Positions 1 through 59,943 are shown, numbered from the stretch's first letter. The stretch is DNA of 59,943 nt from an uncultured Gammaproteobacteria bacterium (GCA_964396145.1 CAYNEE010000002.1:1-59943); one strand, 5' to 3'. Numbers and translations are program-made. The notes: generated by a model from the letters alone, not told the origin.

Positions 1-1380
1 TGAAGAATCATAGAAACTACCGCTGATGGGAACATTACAGTCCCAGACTTTAAGTAGACGATTAGCAGGTAACCAACCAGTACTAAGTGAACCCTTAACG
101 CTGGTGATATTAACTTGATGATCAAAAGCAGAAGTGACATTTTTAGTAGCATCAAAATCTATAGACAAAGAATAAACATCCCGATCGTTTGGGAGTTCTC
201 CATTAGCGGCATTACCGTCATGATATTGGGTAATCCTGGACATATTTCTAATCACGTTATCTCCCAACCATCTCATTTTAACTGAAGCAATATCCTGCCA
301 ACCATTACTGGTAGTCACCCAAACGACATAAATTAACCTCCTGGGGCTAGAATTATTAGCAATAAAAGGATCACAGGTATGAATCCGGTTTTGAGCATCC
401 ATAATGTCCAAACCCTGAGTCGAGGTTCTGTCTGTGTACCACCAATCGCTTCTTCTGATTTCTAAACTATTGAAAGTTGGTGTGACACAAGTTAATTTTC
501 CGGTACAACTGTCGCCACAGCTACCGGTACAAGTTTGAGGAGAGCATAAATTATTGGCACAACTACAATCATTTAATTTAGTTCCCATGCAAAAACAGCC
601 GGGAACAGTCTGACAACTTTTGTTGTAGCATGTGTTAGTAGTACAGGCCTGACCAACACAAGAAGGACACTGAGTTGGTGTTGGGCCTCCACCGGGAGGT
701 ACTCCACCGCACCAACCACAATCAGGACCACCACAGTTATCACAATTACCAGTACCGTCAGAACAGCCATAAAAACCATGCTCCGCACAAACAGGGTTGG
801 GGACATTGTAACAAGTCACGGGGTGACAGCTTTGCCCTGGTCCAGGGCAATACTTTGTTCCTACCCACTGATCTGTCATGGTTGCTCCACATTGATATAA
901 AGTACAATCCTTACTAACATAACATCTAATATCTGCATATCCTGGAGTATTCAGACAAGTATTAATACAATAACCACCACCTTGACGGCAATCACATGGT
1001 TCAATACAAGTTCCACCCCAACATTTATTGGGGCTACAACAAGGTGATCCACTATTACAAGATTGGCCTAAGCTACGGCAAGAAGGTGTTGGTTGTGGTT
1101 TACAAGTTCCATCAGAACAACCGTAAGGGCAACTTTTTTCAAATACCCACCTCACTCCATTACAATAATACTGACCTCCATCTATACAAGACCTCGTTCC
1201 TTTGGTACAAGATGCCGATTTTTGACAAATACTATTACTATCACAATTACCGCTACAACACATCCAGTTACCATCACACCAAGATCCTTCTGGAGAACAT
1301 TGAGCTAAAACCGGATGCTCGTACAAACTGAACACAGATAAAATAAAAAATAAAAATAGTAATATCTTCTTTCTAATCAT
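1..1380 (-). CDS. Secreted cysteine-rich protein, partial (C-terminus lies beyond the left window edge). It has a signal peptide followed by repeated C-x6-C-x5/6-CC-x3/4-C-x4/5-C modules.
   Basis: Absent from the ORF track because no stop falls inside the window. The reverse complement of 1380..1 is one uninterrupted frame of 460 codons starting at ATG 1378-1380: MIRKKILLFLFFILSVFSLYEHPVLAQCSPEGSWCDGNWMCCSGNCDSNSIC... An ATGA stop/start overlap links it to the upstream ORF 1377..1862. The listed ORFs between 573 and 1331 are off-frame artefacts of this gene. Confidence 0.8.
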   Translation of the reverse strand, partial: MIRKKILLFLFFILSVFSLYEHPVLAQCSPEGSWCDGNWMCCSGNCDSNSICQKSASCTKGTRSCIDGGQYYCNGVRWVFEKSCPYGCSDGTCKPQPTPSCRSLGQSCNSGSPCCSPNKCWGGTCIEPCDCRQGGGYCINTCLNTPGYADIRCYVSKDCTLYQCGATMTDQWVGTKYCPGPGQSCHPVTCYNVPNPVCAEHGFYGCSDGTGNCDNCGGPDCGWCGGVPPGGGPTPTQCPSCVGQACTTNTCYNKSCQTVPGCFCMGTKLNDCSCANNLCSPQTCTGSCGDSCTGKLTCVTPTFNSLEIRRSDWWYTDRTSTQGLDIMDAQNRIHTCDPFIANNSSPRRLIYVVWVTTSNGWQDIASVKMRWLGDNVIRNMSRITQYHDGNAANGELPNDRDVYSLSIDFDATKNVTSAFDHQVNITSVKGSLSTGWLPANRLLKVWDCNVPISGSFYDSS

Positions 1381-1862
1381 TCTCTTCCAAAACTACACAT
1401 CCTGTAACCAATATTCATAATCATGATAACACTACCAGATTCATCCGTACTAATATTAACTTCGTCACCTTGACAGAAAGCCCATTCCCAATCAATGCCT
1501 TTATTGTTGGTTACTGCTATAAATTGTCCCTTTTTACCTCTACCCACTACTGGAACAAGAAGTTTCATACTTTCAGGATTAATTTTAATAGTCTTTTGAT
1601 TGTTTTGATCATCTTTTACTATTAATTCTGCGTTACCAGAATCCCAATTTACCACTTCAAAAGTTTCTTGTTTCTTTTGAACATACTTATTTTCGCCTAC
1701 TTCTATTATCGAAACTGGAGAGCTTTTAGAATCAACTAAGGTTTTGTCTGTTTTATGGGATTTTTCTTTATCAAAAAATTTTACAAAAGCTAATAGGGCT
1801 AATCCAATGATAATTATTAAAATTATAAAAATCCTTATTCTGAAGAATTTAAAGCCATTCAT
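1377..1862 (-). CDS. Hypothetical bitopic membrane protein
   Basis: 161-aa ORF with an N-terminal hydrophobic helix (FRIRIFIILIIIIGLALLAFV). It is translationally coupled to the downstream Cys-rich gene and lies on the same strand as the pilus operon. Confidence 0.5.
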   Translation of the reverse strand: MNGFKFFRIRIFIILIIIIGLALLAFVKFFDKEKSHKTDKTLVDSKSSPVSIIEVGENKYVQKKQETFEVVNWDSGNAELIVKDDQNNQKTIKINPESMKLLVPVVGRGKKGQFIAVTNNKGIDWEWAFCQGDEVNISTDESGSVIMIMNIGYRMCSFGRE

Positions 1863-2015
1863 TATCTAAATAATGACATTTTTTTGTTTTTATAGCAAAC
1901 CGACTAGTCTGTGTATACAGAAATAAAATACATTCTATTAAATTTTTCTATCTCTTCCTTGGTGACGTCAGGCCGATCAAGTAAAACCCTCAATGCTAAT
2001 TTGGTTTTTTTCTCT

Positions 2016-3347
2016 TTATTTTTTTTCTCTAAATCCAATCATTATTAGATTTGTTCTAGAAAAAAGATCATAGTCACTTTTTGTCGGCAATTCATTGTCA
2101 CGCCAAATCCTAATAACTGCAGCATCCCACTCCGAATCAGTTACTTCTGGTACAAATTCATCAATAAAAATATCTAGATTTTCTTTCTTAATTTGTTCTC
2201 TATAAGCATATTTTACGTAAAGCTCCATTTGTGTTACTCCACTAGGGGTGGTATATCTACCTGATGTATCAAAATATCTTGAATCTTCTGGAGTATAAGT
2301 CAAAGTAATAGGAACCAAACCTCCTGTTGAGGGAACCCTATACAAAAATGTTTTATTTAATATCTCCTGATGCTGCCAAATAAATTTATAAGCAGAAATA
2401 GGTACCCAAACCGATGATCCAAAAATAAAATTACCAGTTTCACCGGCAATTCCAAACGGTTCGTTTATGGCTTTATCTCTATACTCCTCTGCCTTTTCAT
2501 TCACTAACTTCAAATATTCATCCTGCCAGAGAGCAAATTTTTCAGGTTCGTCAATCGGAGAAGGAGCGACTACTAGGTCTTTAAACTCTTCTTTAGATTG
2601 TGGATCTTGAAAAATATTACCTTTAATCAATGATTCTTTTTCCCACTGAGCTTTAACAAGTCTTTCAACAATCTCACCCTGGGAGTTAATTCGAACTGGA
2701 ACACCTTGGTCAACTGAGAGAAAAGTACCATCTTTATTGGGGTTAATTTCCAGTGGCCCTAAACCAGGTTGGATATCATTGCCAGCCACAGTCGGAGGGT
2801 AGTCGACAAAACCTGTTTCATTCATGGGAACAGTAAAGAGCTTGTTTTGATATTCACCACCGACTTCCATTAATACCCAAACTTCGGTCGGGTTTTTAGG
2901 ATTGTCATAAATATATTTCCAATGAATATCTGTGGTTTCTGGAGCAAAGGGACGATTGTCAAACTGAATCCAATAATCAAGCCAGCGCTCTACTCTTTGT
3001 TGTTGTGCTAAGGCATCGGTGGACTGATTTAGTTTTTCCTGAGTCGAGGTATAAACACCGCCGGAGGCCTCAACTACATAAGTAGGGGTAGGAGCCAGAG
3101 TTTCAGTTGCTTTGACAATTACAGTTGGTACTTCAGTTGGATTAGGGGTAGAAGAGATGGTTGGTTCTTTAATAGGGGCAGTGGCTGGAGGAGTTTTGTC
3201 AGAGACTATTGGCGGGATTACCGGTCTCGCGTCTACTGGGGTACAGGCAACAGTCCCACCGACTATAGCAGCGACTAAAGTCTTATTGATAACTTTTTTA
3301 AGGTTAAAAGAACTTTTTTTAAATTCACCACTCTGTTCAGGCATCAT
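2016..3347 (-). CDS. Hypothetical surface protein or putative lipoprotein with a Pro/Thr-rich linker
   Basis: 443-aa ORF. It has an N-terminal hydrophobic segment ending in GGTVAC (weak lipobox) followed by a P/T-rich stretch. I recognise no family. Confidence 0.55.
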   Translation of the reverse strand: MMPEQSGEFKKSSFNLKKVINKTLVAAIVGGTVACTPVDARPVIPPIVSDKTPPATAPIKEPTISSTPNPTEVPTVIVKATETLAPTPTYVVEASGGVYTSTQEKLNQSTDALAQQQRVERWLDYWIQFDNRPFAPETTDIHWKYIYDNPKNPTEVWVLMEVGGEYQNKLFTVPMNETGFVDYPPTVAGNDIQPGLGPLEINPNKDGTFLSVDQGVPVRINSQGEIVERLVKAQWEKESLIKGNIFQDPQSKEEFKDLVVAPSPIDEPEKFALWQDEYLKLVNEKAEEYRDKAINEPFGIAGETGNFIFGSSVWVPISAYKFIWQHQEILNKTFLYRVPSTGGLVPITLTYTPEDSRYFDTSGRYTTPSGVTQMELYVKYAYREQIKKENLDIFIDEFVPEVTDSEWDAAVIRIWRDNELPTKSDYDLFSRTNLIMIGFREKK

Positions 3348-3383
3348 TTTAGATTATAACCTATAATGTATATGAGGATTATA

Positions 3384-3881
3384 TCACAATCTGGGAGAAA
3401 TGGTCTGAAAAAACCTCCCACTGCTGCCTACACCCTCAGTCCCAATAACTGTTTTTAAATCTAAAATTACATCTACAGCCTCAACTATACTACTACCCAC
3501 CTTCATCCGACAAGTCACAAAACTATTGCAATTATTGGGTAAAACTCCACTATCAAGTAAATTATAAGTTCCGTTGGCTGACTGTGAGGCAATTTTATTG
3601 CCCGCTAAATCACACAGTAAAGTTGTCGACACTCCATTGTAGGCCACGTAACTCAATTGTGTTTTACCACTACTACAAACCATAGTTTCCGGCCTAGCCT
3701 CTAAAATATTTTTTTTAAGCTCTCCAAAAACAAAATTAGCCTTACTGGTTAATTTTTCATTGTTTTCTGTAGAATTTTTAAGTCGAAAAGACATCCCCAG
3801 TGACCCAGATAAGGTAGTCATAATCAATCCTAAAATTGCCACCATCACTACAATTTCAATTAAAGTAAAGGCACGTCTCAT
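3384..3881 (-). CDS. Prepilin-type N-terminal cleavage/methylation domain protein (minor pilin or pseudopilin)
   Basis: The N-terminus MRRAFTLIEIVVMVAILGLI matches the class III signal pattern: a basic leader, F+1, E+5 and a hydrophobic helix. A 4-nt overlap joins it to the upstream gene. Confidence 0.75.
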   Translation of the reverse strand: MRRAFTLIEIVVMVAILGLIMTTLSGSLGMSFRLKNSTENNEKLTSKANFVFGELKKNILEARPETMVCSSGKTQLSYVAYNGVSTTLLCDLAGNKIASQSANGTYNLLDSGVLPNNCNSFVTCRMKVGSSIVEAVDVILDLKTVIGTEGVGSSGRFFQTISPRL

Positions 3882-4291
3882 TTCCGACTAAAAAAACGTC
3901 TAACCGTTAAACTCTGAGGGTTTTTCCCCGGCCAGTCCACTTTAACCATCAGTTCTGTACACTGCCTGGGCGTCCCTGTTCCACAATTCGGATAAGTCGC
4001 CGACTGAGTTATTGTGTCAAAATCTACGGTATAAACATATCCCGGAAAAGACGAATTACTTAGACCTGTCTGTGCCGACTCCTGATAATTCCAAAACAAG
4101 ATTGGATTATTCTGACTCCTGTCTACAAAATCTTCAACCACTTTATTGGCCAGTTCATTGGCCTTTCTTCTGTCAAAACTTGTTTGCCGGTTAGCAGTTG
4201 ACATCACAATCAAAGCCACTGCCGCCGTCATCACCAACGCCAAAATTCCTATGGCTACCACTGATTCAATTAAAGCCTGCGCTTGTTTCAT
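3878..4291 (-). CDS. Divergent prepilin-like protein (minor pilin candidate)
   Basis: The N-terminus MKQAQALIESVVAIGILALVMTAAV keeps E+5 and the hydrophobic helix, but the cleavage motif is degenerate. It sits inside the pilin gene array. Confidence 0.55.
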   Translation of the reverse strand: MKQAQALIESVVAIGILALVMTAAVALIVMSTANRQTSFDRRKANELANKVVEDFVDRSQNNPILFWNYQESAQTGLSNSSFPGYVYTVDFDTITQSATYPNCGTGTPRQCTELMVKVDWPGKNPQSLTVRRFFSRK

Positions 4292-4794
4292 TAATTTTCA
4301 ATCACCTCACCCTGGGTAACTTGTCCCATGGCATCAATAAAAATAGGTATCGACATATTTTTGCTTTCATTCAAAGTCATATTTATTGTTGTTGTTTCTC
4401 CGGCTGCATACATAGTATCGGTAGTATTTTTCCCTAAAAATCCAGTTCCAGCATAAAAAAACCTCCTGGTATTATCAGTTACATTTGCTTCTACTAAATT
4501 CTGAGAAAAATTAACTGTTGTCCCTATTGTAGAAATTGCGTTTAAATACAATTTCTTATCAGTACCATTAAAATAAATTTCTATAACTTTCAAATTTCCA
4601 CTAGCTCCCAAAGGCATTTGCCTGGTTTTAGCAAGCGAATTAGCCATTTTAAAATCAGAAACTACCTGGCTAGACGCTTTAAGCAAAGCCTGCCTTTGGA
4701 TTCCCCGATTAATATACACAAAAGCACCTGCCGACAACACCAACACAATCGCAACTGCGACTAATAACTCTACTAATGAAAACGCTTTCTTCAC
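4291..4794 (-). CDS. Prepilin-type N-terminal cleavage/methylation domain protein (minor pilin)
   Basis: N-terminus MKKAFSLVELLVAVAIVLVL. TAATG stop/start overlap with the next gene. Confidence 0.75.
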   Translation of the reverse strand: MKKAFSLVELLVAVAIVLVLSAGAFVYINRGIQRQALLKASSQVVSDFKMANSLAKTRQMPLGASGNLKVIEIYFNGTDKKLYLNAISTIGTTVNFSQNLVEANVTDNTRRFFYAGTGFLGKNTTDTMYAAGETTTINMTLNESKNMSIPIFIDAMGQVTQGEVIEN

Positions 4795-4812
4795 TATAAA
4801 ACTTTAGCACAA

Positions 4813-5208
4813 TTAAGGGTTCTTTAGGATATAAGTCGTCAATGTAGAATCAATTGGATTATTTTTTGCGTCTTCTAAAACCGCCGACAATTCATAACCA
4901 TAGCCATTATTCGTTGATACATAACCATAAGTATCACCTGCAGCCTGGCCTTTTGGTCCATATAGTCTGTCAGGCAAATAATCTGGCACCAAAGTGGAGA
5001 AAAAGGCGCCAGTTGCTGGATATTTTTTAGTTGCACTTGCTTGTCGATATATTTCTGCCGCCGCTGCCATTTTTTGTAAATCCTGAATTCTCCTGGTGTC
5101 CCTCGCTTTAGTATTCATTTTTGAAAAACTGACCATCCCCACCACACTCAAAACCGCAATAATGGTAATGACCACTATCAGTTCAATTAAAGTAAAAGCT
5201 TTTTTCAT
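4813..5208 (-). CDS. Type IV pilin or GspG-like pseudopilin paralog
   Basis: N-terminus MKKAFTLIELIVVITIIAVLSVVG followed by DTRRIQDLQKMAAAAEIY, which is a typical pilin alpha-1 helix. Confidence 0.8.
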   Translation of the reverse strand: MKKAFTLIELIVVITIIAVLSVVGMVSFSKMNTKARDTRRIQDLQKMAAAAEIYRQASATKKYPATGAFFSTLVPDYLPDRLYGPKGQAAGDTYGYVSTNNGYGYELSAVLEDAKNNPIDSTLTTYILKNP

Positions 5209-5612
5209 TGTTGGTTTTTAACACAATAATATGGTCCGCTTGCTGCCATCGTACAGGCATTATTAGTAGCATTGCCTCCTGTCGGATTTTCCAAAACAGC
5301 ACAAACACAGTATGTACTAGCTCCATTGACCAAACCGGAAAAATTATAAACCGTCGGACTGGAATTTTTAGGATCAACCGGCATAACCGACATTAAACCC
5401 GAACTAGCAAGTTGAGCAGTGTTTGGATAGACATAACTATTCTGACTGTAATACATTTCTGCTGCTTTTTGAATTGCATTCATATCCTGAACTCTTCTGG
5501 CATCCCGAGATTTTTTTTGAGCTCCACCATACGAGATTGAGGCCACTGCAATTAAAATCCCAATAATTGAAATTACTACTAATAATTCAAATAAAGTAAA
5601 AGCTTTTTTCAT
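5205..5612 (-). CDS. Type IV pilin or GspG-like pseudopilin paralog
   Basis: N-terminus MKKAFTLFELLVVISIIGILIAVAS, then SRDARRVQDMNAIQKAAEMYY, with C-terminal Cys residues. Confidence 0.8.
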   Translation of the reverse strand: MKKAFTLFELLVVISIIGILIAVASISYGGAQKKSRDARRVQDMNAIQKAAEMYYSQNSYVYPNTAQLASSGLMSVMPVDPKNSSPTVYNFSGLVNGASTYCVCAVLENPTGGNATNNACTMAASGPYYCVKNQQ

Positions 5613-5654
5613 TTTTATTGATTCTAGATTGATAATTTATAATTGAAGATTAAA

Positions 5655-6047
5655 TTAGCTCGCACATACATAATATTTTTTATCAGCGTTATCAGTTACT
5701 CCGCATTTTGCCTGACTCTCCCTCAATTCTTCACCTTTAGTAGCTTCCATCTCCGCACCCAATCTAAACGAGTCACTATTTATTAAAGTGTAAGTATAGG
5801 GACTATAATCCACAATCGAAGGAATATAACTTCTAATATCCGACGACCAAGTCGCACTGTCAGGATATTTTTGATTATCATTGTAATATGTTCGCAGAGC
5901 ATTTTTAATAGATGCCATGTTTTGTTTCTTTTGACTATCACTCGCTCTTTCCCTGGCTCCCATAAAATTAGGCATTATTATAGCCGTCAATACCCCGATA
6001 ATGGAAATTACTACTAAAAGTTCTATTAGCGTAAATGCTTTTTTCAT
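5655..6047 (-). CDS. Type IV pilin or GspG-like pseudopilin paralog
   Basis: N-terminus MKKAFTLIELLVVISIIGVLTAIIMPNF, with a C-terminal Cys pair. Confidence 0.8.
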   Translation of the reverse strand: MKKAFTLIELLVVISIIGVLTAIIMPNFMGARERASDSQKKQNMASIKNALRTYYNDNQKYPDSATWSSDIRSYIPSIVDYSPYTYTLINSDSFRLGAEMEATKGEELRESQAKCGVTDNADKKYYVCAS

Positions 6048-6068
6048 TTGATTAAAATTAACATTTTT

Positions 6069-6884
6069 TTAACATTGCCATTGACCCGATACTGGATCAT
6101 AACAAGGATCACCTGTCGGTATTGCCCCCTGGCAAAATCCTCTAAGGCAAAAACCATCACAACATGGCGTACCTCTCACACTACATGAACTACCCGCGGG
6201 CAAACAACTTGGCGGAGTAGTTGGCTCCGGAGAAACAATCGGTGGAGCAGTTGGTATCCGAGTTGCGGTCGGTGGAGCAGTTGGTATCCGAGTTGCGGTC
6301 GGTGGAGCAGTTGGTACAGGAGTCGATGTTAAAACAACTCCAGAGGTCGGAATCACTACTCCTCCAGTACTACTTAAATTCCCATTCACATCCACTGCTA
6401 TGTTAGGACTTAAGTATACAAAACAATAATTATCATCTATTCCGCCGCAATCATAGGTCATACTTTTATTAGTATCAAGTTGACATTGCTTGTCTTCTTT
6501 ATTTTCCAATTTAGCAAACAAAGCATAACTTTTACCATCAGCACTACTTTTATAGCAATACTGAGGAAAACCCTTCACATTTTCCTTGGGCATTTTTTTC
6601 ATATAAATATAGCCTTCATCTACAAACTCATCACCCCAGTTAACAGTTTTAGTATTAGTTCCACTCCCAATAACTATCCGACCGTCACTACTGGCTGTTG
6701 GAAATTTTTTATAGTCGGCATAATACATCTGTAAAGCCTTGGATACCGCATTTAAATCACCTTTACGGGCCACGTCATTGGCCTTTCTTTTGGCTGTCTG
6801 AAACTGACCGATGGCTATTGTCGTCAATATTCCCATAATTGCAATTACTACCAGTAGTTCTACTAAAGTAAAGGCTTTTCTCAT
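6069..6884 (-). CDS. Modular type IV pilin: pilin domain, Pro/Thr tandem-repeat linker and a C-terminal cysteine-knot-like module
   Basis: The start is taken at the internal ATG giving MRKAFTLVELLVVIAIMGIL; the track ORF begins 5 codons earlier at a GTG. The C-terminal part reads PTAPPTATRI x2 ... CLPAGSSCSVRGTPCCDGFCLRGFC. Confidence 0.8.
   Translation of the reverse strand: MRKAFTLVELLVVIAIMGILTTIAIGQFQTAKRKANDVARKGDLNAVSKALQMYYADYKKFPTASSDGRIVIGSGTNTKTVNWGDEFVDEGYIYMKKMPKENVKGFPQYCYKSSADGKSYALFAKLENKEDKQCQLDTNKSMTYDCGGIDDNYCFVYLSPNIAVDVNGNLSSTGGVVIPTSGVVLTSTPVPTAPPTATRIPTAPPTATRIPTAPPIVSPEPTTPPSCLPAGSSCSVRGTPCCDGFCLRGFCQGAIPTGDPCYDPVSGQWQC
6211..6317. repeat. 30-bp tandem repeat (about 2.5 perfect units plus one degenerate unit) encoding the PTAPPTATRI linker of the modular pilin
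   Basis: ggtggagcagttggtatccgagttgcggtc occurs identically at 6241-6270 and 6271-6300. A partial unit follows at 6301-6317 and a degenerate unit lies at 6211-6232. Confidence 0.9.
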
Positions 6885-6901
6885 GATTAAATATAACACA
6901 T

Positions 6902-7447
6902 CTAAATTCCCTGGGTTCTAATATCAGTAAGCATCGGAGTACTAGTCGCATCAGCATATGCGGTAGGTTTGATGTTGGGATAATTAGAGCTAGAAACCGA
7001 ATAATTAGCTACTTCTGTAAACCCCTCATCAATCGGTCCTTGATTATAAAGATTAGGATCACTTTTATTTTCCAAATTTGCCATTATTTTAAATAGTTTA
7101 GGACAAGGCTCAGTCTCATCATTGCTACCCACAATTATTGGATAGGGCTTACCGTCCGGGTCGCAGGGCCACTTGTTCATCCATGGTTTGAAAAAGTCAC
7201 CGTTACAATAGGCTGGATCAAACATTTTATGTAAATACTGGTTGTAATCCGGATAACAGCCTTTGTCGTTGTAATAATCCTCAAAAGCAATTTTTATCCT
7301 TTCCAAATCGGCCTTCCTTTTAGCGTCCTGCGACCGATTAACCATCGCCGCCGGCTTAAAAATACCCAAAGCTATAACCATTAAAATCATTAAAATAGCC
7401 ATTACAATAATTACCTCCACCAAGCTTATCGCTTTCTTTTGTTTCAT
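6902..7447 (-). CDS. Prepilin-like protein (minor pilin candidate)
   Basis: The N-terminus MKQKKAISLVEVIIVMAILMILMV has E+5 and a hydrophobic helix. The C-terminal domain contains Cys residues. Confidence 0.65.
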   Translation of the reverse strand: MKQKKAISLVEVIIVMAILMILMVIALGIFKPAAMVNRSQDAKRKADLERIKIAFEDYYNDKGCYPDYNQYLHKMFDPAYCNGDFFKPWMNKWPCDPDGKPYPIIVGSNDETEPCPKLFKIMANLENKSDPNLYNQGPIDEGFTEVANYSVSSSNYPNIKPTAYADATSTPMLTDIRTQGI

Positions 7448-7466
7448 AAACTATTCTAACCTTTTC

Positions 7467-8234
7467 TCAAAAAAATAAATTAATAATTTTTTCTCCCCAA
7501 AAATAGGCGATAATTGTCCCTAAAATTAAAAAAGGGCCAAATGGAATAGGGGAGAGCCGGCCCATTTTTTTTCTTGACATCAATATCAACCCTATAATCG
7601 AACCACTAATAAATGCTATATAAAAAGCCACTATAATTTTTGGAAAACCTAAAAATAAACCCATAAACAGCGCCAGCAAAACATCCCCCTCACCCATGGC
7701 CTGTTGGCCTTTAATTTTAATTTTCGTCAAAAGCCAGATAAAAAACCCGGCACCCAGAGCACTCCACCACTCAGTCATCGGCAATCCCAACATTCTTCGT
7801 CTCAGTTCCGCCAAGATTATTAACGGAACCGCCGTCGCATCCGGAATCATCATATACCCAATGTCAAAAGCCGCCTCAAACACCAGCAAACTCCAAATGA
7901 TTAACAATACTACTAATAATATGCCCCCTCTTTGGAAATTGAAATTTGTTTGGTTATTGTAGATTTGGTTATTAGTTATTGCAAACAATATCCCCGTCAC
8001 CACCTCCACCATTGGATAATAACTTGGCAATTTTTTCCCACAACATCGGCTTTTGCCTTTATATACTATAAATGAGAGTAGGGGAATATTGTCATAAAAT
8101 TTCAGGGGTTTTTGACAAAAATCACAATAGCTCCGTTGCTCTTTTACAATTGATTTTTTATGTCCCAGCCGCCACAGCACCATGTTAATAAAACTCCCCA
8201 CACACAAACCCAAAATAAATAAGACTAAAGTCAT
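7467..8234 (-). CDS. pilD: Prepilin peptidase / N-methyltransferase (A24 family)
   Basis: 255-aa polytopic protein. It has an N-terminal Cys-rich motif (CDFCQKPL...DNIPLLSF...CCGKKL) and a Gly-rich C-terminal half typical of PilD/GspO. It lies within the pilin array. Confidence 0.85.
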   Translation of the reverse strand: MTLVLFILGLCVGSFINMVLWRLGHKKSIVKEQRSYCDFCQKPLKFYDNIPLLSFIVYKGKSRCCGKKLPSYYPMVEVVTGILFAITNNQIYNNQTNFNFQRGGILLVVLLIIWSLLVFEAAFDIGYMMIPDATAVPLIILAELRRRMLGLPMTEWWSALGAGFFIWLLTKIKIKGQQAMGEGDVLLALFMGLFLGFPKIIVAFYIAFISGSIIGLILMSRKKMGRLSPIPFGPFLILGTIIAYFWGEKIINLFF

Positions 8235-8249
8235 AACTTATTGTAAACC

Positions 8250-8282
8250 AAAAAAATTCCCCTCCTTTAATCAAAGGAGGGG
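8250..8282 (-). terminator. Rho-independent terminator or attenuator downstream of the major pilin gene
   Basis: The minus strand reads CCCCTCCTTT-GATT-AAAGGAGGGG, a perfect 10-bp stem, followed by AATTTTTTT. It lies between the pilin stop (8308) and the pilD start (8234). It is also copy 1 of the G-rich hairpin repeat family. Confidence 0.7.
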
Positions 8283-8307
8283 ATTAAGGGGTAGATTTAT
8301 TTTCCCT

Positions 8308-8928
8308 TTACTCCGGTACACACATCATGTTAGCCACAGTAGCACTAGGTGCTAAAGTCGCATCCACCCAGGTAGTCGGCAAGACACAGGTAGCACTCTG
8401 AGGTGAAATCGTCATAGCTCCAGTATCCAAACACTTCAACTTACCTCCTTGTTCACCGGTCCTGTTAGCCTTGGCTTTAGGAAAGAAACAGACATAATTG
8501 GTGTCCGTTCCATCGGTATAAGCGTAAAACATATCAACTGGCTTGGCGTTATCCTTAAAAGGAGCCTTGTTCAGAAAAGAGGTCTTAATTTCAGAAGTCT
8601 GAACTAAAGGAGAATCCGTAGTTCCGACATGGTTTACAAAAGCTGTCCCCACCACTCCAAACATGGGTACATTTCCTCGCATCACCTGAGCTGTTCCCGC
8701 TGGAATAGTCGTCCCCGAACCTGAATTCCAGGCATAGGCGTTTTGAGAAGCAAAGTAACGTTCATGAGCACTTAAAACTTCAGCCGCATCATTTTTAAAT
8801 TGGGAATCGCGGGCTTTATTGGTCTGTTCAATAGGATTTAAAGTTGCCAAAACTGCGACCGACAATATGGCAATTAAGGTGATAACTATCAATAGTTCCA
8901 CCAATGTAAAAGCTTTTCGCATTATCAT
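8308..8928 (-). CDS. Type IV pilin, probable major subunit
   Basis: N-terminus M(IM)RKAFTLVELLIVITLIAILSVAVLATLNPIEQ. It is the first pilin gene after pilC, is followed by its own terminator, and has a C-terminal Cys pair. Confidence 0.8.
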   Translation of the reverse strand: MIMRKAFTLVELLIVITLIAILSVAVLATLNPIEQTNKARDSQFKNDAAEVLSAHERYFASQNAYAWNSGSGTTIPAGTAQVMRGNVPMFGVVGTAFVNHVGTTDSPLVQTSEIKTSFLNKAPFKDNAKPVDMFYAYTDGTDTNYVCFFPKAKANRTGEQGGKLKCLDTGAMTISPQSATCVLPTTWVDATLAPSATVANMMCVPE

Positions 8929-8970
8929 TTTTTTTAAAATTTTTAACTAACTTATACCATTGTGGCATTT

Positions 8971-10185
8971 TTAAACGGAAGATGTCAAGGTATAGATAGG
9001 CATAATCACCGCCACCACCAAAAACCCGACCCCGATACCTAAAACTACCATGATAAGAGGCTCTATCGCTGCCGTCAGAGCCTTGACCGCTTCCTCAGCC
9101 TCTTTAGTAAAATAATCGGAAACCTTCATCAACACCTCATCCAATTTTCCCGTCGCCTCACCAGTGGAAATCATTTGATTAACAATTGGAGGGAAAATAC
9201 CTGTATTTTCAAAAGAAACTGCTACCGAAAAACCTTTTTGTACCTTTTCGGCAATTTCCAGAAAAGCTTTTTTATAAACCTCATTACCGGACACCGTTGC
9301 CACAATTTTTAAAGCCTCAACTAAAGTAATTCCGGCTGTCAACAACATGGATAAAGTCCGGGTAGTATTGGCCAAAACTGATTTTTCATTTAACACCCCC
9401 ATAATTGGAATTTTTAGTAATAATTTATCTCGGCGCAAATGAAATGCCTGACTATTCATGCCGACCCTATAAGCCATAAACAATCCCACGCCTATTAACG
9501 GAAACATAAACCATAATTTAGCCACAAAACTGGACACATTCATCAGAGCTTGGGTAATCTTTGGCATCTGGGCTGTCCCAAAATCAGCATACATGGCCGT
9601 CATTTTAGGGATTACAAAAATCATCATCACAAAAGCCACAATAATCATGGCCACAATCACGATAACCGGATAAATCATGGCTCCCTTGACCTTGCCTTGA
9701 AACTCACTTTGCCCCTCCATGGTGTCGGCTAATTTATTCATTACTTCATCCAAAACTCCCGCCTCCTCTCCAGCCGAAACAGAGGCAATATAAGCCTCTC
9801 CAAAAACTTTTTTAGAAGCCGAAAGTGATTTTCCTAGAGGCATCCCTCCTCGAACCTCATCCAAAGTCTTTGCCACAATTTGCCCCAAACCACTACCCTC
9901 ATCATATTGGTTTTTTAACAAGGCTAGAGCATCGGTCAGAGCCAACCCAGCTGTCAACATTGTTGATAATTGCCTGGTAAAAGTACTGACTTGTTTCAGA
10001 TTTGCTCTCCCTTTAAAGCTTCGGGTCAATTCAGAAAACATACCTCCTGATTTTGCCTCCACCGATAGGGGAATTAAACCGCTATCCTTAATCGAATCCA
10101 CCACCTCTTTTTTACTGGCCAAATCCAATTCTCCCTTAATTAGTTTTCCACTCCAATCCCTGGCTTTATAAGCAAACTTAGCCAT
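8971..10185 (-). CDS. pilC: Type IV pilus platform protein (GspF/PilC family)
   Basis: 404 aa with two repeats of the T2SS-F domain and three hydrophobic blocks. It overlaps the pilT stop. Confidence 0.9.
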   Translation of the reverse strand: MAKFAYKARDWSGKLIKGELDLASKKEVVDSIKDSGLIPLSVEAKSGGMFSELTRSFKGRANLKQVSTFTRQLSTMLTAGLALTDALALLKNQYDEGSGLGQIVAKTLDEVRGGMPLGKSLSASKKVFGEAYIASVSAGEEAGVLDEVMNKLADTMEGQSEFQGKVKGAMIYPVIVIVAMIIVAFVMMIFVIPKMTAMYADFGTAQMPKITQALMNVSSFVAKLWFMFPLIGVGLFMAYRVGMNSQAFHLRRDKLLLKIPIMGVLNEKSVLANTTRTLSMLLTAGITLVEALKIVATVSGNEVYKKAFLEIAEKVQKGFSVAVSFENTGIFPPIVNQMISTGEATGKLDEVLMKVSDYFTKEAEEAVKALTAAIEPLIMVVLGIGVGFLVVAVIMPIYTLTSSV

Positions 10186-11242
10186 TCTTCTTTAACAGTC
10201 TTAAACTATTAAGAAATTCTTCCGGTTTTAAAGCAAAGCTTGAGGCTAAATGCTCTTCAACCATCCCGCTTTTTACCAACCGGGCTAGTGACATTTCCAA
10301 TCCCACCATACCCTGATCTGCTCCGGTCTGAATAATATTGTCAATCATAAAAGTTTTCCCTTCCCTAATAGTATTGGCTAGAGCCGGATTGGCCATCAAT
10401 ATTTCCGTCGCTACTGCCCGTCGACCATCAATGGTCGGAATTAATCGTTGCGACACCACTGCTGACAACACTGAAGCAAGCTGCATTCTGATCTGGGGCT
10501 TACTACCCTCGGAAAAGACATCAATAATTCTGTCAATTGATTGGGCAGCCGAATTAGTATGTAGAGTCGAAAAAACCAAGTGTCCTGTTTCTGCTACCGT
10601 CAAGGCCAATTGTATAGTTTCCAAATCTCTCATTTCTCCCACAAAAACCACATTTGGATCCTGACGCAACGAAGATTTCAAGGCTCTACCAAAACTGAGA
10701 GTATCCTCTCCCAATTCTCTTTGGGCAATTAGCGACTTTATTGGTCTAATAATATACTCAATCGGATCCTCAATTGTCACAATATTTACCGATTTTTCCT
10801 TGTTAATTTCATTTAGAATCGAGGCTACCGTGGTTGATTTTCCCTGTCCTGTTGGCCCAGTCACCAGCACAAAACCCTGCCTTAATTTAGTAAAAGTTCT
10901 TACCACTTCCGGTAAGCCTAAACTTCCCAGTTCCGGAATTTGGTCAACAATTACCCTCAGAGCACAGGCAAGCTGTCCCTTTTGATTAAAAATATTAACC
11001 CTAAAACGGTATTCTTCCAAAGTTACCGATAAATCCATTTCTTTTTCCACCACAAACCTTTCTTTTTGTTTTTCATTTAACAAAGACAAAATCAATTCCG
11101 GATCATCAATCGATCCAAAAGTACCGATATCAATCAGTGAACCCTGGACTCTCATTTTAGGCACCTGTCCAATCTGTAAATGTATATCCGAAGCGCCATT
11201 TGCAATCGCTAGTTTACAAATCTCTTCTGTTTTTGAATGCAT
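10178..11242 (-). CDS. pilT: Type IV pilus retraction ATPase
   Basis: 354 aa with Walker A GPTGQGKST, the ASDIHL motif and the GHLVFSTLHTN His box. It has no GspE N-terminal domain, which is typical of PilT. Confidence 0.9.
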   Translation of the reverse strand: MHSKTEEICKLAIANGASDIHLQIGQVPKMRVQGSLIDIGTFGSIDDPELILSLLNEKQKERFVVEKEMDLSVTLEEYRFRVNIFNQKGQLACALRVIVDQIPELGSLGLPEVVRTFTKLRQGFVLVTGPTGQGKSTTVASILNEINKEKSVNIVTIEDPIEYIIRPIKSLIAQRELGEDTLSFGRALKSSLRQDPNVVFVGEMRDLETIQLALTVAETGHLVFSTLHTNSAAQSIDRIIDVFSEGSKPQIRMQLASVLSAVVSQRLIPTIDGRRAVATEILMANPALANTIREGKTFMIDNIIQTGADQGMVGLEMSLARLVKSGMVEEHLASSFALKPEEFLNSLRLLKKNG

Positions 11243-11244
11243 TT

Positions 11245-12984
11245 TTAATATTGTGCCACCCGCAAAACTTCGTCTGCAGTGGTAATTCCTTCTAAAACTT
11301 TAACGTAACCATCTTGTTTCATAGTCAACATGCCCTCCTCAACCGCTTGTTTTTGAATCGCCGAGGCCGCCGCATGTTCCACTATTAGTTTACTGATTTT
11401 TTCGCTTATCGGCATGACTTCATAAATAGCAATTCTTCCCATATATCCGGTATTATTACATTTAGTACAGCCCACTGCCTTGGGTATACGCAAAGTTTTA
11501 CCTTCTTTTTTAGCCTTTTCTTCCAACATCCCATATATCGGTCCCAAAGTTTCTTTAAACTCGGTCAAAGTCGCCGGATCAATTTCTACAAATTGCCTAC
11601 ATTCTGGGCAAAGTCTTCTTAAAACCCGCTGGGCTACCACACAAGTTAGTGCTGAAATCAACAAAAACGGCTCCACTCCCATATCTATCATCCGGGGTGG
11701 CGCTCCCGAAGCATCATTAGTATGCAGAGTTGAAAAGACCAAATGTCCAGTCAAAGAAGCGTTAATAGCCAGTTCTGCCGTTTCCGTATCCCGGATTTCC
11801 CCGACCATCATAATATTTGGATCCTGACGTAAAAAAGATCTTAAGGCTGAGGCAAAAGTCAATCCCGCCTGAACGTTTACCTGGACCTGATTAACTCCTT
11901 TCATCTGATACTCAACCGGGTCTTCAATGGTAACTACATTTACCTTTGGAGTCGCCACCTTATCCAAAATTGAATAAAGGGTGGTAGTTTTACCAGAACC
12001 TGTCGGACCGCAGACAATAATAATCCCGTGAGGTCTTTCAATCGCTTCAATTAAATTTTTCAATGCAAGACCCCTTAAACCCAAATCCGGCAAAGAGGGG
12101 ACTTTGGTCGATTTTCTTAGCAAACGCATTACTACCTTTTCTCCGTATGATACCGGCAAAGTCGAGATACGCAAATCAACTTCATTGCCGTCTACGTTAA
12201 TGTTAAAACGTCCATCCTGAGGGATTCTTTTTTCATCAATTTTTAAGTTAGCCAAAATCTTAATCCGGGAAACTACTGCCTCCAACACGTTTCGAGGCAG
12301 TACATATTTTTCCTGTAAAATACCGTCAATCCTATAACGGACCCTCACATTCTCCTCAAGCGGTTCTATATGGACATCAGAAGCCCGGGAGCGGACCGCG
12401 TATTCCAAAATAGTATTAACAATTTTGGCAATCGGTGCCTCTGTTGTTACCGCCTTGTCTGTTTCTGCCTGAATCTTGGCCTCATCAGCCTTTCTCTCAT
12501 CCAAAGCTTTACTCACCTCCGAAGTAATTCCCTTTTCCCTTTCATATTTTTCCTGGATAAAAGCGTCAATTTTAGACTCCAAAGCCATTGCCGCCTTGAT
12601 CCTCAGACCGGTCTTTTTTTCCAAAAACTCAATTGTTTCCAAGTCCAAGGGGTTGGCCATCGCCACTTCCAAAATTTTATTTTTGGGATCCATCCGATAG
12701 GGGACCAGGTGGTACTTTTCAGCTACACTCTGAGCCACCAACGACAACGCCTCTGGAGAAAAGCCGATTTCATCTAAATCTACAAAAGGAATTTTTAAAA
12801 ATTCCGCCTTGTATTTCAAAAAATCTTCTTCTGGAAACAACCTCATCGAACGGATAATCGACTCTTCGTTCTCGCCACTTTTAACCATCTTCAAGCTAAT
12901 TTCCTCAGCCTGAGATTCGTTGATTACCCCCTTATCTAAAAGAAGTTCGCTTAATTTTTTATAGTTTTTTAATTCGGCAGGCAT
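11245..12984 (-). CDS. pilB: Type IV pilus assembly ATPase (GspE/PilB family)
   Basis: 579 aa with a GspE-N domain, Walker A GPTGSGKTT, the GHLVFSTLHTN motif and a tetracysteine motif (CPECRQ...CTKCNNTGY). Confidence 0.9.
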   Translation of the reverse strand: MPAELKNYKKLSELLLDKGVINESQAEEISLKMVKSGENEESIIRSMRLFPEEDFLKYKAEFLKIPFVDLDEIGFSPEALSLVAQSVAEKYHLVPYRMDPKNKILEVAMANPLDLETIEFLEKKTGLRIKAAMALESKIDAFIQEKYEREKGITSEVSKALDERKADEAKIQAETDKAVTTEAPIAKIVNTILEYAVRSRASDVHIEPLEENVRVRYRIDGILQEKYVLPRNVLEAVVSRIKILANLKIDEKRIPQDGRFNINVDGNEVDLRISTLPVSYGEKVVMRLLRKSTKVPSLPDLGLRGLALKNLIEAIERPHGIIIVCGPTGSGKTTTLYSILDKVATPKVNVVTIEDPVEYQMKGVNQVQVNVQAGLTFASALRSFLRQDPNIMMVGEIRDTETAELAINASLTGHLVFSTLHTNDASGAPPRMIDMGVEPFLLISALTCVVAQRVLRRLCPECRQFVEIDPATLTEFKETLGPIYGMLEEKAKKEGKTLRIPKAVGCTKCNNTGYMGRIAIYEVMPISEKISKLIVEHAAASAIQKQAVEEGMLTMKQDGYVKVLEGITTADEVLRVAQY

Positions 12985-13006
12985 ACACTATAATCAATAG
13001 TAGACT

Positions 13007-13633
13007 ATGCCGCACTTTCCTTCAAGCCTTATTATCAGTCCTTCCCCCCAATCTTCACGTCAAAAAGCACTAGATATTTTTTCCGAATTAAATCATCTCC
13101 CAGACAATAATCCCGACCTTTTAGAACTGACGGAATACACAATTGAGGCCGTCCGTAAACTTAAAAAATTTCTCTCTCAAAAACCCTATAACCATGAAAG
13201 CAAAATTATTTTCATCCCCGAAGCCCAGGAACTTAATTTAGAATCACAAAACACTCTTTTGAAAACTCTTGAAGATCCTGGAAAAGATAATTATATTATC
13301 CTCACCTCCACCCGTCCCGCCCGACTGCTACCAACCATTATTTCCCGTTGCCATCAAATCAAAATTACTCCTGCCGTTTCCTCAAAAGAAGTCAAGCCTA
13401 TCAAAACCAGCGGTTACCCTAAAAAAGATTTAGCTCTAGCCGCTAGCCTCTACACCGACAAAAGTGAAATCAAAGCTTTACTCTTGAACCAGGTTAACGC
13501 CTGGCAGGAGGAACTGACCAAAAATCCCACTCCAAAAACCGCCCAAACCCTCTCTGCTCTGATTCACTCTCTGGAGCTTATCGAAGCCAATGTCGACCCC
13601 AAAAGCGCCCTAGATTGGTTTCTACTGTCCTAA
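13007..13633 (+). CDS. holB: Short DNA polymerase III delta-prime-like clamp-loader subunit
   Basis: 208 aa with the motifs QNTLLKTLEDP and LPTIISRC (sensor 1 and SRC). It lacks a Walker A motif. Confidence 0.6.
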   Translation: MPHFPSSLIISPSPQSSRQKALDIFSELNHLPDNNPDLLELTEYTIEAVRKLKKFLSQKPYNHESKIIFIPEAQELNLESQNTLLKTLEDPGKDNYIILTSTRPARLLPTIISRCHQIKITPAVSSKEVKPIKTSGYPKKDLALAASLYTDKSEIKALLLNQVNAWQEELTKNPTPKTAQTLSALIHSLELIEANVDPKSALDWFLLS

Positions 13634-13998
13634 AAACCCTTCCCCGTCCCTTCCCTTGACAGGGCAGGGTGAATAAACTGTAAAATTTTCTTTTTTACCT
13701 CATCTAAGCTGCCCAAAACTTCTTCATTTGTAAACCTCAAGGTTTCAATTCCACAAACTTGTAAAAATTTATCTCTATACCTATCTTTTTCTTTAACTCT
13801 TACATGATAACCACCGTCAATTTCAATAGCCAGACACAAAGAGGCACAATAAAAATCTAATATAAATCTATCTAATGCCTTTTGACGAATAAACTTGACT
13901 CCTAATTGTTTTCGCCTCAACAACCGATTCCAAATAATTTTTTCGGCCTCCGTTTCACTCCGACGATGACGTCTCGATTCTCCTGTTAATTCTTCCAA
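13630..13998 (-). CDS. DUF559 (Vsr-like endonuclease fold) domain protein
   Basis: 122 aa. The sequence EAEKIIWNRLLRRKQLGVKFIRQKALDRFILDFYC...AIEIDGGYH resembles the DUF559 family pattern. Its last 12 codons are encoded by one copy of the hairpin repeat. Confidence 0.7.
   Translation of the reverse strand: MEELTGESRRHRRSETEAEKIIWNRLLRRKQLGVKFIRQKALDRFILDFYCASLCLAIEIDGGYHVRVKEKDRYRDKFLQVCGIETLRFTNEEVLGSLDEVKKKILQFIHPALSREGTGKGF
13636..13672 (-). repeat. G-rich hairpin repeat, copy 2 (minus orientation)
   Basis: The reverse complement reads CACCCTGCCCT-GTCA-AGGGAAGGG-ACGGGGAAGGGTT. Confidence 0.7.
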
Positions 13999-14077
13999 AT
14001 ATCGTACATGATATTTTTTGTCTTTAATTCTACTACAACTCCATTTTTCATTGTATTTTAAATTACATTAAATAAAA

Positions 14078-14120
14078 CCCCTTGCCCTGTCAAGGGAAAG
14101 GGGTAGGGGATAGGGTTTCT
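14078..14120 (+). repeat. G-rich hairpin repeat, copy 3 (plus orientation)
   Basis: CCCCTTGCCCT-GTCA-AGGGAAAGGGG-TAGGGGATAGGGTTT: an 11-bp stem with one mismatch, followed by a G-rich tail. Confidence 0.7.
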
Positions 14121-14265
14121 CACTCTCCAACTCCTTGTCAAAGAGAGACACGGCCCCGCGGAGGTGTGACCACTAAGGGAGATTGAGAAAAGAGGGGATA
14201 AGGTTTAAAACAATTCCCGCATTTTCCCCTCACACTTTTTAAAAAACTGATATAATAGGGCCACC

Positions 14266-15396
14266 ATGTTTTCTCCGATATTTACCATTAATAACCAGAT
14301 TTTAAAAAACATCGGTACTCTTGAGGCTGCCAAGGCTGTCATTGATGAGGCACCTCTGATTCCTGCTTACGAAAAACAGTTTCAGCAAGAAGCTGTCATC
14401 CGCACCGTCCATTATGGTACCCGGATTGAAGGTAACGATCTCACTTATCAGGATGTGGCAAAGCTTGTCGAAGGCCGTGAAGTTACTGCTGCCGACCGGG
14501 ATATTCAGGAAGTTATCAATTACAGAAACGTCATTAACTACCTTGAGGAAATTTGGGCCACCTATGACGCCGGATTACCGTTACCAGAAGAAAAATACAA
14601 AGAGGGTATTGACCCTAAAAACAGGCTATTTTTTTACAGTGAAACCATTATCAAAAAGATTCACGAGTTGACCACTGTCAAAATTATCGACGAAGCCGAC
14701 GTCGGTAAATACCGCCGCCAACAGGTCGTTTTAAAAAATACTAAAACCGGCGAAATTGCTCATCGACCCCCTCCGGCTATCGAAGTACCCTATTTGATTA
14801 CCGACTTTGTCGCCTGGTTAAACGACTCCAAATCCAGAGAAATTCATCCGGCTATTAGAGCCGCCATTACTCAATATGTTTTAGTCGCCATCCACCCTTT
14901 TGTTGAAGGAAATGGCCGTGTTTCCCGGGCTTTTGGAATATTACCTCTCTATGTCGAGGGTTATGACATCCGCCGTCTTTTTTCCATTGAAGAATATTTT
15001 GATAGAAACGCCGAAACTTATTACAATACCCTCCAGTCCACCCACGAAAAAAATAGTGACATTTTTGAACGTGACCTGACCGACTGGGTGACCTATTACA
15101 CGGAAGTCTTGGCCATCGAGCTTTCTCGGGTCAAAGACAAAGTCCAGACTCTCTCCCGGGACCTAAAATTCAAACAAAAACTTGGCGGCAAGCAAGTTCA
15201 TTTAACCGAAAGACAAATAAAATTAGTCGAATACATGCAGCAATTTGGCGGCTTACGCATGCCCGATGCCAAATCTCTTTTACCTATGGTTAGTGACGAC
15301 ACCATCTGGCGTGACCTCAAAAAACTTATTGACGATAAGGTCGTCCAAAAACGCGGCTCCACCAAGGGTGCTTATTACTGTCTTAGCAATGTTTAA
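14266..15396 (+). CDS. Fic family protein (AMPylase-type), with a Fic_N-like motif and a C-terminal wHTH-like region
   Basis: The Fic motif HPFVEGNGRVSRA is present (HxFx[D/E]GNGRxxR). An upstream TRIEGN segment resembles the inhibitory motif. A TATAAT box lies at 14249-14254. Confidence 0.9.
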   Translation: MFSPIFTINNQILKNIGTLEAAKAVIDEAPLIPAYEKQFQQEAVIRTVHYGTRIEGNDLTYQDVAKLVEGREVTAADRDIQEVINYRNVINYLEEIWATYDAGLPLPEEKYKEGIDPKNRLFFYSETIIKKIHELTTVKIIDEADVGKYRRQQVVLKNTKTGEIAHRPPPAIEVPYLITDFVAWLNDSKSREIHPAIRAAITQYVLVAIHPFVEGNGRVSRAFGILPLYVEGYDIRRLFSIEEYFDRNAETYYNTLQSTHEKNSDIFERDLTDWVTYYTEVLAIELSRVKDKVQTLSRDLKFKQKLGGKQVHLTERQIKLVEYMQQFGGLRMPDAKSLLPMVSDDTIWRDLKKLIDDKVVQKRGSTKGAYYCLSNV

Positions 15397-15476
15397 GCTC
15401 CAATTATCAATCTACAATTTCCAATTATTAAAGATTGAACTCTGAAGACTGAAGATTGAAGATTTATAATAACCTC

Positions 15477-17423
15477 ATGTACTCTCTTTCCGACTTTGAC
15501 CTGGAAACTCTCTCCCCCCAAAAGCTTGGCGAAATTTTAGTCGATGCCAAAAAAGCCTACTATACCACCGGTCGACCCCTCATGGATGACCATACCTACG
15601 ATACCCTAGAAGCTGTCTTAAAGAAAAAATCACCCTACCATCGGCTCTTTTCCAAAGTCGGTCACGATAATTTCGACACCGGCTGGGAGAAAAAGAGTCA
15701 TTCTATACCCATGGGTTCCCAAAACAAAGTCAGCACCTACAAAGATCTCATCCACTATTTTGAATTAAAAAACAAATCTTCCCCCTTTCTTCAAAGGGGG
15801 ACTAGAGGGGGATTTTTGGTCCAACCTAAATGTGACGGCATCTCTTTGGAAATCAGATATGAAAACGGTCATCTGCTGGATGCCATTACCCGGGGTGACG
15901 GCCACACCGGTGATGTCATTACCCAGAATGTCGTCAAAATGAAACAAGTAGTTTTAACCACCGCCAAAAAATTCAACGGTTCGGTCCGCTGCGAAATCCT
16001 CGTCACCAAAAAAGACTTTGTTGAGTTAAACAAATTGGTAAAAAATGAGGCAGGGCTTTACTCCAACCCCCGTAACGCCGCCTCCGGCCTCTCCCAACGT
16101 CTCGACGGTCTTTATTCTGAATTTTGTACTTTATATGCTACTGATATTTCTGGAAATTTTTCTACCGAGTCAGAAAAAATTTCTCTTCTAAAAAACCTCG
16201 GCTTCACCTCCGTTGAATCACATCTCTGTCAAAGTTTTGAAGACATCGAAAAAATTTATCAGAATTTTTTACGCCGGGATAGGGGAGTCTATCCCTATGA
16301 CATCGACGGCCTGGTCGTCAAAATCAATAATCTTGACATTGCCACGAGTCTTGGACAAAAAAATGGTCGCCCCAAATACCAGGTTGCCTACAAGTTTCCC
16401 GCCGATTCTAACCAAAGTGTCATTAAAAACATCACCTGGCAGGTTGGCCCCCTGGGTTCCATCACTCCGGTAGCCGAAGTTGAACCGGTCGAGATTTCCG
16501 GAGCCATTATCAACTTTGCCTCTCTTGGTAATTATGACTTAGTCCTCAAAAAAAACCTAAATACTGGTGATATCATTGAAATCTCCCGTCGTGGCGATGT
16601 CATTCCCCATATTGAAAAAGTCATTACCAAAGTCAATGCTGGCACCACCCCCATTCCTACCCATTGCCCTGCCTGTAAGACCCCACTTCTTAAAGAAGAC
16701 AAATTTCTCCGTTGTCCAAACGGCCATCACTGCTTGCCTCAAATTTTAGGATCACTTCGGCTTTTTTGCGACAAGCTCAACATCCTTGGCCTTTCCGACA
16801 AGACTATCGAAAAGCTCTATCACTCCGGCAAACTAAAAAAACCCGGCGATTTTTACAAATTAAAAGTTGAAGATATCGCCAATCTCGACAATCTGGGAGA
16901 AAAATCAGCCAAAAATGTTCTCCATCAAATTGCCTCTAAAAAAACCCTCAGTCTTAAAGAGCTTTTTACCGCTGCCTCTATCCCTGATTTCTCAGCAGCC
17001 AGAATACAACAACTCATCACTGCCGGTTTTAACACCCCCGAAAAACTATTAGACATTACCCTAAACGACATTCTCTCCCAAAAAGGTTTTCAAAAAACTT
17101 TAGCCCAAAAAATAATTAATGGTATAAATTTTAGGAAAGAATGGATTATATCGATACTTATCAATACGTCTTTAATTACTCCTAAATCCCACAAAGGAAC
17201 TTTGTCCGGTCTGACTTTTGCCATTACCGGCACTCTCTCCCGGTCCCGTAACTCAGTCATCAAAGAGATTGAAAATGCGGGTGGCAAATTTCACTCCGCC
17301 GTCAGTAAAAACACCTCTTATCTAATTACCAATGACACCACCACTAATTCTTCTAAATTAACTGACGCCCAAAAAAATGGAGTTAAAATTATCAACGAAA
17401 ATGATTTTCAAAAATTACTCTGA
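15477..17423 (+). CDS. ligA: NAD-dependent DNA ligase
   Basis: It has the adenylation motif KCDGISLE (KxDG), TRGDG, OB and Zn-finger regions (CPAC...C..G.HC), HhH motifs and a C-terminal BRCT. The start is moved to ATG 15477 because the track's TTG at 15456 lies inside a TATAAT box (15465-15470). Confidence 0.9.
   Translation: MYSLSDFDLETLSPQKLGEILVDAKKAYYTTGRPLMDDHTYDTLEAVLKKKSPYHRLFSKVGHDNFDTGWEKKSHSIPMGSQNKVSTYKDLIHYFELKNKSSPFLQRGTRGGFLVQPKCDGISLEIRYENGHLLDAITRGDGHTGDVITQNVVKMKQVVLTTAKKFNGSVRCEILVTKKDFVELNKLVKNEAGLYSNPRNAASGLSQRLDGLYSEFCTLYATDISGNFSTESEKISLLKNLGFTSVESHLCQSFEDIEKIYQNFLRRDRGVYPYDIDGLVVKINNLDIATSLGQKNGRPKYQVAYKFPADSNQSVIKNITWQVGPLGSITPVAEVEPVEISGAIINFASLGNYDLVLKKNLNTGDIIEISRRGDVIPHIEKVITKVNAGTTPIPTHCPACKTPLLKEDKFLRCPNGHHCLPQILGSLRLFCDKLNILGLSDKTIEKLYHSGKLKKPGDFYKLKVEDIANLDNLGEKSAKNVLHQIASKKTLSLKELFTAASIPDFSAARIQQLITAGFNTPEKLLDITLNDILSQKGFQKTLAQKIINGINFRKEWIISILINTSLITPKSHKGTLSGLTFAITGTLSRSRNSVIKEIENAGGKFHSAVSKNTSYLITNDTTTNSSKLTDAQKNGVKIINENDFQKLL
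15781..15817 (+). repeat. G-rich hairpin repeat, copy 4, in frame inside ligA
   Basis: CCCCCTTT-CTTC-AAAGGGGG-ACTAGAGGGGGATTTTT. The perfect 8-bp hairpin encodes SPFLQRGTRGGF just upstream of the KxDG motif. Confidence 0.65.
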
Positions 17424-17802
17424 GTCGGCCAGCACCCTGGCTAAAAAAATTCTTGACAGTTTTCCTGGTGCCAACACCGTCGTCTGCCTCGATTCCTCCC
17501 ACCCCCATTTAGATCAATACCGACAAAAATTATCAGACTTTTTAAAAGAACACCGACAGTCTTCCTCCGACTCCAATTTACTGATAATAAGTGATCCGGG
17601 ACTGAATCAGTTTACTCATTTTGAAAAACCAATTTTAGAGCTTCGCAAACTTTATCCTCGGCTAAAAATTGTCATCGCTTTGCCGGTAGTTTCTGAATCA
17701 CAAAAAGCTCAGTTCCAGTCTCTTTGTGATAGTCTAATTTATCTTCATAGTGAACCACTCTTTTTTAGTCCTAACCAATTTTATGAACAACAAAATTTTT
17801 AG
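17401..17802 (+). CDS. Hypothetical protein
   Basis: The ORF overlaps the ligA 3' end, and its start is uncertain. I recognise no motifs. Confidence 0.4.
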   Translation: MIFKNYSESASTLAKKILDSFPGANTVVCLDSSHPHLDQYRQKLSDFLKEHRQSSSDSNLLIISDPGLNQFTHFEKPILELRKLYPRLKIVIALPVVSESQKAQFQSLCDSLIYLHSEPLFFSPNQFYEQQNF

Positions 17803-17898
17803 CATTATTAGTATCAGACTGCTAATAAATATATCAAATTAATTAAAACCTATTTTTAGACAAAACTTATATATAAATCAATTACAAAATATATCAAA

Positions 17899-18426
17899 AT
17901 GAAATTATTTTTCGGACTAGGCAATCCCGGTAAAAAATATCAATCAACCCGACACAATTTGGGTCAAAAAATTCTTTTGCAATTTGCTCAAAAAAACTCT
18001 CTTGTTCTTTCTGAAAAAAACAAGTTAAAAAGCAGGGTAGGGGAGTGGTCAAAAAATATTTTTGCCCACTCCAATGGCTTCATGAATGAGTCGGGAAATC
18101 CTCTAAATTTAGTTTCTCGTTTTTACAAAATTTCTCCAAAAAATATTTATGTTATCCATGATGATTTGGACCTCCCGGTAGGGGAGTGGCGGCTCCAATT
18201 TGACCGTGGTCCCGCCGGTCACAACGGTATTAAATCAATTATTGAAAACTTAGGCTCTCAGACCTTTTGGCGTCTAAGAATTGGTATTGGTCATCCCCAA
18301 AACCCAAATATCTCTGTCGAAGACTATGTCCTCCAGCCATTTACCGCCACTGAAAAAAAACTTATCGATAAAGTAACCCCCGAAATTCTTGATAAAATAG
18401 ATGAGATTTCCAGATCGGGCCTTTAG
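17899..18426 (+). CDS. pth: Peptidyl-tRNA hydrolase
   Basis: FGLGNPGKKYQSTRHNLG and GPAGHNGIKS motifs. The last 10 nt overlap tRNA-Ala. Confidence 0.9.
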   Translation: MKLFFGLGNPGKKYQSTRHNLGQKILLQFAQKNSLVLSEKNKLKSRVGEWSKNIFAHSNGFMNESGNPLNLVSRFYKISPKNIYVIHDDLDLPVGEWRLQFDRGPAGHNGIKSIIENLGSQTFWRLRIGIGHPQNPNISVEDYVLQPFTATEKKLIDKVTPEILDKIDEISRSGL

Positions 18427-18488
18427 CTTATCTGGTAGAGCATAGCATTCGCATTGCTAAGAGGGCGGTTCGAGTCCGCCAAGGTCCA
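18417..18488 (+). tRNA. tRNA-Ala (anticodon CGC)
   Basis: Cloverleaf folded by hand: acceptor GGGCCTT/AAGGTCC with the G3:U70 alanine identity pair, anticodon loop TTCGCAT, and T arm GGCGG-TTCGAGT-CCGCC. No CCA is encoded. Confidence 0.85.
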
Positions 18489-18489
18489 C

Positions 18490-18999
18490 TTACTTTAACC
18501 TTTCCTTGATTGATTCCGCCACTATTTTAGCGTTATCCACATTCACCTGGTTGTTCAACCTAGCACTTATCAGGTAATTGACCTCGCCCACTTTAATACT
18601 CAAGATATTACCAGCCGCATTCCAGTAGGCCACATCCCCCAAATCAGTAAATTTTTGATATTTTCTTTCCTCGTAACGGGCATAATCTTCTGCTCGAACT
18701 TTATCTTTTACCAAAAGCAGCATGTTTTCAGATTTATAAACCGGCTCACTATCACCATAACTACAACGATTGTCGCTCGAATCATTATCTTTTATAACTG
18801 TTTTCAAAAAAGCTTGAGCCACCTCTGGAGACAAAATATCACAAGCCTTACCACTGCCGTTATAAGGCAGTTTTTTGACCTCTATTTTCTTAACTACGTC
18901 TTCACTCTCTACCTTCGGCGCTGAATTTTTGTTTCTTAAAAAGAAAATGGCTACCAATAACAGTACAACTGCCATGACTGCAATTATTTTTTTACTCAT
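18490..18999 (-). CDS. Hypothetical membrane-anchored or secreted protein
   Basis: 169 aa with the N-terminal signal anchor KKIIAVMAVVLLLVAIFFL. Confidence 0.5.
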   Translation of the reverse strand: MSKKIIAVMAVVLLLVAIFFLRNKNSAPKVESEDVVKKIEVKKLPYNGSGKACDILSPEVAQAFLKTVIKDNDSSDNRCSYGDSEPVYKSENMLLLVKDKVRAEDYARYEERKYQKFTDLGDVAYWNAAGNILSIKVGEVNYLISARLNNQVNVDNAKIVAESIKERLK

Positions 19000-19333
19000 T
19001 ACTTATTTTACGCTAAACTATCTCATAGTAACACCATCCAAACCAACTCCTATCTCTGAAACTTTAACCCTCTTTAAGGAAAATTTTGAAAAGAGAAAAA
19101 AGTACGTCAAAAATGAATACCAAGCCTATGGCCTAGAACTAGCCGATGAACTGGATGATTGGGATCATAAATCTCTTTATATTCGCCTCGCCCAAAAAGA
19201 GGACCGCAAAATGCTTGAGACTGCCCGCTATTTTGTCAAAGACCATATCCCCGGAGCCGTTAAAAGTAAAGCCGCTCTCTTTATGTGGAAACTAAAACAA
19301 CTTCGTTTAGAAAAAGCCAGAAGTAAGCTATAA
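18974..19333 (+). CDS. Hypothetical protein (start uncertain)
   Basis: The C-terminal two-thirds looks coding (YGLELADELDDWDHKSLYIRLAQK...). The 5' part of the track ORF overlaps the divergent gene and is probably not translated. Confidence 0.35.
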   Translation: MTAIIFLLITYFTLNYLIVTPSKPTPISETLTLFKENFEKRKKYVKNEYQAYGLELADELDDWDHKSLYIRLAQKEDRKMLETARYFVKDHIPGAVKSKAALFMWKLKQLRLEKARSKL

Positions 19334-19343
19334 TGTACCCTGG

Positions 19344-20399
19344 ATGAAATTTTGGAAGTCATATAAAAAATTTATAATCTGGGGACTACTTCTAATCTTA
19401 GTTCTATTTTTCGTCTATGGTCGGATTCAAGCTCAAAAATTTAAAAACCCAGCCATTTTAAATCCCTCCAAAGACAAAATTGTTAAACCCGAGTATAAAA
19501 CCATCAAAAACGAACTTAAGCTTTCCGGTTCTATTGATGCTCGTGACAAAGCCGAGGTCCGTTTTCAGACCGGTGGCCGCCTCGCCTGGGTCGGCGTCAA
19601 AGAAGGGGATAGAGTCAGAAAATGGCAAAGTCTCGCCTCTCTCGACCGTCAGGAGTTAAAAAAACAATTAGAAATTTCTTTTAATAACTATCGTACCCAA
19701 CTCTCCCAATTTGACGACACTCAGGATAAATATAAAGAAGAAAAGGAAGCCTTGATTCTAACTGACGAAATGAAACGAATTTTGGCCCGTTCCCAATTTG
19801 CCCTCAACAACTCCGTCATCAATTATGAACTCAATGATCTGGCTATTAAATACGCCACCATTTGGAGTCCCATTAATGGAATTGTAGTCAATGTTGAGCA
19901 GCCTCATGCCGGTGTCAATATCACTCCCGCCTCCGCCTCCTTTACCATTATTGATCCCAGTTCAGTCTATTTTAAATCGGAAATTGATGAAACTGATGTC
20001 CCGCTCATTCATGTCGGTCAAGCTGCCACTATCGAAATTGATTCCTACCCCAATGACAATTTGAATTCCCAGATTACCGATATTTCCTTTTTGCCTGTCG
20101 CAGGCCAAAGCTCTACTGTTTACAAAATCGATTTTAAATTACCGGTTAGTAACAGTGACCTCAAATACCGTCTCGGTATGGAAGGGGATGCAACTTTAGT
20201 CCTACACCAAGAGGAAAATGCCCTCACTATTCCCATTGACGCTCTCAATCAGGAGGACGATAAAAATTTTATCTGGCTTAAAACCAGTGAGGGTAAATTA
20301 GAAAAAAAATATGTGACAATCGGCGTTGAAAACGACGATGAGGTTCAGATTACAGAAGGTCTCAGTCCAGATGAACAAATCGTTATCAAAAAACTCTAA
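19344..20399 (+). CDS. Efflux periplasmic adaptor (HlyD/MacA-like membrane fusion protein)
   Basis: 351 aa with an N-terminal TM helix, a coiled-coil hairpin and lipoyl/beta-barrel-like segments. It lies directly upstream of the MacB-type ABC genes. Confidence 0.7.
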   Translation: MKFWKSYKKFIIWGLLLILVLFFVYGRIQAQKFKNPAILNPSKDKIVKPEYKTIKNELKLSGSIDARDKAEVRFQTGGRLAWVGVKEGDRVRKWQSLASLDRQELKKQLEISFNNYRTQLSQFDDTQDKYKEEKEALILTDEMKRILARSQFALNNSVINYELNDLAIKYATIWSPINGIVVNVEQPHAGVNITPASASFTIIDPSSVYFKSEIDETDVPLIHVGQAATIEIDSYPNDNLNSQITDISFLPVAGQSSTVYKIDFKLPVSNSDLKYRLGMEGDATLVLHQEENALTIPIDALNQEDDKNFIWLKTSEGKLEKKYVTIGVENDDEVQITEGLSPDEQIVIKKL

Positions 20400-21072
20400 A
20401 ACAGTTGTTTTAGAACTGGTTAATGTTGTTAAAAGCTACCGCACCGGCGAAACTGTTTTTAATGCCCTGGATGGTGTTTCTTTGCAAATTCGCCAAGGCG
20501 AATTTGTCTCCATTACCGGTCCCAGCGGTTCCGGTAAATCTACTCTCATGCACATCATTGGCCTCTTGGATAATCCAAGCTCAGGTCAAGTTTTACTTGA
20601 AGGTAAGGATGTTTCTCACTTAGATGAAAACCAACTGGCCCGTCTTCGCAATGTCACCCTCGGTTTTGTTTTTCAACAATTTAATCTTCTTGCCAAAACT
20701 TCGTCTCTCGAAAACGTCACTCTGCCTCTTTTGTATTCCGACATTCCTAAATCCGAACACCAGGAACAGGCTTTAGCTATGCTTAAAAAAGTCGGTCTTT
20801 CCGACAAGCTCAAAAACACTCCCGCCCAGCTCTCAGGTGGTCAGCAACAGCGTGTTGCTATTGCCCGAGCTTTGGTCAACAATCCCAAAATTGTTTTAGC
20901 CGATGAGCCCACCGGTAATCTTGATTCTAAATCCGGAACTGAAGTTATTGAGTTAATTCAGCAACTTCATCGCGAGGGTCATACTATTGTCCTGGTCACT
21001 CACGATATGAATCTCGCTAAACTCGCCGAACGCATTATCCTTATTAAAGACGGTTTAATTCAAAAAATATGA
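20371..21072 (+). CDS. ABC transporter ATP-binding protein (MacB/LolD-like)
   Basis: Walker A GPSGSGKST, signature LSGGQQQRVAIARA and Walker B VLADEPT. The start is taken at MNKSLSKN. Confidence 0.9.
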   Translation: MNKSLSKNSKTVVLELVNVVKSYRTGETVFNALDGVSLQIRQGEFVSITGPSGSGKSTLMHIIGLLDNPSSGQVLLEGKDVSHLDENQLARLRNVTLGFVFQQFNLLAKTSSLENVTLPLLYSDIPKSEHQEQALAMLKKVGLSDKLKNTPAQLSGGQQQRVAIARALVNNPKIVLADEPTGNLDSKSGTEVIELIQQLHREGHTIVLVTHDMNLAKLAERIILIKDGLIQKI

Positions 21073-22292
21073 GATTAAAACCCTCTCTTGAAGACCTTAT
21101 TAATTCTTCCTTTCGTTCGGTTTTAAAAAATAAAAGCCGGACTATCCTAACCTCTTTAGGTGTAATTATCGGAGTAACTTCAGTAATTTTGTTAACTTCC
21201 ATCGGTACAGGTTTAAAAAAATATGTCAGTGACCAGTTTGAGTCTCTTGGGAGTAATACTTTATTTGTCGCCCCAGGAAAAGTTTTTAACGAACAGGGTG
21301 GTTTCAATGGCCAGGAATCCAGTCTCATCTCGGTTTCCTTTACTGAAAAAGACATTTCCCGTCTTAAAAAAGATTTAAAAGGTTCTATCATCTTACCTAC
21401 CAAAAGTACCAGTGCCGAAGTCAAGTCAAAGGATAAAAAGAAAAATGCCGCTACCATCGTCGGTACTACTTACCAGTACGGTCCCCATAATAACGCCATT
21501 CCCTCCACTGGCAACGGCCGTTGGTTTACCAAAGAAGAAGATGACAAAGGCGAAGCTGTTGCCATTCTGGGACCAAAAATGGCTAATGATTTATTTCCCA
21601 GTGGCAATGCTTTAGGTAAAAAAATTATCATTGGCAGTAAAAACGTTAAAATTATCGGCATAGGAGATAGTCGTGGCAGTAGTATGGGTGGTCCCAATTT
21701 AGACGAATATATTTTTGTTCCTTACAATTTGGCAGTAGATCTTGCCGGCAACAACAAGGTCCAGGAAATTATGGTCAAAGCCCCGAGTGAAAAAGAGGTC
21801 GGTAACACCAAACAAAAAATTATTGATGTTTTGTCTGAAAATTACGACAAAGACGATTTTTCCGTTTTTGATTCAGCCCAACTTTTAACCTCCATCAATA
21901 GTATTATTAGCACCCTAACTATTGCCCTTACTGGTATTGCCGCCATTTCTTTGGTGGTTGGAGGTATCGGCATTATGAACATAATGCTCGTCACTGTCTC
22001 GGAGCGTACCCGCGAAATTGGTCTTCGTAAAGCCATCGGCGCCTACCCTCGGGCTATTCTTTTACAGTTTCTTTTTGAAGCAGTTATTCTCTCTGGAATT
22101 GGCGGTATTATCGGGATTATTTTAGGAACACTCGGTACTTTTGGCATCAACAAATTTTTCCCAGCCCAGGTCACCCCCGGCTCTATTTTAATTGCCTTTG
22201 GTGTAGCTTTCATTGTCGGCATTATTTTCGGAGTTGCCCCCGCCCGTAAAGCCAGCAAACTTTCACCTATTGAAGCTCTGCGCTATGAATAA
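21069..22292 (+). CDS. ABC transporter permease (FtsX/MacB family)
   Basis: 407 aa with an N-terminal TM helix, a large extracytoplasmic domain and a C-terminal FtsX-like 3-TM block (ERTREIGLRKAIGA). Confidence 0.85.
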   Translation: MRLKPSLEDLINSSFRSVLKNKSRTILTSLGVIIGVTSVILLTSIGTGLKKYVSDQFESLGSNTLFVAPGKVFNEQGGFNGQESSLISVSFTEKDISRLKKDLKGSIILPTKSTSAEVKSKDKKKNAATIVGTTYQYGPHNNAIPSTGNGRWFTKEEDDKGEAVAILGPKMANDLFPSGNALGKKIIIGSKNVKIIGIGDSRGSSMGGPNLDEYIFVPYNLAVDLAGNNKVQEIMVKAPSEKEVGNTKQKIIDVLSENYDKDDFSVFDSAQLLTSINSIISTLTIALTGIAAISLVVGGIGIMNIMLVTVSERTREIGLRKAIGAYPRAILLQFLFEAVILSGIGGIIGIILGTLGTFGINKFFPAQVTPGSILIAFGVAFIVGIIFGVAPARKASKLSPIEALRYE

Positions 22293-22309
22293 TCTGCTAA
22301 TATAAATTA

Positions 22310-22870
22310 GTGAAACACGAAATCAGACGTTATTTTTTACCCTCAATCATTGTCTTTACAATCATCCTGCCCATTTGGATTTTAAATAAAGTCGCCTGGT
22401 ATCAGTTTATTTTTCTCTTCTTTGGTCTTTTTTGGGGTTCATTTTTTATCGAAATTGATCACCTCATCTACTGGTTTTTTCTTCGTCCTGAGCTGGAAGA
22501 AAGTCAGCTAGCTCGGATAGCTTGGAAAAAAAAAGACTTTCGCTCTCTCTTTAAATTATTTCAATCCACCCACTATCAGCACACCAGTCTAATTTTTCAT
22601 CACTATTTTTTTCAAATTATTTTAACCCTGGTTTCCTTTTTTATCTTTACTTCCACCCCCAACATTTTTATCAAAGCCTTTACCCTAGCCACCGGACTCC
22701 ACCTACTCTCAAGAGAGTATTACGACTATCGTGAAAATCCAGAGTTTCTAAAAAGCTGGCTCTTTGCCCGAGAAAATAAACAGCTACCCACAGCTTATCT
22801 TAAATATTATCTATATGTCTTTGCTTTTTTTAATTTACTCTTTACTTTATTACTTATTCTCTCCCGATGA
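22310..22870 (+). CDS. Hypothetical polytopic membrane protein
   Basis: 186 aa with a GTG start and several hydrophobic helices. Confidence 0.5.
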   Translation: MKHEIRRYFLPSIIVFTIILPIWILNKVAWYQFIFLFFGLFWGSFFIEIDHLIYWFFLRPELEESQLARIAWKKKDFRSLFKLFQSTHYQHTSLIFHHYFFQIILTLVSFFIFTSTPNIFIKAFTLATGLHLLSREYYDYRENPEFLKSWLFARENKQLPTAYLKYYLYVFAFFNLLFTLLLILSR

Positions 22871-23367
22871 ACGAAGTTTCCCCCAGCTTGGTTAAACAGG
22901 CTAAAAAACACCTAGCTCCATCTCAGTTAGCTCTAGTCGATGATGCTATTATGGTTCTTGATACTCTAAAAAGAAACCATGTCAACGATTACTCATTTTT
23001 GGTTGCCCCGGTTTCCAAAGCCTACGAAGGTTATTTAAAGGATTTTTTCCTTAAAATAGGTATTATTGATAACTATAGTTACCAAAGCGACCGTTTCCGT
23101 GTCGGCAAAACTCTCAACCCCTCTCTTCGATACAAACGTTTTTCTATTTACCAAAAACTGGCCGATCTCAGTCGAAGTGGAGAAGAGATGGCTGAAAAAC
23201 TCTGGACCGCCTGGAAATATGGCCGTAACGAAATTTTCCACTTTTTTCCCAATAAACTTAAATATCTCTCTCGTGAAGATGCTACCGACCGGATTACTAT
23301 GTTACTTTCCGCTATCAACGATTCCGGCAAATTTTATCAGGATTACCTCAACGGCACTCTGCTATAA
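22867..23367 (+). CDS. Hypothetical protein with a HEPN-like Rx4H motif
   Basis: 166 aa and predominantly helical by eye. GRNEIFH (R-x4-H) lies in the C-terminal third. It is coupled by ATGA to the upstream gene. Confidence 0.4.
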   Translation: MNEVSPSLVKQAKKHLAPSQLALVDDAIMVLDTLKRNHVNDYSFLVAPVSKAYEGYLKDFFLKIGIIDNYSYQSDRFRVGKTLNPSLRYKRFSIYQKLADLSRSGEEMAEKLWTAWKYGRNEIFHFFPNKLKYLSREDATDRITMLLSAINDSGKFYQDYLNGTLL

Positions 23368-23579
23368 TGAGCCTTATGACTCAAAAAGTTTTTCTTGATC
23401 AGGATAAATGCATCGGTTGCAACACTTGTCCTTTGATTGACCCTGACACTTTCGAAATGGATACTTCTATTTATAAGGCCCGGGTTAAAAAACAACCCGA
23501 AACTATCACTAAAAACGTCAATTCAGCCATAACTTCCTGTCCAGTCGGCGCTATTTCGACCATTGAAGAGGTCAAGTAA
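23367..23579 (+). CDS. Small ferredoxin (single-cluster type)
   Basis: 70 aa with CIGCNTC...C near the N-terminus and a distal CP motif. Confidence 0.65.
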   Translation: MSLMTQKVFLDQDKCIGCNTCPLIDPDTFEMDTSIYKARVKKQPETITKNVNSAITSCPVGAISTIEEVK

Positions 23580-23597
23580 CTGTGCTTTAATGTCTAC

Positions 23598-24581
23598 ATG
23601 GCAAAAAATACCCGTTCTAAAAACCAACCTGGAATTTTTATTCCTACTCCTCTTGCTGCCGTTTTAGGCATATTACTTCTAGTTACTTCCTTTTATTCAG
23701 GCTATTCCTGGAAAAGAAACAGTGATCCTGCCAATGCTGCAGTTGATAAAAGTAAAAGTACAGTCTTTGCCGCTAAAAAAACCAGCAAACCTCAATTAGA
23801 TTTTTACGTTATGAGTTTTTGTCCATACGGTAATCAAATAGAAGATGCTCTCCGTCCTGTTTATGACTTACTTAAAGACAAGGTTGATTTTATACCCCGT
23901 TACATCTTTAACAAAGTTGAAAATCTCCAAGCTTATTGCCAGAGTTCCGGCGACGTCAAGCAATGCCCAACTTACGTTCAAAATGGTTATTTTAAGACCG
24001 AAGCTGATTGTCAGAAAACTATTACCGATGCCTACAACAAATGTATGGATACCAATAGTTACATCAAGGCCGAAAACGGAGCTATGTACTCTGCCCTTCA
24101 TGGTCGTCAGGAAGCCAATCAGAATGTCAGAGAGATCTGCGCCTGGAATATGTTAGACAACAAAGATCAATGGTGGAATTTTGTTGATAACATCAATAAA
24201 AACTGTACTGCTGAAAATGCTGATACCTGTTGGGAAGCTCAAGCCAAAAGTGCCGGTCTTGATACCCAAAAAATTACTGAATGTTTCAACAAAGAGGGTA
24301 TCAGTTTGATTGAAAAAGAAATTGCCCTGACTACCCAGAATAATGTTTCCGGTTCACCCACCGTCCTAATCAACGGCGTCCTCTTCCCACCCGAATCCGC
24401 CTATACTCAGGATGGTAAAGGCAGCCTTAAAATAGGTAACAAATATGCTACTCAGGACCGTTTCCGAGCCCCTAACGTCATCAAAGAAGCTGTCTGTGCC
24501 TCTACCTCCAAAGCTCCCGGTGAATGTAAAACTGAGCTCCCTGATCTCAGTGGCGCTTCAGTCCCCGCCGGTGGCTGTTAA
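23598..24581 (+). CDS. Membrane-anchored DsbA-like thioredoxin-fold protein with the monothiol active site CPYG
   Basis: It has an N-terminal TM helix, FYVMSFCPYGNQ at the position of CxxC, and a cis-Pro loop GSPTVLINGV. There are many additional Cys residues. Confidence 0.55.
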   Translation: MAKNTRSKNQPGIFIPTPLAAVLGILLLVTSFYSGYSWKRNSDPANAAVDKSKSTVFAAKKTSKPQLDFYVMSFCPYGNQIEDALRPVYDLLKDKVDFIPRYIFNKVENLQAYCQSSGDVKQCPTYVQNGYFKTEADCQKTITDAYNKCMDTNSYIKAENGAMYSALHGRQEANQNVREICAWNMLDNKDQWWNFVDNINKNCTAENADTCWEAQAKSAGLDTQKITECFNKEGISLIEKEIALTTQNNVSGSPTVLINGVLFPPESAYTQDGKGSLKIGNKYATQDRFRAPNVIKEAVCASTSKAPGECKTELPDLSGASVPAGGC

Positions 24582-25114
24582 TGAAACTAAATTCTCAACA
24601 ACTTCGCCAAAGCAGAGTAGGGGAGTCACAAAAAAAACAGCGCCTCATCAAGCGTCAACCTCTGGTTTTGGTTTTAGATAATGTTTTAGACACTTACAAT
24701 ATCGGCTCTTTTTTTCGCCTAGCTGATGCTTTGGGCGCCCAAAAAATTTATCTTTGTGGTCCCGCCGTCACCCCACCTAATCTTAAAATCCACCGAGCCT
24801 CGGTTGGTACTTGGAAATGGATACCGTGGCAACATTATAATTCCACTAGTAACTGTCTTAAGCAACTCAAAAAAGACGGTTATAAAATCATCGCCTGTGA
24901 ACAGGGGAAAAATACTATTGACTATCGCCACTATCAATACCCTTTTCCTCTTGCTATCGTCGCTGGTAGCGAAGTTTCCGGAATTTCCAAAGATACTCTT
25001 AATCTCTGCGATCAAATTATTGAAATCCCTATGTATGGCGTCAATATTTCCCTAAATGTTCTTATAGCCACCGCTCTCATTGCCTTTAAGTCTCTAGAAA
25101 AAAATAAAAAATAG
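24581..25114 (+). CDS. SpoU/TrmH family RNA 2'-O-methyltransferase
   Basis: NIGSFFRLADALGA, AIVAGSEVSGIS and IPMYGVNISLNV motifs. Confidence 0.75.
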   Translation: MKLNSQQLRQSRVGESQKKQRLIKRQPLVLVLDNVLDTYNIGSFFRLADALGAQKIYLCGPAVTPPNLKIHRASVGTWKWIPWQHYNSTSNCLKQLKKDGYKIIACEQGKNTIDYRHYQYPFPLAIVAGSEVSGISKDTLNLCDQIIEIPMYGVNISLNVLIATALIAFKSLEKNKK

Positions 25115-25262
25115 CCGAATTTTAGGTAAAATTTTAAAGTATTTTTGATATATTTTGATACAGTTTTTTATAAAAATTTTGCCTATCTTTACGTGTAATT
25201 TGCTACTTGTAAAGCTAATTTTATCTGTTAAAATGAAATTATCTCTATAATGAGGGTTTTTT

Positions 25263-27203
25263 ATGGCAGACACTCAAAAATATACTTCCGATCAGATTAT
25301 CGTTCTTGAAGGTCTTGAACCGGTCCGAAAACGGCCGGCTATGTATATCGGCTCAACCGATAGTCGGGGACTTCATCATTGTCTAACGGAAATTATTGAT
25401 AACTCTATCGACGAAGCCTTGGCAGGCTTTGCCAAAAATATCTGGATTATTGTCCACAAAGATAATTCCGTCACCATTGCCGACGATGGCCGAGGAATTC
25501 CAGTCGATATCATGCCCAAATACGGTAAACCGGCGATTGAAGTTATTATGACCACACTTCACTCGGGTGGTAAATTCGAAGGCGCCGCCTACAAGGTTTC
25601 CGGAGGTCTCCATGGCGTTGGTGCTGCCTGTGTTAACGCTCTTTCTTCTACCTTCAGAGTCGAGGTCCGTCGTGAAGGGAAAATTCAATCTATAGAATTC
25701 TCTCGAGGTAAAGTCAAATCTCCTTTAAAAACTATTCAAGAATCCCATATTGATAAGATTAACGAGATGATCCCTAAAACCATCACCGGGACCACTACTA
25801 CTTTTTACCCTGATTCTCAGATTTTTAAAGAAACCCTGGATTTTGACAATAAAACTATCATTAAATCTCTCAAAGATAGAGCCTATCTTACCAGTAAAAT
25901 CTATTTCCACTATTACGACGAAAGGCACGACAGTGAACATCACTACTATTTTGAAGGCGGCATTTTATCTCTATTACGTGAACTAAACAAAAACAAAGTT
26001 GTCCTCCATGAACCCATTTATCTTCATGGTCAAAGTGATGGTGTCGATGTGGAAATCGCCATCCAGTATAACGATTCTTTTCAAGAAAATACTCCTTCGT
26101 TCGTCAACATTATTAACACTCACGAAGGTGGCACTCACTTAACTGGTTTTAAAATCGCCCTCACCAAAGCCATCAAGGACTATGCCGAAAGAAAAGAACT
26201 GATTAAAAACAAAAACGACACTATCAGCGGTGATGACGTCCGTGAAGGCTTGACTGCCGCTCTCTCCATTAAAATGGGTAGCAAGGACCTTCAGTTTGAA
26301 GGTCAAACCAAGGGTAAATTAGGCAATTCTGAAGTTCAGCCTATTGTTGCCAAAATAGTCAGAGAACAGCTTGACACTTATTTTGAAGAGCACCCTGACA
26401 CCGCCAAAGTAATTGTCGGCAAAGCCCTTTTAACTATCCAAATCCGTAAAGCTGCTAAGGCCGCCAAAGACGCCATCATGCGCAAGGGTGCTTTTGACTC
26501 CATGGGTTTACCCGGAAAACTTGCCGACTGTCAAAGCAAAAAACCAGAGGAATGTGAGATTTACATCGTTGAAGGTGACTCTGCTGGTGGCTCTGCCAAA
26601 CAAGGCCGTGACCGCAAATTTCAGGCCATTTTACCTCTCTGGGGTAAAGCCTTGAACACAGAGGGCGCACGTCTGGACAAAGTTGTTAATTCAGATAAGT
26701 TAAAAGATTTTATAATCGCATTGGGTATGGGCATAGGAGACACCTTTAATTTGGAAAAACTACGTTATCATCGGGTAATTCTAATGTCGGACGCTGACGT
26801 CGACGGCTCTCATATCGCCACCTTGCTTTTAACTTTTATTTTCCGTCATCTTCCGGGCCTCATCGAAAATGGCCATATTTATATTGCCATGCCTCCGCTT
26901 TATCGAATTAAACAGGGCAAAAATGTCGAATATGTCTATACCGACGAAGAAAAAGAGGCTTATCTTAAAAGCATTGATACTGGAAAAAGTTATGACCTTC
27001 AACGCTACAAAGGTTTGGGAGAAATGAATCCTCAACAGCTCTGGGAAACAACTATGAATCCTGAAACCCGCCAATTAAAACAAGTTAATATTGAAGACGC
27101 CATCAAAGCTGATGAAGTCTTTAGGATTCTTATGGGTGAGGAAGTTCCTCCTCGCAAAAAATTTATTGTTACTCATGCTCATTTAGCGAACATTGACGTT
27201 TAA
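25263..27203 (+). CDS. gyrB: DNA gyrase subunit B
   Basis: 646 aa with the GHKL ATPase motifs, Toprim EGDSAGG and PLWGK. It lies directly upstream of gyrA. Confidence 0.95.
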
Positions 27204-27205
27204 CC

Positions 27206-29860
27206 ATGACTGATACCATTCCCAGTAAAACCAATTTAACCAACAATATCGGCAAAATTATTCCGGTAGACATTATTCCGGAAATGGAAAAATCCTATCT
27301 GGACTACGCCATGTCAGTTATTGTTGAAAGAGCCCTACCTGACATCAGAGATGGTCTCAAACCAGTCCATCGCCGCATTCTTTATGCCATGGAACAGATG
27401 AACTTGGGTCCTTCAGGTCGTTTTACCAAATCAGCCAAAGTTGTCGGTGAGGTTTTGGGAAAATACCACCCTCATGGTGATGCTGCTGTTTACGGTTCTC
27501 TAGTACGTCTGGCTCAAAATTTTTCTCTTCGCTACACCCTCATTAATGGCCAAGGAAACTTTGGTTCCATTGATGGCGATCCACCGGCAGCTATGCGTTA
27601 TACCGAAGTCAAAATGAGCAAAATTGCTCCAGAAATGATTGCTGACCTGGACAAAGACACTGTTCCCATGAAAGATAATTTTGATACCACCCTTCAGGAA
27701 CCGGAAGTTCTGCCTGCCAGGATTCCCAACTTACTTTTAAACGGCGCCGATGGTATTGCCGTCGGTATGGCCACCCGCATTCCTCCCCACAATCTCAAAG
27801 AGCTTTGCGCCGGTATTGATCATCTGCTCAACAACTGCACTCTGGAAAAAGAAGAAGCTCCTCTGGAAATCAATCCCATTCTGGACAAACACCTTAGTAC
27901 TCAGGACATGGTTTTAAAACCGGTTAAAGACCTCGAAAGACTTTCTTTTAATTTTGAAACTACTGCCACAAGCGAGGATTTAGCCCAATTTGTGACCGGA
28001 CCTGATTTCCCAACAGCTGGAGAAATATATGGAAAAACAGGCATTTTAGAAATGTACAACACCGGCCGAGGTAAATTTACTCTCCGCGGTAAAGCCGCTA
28101 TTGAAGAAACTAAATCAGGTAAAGTCAGAATCATCATTACCGAAATCCCGTACCAGGTTAATAAGTCGGAAATGATTCAAAAAATCGCTCAACTCGTCAC
28201 CGATAAAAAAATCCTGGGTATTTCTGATCTCCGGGACGAATCTGACCGTCATGGTATCAGAGTCGTTGTCGAAATTAAAAAGAACGGCAAACCCAAAGCT
28301 GTCTTAAACAAGCTTTATAAATATACCTCTCTCCAGTCATCATATTCTGCCAATATTTTAGCTTTAGTGAACGGCGTTCCCCAAACTCTTAACCTTCGTC
28401 AAATTTTACTATTATTCTTAAGACATCGTGAAAGTATTATTCGCCGTCGTTCCATTTTTGATCTAAAAAGCGCCTACCTGAGAAACCATATTCTCGAAGG
28501 TTTTAAAAAAGCTCTCGACATTATCGACGAAGTTATAAAAACCATTCGGGCTACCAAAACTGACGAAGATCCTAAGCTTAAATTAATGGAAAAATTCGGC
28601 TTCACTGACCTTCAGTCTCAGGCCATTTTGGATATGCAGCTTAGAAAACTCTCCGGCCTGGAACGCCAAAAAATCGACGAAGAGTACCAAAATATTCAAC
28701 AAACTATTGCCACCTTAACTGCCATTGTCACTGTTCCTGAAAAAATGATTTCCATTTTAAAATCAGAAAACCAAGAAATTTCTGATAAATATGGTGACAG
28801 TCGGCAAACTAAAATCTATATTAAATCCCTAGAAGATTTCAGCGACGAAGATCTTATTCCCAACGAAGCCACCCTAGTCACTCTTACCCGTGGTGGTTAT
28901 ATCAAGCGTGTACCCATGGAAACCTACCGGACTCAGCGTCGTGGCGGTATGGGTATCAGCGGCATGACCACCAAGGCAGAGGATGAAGTTGAAAACATGC
29001 TCTTTGTCGATACTCACGATGATCTTTTAATCTTTACCAACAAGGGCCGATGTTTCAAAATCAAAGTTTGGGATATTAATGAATCCAGCCGTCAATCCAA
29101 AGGTCAGGCCGTCATCAACCTCATTAACATTATTCAAGGAGAAACAGTCCAAGCTATTTTACCCATCAGTAAGGGAAATTCAGCCAACTATATTATTCTC
29201 TCCACCAAAAAAGGCGTTATTAAAAAAACCGCCATTGACAAGTTTAAAAATGTCCGCCAATCAGGTTTAGCTGCCATCAAACTCGATCCTCATGACGAAT
29301 TGATTTGGGCCAAGCTCAGCTCCGGCAGCGACCAAATTTTCATGGTAACCTATCGGGGCAAGTGCATCCGTTTTAACGAAGCCGACGCCCGCCCTATGGG
29401 TCGACACACCCGAGGTGTTCGGGGTATCAACCTCAAAGAAAATGATTATCTAGTCGGACTGGACATTTTACCTCAAAGTGTGGCTGCCGCCAAAGAAGAA
29501 AAAAACAATAAAAAATTCTTCCGACATCTCTTAATCATTACCGAAAACGGTATCGGTAAACGTTCCGACGCTTATCTCTATCCCCTCCAAAAACGCGGTG
29601 GAGTAGGTGTAAAAGTTTCCAATCTTACCGATAAAACAGGCAACATCTCCGGTGCTGCCGTAGTTACCGAAACCGACGATCAAATCCTTTTTGTTAGTCG
29701 CAAGGCTGTTACTATTAAGCTACCTCTAAAAAATATACCTACCTTGTCAAGAAATACCAAGGGTGTTATTCTCATGAGGCTCAAAAGTGACGATAAGGTC
29801 AGTACTCTGACAGTACTACCTTCCAACCCCGAATCGGAAAATACCCCGAAAAAAATATAG
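27206..29860 (+). CDS. gyrA: DNA gyrase subunit A
   Basis: 884 aa with DGLKPVHRR, the HPHGD QRDR region, the AAMRYTE catalytic Tyr context, and C-terminal beta-pinwheel repeats. Confidence 0.95.
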
Positions 29861-30053
29861 GATATTTATATATCAAAATTATAGGATAATCGTATAATAT
29901 TTTTGATTATTAGCAGAGTAGGGGAGTGAATGCTAGGTAGCTTAGAAAATTCAAAAATGACCTAAAATAGGGAAAAAACGTCCATAAGCTAGGCTAGGGG
30001 AGTCGTCTTTATGTATTTTGCCATTAGATTGGCCAAAAGCCTCCAATTATAGG

Positions 30054-31010
30054 CTAGGACTCCTTTTTATCTGAACCTGGATGATTACCTAAATGGTATT
30101 TTTCATGAACTTCACGAAGTCTCGCATCAGTTACATGAGTATAGATTTGGGTGGTAGCAATATTTTTATGTCCCAAAATTTCCTGAACCGAACGAAGGTC
30201 AGCTCCGGCCCGCAGTAAATCTGTCGCCATCGAATGGCGGAGAGTATGAGGTGTTGCTGCTACCGGCAATCTGGCAAGCCTTACATAATGCTTAACCATT
30301 CTCTCAATCGATCTGGCCGTCAGTCTCATTTTTACCGTCTCCTGGATTAATTCCTTTTTTCCTCCATAGCGGATAAACAATGCTTCGTCCTTATCCGTCC
30401 GGCTTTTTAAGTATCTGTCAATATATTCGGCCGCCCGCATCGAAATAAAAACCACCCTGGCTTTGCCGCCCTTACCAATTACACCAAATTCACGTGTCTT
30501 TAGGTTAATTTGTTCTCTATCCAATCTAACTAGCTCCGATACCCGCAAGCCCGTAGAAAACAGCATTTCCAAAATTGCCCTATCTCTTAATCCAGTTTTA
30601 GTGGAAAGTAAGGGTTGATTTAAAAGTCTTTCCAACTGCTCGGCGTTTAAAAATTTTAAGGAATGATCTTTATTTTTAGGAACATCAATCTTTTCCGGCT
30701 GCATAACCTCATAATCGTTTTTAATCAACCATTTTAAAAAGGACCGAAGAGCAATTACATAATAGCCCTGAGTTACTATTTTCATTTCACCGTTAGTTCC
30801 GGGCAATCTGGATAAGTATAACCTGAAGTCTCTAACTGCCTCGGGATTTATGTCTGAAACCTTTGCTGTCTCAATTCCTTTACTCTGAAAGTACTTTTCT
30901 AAAACTGAGAGGTAATGCTGATAATTTCTGACCGTCAGCTTAGAGCAATTTTTTTCCACCTCCAAATGTTCTAAAAATCGCCTGGTAGCCATACTCAAAT
31001 CCAAATCCAT
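30054..31010 (-). CDS. xerC: Tyrosine recombinase, XerC/XerD family
   Basis: An N-terminal SAM-like core-binding domain and a C-terminal HTLRHSMATDLL...LGHKNIATTQIYTHV (R-H-R-Y catalytic signature). The start is ambiguous: GTG 31025, ATG 31010 or ATG 30992. Confidence 0.85.
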   Translation of the reverse strand: MDLDLSMATRRFLEHLEVEKNCSKLTVRNYQHYLSVLEKYFQSKGIETAKVSDINPEAVRDFRLYLSRLPGTNGEMKIVTQGYYVIALRSFLKWLIKNDYEVMQPEKIDVPKNKDHSLKFLNAEQLERLLNQPLLSTKTGLRDRAILEMLFSTGLRVSELVRLDREQINLKTREFGVIGKGGKARVVFISMRAAEYIDRYLKSRTDKDEALFIRYGGKKELIQETVKMRLTARSIERMVKHYVRLARLPVAATPHTLRHSMATDLLRAGADLRSVQEILGHKNIATTQIYTHVTDARLREVHEKYHLGNHPGSDKKES

Positions 31011-31658
31011 AGTTAATCGTAGCACAGAAAGTTCATAAACGTTCGTTTACGGGCCTCTGGTGAGGTCATCTATAAATTATGCCTATTTATAGGTATAATT
31101 TTAAGAATAACAAAAAATTAGATAAAAAATAGGCTGGGGGAGTAGGCTTAGCTTTTTAAAGCTGGCCCTTGTCCGGGTAGCCAGTCTTAATAGGCGAGTA
31201 AAAAAGACATTTATTTAAAACCCGTTTTAATAAAAACTAAAAATAAATGATTAATAATTGAAAATTGAAAATTGTAGATCCAGCCACTCCCCTCCACTTC
31301 TCTTTTGAATAACGTCGTAAAAGATACATTGTGCGACATATTAAAATTGACTTCCCCTCTATAGGGGACAACTATCTTTTTCTTTGTCCTATTCTAGTTT
31401 CTGGTTTCTTGTTTTTAATTTTCTATTTATACTTTTATGCCCCTCCTCCCAGGCACTTCTCACCGGCAAAAGTGATCTATTGCTGCTAATCCAAGTTTTC
31501 CACACAGACTATATCATACTATATCACTACCCTATCCTATAATAATCATGAAAATTATAGGATATATCGTGAAAATCCTTCCCCCACTTCCCTACTCGGC
31601 TCGACGTAACCTTTTTTTTGCGAAGTCAACCTTAAAAACTGTTTTTATTCTACTTTCA

Positions 31659-32444
31659 TCAGCCCCATCTGGTGGTTAAAATCATGGCAAGTATCGCTGC
31701 CACCGCCATATAACTAAAAGTCCTGACCACTCCCCTAAAAAGTCTATCTCTAATTTCTGCCTGTATTAAGGCAGAAATTATATATATAACTACTACCAGG
31801 TAGACTGAACCTCTAAAAATTCCTACAGGCCAAAAAGAGAGAATGCCTATAAGCTCTGCCAAGATCACGCTGGGTACAATTATATACGGCCACCTCCCCT
31901 TTTCCTTACCGTCATCGGGTAATTCTATGGCAATATTCCAGTAACTATTGGCAAATAACATCAACCCTATTAAAAAAGCTACCAACATATTTCCCCAAAA
32001 AGGCAGTTTAAACGATAACAGTGAATCAAAAATAAAGAAAGCAGTCAGTAGCATAATAATCAGACTTACCGTGTATGCCGCCCGGTAAAGTGGCACTGTC
32101 TTGTAGCCAATTGCTACCAAAAAAACATTTTTTATCAAAAACATCGTATGCAAAATTAGACCGAAAAATAAGCTAGATCCAACAATATATATCGGTGTAC
32201 TCGGCAACAGTGAAGCAAACAACCCAAAACCCACCGTCCACAAGCAGGGCAGTAAAATCACCATAATTTTAGTATCAATAGTCCCTTCAAAAATTATCCC
32301 CAACCCAAACCAAAACAGAAAAGCTACTATCGCCAAAAGAACTAGCAATCCATAATAACTGGATTCTACCGGTAAAGATAAATACATCGCGAAAGCTCCC
32401 CCACCGATTAAAGCCGAAATAAAATGTTTAAATCTTTTGTTCAT
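31659..32444 (-). CDS. Hypothetical polytopic membrane protein
   Basis: About 260 aa, mostly hydrophobic helices. The start is taken at MNKRFKHF. Confidence 0.5.
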   Translation of the reverse strand: MNKRFKHFISALIGGGAFAMYLSLPVESSYYGLLVLLAIVAFLFWFGLGIIFEGTIDTKIMVILLPCLWTVGFGLFASLLPSTPIYIVGSSLFFGLILHTMFLIKNVFLVAIGYKTVPLYRAAYTVSLIIMLLTAFFIFDSLLSFKLPFWGNMLVAFLIGLMLFANSYWNIAIELPDDGKEKGRWPYIIVPSVILAELIGILSFWPVGIFRGSVYLVVVIYIISALIQAEIRDRLFRGVVRTFSYMAVAAILAMILTTRWG

Positions 32445-33144
32445 AGTCAAAACCAGCAAACACATTAACCACATCTTCATTTTCCTCTAATTCTTCAATC
32501 AGATCCAAAATTTTTCCCAATTCTTCCTCTGAATTTAATTTTATCGGATTCATAGCCTTATATACTAGCCCGGAAGTCTCTATGGCTATTCCCCTGTCAA
32601 CCATTACCGATTTCACCCTGTTTAAATCTTCGGCTTTAGTTAAAATACTTTTACCCTCGATTTCCCTCGCTCCCTCATCAATCAAAGCTAGCTCCGCTGC
32701 CTCGTCTGGCTCTGTTTCTAGCTCTATCTCCCCTACTCTCTCAAACATAAAAGCTACACTACCACTTTCACCTAAATTTCCGCCATAATTTCTCAAAATT
32801 AGCTTGACTTCACTCAAAATCCGGTTTTTATTATCCGTCTCAAACTCAATCATCATCGGTACCCCAAAGGGACCAAAAGCCTCAAACAGACCACTGTTTA
32901 GATTATTCTTTCTCTCTTCAAATCTTTTTAGAAGTCTTTCAATGTTCTCTTTAGGCATATTCACCTCTCTTGATTTCTCAATTGCCGCCCGCAAAGCCGC
33001 ATTCGACTCGGGATTGGTATTGCCTCCCCCTTCTCTAATTGCCGTTAGTATATCCTTGGAAACTTTGGTAAAAGCTTCACTTCTTTTTTTATCCTGAGCC
33101 CCCTTCCGATTTTTAATATTGGCCCATTTAGAATGACCTGACAT
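32428..33144 (-). CDS. yebC: YebC/PmpR family DNA-binding regulator
   Basis: N-terminus MSGHSKWANIKNRKGAQDKKRSEAFTK. Confidence 0.9.
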   Translation of the reverse strand: MSGHSKWANIKNRKGAQDKKRSEAFTKVSKDILTAIREGGGNTNPESNAALRAAIEKSREVNMPKENIERLLKRFEERKNNLNSGLFEAFGPFGVPMMIEFETDNKNRILSEVKLILRNYGGNLGESGSVAFMFERVGEIELETEPDEAAELALIDEGAREIEGKSILTKAEDLNRVKSVMVDRGIAIETSGLVYKAMNPIKLNSEEELGKILDLIEELEENEDVVNVFAGFDYEQKI

Positions 33145-33934
33145 AACTATTATATTTTATCATCGAGGCATAGTTTTTACCCGGATTAATGGTTAATTCC
33201 TCGAGTAATAAAGTTGGATTAGTTACCCGGGAACAACCAAACATTTTTGCCAAAAAATCCGCATAATTTTCAGTTAATTTATTCCCTTGAGCTACCACTT
33301 CACAGCCTTCCTTGATTGTTTCATTTTCCACTGCCACCACGTTATAGCCTTGCCAGTTTAAACGATCAGCCACAAATGCTCCCAAAGCATTTTCCCCGCT
33401 ACTATTTTTAACTGACACCTTCAAACCCTTCTGTTGTAGTTCTCCTAGGGCAAAATCCCGAGGTAGAATATCATCTAATTCTTCCTTTTTTACCAACAAA
33501 TTAGTATTTATTACCTCTGTTTTAAACAGCCAATTATTTTGTTGCCACCAAAAACGAAAACTCTCTGAGGGTCCCAAAAAACGCCATAAGCCAGAGCTTC
33601 TCCATGCCTCAACTTTTGATAAAACCAATATTTTTTCCGGGTAAATTCCAAAATTATAAAAGAACATCTTTCTGACCAGATCCTCCTCCTTACCCTGATC
33701 AAATATCTTTTCCACCTTATTGGCCGGATACCAACCCATTCCTCCTGGAAACCACAGCTCCACTTCCGATGCCACTTTTAACAAGTTAACCATCCCCCGT
33801 AGAGGTGAAATTGAAACCACTCCCACCCCCTCTGGAGACACTACTCCGACCACCCTGTCTTCTTCTCGGAAACCCTTTTTAATTACAAAAAATAGAGATA
33901 TAAAAATTACCAATGCTATCAATATTTTCTTCAT
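33128..33934 (-). CDS. Membrane-anchored LytR_C-domain protein
   Basis: It has an N-terminal TM helix. The C-terminal LKVSVKNSSGENALGAFVADRLNWQGYNV resembles the LytR C-terminal domain. Confidence 0.45.
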   Translation of the reverse strand: MKKILIALVIFISLFFVIKKGFREEDRVVGVVSPEGVGVVSISPLRGMVNLLKVASEVELWFPGGMGWYPANKVEKIFDQGKEEDLVRKMFFYNFGIYPEKILVLSKVEAWRSSGLWRFLGPSESFRFWWQQNNWLFKTEVINTNLLVKKEELDDILPRDFALGELQQKGLKVSVKNSSGENALGAFVADRLNWQGYNVVAVENETIKEGCEVVAQGNKLTENYADFLAKMFGCSRVTNPTLLLEELTINPGKNYASMIKYNSYVRSF

Positions 33935-34596
33935 AATTGTACAATAATTTTTTTCAAATCAGAGGCCAACTCCGTCTCAAAATTTTTGTCTAAAAATGAC
34001 AATTTTTTAGCCTGCAAAAAGGGTCTTTCCAACCCCAAAAGTCGATGTCCGCCATAAATTAAATCTCCAGCCAAGGGCCATCCAAGATAACTAAAATGAA
34101 CCCTAATCTGGTGTGTCCGTCCCGTTTTTAAATCCACCTCCACTAAACTATAAATTTTGTTTTCATGTTTGTATTTTTCCAAAACTTTAAAATGAGTTTC
34201 CGCTTCTTTCCCATTTTCTACCACAGCAAAACGTCCGAATTGATATTTAGACCTGTTTATCGGCACTTTAATTACCCCATTTTGTGGCAAATCCCCTTCT
34301 ATCAGCGCCCAGTAAACTTTCTTTATCTGTCTCTCTTTAAACATTTTCATTATTTTTTCCCGAAAATCGGCATTCAGTGCTATCACCATCAATCCCGAAG
34401 TTCCCTTGTCCAGTCGATGGACAATCCCCTGTCGGGGCAGTTTATTATCGCCCCATTTTTTCTCCAACCACTCTTCCAAACTACCTTTAACCTTCCGTCC
34501 TTCACGGGTGCAAACCACTCCAGCTTTTTTGTCCAGAATCAACATATCTTTGTTTTTGTATATTATTTTTGCCTTGCTTTCCATAAAAAATACCAT
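33931..34596 (-). CDS. RluA-family pseudouridine synthase (no S4 domain)
   Basis: HRLDKGTSGLMVIA catalytic Asp motif and the RTHQIRVH motif. Confidence 0.85.
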   Translation of the reverse strand: MVFFMESKAKIIYKNKDMLILDKKAGVVCTREGRKVKGSLEEWLEKKWGDNKLPRQGIVHRLDKGTSGLMVIALNADFREKIMKMFKERQIKKVYWALIEGDLPQNGVIKVPINRSKYQFGRFAVVENGKEAETHFKVLEKYKHENKIYSLVEVDLKTGRTHQIRVHFSYLGWPLAGDLIYGGHRLLGLERPFLQAKKLSFLDKNFETELASDLKKIIVQL

Positions 34597-34865
34597 AAAA
34601 CCTGAATTACTCCCGCAGCTATCAGGTAATCATTTAAATTATTATAAAGCCTGGTCCCCGGTATCTGCCAGTAATCTCTGACCCCTCCCAACCACATTCT
34701 TTCATATAAATTCAACCACCCACCAACAAATATTAAAAGCCAACCCCAGGCTGCCTTTTGTTTAAACCATAACCACAAGCAAATCACCAATAAAATCACT
34801 TGTAACCACTCTATTCCCAAAAAATTCATCCCAAAACTTGCTCCTTGATTAGTAATTATTCTCAT
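34563..34865 (-). CDS. lspA: Miniature signal peptidase II-like protein
   Basis: 100 aa with NQGASFGM, GGWLNLYER and NNLNDYLIAAG, which resemble LspA blocks. The N-terminal ~50 aa typical of LspA are absent, and the first catalytic Asp position reads Glu. Confidence 0.5.
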   Translation of the reverse strand: MRIITNQGASFGMNFLGIEWLQVILLVICLWLWFKQKAAWGWLLIFVGGWLNLYERMWLGGVRDYWQIPGTRLYNNLNDYLIAAGVIQVLWYFLWKARQK

Positions 34866-35188
34866 TTTTCATCTTCCCGAGCACATTTTACACAAGTGGT
34901 TGTTTCTGGATTTACTGACAACCGGTCTGTGTCAATCATTTGTCCGCATTTTTCACAAGTTCCGTATTTACCTAATTTAAGTCTGGTTAAAGCTTTTCTG
35001 ATCTGGATGACTTGTTTTTGAATAAAATTAGCCTTGACCTGATTTTCAAAATGTTCTACTTGATCATCAGCATCATCCTCTATTTCCTTGACCTCTTTTA
35101 GCTCCTTCTCATTTCTTTTGAGATCCATCAACTTCTTTTCCAAAAATTTTTGGATGCCAACGGTCAGTCCTTTAGGAAAACTTATCAT
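34862..35188 (-). CDS. DksA/TraR-type C4 zinc-finger protein
   Basis: A coiled-coil N-terminus followed by CEKCGQ...CVKCA. Confidence 0.6.
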   Translation of the reverse strand: MISFPKGLTVGIQKFLEKKLMDLKRNEKELKEVKEIEDDADDQVEHFENQVKANFIQKQVIQIRKALTRLKLGKYGTCEKCGQMIDTDRLSVNPETTTCVKCAREDEK

Positions 35189-35765
35189 ATCCCAGCATAA
35201 ACAATCCACCCACAAAAAGCAAACTCATCACACCCCACCAACTTTGATAAATTATACCTAAAAATACGAAAAAACAAATCATAAACCAAAAAAACAAAAA
35301 CCCTTTTCGACCACTTTTAAACCATAAAAAAGACCGATATTTCTGCCTAACCGGTAAGGTTAATAACGCCGCCGCCAATATCGCCGCCGGCAGTCGCCAG
35401 TTTTGTTGAGCCCAGGCGAACATTACCGTCAAAAACGATACACTCGGGATAGCATCCTCCAAAAAGGACCATAACTTCCAACCCTTATCCTTGGCAATCA
35501 GCACCGCAAATAAGAGCCACAAAATCAACCCACCCCAGATCAACGATTCGTTTATTTTCCAAAACTCAATCCAGGCACCCCCATTTCCCTGCCATTTACC
35601 CCAATTGACCAAACCATAACTCAACCGAGATCCAATTAAAAACAAAAACAAAGCCACCCAATTAAACGCCACCACATCCTCATTTGGATAATTTTCCTTA
35701 AAGGTCCGCCAACTAATATACAAATATCCAAAAATAGCGAATATTAAAATTAATACCTGATTCAT
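35172..35765 (-). CDS. Polytopic membrane protein, possibly prolipoprotein diacylglyceryl transferase-like
   Basis: The start is moved to MNQVLILIF, because the track ORF's first 15 codons are tRNA-Leu sequence. It has hydrophobic helices with Gly/Trp-rich loops. Being two genes upstream of the lspA-like gene in the same operon (the dksA-like gene lies between) is the main support for the Lgt call. Confidence 0.35.
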   Translation of the reverse strand: MNQVLILIFAIFGYLYISWRTFKENYPNEDVVAFNWVALFLFLIGSRLSYGLVNWGKWQGNGGAWIEFWKINESLIWGGLILWLLFAVLIAKDKGWKLWSFLEDAIPSVSFLTVMFAWAQQNWRLPAAILAAALLTLPVRQKYRSFLWFKSGRKGFLFFWFMICFFVFLGIIYQSWWGVMSLLFVGGLFMLGYDKFS

Positions 35766-35851
35766 GGTGCCGAAGGTGGGAATCGAACCCACATGATGTT
35801 GCCACCACACGATTTTGAGTCGTGCGCGTCTACCAATTCCGCCACATCGGC
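35765..35851 (-). tRNA. tRNA-Leu (anticodon CAA), CCA encoded
   Basis: The reverse complement reads GCCGATGTGGCGGAATTGGTAGACGCGCACGACTCAAAATCGTGTGGTGGCAACATCATGTGGGTTCGATTCCCACCTTCGGCACCA. It has a long variable arm and the anticodon loop CTCAAAA. Confidence 0.9.
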
Positions 35852-35880
35852 TATTTTCGTATTATCTCACAAAAAACACC

Positions 35881-37191
35881 TTAGTTTTTCTTTTCCACGT
35901 CAAAGAAACTTACCTGTTTACCGTTAAAGTAGAGATTAAACTGCCCGGTAGGACCGTTACGGTGCTTTTCAATTGCGCATGTCACAATCTCTTTGACTTC
36001 CTCATCCTCTCGGTGTAAAAACATAACTACGTCGGCATCCTGCTCGATACTGCCTGATTCCCGTAAATCTGACAACCTCGGCTTTCCTCCCCTTGATTCC
36101 ATTTGTCTGTTAAGCTGGGCCGCCGCAATCACTGGCACCCTTAATTCTCTCGCTAAATTCTTTAAGCCTTGAGAAATTTCTGAAACCTCCTGAACCCGAT
36201 TGTCCCGGGTATAACCATGCATCAGTTGCAGATAATCAACCACCACAAATTTTATCCCCTTATCCGATTGTAAACGCCTGGCTTTGGTCCGTAGCTCCGT
36301 TACTGTCAACCCCGGAGTATCATCAATATATAGAGGTGCCTCGGCCAAAACTCCCATAGCTTCCGATAAAGATGTAAAATCATCATCGGAAAGTTGGCCT
36401 GTTTTTAGCTTCCAAGCATCAATCAAACCCTGGCGTACCAGCAGTCTATCCACCAATTCTTCCTTACTCATTTCCAGTGAAAAAACCACTGTCGGCAATT
36501 TTTCTTCTACGGCTACATGCCGGGCGATATTGAGTAAAAATGCCGTTTTTCCCACCCCTGGTCTCGCTGCTAAAATCAGCAAGTTACTATCCTGCATCCC
36601 TGCTAGCATCGAATCCATTTGTTTAAATCCAGTTGGTAAACCTCTCAGTCCGCTTCCACGTTTTTGCAATTCATCTAAACGGTCAAAAGAAGCCGTTAGT
36701 ACTTCTCTAATCGACGAAGGTACTGATTTCATATGACGTTGGGATAGAGCATAAACTTCCTGTTCCGCCATGTCTAGAAGTTCATCAGCCGGAATTGCTT
36801 CATCAAAAGCCTTTTCCGAAATCCGTCCCGCCGCCGAAATTAACTCCCGTTTTGCCGATAATGCTTTTATAATTCTACCGTAGCTTTCCACATTAGCCGA
36901 TGTTGGCACCTCTGCAGCTAGTTTTGATAAAAAGGCCTTACCTCCAATGGTTTTAAGCAGTTTTTTCTCCTTGAGCTTTCCGGCCACCGTCACCATATCA
37001 ATCGGACTTCGGTTCTCATAGAGCTCCATCATGGATTCATAAATTAAGCCATAGTTCCGGTTATAAAAATGTTCTGGTCGCAAAAATTCCGATACCCCCA
37101 GAACCGCATCATTATCAATTAGAATAGATCCTAAAACTGATATTTCTGCCTCTTCAAAAGCGGGCGGCAGTTTTATATTTGACTCTTTAAT
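35881..37191 (-). CDS. dnaB: Replicative DNA helicase
   Basis: Walker A GVGKT and the C-terminal RecA-like motifs are present. The conserved N-terminal segment LPPAFEEAEISVLGSILIDNDA lies upstream of the track's TTG start. I propose an ATT start at 37189-37191, preceded by AAGGAGGT and a 6-nt spacer. Confidence 0.85.
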   Translation of the reverse strand: MKESNIKLPPAFEEAEISVLGSILIDNDAVLGVSEFLRPEHFYNRNYGLIYESMMELYENRSPIDMVTVAGKLKEKKLLKTIGGKAFLSKLAAEVPTSANVESYGRIIKALSAKRELISAAGRISEKAFDEAIPADELLDMAEQEVYALSQRHMKSVPSSIREVLTASFDRLDELQKRGSGLRGLPTGFKQMDSMLAGMQDSNLLILAARPGVGKTAFLLNIARHVAVEEKLPTVVFSLEMSKEELVDRLLVRQGLIDAWKLKTGQLSDDDFTSLSEAMGVLAEAPLYIDDTPGLTVTELRTKARRLQSDKGIKFVVVDYLQLMHGYTRDNRVQEVSEISQGLKNLARELRVPVIAAAQLNRQMESRGGKPRLSDLRESGSIEQDADVVMFLHREDEEVKEIVTCAIEKHRNGPTGQFNLYFNGKQVSFFDVEKKN

Positions 37192-37724
37192 AGGATTACC
37201 TCCTTCCCTTCAGGTAAATTATCTCTGTCTACCTTTAGAGACTCTATGGCTTCTAAATTTTCTTTATCAAATTCATCCATAAATTTGTGGTATTCCTCTT
37301 CATTCTCTTCAAAATCCACCGGGATAATATAATTTGCTGCCGTACTTTTAGCCAGTTCTATGGATTTTTCATTCATTGAAATCAATAGCACGTCTGCCTC
37401 TTCAAGCTTTTCTTTTTTCTTTTCACTCAAGTCTCCTTCTACCCTCCCGGTCAATAAAACCTTGACCCTGTCAATGTTTAGAGCATACATCCCATTTGTC
37501 CCGTTAATCTCTACTCCCCCAATTTCATATTCTCCCGCTCCAACTATAATTACCCTTTCCTCTTCTTGGCCTAATTTTATAAAATTTGCCTCTTTTTTGG
37601 TAAAAATTACAATTCTTGATGACATAGATTTTTTCTCCAAATCATCTTTTTCGGGGTTAATCCAGACACTTTCTTTCTTACCCTGTAAATATATTTTATT
37701 ATTCCCAAAATATCTAATTTCCAT
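37173..37724 (-). CDS. Hypothetical protein
   Basis: 183-aa ORF that is acidic and Lys-rich, with no motif I recognise. Confidence 0.45.
   Translation of the reverse strand: MEIRYFGNNKIYLQGKKESVWINPEKDDLEKKSMSSRIVIFTKKEANFIKLGQEEERVIIVGAGEYEIGGVEINGTNGMYALNIDRVKVLLTGRVEGDLSEKKKEKLEEADVLLISMNEKSIELAKSTAANYIIPVDFEENEEEYHKFMDEFDKENLEAIESLKVDRDNLPEGKEVILLKSQI
37189..37205 (-). promoter_or_regulatory. Shine-Dalgarno AAGGAGGT, 6-nt spacer and ATT putative initiation codon of dnaB
   Basis: The reverse complement of 37205..37189 is AAGGAGGTAATCCTATT. No ATG, GTG or TTG is in frame between the upstream stop (37210-37212) and TTG 37081-37083. Confidence 0.55.
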
Positions 37725-37730
37725 AGCCCT

Positions 37731-38210
37731 ATGATAACATTAAAGCAATCTATGATTAAGACTTTGCTTCTGACCGTTTTTTTTGGACTTACCTTGGGCC
37801 TGGGTCTTAGCGGTACCATTTACTATCTCAAACAAAATCAAAAAAACCGTCAAAGTCTATCAACTGTCATTCCCACTCTCAATCCTGATTCTAGCAACAC
37901 CGCTGTCTCTGTTACCCCCATTCCCAACAATCCCGGCTCTTCCGTCCCCCTAAATATTACCTCCCATCAAAATTATGACCTGGTTTCTGCCGCCAAAATC
38001 ACCCTCACTGGCACCACTACCCCAAAAAGCCTTTTAGTCATCACCACACCCAGCCAAAATTATCATTTTTTTGCCGATGACAGCGGAAAATTTTCTCAAA
38101 ACATCACTCTTGATTCCGGCTTTAATACTTTAAATATAAAATCGATTACCCCCGATAATCAGGAAACCCAACTCACTTATTATTTAACCTTTTCTACAGT
38201 CAAAATATAA
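37731..38210 (+). CDS. Hypothetical membrane-anchored surface protein
   Basis: It has an N-terminal TM helix followed by a Ser/Thr/Pro-rich segment. Confidence 0.5.
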   Translation: MITLKQSMIKTLLLTVFFGLTLGLGLSGTIYYLKQNQKNRQSLSTVIPTLNPDSSNTAVSVTPIPNNPGSSVPLNITSHQNYDLVSAAKITLTGTTTPKSLLVITTPSQNYHFFADDSGKFSQNITLDSGFNTLNIKSITPDNQETQLTYYLTFSTVKI

Positions 38211-38869
38211 TGAAAAAAATCTTTCTTGTTTTCCTCACTACCTCTTATTTTTTCATGGCGACTCCCCTACTCGCCCAAACTCCTTCCCAAACTTTAGGAG
38301 AAAACATCGAAGATTTACGAGAAAATCTCCAACAAAAAGTTCGTGAAAAATTAGCCGAAATCACCGATACTGTTACCCCCAATCCTCGTAAAGCCTACCC
38401 TGGCACCATTGTCGAAATTAACGCCGATAAAATTAAAATCAACTCCCAAGACCAGGAAATGGAATTTACTCTTGCTTCTGACACCGTTTATTTAAACCAA
38501 AAACAGGCTAAAATTAAACGCGAAGACCTTAAATCAGGACAAAATATTCTACTTTTAAGCCTCAATCAAGACACTATAAATTACGCCAAAAGAATCCTGT
38601 TAGTCGACCCTAAAGACCTTCAAAACGATAAAAAAACCACCTTTGGTACCATCGCCGATATCTCTACTACTGGTTCTGTCCTAACTCTTCTTAGTGTCAA
38701 CAACAAAGACGAAAAAATGCAAATCAGAATTGATCCAAAAACTGAAATTAGGAGCAAAGACAATAAAGTTCTCAAATTATCAGACCTTAAAAAAGATCAA
38801 AAAATTATTTGTATTTCAGGTCCTTTGGACAAACAATCCTATCCCGCTCTCCGTCTCATTACCCTATAA
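38210..38869 (+). CDS. Hypothetical secreted protein
   Basis: Signal peptide MKKIFLVFLTTSYFFMATPLLAQ. TAATG overlap with the upstream gene. Confidence 0.5.
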   Translation: MKKIFLVFLTTSYFFMATPLLAQTPSQTLGENIEDLRENLQQKVREKLAEITDTVTPNPRKAYPGTIVEINADKIKINSQDQEMEFTLASDTVYLNQKQAKIKREDLKSGQNILLLSLNQDTINYAKRILLVDPKDLQNDKKTTFGTIADISTTGSVLTLLSVNNKDEKMQIRIDPKTEIRSKDNKVLKLSDLKKDQKIICISGPLDKQSYPALRLITL

Positions 38870-38904
38870 TCGGCAAAAATTGCTATAATTCCTATGCCTA
38901 TTAT

Positions 38905-38979
38905 GGTGGGATTAGCTCAATTGGTTAGAGCGTCTGCCTGTGGAGCAGAAGGTTGCCGGTTCAAGTCCGGTATCTCACC
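38905..38979 (+). tRNA. tRNA-His (anticodon GTG) with encoded G-1
   Basis: G-1 pairs with C73. Acceptor GTGGGAT/ATCTCAC, anticodon loop CTGTGGA, T loop TTCAAGT. Confidence 0.85.
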
Positions 38980-39679
38980 CACTTATTCTTTGTTCTACTA
39001 TAATTTCCCCTCCTGGTGGCAAAAAACTGGCTTGCGTTTCCACGAAACCCTCTTTTTCCATTAGTGGCTCAATACAAACATAACCGGGATCATAAATTTT
39101 AATCTTTCCCTCTTCTTTAAAAGCCGTCCAAACTTTGACATAATTAAAACCTAAAAGCTGCCACTTTATCGCATTTTTACCCGAAATTTCCAATATATTG
39201 TCCTCTTCAATTTTTATCTCCGGGTTACTTTTCACTGCCATAGTCATCTCCTCGCCATTCAGTTTAATTCCCTGCCAGCCCTGAGGCGTATCCCAATAAT
39301 TATGTACTGCCACATTTACTCTTTTAGCCTCTGAGGAAAGGTTTTTTATAATTATTTGCTGGCTAAATGTTTCTCCTAAGCTAAATCTTTGCTCCACCCC
39401 CAAACCTTCAATTTCTAGTTTTATTCTAGTATCTGATTTCTCGTTTCTAGTTTCTAGCTCCCACAACCCATTCCTAAACGGCCCATGCGCCACCATTCCT
39501 AGGCTTTTTACTCCCTCCATCGCAAAATTGGGCACGCATATATGAGTATTCCCTGTTTTACCATCAATTCTCTCATTAGTTCCCAAAATCTTTTCTCCAT
39601 TTTTGCATAGTTCATAAATCCTCCCCCCTTCTAAATCTATTTTTAAACTCCAGTCTCGACTTTTTATTTCTTTTAATCT
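38975..39679 (-). CDS. Aldose 1-epimerase-like (hexose-6-phosphate mutarotase-like) protein
   Basis: HGPFRNGLW and VCIEP segments resemble the YeaD/aldose-epimerase family. The start is taken at MRLKEIKS. Confidence 0.45.
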   Translation of the reverse strand, partial: RLKEIKSRDWSLKIDLEGGRIYELCKNGEKILGTNERIDGKTGNTHICVPNFAMEGVKSLGMVAHGPFRNGLWELETRNEKSDTRIKLEIEGLGVEQRFSLGETFSQQIIIKNLSSEAKRVNVAVHNYWDTPQGWQGIKLNGEEMTMAVKSNPEIKIEEDNILEISGKNAIKWQLLGFNYVKVWTAFKEEGKIKIYDPGYVCIEPLMEKEGFVETQASFLPPGGEIIVEQRISG

Positions 39680-39719
39680 CATAATGTATTTTATCCCAAA
39701 GCAAATGATAAAATCACTT

Positions 39720-40985
39720 ATGACAAAAACCAAATATCAGAATGTCAAAGGCATGCGGGATTTTTATCCCGAGACCTGGATGGATCAACTTTGGCTATCT
39801 GATATCTTTTTGGAAAACGGCCGGCTTTTTGGCTACAGTGAATATGAAGCTCCCCTCTTAGAAAATATCAACCTCTACCTTGAAAAAAGCAGTCAGGAAT
39901 TGTTGGAAAAACAAACCTTTATTGTTAACGATCGCGGTAGTGACCGCCTAGTCCTTCGTCCGGAACTCACCCCTTCCCTTGCCCGGCTAGTAGCTACCAG
40001 GGAAAACGAACTCTCCTTTCCTCTCCGTTGGCAATCTTGGGGTCGTTTCTGGCGCTATGAACAGCCTCAACGTGGCCGTGGTCGAGAATTTTTTCAATGG
40101 AACATTGATCTAATTGGTGTTGACTCCCCAGCAAGCGATGCCGAAATCCTAACTATTGCTGCCACCACTTTAAAAAATTTGAATCTTAGTCCTGGCGATG
40201 TTCAAATTCGTATCAACGACCGGGAATCTCTACAGAATTATCTTTCCAAAAAGCTTTCTCTTGACCAAAACCAATATAAAAAATTACTCCAAGCTATCGA
40301 CAAAATCGATAAAATGGATACAAAAAGTTTTGAAAACTGGCTCAAAGATTTAAGTTTTTCAGAAAAACAAATTTCTCAACTCCCTACCCTTCTCAAAACT
40401 GTCCCTAAAAATTTTTCTCCCCGCCTTGAACAAAGTCTCTCCCTCATTCCCAAGGACTTAATGAACTACTTTACTATTGACCTAAAAATTGTCCGCGGCC
40501 TTGATTACTACACCGGCCTGGTCTTTGAAACCTGGGCTACTACCTCTACCATTAAGCGGTCACTTTTTGGTGGCGGCCGTTACAACAATCTCACCCAGCA
40601 AGTCGGAGGCAAAAAAAATCTTCCCGGAGTTGGCTTTGCCGTTGGTGACATGTCCACTTTTGAACTCCTTAAGGACCTAAACAAGCTGCCCCAAATTAAC
40701 CCTAATCCCAGCTCACTCTTTATTACCACCTTCTCCAATCAAACCTATCAAAATTCCCTGAATTTAGCCACTTTTTTACGTAATAACCAAATCAATACCA
40801 CTCTCAACCTTGACCCCAATCTTAAACTCGGCCAACAATTTAAATATGCTGCCAAAAACAATTTTGATTACGTCATCGTCCTAGGACCAGAGGAAATTGA
40901 CAAAAAACAGGTCACTCTCAAAAACCTAAAAAGCGGTGAACAAAAAAGACTCTCTCAAGACGATTTATTGTCCATTCTGTGCTAA
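39720..40985 (+). CDS. hisS: Histidyl-tRNA synthetase
   Basis: [30 protein letters not shown] and the class II motif 3 GGGRYN. The start is taken at [11 protein letters not shown]. Confidence 0.9.
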
Positions 40986-40995
40986 AATAACTCCT

Positions 40996-41262
40996 ATGAA
41001 ATCAGCGATCCATCCTACATATCACACCGACTGCCAGGTTACTTGTGCCTGCGGCAATAAATTCACCACCGGTTCAACTCTGGAAAAAATTGAGGTTGAA
41101 GTCTGCAGTCAATGTCATCCTTTCTTTACCGGACAGCAAAAATTTGTCGACATTAAGGGTAGAATTGATAAGTTTAAGGAAAAAGAAGCCAAAGGTGTTG
41201 CTTACAAGGCCAAAAAGGAAGCTGCTAAATCTAAAACCAAATCAAAAAAGGCCAAAAAATAG
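40996..41262 (+). CDS. rpmE: Ribosomal protein L31 (Zn-ribbon type) with a Lys-rich tail
   Basis: [10 protein letters not shown]...CACGNKF...[10 protein letters not shown]. Confidence 0.85.
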
Positions 41263-41271
41263 CTGCTTTTT

Positions 41272-41979
41272 ATGCCTACTATTAATCCCAATATTGCCAC
41301 TTTAGAATTCCGCATCGGCCCCGGCGGTCAGGAAGCTGAGCTCTGGCTTGAAGACCTAATGCGTATGTATACCCGCTATGCCGAAAAAGTCGGTTGGAAA
41401 GTCAAATATCTTGACAGTAACATTCTTCAAATCTCCGGTATTGACGCTTTTCCTCAGTTAAAATGGGAAACAGGCACTCACCGTGTTCAAAGAATTCCTG
41501 CCACCGAAAAACGTGGCCGTATTCAGACTTCAACCGCTGCCATTGCTGTGTATCCCCAGGTTACCTCCCAGGATGTGGTTATTAACCCCGACGATGTCGA
41601 AATGAGCGCCTCCCGCGCCGGTGGCAATGGCGGCCAAAACGTCAATAAAGTTTCCACTGCTGTCCGTATTCTTCACAAACCTACCGGACTCACCTTTTCC
41701 GTCCGTCAAGAACGTTCCCAGGAACAAAATCGGGCTATTGCTATGGACCTTTTACGGGGTAAGCTTTGGCAACTGGAGGAAGATAAACGGGTTCAGGAAC
41801 TCGGCACCACCAGAGAAAAGGTTGGTCTGGCTATGCGCGCTGACAAAATCCGCTCTTACAACTATCCCAGAAACCAGATCAAAGACCACCGTCTCGATAA
41901 AGACTTCCCTCTTCAAAAAATCCTTGACGGTGACATGAGTGACCTTATCTTGGAATTAAGCGTCCTAGACTCCGCTTAA
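41272..41979 (+). CDS. prfA: Peptide chain release factor 1-like protein lacking the N-terminal domain 1
   Basis: [17 protein letters not shown] (P-A-T anticodon-like tripeptide) and [13 protein letters not shown] (GGQ). It is only 235 aa and starts at the position equivalent to domain 2. Confidence 0.75.
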
Positions 41980-43191
41980 AACTTCCAGCGCCTTTTTGAG
42001 CTGATTATCAATTTTCACTTCTTCTTTTTCCGGTACATATTTCACCTCCACATCCGGTTTAACCCCATCCTTATGGATATTTTTTCCAGAAGGTAACAGC
42101 CATTTCGCAATAGTTACATGCAAGCCCGAACCGTCAGTGAAATCTACCGGCTCCTGGACAGTCCCCTTACCAAAGCTTTTCTCACCCACCAACTTAGCTC
42201 GGTTATAATCCCGCAATGCTCCTGCTAAAATCTCTGCTGCAGAGGCCGAACCGCCGTTAATTAGTACCACCAATTTGTCTTTTAATAAATTTCTCCGCTT
42301 GGTATCCACCTCATAATTTTCTTTTTTACCACTACTGCTTTCCTGAATCACTACTGTTCCCTTTTCTAAAAAATCAGAGGCTACCAGTACACTGGCATCT
42401 AAATAACCTCCGGGATTATTCCTCAAGTCCAGGACAATTCCTCCGTAATTCTCTCCTAACTTAATTTTTTCTGATTTTATTTTATCTACTACCTCAGGCC
42501 AATCTTTAAATGTCTGTTCACTAAATTTATACAGCCTCACCCAAGCAACTTGTTTATGATTAAACTCTATCCATTCCCATTCGGTACTAGCCACCACAAT
42601 GGTGTCTCTTTTTAGTGTCACCTCAAAAGGCTCTGCTTTTTCTCCTTCTCTATATAGAGTTAAAGTCACCTCACTTCCAATCTTGCCTCTAATAAGCTCC
42701 ATAGCTTCATTCAAACTTATTCCGGTAGTTTCTCTGTCTACCTTATTGTCCTTATCAACTATCTTTAAAATCAAATCCCCCGCTTTTATTCCAGCTTTTT
42801 CTGCCGGAGTTTTGGCAAGAGGTGCAATCACCGCCAAAGTTTCTTCTTTGTAACCCAGTTGTATTCCTATTCCTCCAAATTCACCAGCCAAATCATCATT
42901 ACTGCTTTTGTTTTCTTTTGGCGGTAAAAATACCGTATAAGGATCATCTAGCGCCGCCACCATACCCTCAATTGCCCCATAGCTCATCTTTTTATCATCA
43001 AGTTTATCTTTTTCCAAAAAGCTTTTCTCTAATTTTTCCCTAACCTTAGACATTAAATTTAAATTTAGGCTTTTTTCAATTCCTGTTTTGGAAAATTCGT
43101 CCACACTTAATCTCCCGGCCCTAAAAGCAATCAGGGCACTAACCGCCATTAAAGCTAAAACCACTGCTGTATTTCTTACTGCCTTGCCCAT
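41965..43191 (-). CDS. Carboxy-terminal processing protease (S41) with a PDZ domain
   Basis: N-terminal TM helix, a PDZ segment, and [16 protein letters not shown]...[11 protein letters not shown]. Confidence 0.9.
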
Positions 43192-43200
43192 GTTTTTATT

Positions 43201-43416
43201 CTACCTTAATTTTTTCCATTCACTTTCACTTATTTTTTCCACTTTTACCTCTCCATCCCGGCCACTTAAATCTTCAACACAAATTATTCCCTTAACTCCG
43301 ATTACTTCGGCCTTAGTCAGCAACACCTCATCCAAAGTCCAGGTTTTAATCATCTCTCCTCTTGAATCCACATTAAGCTCTCTCAAAGCTACGACCAGCT
43401 TAGTTTTTTTCTTCAT
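43201..43416 (-). CDS. Hypothetical small protein
   Basis: 71-aa ORF immediately downstream of rpsR on the same strand (between rpsR and the S41 protease gene). Confidence 0.35.
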   Translation of the reverse strand: MKKKTKLVVALRELNVDSRGEMIKTWTLDEVLLTKAEVIGVKGIICVEDLSGRDGEVKVEKISESEWKKLR

Positions 43417-43426
43417 CTATACCATT

Positions 43427-43684
43427 TTACTCTGCCGAGGCAGTATAAGGCAACAAGGCCAATTCTCTGGCTTCCTTGATGACTTTTGACAATTCTCGTT
43501 GGTGCTTCATACAGACACCAGTTGTCTGGGCTGACAGAATTCTTTTTCTAGTTGACAAAAACTCACTAAACTTTTCATAATCCCGCCAATTAGGCGATTT
43601 TTGAGCTTTACAAAAAGCACAATCAGTCCCCCGGCCTTTAAGCCTAACTAATCTGTTTCTATCTTTACGTCCACCTTTTTTCAT
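43427..43684 (-). CDS. rpsR: Ribosomal protein S18
   Basis: CAFCK...DYEKFSEFLSTRKRILSAQTTGVCMKHQRELSKVIKEARELALLPY. Confidence 0.9.
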   Translation of the reverse strand: MKKGGRKDRNRLVRLKGRGTDCAFCKAQKSPNWRDYEKFSEFLSTRKRILSAQTTGVCMKHQRELSKVIKEARELALLPYTASAE

Positions 43685-43686
43685 AT

Positions 43687-44253
43687 TTATTTATTTTCTT
43701 CAGTTGCCGGGCTTTCCTCAACGGCCGGAGATTCCTCAGTCGCTGGACTTTCTTCAGCAGTCACTGCAGGCGCCGGAGCCTCGGTTGTTTCCGTCTCTAA
43801 ACCAATATCATCGGGGATGACAATGTCTTCAATTGCCCCGTTATTTAAATCTAAATTAGGTTCACTAGCGGCTACTTCTTCACCATCTTTCGGGTGATTC
43901 ATCCCCATGCCCATACCTTTATTATCCAAAACAATCATGTCTTCGATAACAATTTCCGATACTTGCTTTTGAACACCGGTAGAATCAGTAATTTCTCTAT
44001 ATTGAATCCGGCCTTCAACATAAACCCGGCGACCCTTGGACAATAATTGAGAACACAGCTCAGCTAATTTGTTCCAAGCCACGATTCGGTGAAATTGAGC
44101 ATCTTCTTTCTTTTCACCTTGTTTGGTTACCCAAACCCGATTAGTAGCAACCCCAAAAGAGGCTACTGCCATTCCTCCTGGGGTGTATCTTAACTCCGGA
44201 TCCCGAGTTAAGTTACCAATTAACATAACTTTATTCAGACAACGACTAGGCAT
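43687..44253 (-). CDS. ssb: Single-stranded DNA-binding protein with a repetitive acidic tail and no canonical D-D-D-I-P-F tip
   Basis: OB fold: NKVMLIGNLTRDPELRYTPGG...FHRIVAWNKLAE. The tail ends EESPATEESPAVEESPATEENK. Confidence 0.9.
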   Translation of the reverse strand: MPSRCLNKVMLIGNLTRDPELRYTPGGMAVASFGVATNRVWVTKQGEKKEDAQFHRIVAWNKLAELCSQLLSKGRRVYVEGRIQYREITDSTGVQKQVSEIVIEDMIVLDNKGMGMGMNHPKDGEEVAASEPNLDLNNGAIEDIVIPDDIGLETETTEAPAPAVTAEESPATEESPAVEESPATEENK

Positions 44254-44271
44254 AATTCTTCCTTCCTTACT

Positions 44272-44571
44272 TTAAATTTTTAAAATTAAATGACGAATAA
44301 TATTTTTTTCTCGGTTAAGAAACAGGGTAAATTCCTTTGACTTAACCGCTGCTTTACCACCAACATAAAACACCCAAAAAACCCCCTTTTCCTGACCAGC
44401 TATAGGATAGGCTAGGGTTTTAGTACCTAAATCTTCCCTTTTTTCCAATTCATAACCCAACTTAGTAATCTCTTCTTCAATTAGCTTGAGAGTTTTTTCT
44501 TTTTCTTTCGACTCGGCTTTGGGGTTGAGTACCACCACTACCTCGTAACGGTAATTTAGACTGTCTTTCAT
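44272..44571 (-). CDS. rpsF: Ribosomal protein S6
   Basis: 99 aa with YEVVVVLNP at the start. It sits in the canonical rpsF-ssb-rpsR order. Confidence 0.8.
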   Translation of the reverse strand: MKDSLNYRYEVVVVLNPKAESKEKEKTLKLIEEEITKLGYELEKREDLGTKTLAYPIAGQEKGVFWVFYVGGKAAVKSKEFTLFLNREKNIIRHLILKI

Positions 44572-44577
44572 CGAAGT

Positions 44578-45942
44578 TTAGCTTAACATGATTTTTTTAA
44601 TTTTACAATCATCTTTCGTATCTTCCACTAAATATCCCCTTTTATTAATCTCTTCTCTCAACCTATCTGACTCTACCCAATTTTTATTTCTCTTCGCTTC
44701 ATTTCTCTCCTCAGCCATTTTGATTATTTCCTCAGGAATTTCTTCTGTTTTTGTCTCTGAAAGCTTTAACCCTAAAATTTTATCCAGTTCGAGCAGTGTT
44801 GCTTTAATATCTTCTTTTTTATAGTCTCCTTTTATCATTTTCCAAATTACCGCCACCGCCTCCGGAGTCGATAGATCATCTTCCATTTTTTCCAAAAATT
44901 CCGCCCTTATTTCCTCTATTACCTCTCCTTCTCCGCTCACTTGAGCTGCCTTTTTTAATTTTGTTACTGCCTGTTCGGCTACCCCCAAATTCCTAAAATT
45001 AAAATCCAAGCCCTGCTTGTAATTAGAACTTAAAATTAAATATCTCAAAGCCATTGGCTCATAACCTTTATCCTTTATATCAGTTGCCAAAACAATATTC
45101 CCAAGACTCTTAGACATCTTAGCTCCTTCAAAAGTCAACCAACCGTTGTGGAGCCAGTAATTGGCAGTCTGATGACCAAAAGCTCCGTATCCCTGGGCAA
45201 TTTCATTGGTATGATGTACCCCGATATGCTCTTTTCCACCGGTATGAATATCAAATTTATTACCAAGATATTTAGTTGACATAGCCGTACATTCGAGATG
45301 CCACCCTGGAAAACCCTCTCCCCAAGGGCTCGGCCATTTCATAATATGATTAGGCTGATTGGTTACCCACAACAAAAAATCCCAAGGTTTCTTCTTTTCC
45401 TCATCCACCTCAACACGCGCTCCTGCCTCCATTTCCGCAAGTTTTAAATTGGCAAAACTGGAATACTCGGGAAATTTTGATGTATCAAAAACCAGACCTG
45501 TTTTTGTTTTATAAGTAAAACCTCTCTCTTCTATTTTCTTAGCCAAATTAATTTGTTCATCAATATGTTCCGTCGCCCGGCACAATACATCAGGCATTGA
45601 AATATTCAAAATTTTTAAGCTTTCCAAAAACTGAGCTTCATATTTTTTGGCTACTTCCCAAACACTCAAACCTTCTCTTTTGGCCCCTTTTTCCATTTTG
45701 TCCTCTCCACTATCCTCATCTGAAGTCATATGCCCGACATCAGTTATGTTCATTATCCAAGTAACTTTATACCCTAAATATCGGAATAATCTCACTAAAG
45801 TATCCCACTGCACATAGGCATACATATGACCGATATGCTGATTCCAATAGACTGTCGGACCACAGGAATAAATTCCAATTTCTCTATCTTTAATCGGCAC
45901 TAATTCTTCTTTCTTTCGACTCAGGGTGTTATAAACTTTCAT
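44578..45942 (-). CDS. cysS: Cysteinyl-tRNA synthetase
   Basis: HIGH motif (HIGHMYAY), KMSKS, and the Zn-binding Cys context. Confidence 0.9.
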   Translation of the reverse strand: MKVYNTLSRKKEELVPIKDREIGIYSCGPTVYWNQHIGHMYAYVQWDTLVRLFRYLGYKVTWIMNITDVGHMTSDEDSGEDKMEKGAKREGLSVWEVAKKYEAQFLESLKILNISMPDVLCRATEHIDEQINLAKKIEERGFTYKTKTGLVFDTSKFPEYSSFANLKLAEMEAGARVEVDEEKKKPWDFLLWVTNQPNHIMKWPSPWGEGFPGWHLECTAMSTKYLGNKFDIHTGGKEHIGVHHTNEIAQGYGAFGHQTANYWLHNGWLTFEGAKMSKSLGNIVLATDIKDKGYEPMALRYLILSSNYKQGLDFNFRNLGVAEQAVTKLKKAAQVSGEGEVIEEIRAEFLEKMEDDLSTPEAVAVIWKMIKGDYKKEDIKATLLELDKILGLKLSETKTEEIPEEIIKMAEERNEAKRNKNWVESDRLREEINKRGYLVEDTKDDCKIKKIMLS

Positions 45943-45944
45943 TT

Positions 45945-46442
45945 CTAGTCTATTTTACCACCCTTAAACTCACTCGTTTGTGACATCTGTGTGGGATCTG
46001 GTGCCTGCTTTTTCCTCTTTCCTGGCGCAAACTGAGTTTTAGCCGCCTCTCTTTTAACATTACCTGGTTCTTCCAATAATTCTTCCCTCTCTCTTACCTC
46101 AGCCTCCCTTTGTAGTCTAATCTTTTCCAAAAATTCCTCTTCTTCCCTCTTTTCTTTTTCTTGTTTCTGGTTTCTGATTTCTTGCAGCTCTTCTTCTAAT
46201 TTTCTCCCTTGACTTGCCGCAACTTTTCGGAGACGGTCCATCTCTTCTTGTTTCTCTACTTCTTCGCTTTTTTCCATTTTACCCATCTCTGCTTCATCTA
46301 TTTTCTTAATACCTCCCAACAACTCTTGGCCGCTAATAACACTCTGGCCTATGTTTACGGTCTCTTTAACTCCAGTTTCCGCCGTCTCCTGACTAATTTC
46401 CCCCAAACCCTTCATTATTCCCTTTATTATTGAATCTGTCAT
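45945..46442 (-). CDS. Hypothetical highly charged coiled-coil protein
   Basis: 165 aa, rich in E, K and R. Confidence 0.4.
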   Translation of the reverse strand: MTDSIIKGIMKGLGEISQETAETGVKETVNIGQSVISGQELLGGIKKIDEAEMGKMEKSEEVEKQEEMDRLRKVAASQGRKLEEELQEIRNQKQEKEKREEEEFLEKIRLQREAEVREREELLEEPGNVKREAAKTQFAPGKRKKQAPDPTQMSQTSEFKGGKID

Positions 46443-46482
46443 TTATCTATTTTATCTTATTCTGGTTTCTAGTTTCTCGTTT

Positions 46483-47088
46483 CTATATCTCCCTCCTGCC
46501 TTCAAAGGCTCGAGCAAGCGTCACCTGATCAGCAAAACCAAGCTCAGCCCCCATTGGCAAACCACTACCTATCCGGCTAATTTTGCCCTTAAAACCACCC
46601 TCCTCTAACTTTTTTTTAACGTAAAGCGCTGTCCCCTCTCCTTCAATCGTTGGGTTTGTTGCCAAAATTATCTCTTCTACTTCATTTTTTCCAACTCTTA
46701 AAATCAGTTCATTGATTTTTAGGTCATCCGGACCAATATGATCCAACGGATTAATCGCTCCTCCTAGAACGTGGTACAAACCCTTAAAGCTACCCACCGC
46801 TTCAATTGCCAAAACCTCATCAGCTCTTTCCACTACACATAGAAGCTTCTTCTCCCGAGTACTATCACTACAAATTTCGCACAATTCCCCCTCCCCAACC
46901 CCAAAACACTCCCGGCAGATTTTTATTCTTTTTTTTAAATTTTTTATAGCCTCGCCCATACTCTCCGTCATCGTTTCCGGCACAGATAAAAGATAAAATG
47001 CCAATCTCTGGGCACTTTTCGGCCCAATCCCCGGCAATCTTTCAAAACTGTCCACCACCTCCTGCATGGCCGCCGGTATCTTCTTCAT
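46483..47088 (-). CDS. recR: Recombination protein RecR
   Basis: HhH motif LPGIGPKSAQRLAF, a C4 zinc finger and a Toprim domain. Confidence 0.9.
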   Translation of the reverse strand: MKKIPAAMQEVVDSFERLPGIGPKSAQRLAFYLLSVPETMTESMGEAIKNLKKRIKICRECFGVGEGELCEICSDSTREKKLLCVVERADEVLAIEAVGSFKGLYHVLGGAINPLDHIGPDDLKINELILRVGKNEVEEIILATNPTIEGEGTALYVKKKLEEGGFKGKISRIGSGLPMGAELGFADQVTLARAFEGRREI

Positions 47089-47093
47089 AGTTT

Positions 47094-47345
47094 CTATCTC
47101 ATCAATCCTTCCAAGCCACCCATTTCCTGCATTCTTTTAGCCGCACCTTCTTGTGACTTTTTCATAGCCTTATTAATCACTTCGACGAGCATTTTATTTT
47201 CTTCACCATTAACAGACAAATACTTAACCTTTTGGTCTCCAGAAACCTTAATTAAAATTCCACCTTCTTCAATTTCAGTTATTTCTGACTCTAAAGCTTT
47301 TTTTAATTTAAAAGCCTGGGCTACTAATTTTGCTTTATCAAACAT
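47094..47345 (-). CDS. YbaB/EbfC nucleoid-associated protein (short)
   Basis: 83 aa, in the conserved dnaX-ybaB-recR order. Confidence 0.65.
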   Translation of the reverse strand: MFDKAKLVAQAFKLKKALESEITEIEEGGILIKVSGDQKVKYLSVNGEENKMLVEVINKAMKKSQEGAAKRMQEMGGLEGLMR

Positions 47346-47378
47346 ATTTATAAAAAATATTAACTCTTAATTTTAACA

Positions 47379-48845
47379 TTAACCAAAAATTTCCTTGGCC
47401 ACATCTTCTATCGCCATTTCTTTTTTATTTTCTCGCTTTGCCTCGCCAGAGTCCCTCTCCGACAGAATGGAGGCAGGTTTTTTGTCCGCCAATACACACC
47501 TAAACCCCAACTTTCTCCCAAACACCTTGTCTAAACCTATTTCCACTATTTGTCTGTGTTTCACCTCTTCCAGCTTATCTTTATGAAATTTATAAAATAC
47601 CTCAATTACCAGTTCCCCCTTATCTATTTTTTGAGGTCTAGCCGCTCTCAAAAACGCTTCTACCGAATGGTTGTAGGGCCTAACTGCCAACAACACCTCC
47701 GGCCATTTTATTTCTATCTCATCTATCCTTTTATTCCATTCCTCAGTTTTCTTTTCTGGCCTTTTCTCTTCTATCTCTTTCTCTTTATCTTTTTTTGGTT
47801 GAACTTTGTCATCTAAAGTTTGCTTAGAAATTGTTTTTTGGTTATTGGTTATTTCTATCACTGCCATTTCCAAAGGCAATTGTTCAATCGGCGATATTTT
47901 TTCCCATTCTCCCATCAAAACCAATTTTTCTACAATTTTTTTTACCCCTGAATTATCCAAATCCGTCAACATTTTTTGGTGAAAAAAATTCAACCATTTT
48001 AGTCGAAGCTCTCCAAAATCTACTCCTCTCTGAGCCATTTCTTCCAAGCGGAAAATAATTTTATTGATATCACCAGCCTCTAAATCTTTTTCCAGCTCCT
48101 CCGCCTCATACTCTCCCCTATTTTTAGAAAAATACTCCTCAACCTCTTTTAGTTTTATTTTTTTGCCGTACTCCAAAATTATTTCATTAAAACTTTTTTG
48201 TAAGTTCCTAAAACTGCCGTCTGAATTATTTATAATTATTTTTTTTGCCGGTTCGTCTATTTCAATCTTTTCCCCTTTAATAACTTTATCCAATGACCTT
48301 CCCAACTCTTGCTCTCCTCCTTTCCTGAAATTAACTCTTAAAAGCCTTGATAGTACCGTTTCCGGTATCTTTTGCGGATCAGTCGTACACAAAACAAACA
48401 AGGTCCTCTCCGGAGGCTCTTCTATTAGTTTTAAAAGAGCGTTAAAGGCCTCTTTTGTCAACATGTGCACCTCATCAATGATAAAGACTTTTTTCTGCAG
48501 CCTGACTGGTGCTAAATAAGCATTTTCCTTTAAGGCCCTGACATCATCTATTCCTCTGTTTGAAGCCGCATCAATTTCGATAATATCCAGGCTATTTCCT
48601 TTTTCAATCTCCTGGCAATTACCACACTTTCCGCAAGCCTCTCCCTTTATGGGTTTAAGACAATTCACTGCCTTGGCTAAAATCCGGGCCGCCGAAGTCT
48701 TTCCGGAGCCTTTCGGTCCGACTAAAAGCAATGCCTGAAAAGCACTCTCCTCACTGATTAACTTTTTTATTTTTTCCGATACCTCAGGCAAATCAAGATC
48801 AGTTGTTTTAGTGGGTCGATATTTCAAGTGAAAAACAGCCATCAA
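47379..48845 (-). CDS. dnaX: DNA polymerase III subunit gamma/tau
   Basis: Walker A GPKGSGKTS, a Zn module CGKCGNC, the DEVHML Walker B motif and SRL. Confidence 0.9.
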   Translation of the reverse strand: MMAVFHLKYRPTKTTDLDLPEVSEKIKKLISEESAFQALLLVGPKGSGKTSAARILAKAVNCLKPIKGEACGKCGNCQEIEKGNSLDIIEIDAASNRGIDDVRALKENAYLAPVRLQKKVFIIDEVHMLTKEAFNALLKLIEEPPERTLFVLCTTDPQKIPETVLSRLLRVNFRKGGEQELGRSLDKVIKGEKIEIDEPAKKIIINNSDGSFRNLQKSFNEIILEYGKKIKLKEVEEYFSKNRGEYEAEELEKDLEAGDINKIIFRLEEMAQRGVDFGELRLKWLNFFHQKMLTDLDNSGVKKIVEKLVLMGEWEKISPIEQLPLEMAVIEITNNQKTISKQTLDDKVQPKKDKEKEIEEKRPEKKTEEWNKRIDEIEIKWPEVLLAVRPYNHSVEAFLRAARPQKIDKGELVIEVFYKFHKDKLEEVKHRQIVEIGLDKVFGRKLGFRCVLADKKPASILSERDSGEAKRENKKEMAIEDVAKEIFG

Positions 48846-48856
48846 CCCATTCTAGC

Positions 48857-49219
48857 TTATTTTAAAAGATTTTCTAGCCCGTGTTTAATCCACTCTGATA
48901 AAATTTCCGATTCTTTCTTCAGTAGAAATTTACATTCATATTTTAGCTTGGGTGTACAGATGACAATATCTCCCAATCTTAGCCAACCGTCGCTATCTAC
49001 CTTTCTATTTAGGGGAAAACCCAACACCTGGGGAATATATTTTTTCTGTCTGTATTTAATATTTAAATCTTTAGCTTTTTTAGTCCCGACAAAATAAAGA
49101 CTCAGTTCAGTCGCCTCCTTAAAACCAAAAAAATTCAACCATTTCAAGCTGTATTTGATTACCTCCCCTTCTGATAACCCCCAGTTTTTAGGATGTTTTA
49201 TTAAAACCCTGTTTTTCAT
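48857..49219 (-). CDS. YbeY-like protein truncated before the zinc-binding His triad
   Basis: LNIKYRQKKYIPQVLGFPL and LGDIVIC resemble the YbeY core. The protein stops at ...EWIKHGLENLLK, where YbeY normally has H-G-x-L-H-L-x-G-Y-D-H. Confidence 0.5.
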   Translation of the reverse strand: MKNRVLIKHPKNWGLSEGEVIKYSLKWLNFFGFKEATELSLYFVGTKKAKDLNIKYRQKKYIPQVLGFPLNRKVDSDGWLRLGDIVICTPKLKYECKFLLKKESEILSEWIKHGLENLLK

Positions 49220-49650
49220 TGAGCCAATTCTTCTTTGACTATTTTGGAAACCAATTCTCCTCCGGCCTGACCGGCGACTGCTTTCATACTTTCCCCCATG
49301 ACTGCACCAAAATTGTTGCCTTTTTCGGCAACTATTTTTTTGACTATTTCTCTTAATTTTGTCTCATCCATTTCCTGAGGCAAATAGCTTTTAACCAACT
49401 CAATTTCCTCTTCCTGCTCTTTGACTAAATCTTGCCGACCACCCTTGGCAAACATTGTCTTAGCCTCTTCCTTGTTTTTAAGCTCTTTTCGAAGTACGTT
49501 AATTTCCTCTGCTTCACTCATCTCACCTGGAGGTAACTGCAGTGCCCTTTTGTCAATCAAAGACACCAAAAACCTCAGGGCGTTTGCCTTTTTGCCATTA
49601 CCTGATTTTAACGCTTCAACTGCTTGATTTTTGATTTGATCACACAACAT
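49216..49650 (-). CDS. GatB/YqeY domain protein
   Basis: 144 aa. The pattern ALRFLVSLI...LRKELKNKEEAKTMFAKGGRQDLVKEQEEEIELVKSYLP is typical of YqeY. Confidence 0.7.
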   Translation of the reverse strand: MLCDQIKNQAVEALKSGNGKKANALRFLVSLIDKRALQLPPGEMSEAEEINVLRKELKNKEEAKTMFAKGGRQDLVKEQEEEIELVKSYLPQEMDETKLREIVKKIVAEKGNNFGAVMGESMKAVAGQAGGELVSKIVKEELAQ

Positions 49651-49855
49651 ATTTTCGGGATTTTTTAGCTCTCTTGCGACACCTTTCTCTCCACAAGATT
49701 ACTTTTTTTTGAGCATAACGGACTTCTGATGGTTTTTCATAAGCCGCCCTTTTACGGACTTCTTCTGTAATATCCTCCTCCATGCACAGCCGTCGGAATT
49801 TACCGATAATATCATCTTTAGTTTCGCCTTTTTTTCTTTTGACAATTATGGGCAT
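49640..49855 (-). CDS. rpsU: Ribosomal protein S21
   Basis: MPIIVKRKKGE...FRR...YEKPSEVR. A strong SD (AAGGAGGTG) lies upstream. Confidence 0.8.
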   Translation of the reverse strand: MPIIVKRKKGETKDDIIGKFRRLCMEEDITEEVRKRAAYEKPSEVRYAQKKVILWRERCRKRAKKSRKYVV

Positions 49856-49892
49856 CAAATCACCTCCTTAAACTCTGCTATTTTACCTGTCT

Positions 49893-50564
49893 TTACTGAC
49901 TTTGTAAACACTTGGCTCTATCAAGACTATTGACTACCCCATCATTGTTTAAATCTCCAGGAGACACACACTTTACCGTTGGTATCGGAGTCGTCGCCGT
50001 TCCTCCCTGACCCTTTTGACAGAACATATAGTCCAAGCTATTAACCACTCCATCCTTATTATAATCAGTACTCCGGTCACAAACTCCAGCAGCCCCTGTC
50101 GGCCTAATCCCCACCGATGAGGTAGGTGTGGGAGCTGTTGTTATCACAGGTAAGACAGTCCCTGAAGGTGTCGCTCCTTTAGTTTTAAAAGAATATGGAA
50201 TCCCATTATTATCAAATTGCTCCTCACCTATCTTGATCCTAAAATAATAGTTAGTATTAGCCTTTAGGGAACTTAAAGTTACTGAATGATTGGTCACCGC
50301 CTCACTTTCAGGTGCTCTCAACAATAAACTTGCTGGAGTGGTCCCGTATTCCACCACCCCCATATTGGCTTTGTCAGATACCCAAGTAATCACTGCACTC
50401 TTACCGTCTTCACCAGCTTTAGCCAGCACATTCTTAGGTTCCGTAGCTGCAGAAGCTCCACTAAAAAAAGTTTTGGCAGTTGTCATGCCTACAACCCCCA
50501 ATACTCCCACCAAAAGCATAATCACAATGATAATGATCGTTTTTACAGTCGGTTTCTTGGTCAT
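49893..50564 (-). CDS. Surface protein: signal anchor, Fn3/PAP_N-like domain, PT linker and a two-repeat dockerin-like module
   Basis: VITWVSDKANMGVVEYG...TNYYFRIK, then DYNKDGVVNSLD and DLNNDGVVNSLD. Both repeats fit the DxNxDGxxNxxD Ca-binding loops of dockerins. Confidence 0.65.
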   Translation of the reverse strand: MTKKPTVKTIIIIVIMLLVGVLGVVGMTTAKTFFSGASAATEPKNVLAKAGEDGKSAVITWVSDKANMGVVEYGTTPASLLLRAPESEAVTNHSVTLSSLKANTNYYFRIKIGEEQFDNNGIPYSFKTKGATPSGTVLPVITTAPTPTSSVGIRPTGAAGVCDRSTDYNKDGVVNSLDYMFCQKGQGGTATTPIPTVKCVSPGDLNNDGVVNSLDRAKCLQSQ

Positions 50565-51223
50565 AACCTTCTCAAAGCTAGTGAAGATAATACCCCGATT
50601 ACACCCATAACCATCAACACAATTGTATTTTCTACTGTTCCAGTTTTAGGCAATTCTCCGGCTGGTGGAGCGGTAGTTACCTGTGCCTGTGGAGCTGTTG
50701 TCCCGTCATTTGCCACAATATTATATAGTCCATTCTGATTACTGCTACACACAATTAAATCTTGAAGACTCGTTTCGTTCCAAATATTTGAATCCTTACT
50801 CTCCCCAGGTGTACAGCTAAAATTGGCAGGAGCACTACCTAGCGCCTTGGCCTTAAAAGTCAACACAGCTAAATCACCATTCAGAGGCGTCATCTCGTAA
50901 GTAATTGAATCACGAGGTCCAAAATTAGTTGCAAATTTACCAGCCACATTATCTATTTGTACATCTCCCATAGAAAAATCAAATGCCGGACTAGGAGCCT
51001 TGTCTAAAGAAATAAGCTCTAATCTAGTATTATCAAAAGTACCCCAAGTATCCACCATTTGTGACTTGTTACCTCCAGAATCCACGGCAATCATCACTTT
51101 AAAAGTATCCCCTATCTTGTAGGTTCCTGCACTGGGCACAAACTTTAAAACCGCATTAGCAGCTAAAACCTTGTTAGCTGGAAAGAGAAATAAAACTAAT
51201 AATATTGCTAGTATCCTTTTCAT
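50561..51223 (-). CDS. Cohesin-like domain protein with a C-terminal LPXTG sortase anchor
   Basis: Signal peptide ...NKVLA, then AVLKFVPSAGTYKIGDTFKVMIAVDS...FDNTRLELISL...GDLAVLTFKAKALGSAPANF (cohesin-like pattern). The C-terminus is LPKTG, a hydrophobic stretch, then RRL. Confidence 0.55.
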   Translation of the reverse strand: MKRILAILLVLFLFPANKVLAANAVLKFVPSAGTYKIGDTFKVMIAVDSGGNKSQMVDTWGTFDNTRLELISLDKAPSPAFDFSMGDVQIDNVAGKFATNFGPRDSITYEMTPLNGDLAVLTFKAKALGSAPANFSCTPGESKDSNIWNETSLQDLIVCSSNQNGLYNIVANDGTTAPQAQVTTAPPAGELPKTGTVENTIVLMVMGVIGVLSSLALRRL

Positions 51224-51762
51224 TTACTTAAATAAGGTAACACTTTTGCACTGCTGTTTTCAACCAAATTAGTTTTGGAGTCAATTGAAAGACTTGCTTC
51301 AGGTGACAACGGTTTTATGTCAAACTCCACAATCCCAATTTCCTTGTTAGCTGTTAATTTATAACCATCCTTTTCCACAATCAAATAATTGGCTACTATC
51401 AAAAATTTGTCACGACTATCTTTTATAAAAGCCGGAGCCGGTAAAACCCCCGCATTTTTAAGATTACTAATTTCCATACCCTTGTAATTTACATAAAGAT
51501 CAATTGCCCCTAAAGATTGGTCATTTTTAGAAACTAACATTAAGACTCTATGATTTCCCTGTTCTTTCCAATAAAAACTGATGTCAGCCTCTGAAATTGG
51601 GGTTACAGTACCTATTGTCTCTTTCTCAACCATAGTCGGAGTCGTGTTTACAACTTCTAGACTTTGGTTATTTTTATTAGTTCTGGATAAAAATATAACG
51701 CTTTCTACTATGACTACAATCGATATTAATACAATCGGCCAAAATAATTTATTGTTTTTCAT
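51220..51762 (-). CDS. Membrane-anchored hypothetical protein (possibly a second cohesin-like beta-sandwich)
   Basis: N-terminal TM helix, then LGAIDLYVNYKGMEISNL...IGIVEFDIKPLSPEASLSI. A 4-nt overlap links it to the downstream gene. Confidence 0.4.
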   Translation of the reverse strand: MKNNKLFWPIVLISIVVIVESVIFLSRTNKNNQSLEVVNTTPTMVEKETIGTVTPISEADISFYWKEQGNHRVLMLVSKNDQSLGAIDLYVNYKGMEISNLKNAGVLPAPAFIKDSRDKFLIVANYLIVEKDGYKLTANKEIGIVEFDIKPLSPEASLSIDSKTNLVENSSAKVLPYLSK

Positions 51763-51766
51763 AAAT

Positions 51767-52933
51767 TTAATATAATTGTCCTTGCTTTTTAGCCAAGGTC
51801 AGCCTTAATAAATTAACATCATTAGTATTTACCTGGCAGTTTCCGTCCAAATCACCTTTTAGATTCTGTCCATCAGCCACTGTAACCAATTTAGCTGATT
51901 GATTCTTTACATAGATAAAGTCAATTCCGTTTACTTCTCCGTCCTGTTCCTCACTATCCTTACCTACCACATCTCCAGGCAAAATCGGATAGTCCGTAAA
52001 ATCATACCAAGGGCTGGTAGCGGGGTCATTAGTCATGGTAATTTCACCTGTATACTTACCCGCCGCCTCACTTTGTTTATTTTTATAATATTTCATTTGT
52101 AAGTGTTTACTCCCTTTAAAGAGTGCTGACACACTATCAGTGTAAGCAAAATCTTTAAGTGGCACACTACCCTTAAACACTACCCTGTCTTCTTTATCAA
52201 TCACTTCTTGAGGAATTATGTTGTTATAAGCTTTCCTGTTCTGATCACCGTGCTGAACTATAAGCTGCAAAGGCCAGTCAACTAAACACTTATGGTCATT
52301 GGGTCTAATCCCATAATAACTAACCATGTAATTCAAAACTGGGTCTCCAGTGGGAACTACCACACCATCAGTAATCTCATACTCACCATTACCGGTAATG
52401 TTCCCATCTAAAAGTTTTTCAGCACTTCCTGGAGCATAAATAGTTCCCCTAGAATCCTCTTTAACCAGGGTTATTGCCCTGGGACCACCTTTTTTAACCG
52501 CATCAAAATTCAAAGTTATGGCCTGACCTGCATCCTTAAGATTGGCCGTACAAGTCGTCGCTGTATCATCGGCTACCACTGTTACAAAAGTACAAGTTAA
52601 ACCTGCACTATTAGTCGGTAATGTCTTACTTAAAGCCACACTTCTGAAACCATTGGCCGTAACCCCAGTTGCGCCCTTAAAAACAATCTCTGGACCATAA
52701 CAAACTTTCGTTTGTACGGTTTCTACCTTGGAATTAGCAGGTCCTGAATAGCTAATCACATAACTTAATTTTTCACCAACCTTTTTAGTTATCCGTGTTC
52801 CTGGCGAAATAAACAAATTCAATACACCGGCCGCCGCTCCTTTTCTCACATCCTGGTTTTGCTTAACCAAAAGTAAACCACCCCCGACTGCTGTCAGTAA
52901 TAAAAGTGTTAATATGATTTTCCCTACTTTCAT
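51767..52933 (-). CDS. Surface protein with a single C-terminal dockerin-like repeat
   Basis: The start is taken at MKVGKIILTLLLLTAVGG. The C-terminus carries DLDGNCQVNTNDVNLLRL. Confidence 0.55.
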   Translation of the reverse strand: MKVGKIILTLLLLTAVGGGLLLVKQNQDVRKGAAAGVLNLFISPGTRITKKVGEKLSYVISYSGPANSKVETVQTKVCYGPEIVFKGATGVTANGFRSVALSKTLPTNSAGLTCTFVTVVADDTATTCTANLKDAGQAITLNFDAVKKGGPRAITLVKEDSRGTIYAPGSAEKLLDGNITGNGEYEITDGVVVPTGDPVLNYMVSYYGIRPNDHKCLVDWPLQLIVQHGDQNRKAYNNIIPQEVIDKEDRVVFKGSVPLKDFAYTDSVSALFKGSKHLQMKYYKNKQSEAAGKYTGEITMTNDPATSPWYDFTDYPILPGDVVGKDSEEQDGEVNGIDFIYVKNQSAKLVTVADGQNLKGDLDGNCQVNTNDVNLLRLTLAKKQGQLY

Positions 52934-52937
52934 TATC

Positions 52938-54254
52938 TTATTTAAACATAGTAATATAATTATTTTTCCAAATTTCATAGTCGGCCATAGTGACCAATCC
53001 GTCACAATTGAAATCAGCTTTCCAGTTGTTCCTGGTACTGGGATCAGTACCACACTTGGCTACATTAAACTCATCTCTCCAAATGGAATAATCCATCAAA
53101 TCAACCGAACCACTACAGTTAGCATCACCCTTACCCTTAGCCGTAGCATCAGAACACTGAGTACATTTAGAAGTCGCTGTACACTTAGTTAAATCTGTAG
53201 TCCAATTTCCTCCAACAGCCGGACAGCAATAATCTCTGCCTCCGCAAGCCATTTTCATACCTGCCGCAGTACATAAAGTATCCTGAGGTGTTCCGTCGGA
53301 ATCGGGAGGAGTACAATTTCTAAGCTTGTTACCATTATTTGGATCAGGACAGGCTTGAGCCCCAGGACATTTATCAGATACCGGAGGCTTAGATGGAGGT
53401 TGAGTCACCACAATCGGCGGATTTGCCGGTTTACAGATTCCGCTTGAACAATTTTTACTATTACATTGAGTATTGTTAGTACACTTACAATTATCCGGTC
53501 TATTGGTCAATAAACTACAGTTCTCTATACATTGAGGGTAAGCCAAACCCTCATCGGTACAAGTCAAACCAGAACAGCAAGACCGAGTCGAACAAGGCTT
53601 ACCACTACCAGCACAAACCACCGGTGTCGGTGTCGGAATAGGGATATAAGTTGGAATTTCAGTTCTAGGCACACACCGAGGATACGATAAACCCTCATCA
53701 GTACATACATCAGTCGACAAACAACACGATCTAGTGGAACATGCCTGACCAGATTTCGCACAAGGAATCGGAGTCGGAGTTGCTGGCCGAGGAGTATTGG
53801 TTGGTACAGCCGTTGGCCTTATTCCGCACCTATTATCACCACAATAGCCGCTAGCACACAAACTGTGTCCATTACAGTAACAACCATTAGGTCTACCGGT
53901 CGCCCTGCCACAAGGATCAACAGGTAAATTAGCACAAACACCATCTCCGCAATACCCGCTACAACAATTAGAATTGTTACTACACCCAGAACCATTATTC
54001 CTACACCGAGGAGTGGTTGGAATACTTGTAGGAACTCTGGTAGGTGCTACTCCTCCACATCTTCCTCCATTACATATTCCCGAACAACACTCACCATTAT
54101 ATCTACAAGAATGATTCGCTGGACCACATCCACCAGCCGCCTGATTTCTACTATCCTGATTCTCTTGAACTAATTTCGTGGCTACTGGAATCGCAATAGC
54201 CATTACCAACAAACCTAAAATCAAGGGAATTTGAGCTAAACCTTTTCTTTTCAT
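52938..54254 (-). CDS. Membrane-anchored protein with multiple cysteine-knot-like modules separated by PT linkers and a C-terminal two-repeat dockerin-like module
   Basis: The start is taken at MKRKGLAQIPLILGLLVMAIAI. Modules include CGPANHSCRYNGECCSGICNGGRC and CRNNGSGCSNNSNCCSGYCGDGVC. The C-terminus has DANCSGSVDLMD and DFNCDGLVTMAD. Confidence 0.65.
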   Translation of the reverse strand: MKRKGLAQIPLILGLLVMAIAIPVATKLVQENQDSRNQAAGGCGPANHSCRYNGECCSGICNGGRCGGVAPTRVPTSIPTTPRCRNNGSGCSNNSNCCSGYCGDGVCANLPVDPCGRATGRPNGCYCNGHSLCASGYCGDNRCGIRPTAVPTNTPRPATPTPIPCAKSGQACSTRSCCLSTDVCTDEGLSYPRCVPRTEIPTYIPIPTPTPVVCAGSGKPCSTRSCCSGLTCTDEGLAYPQCIENCSLLTNRPDNCKCTNNTQCNSKNCSSGICKPANPPIVVTQPPSKPPVSDKCPGAQACPDPNNGNKLRNCTPPDSDGTPQDTLCTAAGMKMACGGRDYCCPAVGGNWTTDLTKCTATSKCTQCSDATAKGKGDANCSGSVDLMDYSIWRDEFNVAKCGTDPSTRNNWKADFNCDGLVTMADYEIWKNNYITMFK

Positions 54255-54324
54255 TGTTCTAATTTCAACTATTTCTGCTTTCAGTTTTACATGTTTACCA
54301 TACCAGGTCAATAGATCAAATTCA

Positions 54325-54342
54325 TATACTATATATAGTATA
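54325..54342. promoter_or_regulatory. Perfect 18-bp palindrome TATACTATATATAGTATA in the divergent promoter region
   Basis: It lies between the divergent starts at 54254 (minus strand) and 54359 (plus strand). The two 9-nt halves are exact reverse complements. Confidence 0.35.
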
Positions 54343-54358
54343 CTGTTTTTAAAGACTC

Positions 54359-55690
54359 ATGAAATCAAAAAGTACCAAGACCCTCATCCTCCTTCTCCTT
54401 CTCCCCTTTCTACTTTTTGCTCTTAAAACTATTCTCGACATCCGCAAATCAGCCTCAGGTGTTCCCGCCAATATCATCATCAACACTCAATCTTTAGGCA
54501 CAAATATAAACGGAAGTCTCTGGAAAAATCTGGCCCAAGGTGGTGAAGAAGCCAAAGACATGATTGGCCCCGTCGCTACTAAACTCCAATCTCTCCAGCT
54601 CCAATTAATCCGTATTGATCATCTTTTTGATTATTACCAGGTTGATCAGGGCAATGGCCAATACGATTTTTCTCGACTTGACCAAGCTGTCAATAGTATT
54701 TTAGCGACAGGCGCCAAACCCATGCTGTCTTTATCCTACACCCCCGATTCCAAGGAACCCGGTGATTGGAACCAGTGGAATCGCTTAATTGAGGCTACTG
54801 CCCGACATTATTCAGTTGAAAAAAATATCTCCGGAATTTATTACGAAGTTTGGAACGAACCCGATCTCTTTGGTGGCTGGCACTATGGCCGTTCTCCCAA
54901 CTATCTCACTCTCTATAAAAATACCTCTTTGGCTGTAAAAAGAGGAGCTGGAAATAGTTCCTATAAAATAGGCGGTCCGGCTATTACTGCCTACTACAAT
55001 AATTGGATTAAAGCTCTCTTTAAATTTGCCGCCGCCAATAATTTACCTCTGGATTTTATTTCCTGGCATAAATATTCTTTTAATTCTGATGATTATGTCC
55101 GTGATTTTGAAAATTTAAATTCAATTCTTGCCGACTACCCTCAATATTTTAATATTGAAAGGTTAATTACCGAGCTTGGCCCCAATTCCGAACCCGACTC
55201 TGCTTACGACAACTCTCTTAGTGGCATTCATCTCATTTCTCTCTCTACTAAACTTTATGGAAAAATCCATCGCATTTTTACTTTTGAAGCTGTCGATGGA
55301 CCCTCTGCCCGCTCAGATAAATCCACAGGTTGGGGAATTCTTTCCCACAGTGGTCAAATTAAACCTCGTTACCAGGCTCTTCAGTTTCTCAACCAAATTA
55401 GCGGCACTCAATTAGCCCACGAAGGCGACGGTACTTGGGTTACTTCTCTCTCTTCCAAAAAAAGCACTACTATCCAAACTCTTCTCGTCAACTACGACCC
55501 TAAACTCAGCCACATCGAAACCACCCCCATTACTTATCAAGGTTTAACTCCAGGCAAATATCTCTTAAAAACCAGCCAATATTTAGGCAATAATAATCAA
55601 AAAATTATCGATGTAATCAGTGATCACTACACCGAAAACATTTATCTTAACCCCAACACTGCTTATTTTCTTGAGCTAACTAAAAACTAG
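54359..55690 (+). CDS. Membrane-anchored clan GH-A glycoside hydrolase (GH39/GH5-like)
   Basis: N-terminal TM helix, YYEVWNEPDLFGGW (NEP acid/base motif), and later RLITELGPN (candidate nucleophile Glu). Confidence 0.55.
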   Translation: MKSKSTKTLILLLLLPFLLFALKTILDIRKSASGVPANIIINTQSLGTNINGSLWKNLAQGGEEAKDMIGPVATKLQSLQLQLIRIDHLFDYYQVDQGNGQYDFSRLDQAVNSILATGAKPMLSLSYTPDSKEPGDWNQWNRLIEATARHYSVEKNISGIYYEVWNEPDLFGGWHYGRSPNYLTLYKNTSLAVKRGAGNSSYKIGGPAITAYYNNWIKALFKFAAANNLPLDFISWHKYSFNSDDYVRDFENLNSILADYPQYFNIERLITELGPNSEPDSAYDNSLSGIHLISLSTKLYGKIHRIFTFEAVDGPSARSDKSTGWGILSHSGQIKPRYQALQFLNQISGTQLAHEGDGTWVTSLSSKKSTTIQTLLVNYDPKLSHIETTPITYQGLTPGKYLLKTSQYLGNNNQKIIDVISDHYTENIYLNPNTAYFLELTKN

Positions 55691-56754
55691 TTACCAATAA
55701 CTAATTTTCTAACATCGCCAATCGTTACTAACAAAATTAGCGCCAGCAAGATTACCATTCCGATATTATTAACCATAATCTCAAACTTTTCGTTAGCTCT
55801 CTTTCTGGCAATCAATTCATAAAGCACAAAAATGATTCTTCCTCCGTCCAAAGCCGGAAAAGGTAAAATATTTACAATCGCCAAATTAACCGAAATAATT
55901 CCAAAAAAGTGAATTACCGCCCAAATCCCCTGCCCGCTTCTAATTGCCGAGGTCGCCTTGTACATTCCTAAAGGTCCGGCCACATCTTTTGGCACCTCAC
56001 CTCTAAACAACCCAGTTATCATCTGTCCCAAACCTCCAGCTATCAATTTACCCCAATAAATTGCCTCCTTAAAACCAGCTCCAATCCCTTTGTAAAACTC
56101 AAACCATTTTATTTTTTTGATTTCTACACTTGACACCACTACTCCCATTAATCCCTGTCCTTCCGGCGCACTTTCTCTGATTTCAACCTCTACCAACCGG
56201 TCCCGACCAATCCCTTCTTCAATCATTAATTCAATTTTTTCACCTTTATGCTCGCCCACTTTTGTGGTTAAATCCTCACCTTTTGCCAGTTCTATATTTG
56301 CAAACTTTTTAATCACCTGATCTTTTTTCAAACCAGCTTTTTCCGCCGGACTGTCAGCCACTACTTCAAGTATCTTCACTCTTCCACTCTCCTCTGGAAT
56401 TCCGGTTACTGTATAGCTGATAGAAAAAATCAACACCGCGAACACCACATTCATCAATACCCCTCCCAAAACAATCAGCATCTTTTGCCAGGGATTTTTA
56501 GTTAAAAATGATTCTTTTGACTTTTTTACTTTTTTTTCGGAAGAATCCTCACCATAAAGTTTACAAAACCCACCGATAGGAAGCCAATTTAGACTCCATA
56601 TTGTCCCCCACTTTTTTTTGCCTATAATCCGTGGTGGCAACCCTAGTCCAAATTCTTCTACTTTTACTCCGCTTAATTTCGCTGCTAAAAAATGACCAAA
56701 TTCATGAACTAAAACCAAAACCGATAAGGCAATCACAAAAATCAAAATATCCAT
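55687..56754 (-). CDS. rseP: Site-2 (M50) zinc metalloprotease RseP/RasP type with a PDZ domain
   Basis: HEFGHFLAAK (HExxH), a PDZ segment, and NILPFPALDGGR. Confidence 0.85.
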   Translation of the reverse strand: MDILIFVIALSVLVLVHEFGHFLAAKLSGVKVEEFGLGLPPRIIGKKKWGTIWSLNWLPIGGFCKLYGEDSSEKKVKKSKESFLTKNPWQKMLIVLGGVLMNVVFAVLIFSISYTVTGIPEESGRVKILEVVADSPAEKAGLKKDQVIKKFANIELAKGEDLTTKVGEHKGEKIELMIEEGIGRDRLVEVEIRESAPEGQGLMGVVVSSVEIKKIKWFEFYKGIGAGFKEAIYWGKLIAGGLGQMITGLFRGEVPKDVAGPLGMYKATSAIRSGQGIWAVIHFFGIISVNLAIVNILPFPALDGGRIIFVLYELIARKRANEKFEIMVNNIGMVILLALILLVTIGDVRKLVIGN

Positions 56755-56757
56755 AGC

Positions 56758-57309
56758 CTAAGCCCGAATCTCCTCTTCTTTTTTCTTTGCTATCTCTTCC
56801 ATTTTACTCATAAACTCATCAGTAGTTTTTTGCAACTCTGTTTCATCTCTTTTAAACTCATCCTCAGAAATAGTTTTGTCATTTTTAGCATCCATAATTT
56901 TTTTTCGAAAATCAGCTCTTGCATCCCTCAACATCCCTCGAGCCCCTTCAAGTTTTCGACCCAAGAGTTTTATATAATCTTCCCTCTGTTCTACTGTTAG
57001 CATCGGCAAACTCAATCTAATCAGTTCTCCGTCAACTACCGGCATCATCCCAATGTTAGCTGCTTGAATCCCATTATTGATCTCTCTTAATACTGTTTTG
57101 TCCCAGGGTTCAAACACCAAACTCCTAACATCCGGTACAGAAATAGATCCTAATTCCATTAGTCTCATTTTCTGACCGTTGTAAACCTCCACGATAACAT
57201 TTTCTATTAAAGCTGCTGTCGCTCTCCCGGTTCTAATCGAGGCAATGTCTTCAGAAAAAATTCCCAAAATTTTTTCCATTCTTTCTTTGACTTCTGCAAA
57301 ATTGATCAT
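56758..57309 (-). CDS. frr: Ribosome recycling factor
   Basis: 183 aa, with a length and sequence pattern typical of Frr. It lies downstream of tsf. Confidence 0.9.
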   Translation of the reverse strand: MINFAEVKERMEKILGIFSEDIASIRTGRATAALIENVIVEVYNGQKMRLMELGSISVPDVRSLVFEPWDKTVLREINNGIQAANIGMMPVVDGELIRLSLPMLTVEQREDYIKLLGRKLEGARGMLRDARADFRKKIMDAKNDKTISEDEFKRDETELQKTTDEFMSKMEEIAKKKEEEIRA

Positions 57310-57339
57310 GAACTATTTTAGCAAAAAATACCCGCCGAC

Positions 57340-57798
57340 TTATATTTCAAATCTTTCAAACCGCCCTAGTTTTATATTTTCTCCAAACTTAGAATTCAGC
57401 GCCACTACCAGATCGTTCATTTTTAGACTTGGATCTTTAACGAATTCCTGCTCCAAAAGCTCCTTGCTGTTTTTTGGGGACATGGCTGCAATTTGTAGAC
57501 AAAAATCCTTAGCTACTGCCATGAATTCCTCATTTTTAGCCACAAAATCAGTTTCGCATAGCAGCTCAACCATCACCCCTATTTTACCGGTACTATGAGT
57601 ATAAGTTGCCACCATCCCTTGGTGGGTTTCCTTTTCGGCTCGCTTTTCAGCCTTGGCAAAACCTTGTTTTTTCAAAATTTCTTTAGCCTTAGCTTCATCA
57701 CCATTAACTTCTTCCAAAGCCGCTTTTATTTCCATAATTCCTAGACCCGTTTCGGCTCTCATTTTTTTAACTAATTCGATTATTTTTTTATTATCCAT
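57340..57798 (-). CDS. tsf: Elongation factor Ts (short form)
   Basis: UBA-like N-terminus (LVKKMRAETGLGIMEIKAALEE) and the TDFVAKNEEF motif. It is only 152 aa. Confidence 0.8.
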   Translation of the reverse strand: MDNKKIIELVKKMRAETGLGIMEIKAALEEVNGDEAKAKEILKKQGFAKAEKRAEKETHQGMVATYTHSTGKIGVMVELLCETDFVAKNEEFMAVAKDFCLQIAAMSPKNSKELLEQEFVKDPSLKMNDLVVALNSKFGENIKLGRFERFEI

Positions 57799-57823
57799 TT
57801 TTTATTTACTAATAACTAATTAT

Positions 57824-58723
57824 CTATTTAACTCCTGCCGCCTTAATGGCTCTGCCAATTTCCTCCACTATTACGGTAATACTTTTAACATTGTCATCAT
57901 TGGTGGGAATTGGAAAATGGACTTTTTCCGGATTAGAATCTGTGTCCACCATAGCTACCACTTTCAGACCGGATTCTACTGCCTCTTTAACTGCAGTTTT
58001 TTCAAATCCAGCATCTACTACCACCAACACTTCAAAAAGTTTGTCCAATTTAGTTAAGCCACCCACCATTTTTTCCAGACGGGATTTTTCCTTGTTTAAA
58101 ATTGACAAATCTCTCTTACTGACCTGAGCATATTGGCCGCCTTCGCTTAAGCCAGCATTCAGGTCATTTAATTTTTTAATATTTTTCTTAATTTCATTCC
58201 AGTTTGAGATAGTCCCCCCAACCCAACGATCAGTAATATAGGGTACTCCGGCATCCAAAGCCACCCTTCTCACCACTTCCTTGGCCTGTCTTTTAGTTCC
58301 TAAAAGTGCAATTTGTTTGCCATTTCTTTTGGCGTTATATACAAAATTACAAGCTTTTTCCAGGGTCTCAAAACTTTTATTCAAATCAAATAGCTGTATC
58401 CCCTCTCTAGCCTGAAATAAATATTCTTTAATTTTAGGATTGGTTTTAGATACTTTATGGCCGAGGTGACTACCAGCCTTAAGCAAATCCTGGACCTCAA
58501 TCGTCAGATTATACTTTTTATCTTCTTTTTTAACTTTTTGCTTATTGTCTGGTTTATCATTTCCAACCTCTAGTTTCTCAATTTTATTTTCTATTTTCTT
58601 TTTCAGTTTTTCGTTTGACTCTTTAATCCTGTTTTTATCAGTATTTTTAGCTTTTTTAGCCTTAACTACCAATGCTTTTTTAACGAGGCTCTTGCCTGTT
58701 CTGTTGACTGTTTTTGTTTTCAT
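57824..58723 (-). CDS. rpsB: Ribosomal protein S2 with a ~75-aa Lys-rich N-terminal extension
   Basis: The S2 core LLKAGSHLGHKVSKTNPKIKEYLF begins about 80 residues into the ORF. No in-frame ATG lies nearer to the core. Confidence 0.85.
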   Translation of the reverse strand: MKTKTVNRTGKSLVKKALVVKAKKAKNTDKNRIKESNEKLKKKIENKIEKLEVGNDKPDNKQKVKKEDKKYNLTIEVQDLLKAGSHLGHKVSKTNPKIKEYLFQAREGIQLFDLNKSFETLEKACNFVYNAKRNGKQIALLGTKRQAKEVVRRVALDAGVPYITDRWVGGTISNWNEIKKNIKKLNDLNAGLSEGGQYAQVSKRDLSILNKEKSRLEKMVGGLTKLDKLFEVLVVVDAGFEKTAVKEAVESGLKVVAMVDTDSNPEKVHFPIPTNDDNVKSITVIVEEIGRAIKAAGVK

Positions 58724-58857
58724 AGTTTTTATTGTATCTTGCCGTAGTTCAGCGAATGATTAATGAGCTGAACGAAGGCAGATTGCTTTTAGGGTATTTT
58801 TTAACCCAAAACTAACTTTTAATCCTCAAATTATACCATACCACTTAAAGCATCTTT

Positions 58858-58913
58858 ACACGTTTCGCCCGTAACCATGGGTCTCATCAGCCCCGCAGTG
58901 GCGGGGGACGTGC
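58858..58913 (-). ncRNA. Hammerhead ribozyme, type III topology (stem III open)
   Basis: The minus strand reads GCACGUC-CCCCGC-CACU-GCGGGG-CUGAUGA-GACCC-AUGGUUAC-GGGC-GAA-ACGUGU. It has the GUC cleavage site, the CUGAUGA and GAA cores, a closed 6-bp stem I, a closed stem II with the G10.1:C11.1 pair, and a 6-bp stem III. Confidence 0.75.
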
Positions 58914-58914
58914 T

Positions 58915-58965
58915 GATCCGGGAGGAAATTTCTTAGCTTAAGCTAAAATTTTTCCTCTCCGGATC
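58915..58965 (-). other. 51-nt near-perfect RNA hairpin immediately 5' of the hammerhead
   Basis: GATCCGG(A)GAGGAAA...TTTCCTCCCGGATC forms the outer stem (14 bp with one bulge). An inner TTAGC-TTAA-GCTAA stem follows. There is no U-tract after it. Confidence 0.7.
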
Positions 58966-59020
58966 TGTTCCAGAATTAACTCATGGAACTATTTCGGTAT
59001 TCTCTTTCCCAAATTGGCCT

Positions 59021-59943
59021 CTAGGGTAGCCACTCGGGTTTAGAAGGTAACGACATTAAATGTCCAGCTTGATTGTTTGGATCTTTTACAAACCAAGCCA
59101 AGGCATATCTAAACGTTTTATCGTAATTAGTATCTGTTTTGTCCAGAAGCCAATACCGATCAACCATAAAATATGCCGCTTCTACATCGTTTTGTCCGAT
59201 TTCCATCTTAATTATCTCGCCGAGTTTCTCATCTTTGAGAGTATAAAGCACTGGTATCGAACAAGCCGGGCCATGATAATCACCACCTGCTGTTGAAGGT
59301 ATTCCCCATTTACTTACATTTTGAATGAACTCCTTATAAGTTAAATTATCCGGAGCATCATCAGTAACCCAATACCATTTATGGTAATGAGGCCACATTC
59401 GGATGTAAGTCAGTGAGTATTTTCCCTGAACATTGTCATTGACATTATTAGTGTTATACACCTGATTATTGGCCACTATCCGGGTACTTTTATTCATACA
59501 AGCAACCACTAAATAGGTACTGCCAACAGGTGCTTCACAACCACCGCCTTCAGCCGGTCGACATTGTTCCGCTCCAGTGACCATGGCTATACATTGACCA
59601 TCTTCAGGAACATCTTCCCGTCGAGCACCTTCGCAAGAATTCTCCTCACAAACTGCCTTCAAATCCACGGGTGTCTTTGTTGGTTGTGGTGTTGGAGTTG
59701 GAACTTGCGGAGTCGGTGTCGGAGGCGTAGGAGTCGAGGGTGTTGGAGTTGGCGGAGTCGGTGTCGGAGGCGTAGGAGTCGAGGGTGTTGGAGTAATATT
59801 CCGACTTTCAGTTTCCGTTGTCTCTGAACAGACTTGTTGGTTGTACTTGTCTTTGACAGTAACTGTTCGAGTGCGGATTTCCTTTGACGAATCGCTGGGA
59901 TCTACACTCCAGGCTGACCATTCACCATAGAAGGTTTCTGTGT
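59021..59943 (-). CDS. Surface protein, partial (N-terminus beyond the right window edge), with a Pro/Thr tandem-repeat linker and a Cys-containing C-terminal domain
   Basis: The frame stays open upstream of the track's internal Met at 59668, through PTPTPSTPTPPTPTP repeats to the window end. Confidence 0.7.
   Translation of the reverse strand, partial: TETFYGEWSAWSVDPSDSSKEIRTRTVTVKDKYNQQVCSETTETESRNITPTPSTPTPPTPTPPTPTPSTPTPPTPTPQVPTPTPQPTKTPVDLKAVCEENSCEGARREDVPEDGQCIAMVTGAEQCRPAEGGGCEAPVGSTYLVVACMNKSTRIVANNQVYNTNNVNDNVQGKYSLTYIRMWPHYHKWYWVTDDAPDNLTYKEFIQNVSKWGIPSTAGGDYHGPACSIPVLYTLKDEKLGEIIKMEIGQNDVEAAYFMVDRYWLLDKTDTNYDKTFRYALAWFVKDPNNQAGHLMSLPSKPEWLP
59707..59794. repeat. 45-bp tandem repeat (about 2 units) encoding the PT-rich linker
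   Basis: gcggagtcggtgtcggaggcgtaggagtcgagggtgttggagttg at 59707-59751 is repeated from 59752. Confidence 0.85.

Follow-up and report, generated by a model that had tools for sequence, protein, structure and literature searches.

A type III hammerhead ribozyme motif between an orphan gene and the rpsB operon in a Candidatus Shapirobacteria genome

A 56-nt type III hammerhead ribozyme motif is located on the minus strand at positions 58858–58913 of the DNA analyzed here (59,943 nt in all, hereafter the window), in the spacer between an orphan gene and the rpsB operon. It is identified by its sequence, by its alignment to the Rfam family RF00008, by its score with a covariance model of phage hammerheads (R1) and as the sole descriptor match in the window, and we are highly confident that the element is a genuine hammerhead-family sequence. 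The motif probably serves as the last 3' UTR element of the strain-specific orphan gene, where its predicted cleavage would cap the upstream mRNA and cut read-through RNA. The genome is that of a member of Candidatus Shapirobacteria (CPR), in line with the CPR-like origin proposed in an earlier sequence-only reading of the same DNA. As a member of a well-known ribozyme class this instance is ordinary, and it is not a conserved rpsB feature; the CPR host lineage and the association of such ribozymes with an abutting hairpin in phages are mildly new. In a full-text literature search no paper on hammerheads in CPR or Patescibacteria came up, and if the ribozyme is active, this would apparently be the first CPR/Patescibacteria genome in which a hammerhead has been noted.

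Sequence, scores and fold of the hammerhead motif

Read directly from 58913 to 58858 on the minus strand, the motif is GCACGU-C-CCCCGC-CACU-GCGGGG-CUGAUGA-G-A-CCC-AUGGUUAC-GGG-C-GAA-ACGUGU. All invariant elements of a complete type III hammerhead are present, and every coordinate assigned to them in the sequence-only reading proved right. Stem III is open and comprises 6 bp, one of them a G-U pair, formed between the 5' strand GCACGU (16.6–16.1; 58908–58913) and the 3' strand ACGUGU (15.1–15.6; 58858–58863), with pair probabilities of 0.66–0.998. The GUC triplet is completed by a non-G C17 at 58907, which follows U16.1, and by hammerhead numbering cleavage is predicted 3' of this residue. Stem I (58891–58906) is a loop-closed hairpin of CCCCGC, the 4-nt loop CACU and GCGGGG, in which all six pairs are G:C or C:G; alone, after the first 23 nt have been made, it is predicted to fold at −11.2 kcal/mol. 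The catalytic core C3-U4-G5-A6-U7-G8-A9 (CUGAUGA) occupies 58884–58890, as also placed by the RF00008 alignment, and the core residues G12-A13-A14 (GAA) occupy 58864–58866. Stem II (58867–58883), likewise recovered by RF00008, consists of G10.1:C11.1, an unpaired A, three C:G pairs and the 8-nt loop AUGGUUAC, so that a single core-side pair precedes the bulge. The core-adjacent pairs C1.1:G2.1, G10.1:C11.1 and A15.1:U16.1 are all formed in the candidate; a mispair at N1.1-N2.1, N10.1-N11.1 or A15.1-U16.1 was the basis for rejecting sequences in the survey of Perreault et al. 2011 (PMC3088659). The hammerhead has a G+C content of 66% versus 34% in the remaining spacer, which bears out its description as a GC-rich island, and no ORF of at least 40 aa overlaps it.

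On both strands of the window there are 16 CUGAUGA sites (37 CUGANGA), and the three stems are found at just one of them, confirming that no other CUGAUGA in the window has such a context. A generous descriptor was used for estimating chance matches (a stem I of 5 bp or more, loops 3–10 nt long, a stem II of 4 pairs or more that may contain one bulge, and any N7 and H17), with the component frequencies measured on the window itself. With stem III set at 6 bp, 4e-5 matches are expected per window, and 3e-4 if 4 bp or more suffice; the candidate was the sole match. A match by chance is very unlikely in one window and, for the loose descriptor alone, conceivable about once per gigabase.

The RF00008 model aligned to the candidate over its full length (positions 1–54) with 26.9 bits, below the gathering score of 48.5 bits. 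The corresponding E-value of 2.2e-4 is stated for 162 nt and 4227 families, and rescaling to a single model over the whole window gives about 4e-5. At gathering thresholds Rfam reported three tRNAs in the whole window and nothing else, and at E-values up to 10 it reported no ribozyme family over 401 nt, where the speed filters removed the RF00008 match, which emerged only in an 81-nt search. A score below threshold had been named in the sequence-only reading as grounds for giving up the motif, and formally the result is a refutation. However, among the matches listed only one of 21 well-formed phage type III hammerheads (20 loci) passes the RF00008 gathering score, so the threshold does not discriminate for the phage type III subgroup and the test is uninformative. 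The sole pass in this calibration was locus L088 with 52.6 bits; L023, an independent metagenomic type III hammerhead, scored 36.5 bits.

A core-only pattern scan of viral contigs gave at least 120 loci, and the descriptor recognized 59 distinct well-formed type III sequences among the matches listed. For the R1 covariance model, 54 of the phage type III hammerheads were used as seeds; the hammerhead structure was imposed on them and the candidate was left out. Searched against the window, R1 returned one match, at 58858–58912 on the minus strand, covering the full model with 45.2 bits (E 5.5e-9, with a rough calibration). Over 851 kb of other loci the seeds scored 40–64 bits and non-seeds, among them L023 with 62.9 bits, scored 35–63 bits, and background matches at or below about 21 bits have an E of about 0.06 or more. 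The geometry of the candidate is likewise within the phage range: among the matches listed, the modal values are 6 bp for stem I and 4 nt for loop 1, as in the candidate, and the stem II region measures 13–20 nt, compared with 17 nt in the candidate. The metagenome pattern that retrieved L022–L024 specified a G-A-CCC / GGG-C stem II, and the bulged-A stem II in these three sequences is therefore there by design. What is independent of the pattern is that L023 completes a well-formed type III hammerhead around its bulged-A stem II, and that L022 and L024 have a type I-like appearance with stem I paired. No close relatives of the ribozyme were found in viral contigs with either the stem II or the stem I sequence as the query.

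In the nearest-neighbor model the hammerhead fold has a free energy of −19.7 kcal/mol, which is 2.4 kcal/mol above the minimum of −22.1 kcal/mol. In the competing fold, loop 1 is paired with loop 2 and the C-run with the G-run. For the 59 phage type III ribozymes among the matches listed, the hammerhead fold is the minimum in 53%, and by this measure the candidate ranks with the least favorable 14% of the listed sequences. The ACU of loop 1 can pair with the GGU of loop 2, a complementarity of only 3 bp that is expected by chance about half the time. A tertiary contact between loops 1 and 2 is needed for fast hammerhead cleavage at physiological Mg2+, and the ACU:GGU complementarity, not significant at 3 bp, could double as such a contact. 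A loop-loop contact (pseudoknot) has been described for type III hammerheads in which stem I exceeds stem II by two pairs (PMC3088659), and the candidate, with a difference of 2 bp, belongs to this class, in which the pseudoknot is common (PMC3088659).

Orphan gene and hairpins 5' of the ribozyme

The gene upstream of the ribozyme is represented in the window by the 3' part of an orphan ORF on the minus strand (59021–59943, stop codon at 59023–59021); the frame is still open at the end of the window, which falls 920 nt into it. Its translation shows, in order, a weak TSP1-like WSxWS stretch, a Pro/Thr-rich linker and a C-terminal domain. The match to TSP1_spondin (E 0.011) is below the cut-off, and no Pfam family was found above the default threshold in the ORF. 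A search for homologs of the C-terminal domain among 5.8 billion proteins returned only the domain itself. The orphan gene and the spacer had no match in phage genomes at the DNA or protein level, PHROGs gave nothing significant, and exact records were found neither for the rpsB product nor for the product of the 215-aa ORF. No phage, integrase or mobile-element genes are visible in the window, which ends inside the upstream ORF. The Logan contigs covering the locus, which derive from runs SRR15237810/11 and SRR25435985–SRR25436027, end inside or before this ORF. A diversity-generating-retroelement target with its hairpin was considered for this region and dropped, as no C-type-lectin or FGE-sulfatase domain is present. 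Prokaryotic hammerheads are intergenic, flank small non-conserved ORFs and show a persistent link to phages (PMC6155905, PMC3088659), and an orphan ORF beside the hammerhead fits this published pattern of non-conserved neighbors (PMC6155905, PMC3088659); the roles of these ribozymes are still called an open question (PMC6155905).

Between the orphan ORF and the ribozyme the minus strand is predicted to fold into two hairpins. The larger is a near-perfect 51-nt hairpin (58915–58965; domain −28.6 kcal/mol) that ends 1 nt before the hammerhead, just as the sequence-only reading had described it, and the smaller is GUUCCA...UGGAAC in the 3' UTR of the upstream ORF (58967–58989). A 151-nt stretch folds at −61.4 kcal/mol, with z = −5.3 versus shuffles. 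The larger hairpin is followed by AGCACGUCCCC and does not qualify as an intrinsic terminator (hairpin plus U-tract). No intrinsic terminator or U-tract was found between the orphan ORF and rpsB, with 0 terminator-like sites in 58600–59200, and over 40000–59943 terminator-like sites are not enriched over shuffles. An integron attC site was also considered and dropped, as inspection of the hairpins by eye revealed no GTTRRRY / RYYYAAC core sites. A search for a repeated or mobile element found no part of the spacer duplicated elsewhere in the window.

For comparison, the 60 nt directly 5' of each of the 59 phage type III hammerheads among the matches listed were folded, with other positions in the same loci as controls, and proved unusually structured. 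The mean minimum free energy in this listed set is −18.2 kcal/mol upstream versus −12.1 kcal/mol at control positions (p 6e-10). The mean shuffle z for the same 59 listed hammerheads is −1.67 upstream, −0.43 at control positions and −0.12 downstream, with p-values of 9e-7 for upstream versus control and 1e-5 for upstream versus downstream. A single hairpin of −12 kcal/mol or lower that ends no more than 3 nt from the ribozyme is present in 20 of the 59 listed cases (34%) versus 11% of controls (p 5e-6). By crude ORF calls, 25 of the 59 phage hammerheads among the matches listed are preceded, at a distance of no more than 60 nt, by the end of a sense ORF that is 70 aa or longer. The order found in the window, with stop codon, hairpins and ribozyme in succession, is the same module as the phage hairpin-plus-hammerhead. 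That about a third of the listed phage type III hammerheads have an abutting hairpin suggests that the formation of protected mRNA 3' ends is a general role; no published description of the association was found in the literature searched.

The rpsB operon, its relatives and the synteny break

The genes downstream of the ribozyme are rpsB, tsf, frr and an M50 protease gene, all on the minus strand. The rpsB gene (57824–58723) encodes ribosomal protein S2 with a 79-aa N-terminal extension (PF00318, E 1.6e-65, residues 80–295), and its start codon is 134 nt from the ribozyme. An extended −10 promoter of the operon, TGGTATAAT (58830–58838, minus strand), is situated 20 nt downstream of the 3' end of the hammerhead. 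In an alignment of upstream regions its pattern T.TG.TATAAT (TGnTATAAT) is invariant across nine Shapirobacteria loci, and a consensus scan of the spacer found no canonical −35/−10 promoter. The conserved structured rpsB leader, at the start of the conserved operon, covers 58724–58826 on the minus strand and lies outside the ribozyme (alignments A2 and A6). RNAalifold predicts 23 pairs in this leader, 5 of them with compensatory changes, and the UAGUUUU at its 5' end pairs with an AAAACUA that abuts the start codon. The ribozyme is not a component of the leader, being outside the normal operon transcript predicted from the promoter and not conserved upstream of rpsB in relatives.

The relatives compared have S2 proteins with 59–86% identity, and homology to them ends just upstream of the −10 box. 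The hammerhead is absent from loci L001–L006 and L015–L021, and R1 has no match in the related loci L001–L009 and L015–L017. In the closest relatives (85–86%) queA ends 115 nt before rpsB, and this spacer therefore leaves no room for a hammerhead. Other relatives have different genes upstream of rpsB, and neither queA nor the 617-aa neighbor seen in relatives is present in the window. The ribozyme, being upstream of the promoter and absent from relatives, thus belongs to the DNA across the synteny break. Contigs L011 and L014 from co-occurring strains have an identical first base, immediately past the −10 box, and this shared break suggests that the junction is polymorphic among strains.

An identical ribozyme region occurs in L010, a separate assembly of another sample (SRR25436023), and the motif is therefore not an assembly artifact. 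L010 was not accepted as a copy from a second, independent strain: over the first 850 nt it has 0 mismatches to the window, but over the remainder it has 47. Because of this jump in mismatches and because other contigs break at the same point, L010 is probably a joined path, the ribozyme part of which is probably from the same strain as the window. The search for homologous copies with sequence variation found none, the only other copy being the identical one in L010, and the metagenome matches have just the pattern-specified stem II in common with the candidate.

Proposed role, alternatives and known systems

If the motif acts as the last 3' UTR element of the orphan gene, RNA polymerase leaving the orphan ORF would transcribe the two hairpins and then the 56-nt ribozyme. 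Stem I would fold first, followed by stem II, with stem III closing last, and the RNA would then cut itself after C17 at 58907. The upstream mRNA would end with the 51-nt hairpin and AGCACGUC (eight nucleotides) bearing a 2',3'-cyclic phosphate, an end that should resist 3' exonucleases, and the downstream read-through RNA, no longer joined to the orphan mRNA, would carry a 5'-OH at 58906. Transcription of rpsB-tsf-frr would start mainly from the operon's own conserved extended −10 promoter, 20 nt further on. Catalytic activity, protection of the end by the hairpin and insulation are what we infer for this arrangement. The sequence-only reading had proposed that self-cleavage would either separate the upstream transcript from the operon or leave the operon with a 5'-OH structured leader. 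Uncoupling of the upstream transcript from rpsB remains the most likely predicted role, whereas the second outcome is much restricted: as the invariant −10 box is downstream of the ribozyme, normal rpsB transcripts should be without it, and a 5'-OH leader would be expected only on read-through RNA.

A broader and more tentative proposal is that the hairpin and the type III hammerhead together may constitute a portable module for forming and insulating 3' ends, a substitute for a terminator on phage-derived cassettes that here would shield the essential, autoregulated rpsB operon from transcription out of a recently acquired gene. If true, the portable module would give prokaryotic hammerheads a concrete role. 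For what prokaryotic hammerheads might do, the window presents a clean natural case, in which a single ribozyme and its one abutting hairpin are followed directly by a well-defined promoter, with no terminator in between.

A different explanation, which we regard as rather unlikely, is that the ribozyme is a hitch-hiker or a relic, horizontally acquired and probably phage-derived, that may cleave but has no selected role in the host, its adjacency to rpsB being accidental. Such an origin would fit the absence of the ribozyme from every relative, the orphan status of the neighboring ORF and the break of L011 and L014 at the same base after the −10 box, and it is compatible with the roles of prokaryotic hammerheads being generally unknown (PMC6155905). 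Decay, however, has left no trace in the core nucleotides and the three stems, which are intact in a GC-rich 56-mer kept within a spacer of 34% G+C, so that a relic would have to be very recent. The recurrence of the hairpin-plus-hammerhead arrangement in phages also points to a functional module and not to debris.

It is improbable that the ribozyme is one of at least two that flank the orphan gene and jointly excise a single-gene RNA, maybe circularized, with the partner located beyond the window. Searches of the 59.9-kb window with Rfam, the descriptor and R1 found no further hammerhead, not even one of poor quality, but the window stops 920 nt into the ORF, with the 5' side of the gene unseen. 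Clustered hammerheads flanking single genes have been documented (PMC3088659) and clusters are visible in the phage loci L035, L122, L066 and L132, although circular or spliced products of such clusters went undetected by Perreault et al. (PMC3088659).

The suggestion of the sequence-only reading that the ribozyme is a regulatory or processing device of rpsB-tsf-frr, whose self-cleavage gives the operon mRNA a 5'-OH structured leader, is very improbable and largely refuted by the comparative data. The ribozyme is indeed co-oriented with both flanking genes, as that reading had stated, all being on the minus strand, and it precedes the rpsB start codon by 134 nt with no intervening terminator. 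It is, however, upstream of the invariant extended −10 box, the conserved leader starts only after that promoter, and none of the nine related rpsB loci contains the hammerhead, for which several of them have no room. A chance match to the hammerhead consensus, without structure or activity, is scarcely credible, since the score below the Rfam gathering threshold, the fold above the free energy minimum and a copy without covariation support are set against an expectation of 4e-5 to 3e-4 per window with a generous descriptor, the R1 E-value of 5.5e-9 and an intergenic, sense-oriented, GC-rich element abutted by a hairpin as in the phage examples.

Type III hammerheads have been known from the DNA of bacteria and phages since 2010–2011, and their occurrence in phages, prophages and bacterial intergenic regions was reportedly described by de la Pena and Garcia-Robles in 2010 and by Jimenez and co-workers in 2011. 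The present motif resembles this group (PMC3088659) in having an identical catalytic core, a 6-bp stem I with a 4-nt loop and a stem II that is two pairs shorter. It is also intergenic, co-oriented with its neighbors and placed just behind a non-conserved ORF, and it has the abutting 5' hairpin that is often present there. In contrast to the group, it is found in a CPR host, as a single copy, with no phage or integrase gene visible in the window, directly against the promoter of a core translation operon, and it has a bulged A after G10.1. The type III hammerheads of viroids and satellite RNAs in the RF00008 seed, such as sTRSV and PLMVd, share its fold and topology, but the present motif is DNA-encoded in a bacterial chromosome, outside a circular RNA replicon, and reaches 26.9 bits with their model.

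With the hammerhead read as the end of the orphan 3' UTR, the comparison extends to two other kinds of element. Like an intrinsic (Rho-independent) terminator, the arrangement has a stable hairpin at the gene end that would define and protect the 3' end of the mRNA; unlike one, it has no U-tract, and the end is predicted to be made by self-cleavage of the RNA and not by polymerase release. RiboJ is said to be an engineered insulator, reported by Lou and co-workers in 2012, that combines the sTRSV hammerhead with a 3' hairpin protecting the downstream product. In both cases a hammerhead with a hairpin would uncouple a transcript from neighboring sequence, whereas here the hairpin is 5' of the ribozyme and would protect the upstream product.

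The rpsB promoter, leader and encoded proteins

The region directly upstream of rpsB was compared between the window, the related Shapirobacteria rpsB loci L001, L004, L006 and L015, and L014, an assembled contig of a co-occurring strain. A promoter and leader, located on the minus strand at 58724–58838 of the window, are conserved across Shapirobacteria. The extended −10 element TGnTATAAT, which is invariant in nine Shapirobacteria loci, marks the rpsB promoter. For the leader of about 100 nt, 23 base pairs are predicted, five of them with compensatory changes, and a 5′ UAGUUUU is predicted to pair with the AAAACUA adjoining the AUG. Comparison of the leader with Rfam resulted in no family match, the top hit being mycoplasma_FSE at a chance-level 27.6 bits. 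This element appears to be an S2 autoregulatory leader that has not been described.

The ribosomal protein S2 encoded downstream begins with a Lys-rich extension of about 79 amino acids (58487–58723, minus strand), which precedes the Pfam S2 domain at residues 80–295 and is common to the Shapirobacteria relatives, whose proteins are 295–305 amino acids long. The tsf gene (57340–57798, minus strand) encodes a product of 152 amino acids, the same length as in relatives, that aligns to the Pfam model for EF-Ts, 204 positions long, over its first 76 positions only; it is a shortened EF-Ts.

The orphan ORF and possible strain variation upstream of the rpsB promoter

The contigs L011 and L014, Logan assemblies of two strains from two samples, with 98.4% and 98.1% identity to the window, start at the identical base, with position 1 of each corresponding to window position 58827, just past the −10 box. 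This shared start suggests a branch in the assembly graph at 58827, with co-occurring strains differing in what lies upstream of the rpsB promoter. In a further contig from this locus, L010, positions 1–850 align to window 58404–59253 with no mismatches, compared with 47 mismatches in the remaining 4227 nt, and the contigs L008 and L012 begin at the boundary of the mismatch-free part (58402). These observations point to either a chimeric assembly path in L010 or a recent exchange of the mismatch-free segment, which spans the ribozyme together with the end of the orphan gene and the 5′ portion of rpsB.

The orphan ORF (59021–59943, minus strand) contains a GEWSAWS...C stretch with a weak likeness to the type 1 repeat of thrombospondin (PF19028 at E 0.011, short of the cut-off), followed by a long (S/P)TP-rich linker and a Cys-rich C-terminal domain, for which no homologue was found among 5.8 billion proteins.

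Hammerheads in viral and metagenomic loci

Among the matches listed for the viral loci L025–L144, 59 were type III hammerheads, and in this set the 60 nt directly 5′ of the ribozyme are unusually structured, with a shuffle z of −1.67; control positions give −0.43 and the downstream side −0.12. In 34% of these 59 listed cases, versus 11% of control positions, one stable hairpin ends no more than 3 nt from the ribozyme. No description of such a hairpin–hammerhead association in phages was found in the searchable literature. At its gathering score (48.5 bits), the Rfam type III model RF00008 recovers only one of the 21 phage type III hammerheads that are well formed in 20 viral loci, whereas RF02276 readily picks up the type II hammerheads of these loci.

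Two viral loci contain dense type II clusters, comprised of nine copies in L035 (163–5185) and three in L122 (4777–5624), next to a type III one; Perreault et al. 2011 (PMC3088659) reported multi-ribozyme arrays of this kind. Hammerhead-like sequences with a paired stem I were also retrieved from the metagenome matches L022 (~595–650) and L024 (~1860–1915), their G-A-CCC/GGG-C stem II, as in the window ribozyme, being set by the retrieval pattern. Both are possibly variants with a dimeric or long-range stem III. The expected stem III site holds the palindrome ACCGGU alone, which is too short for folding back, and a second ACCGGU lies ~75 nt upstream.
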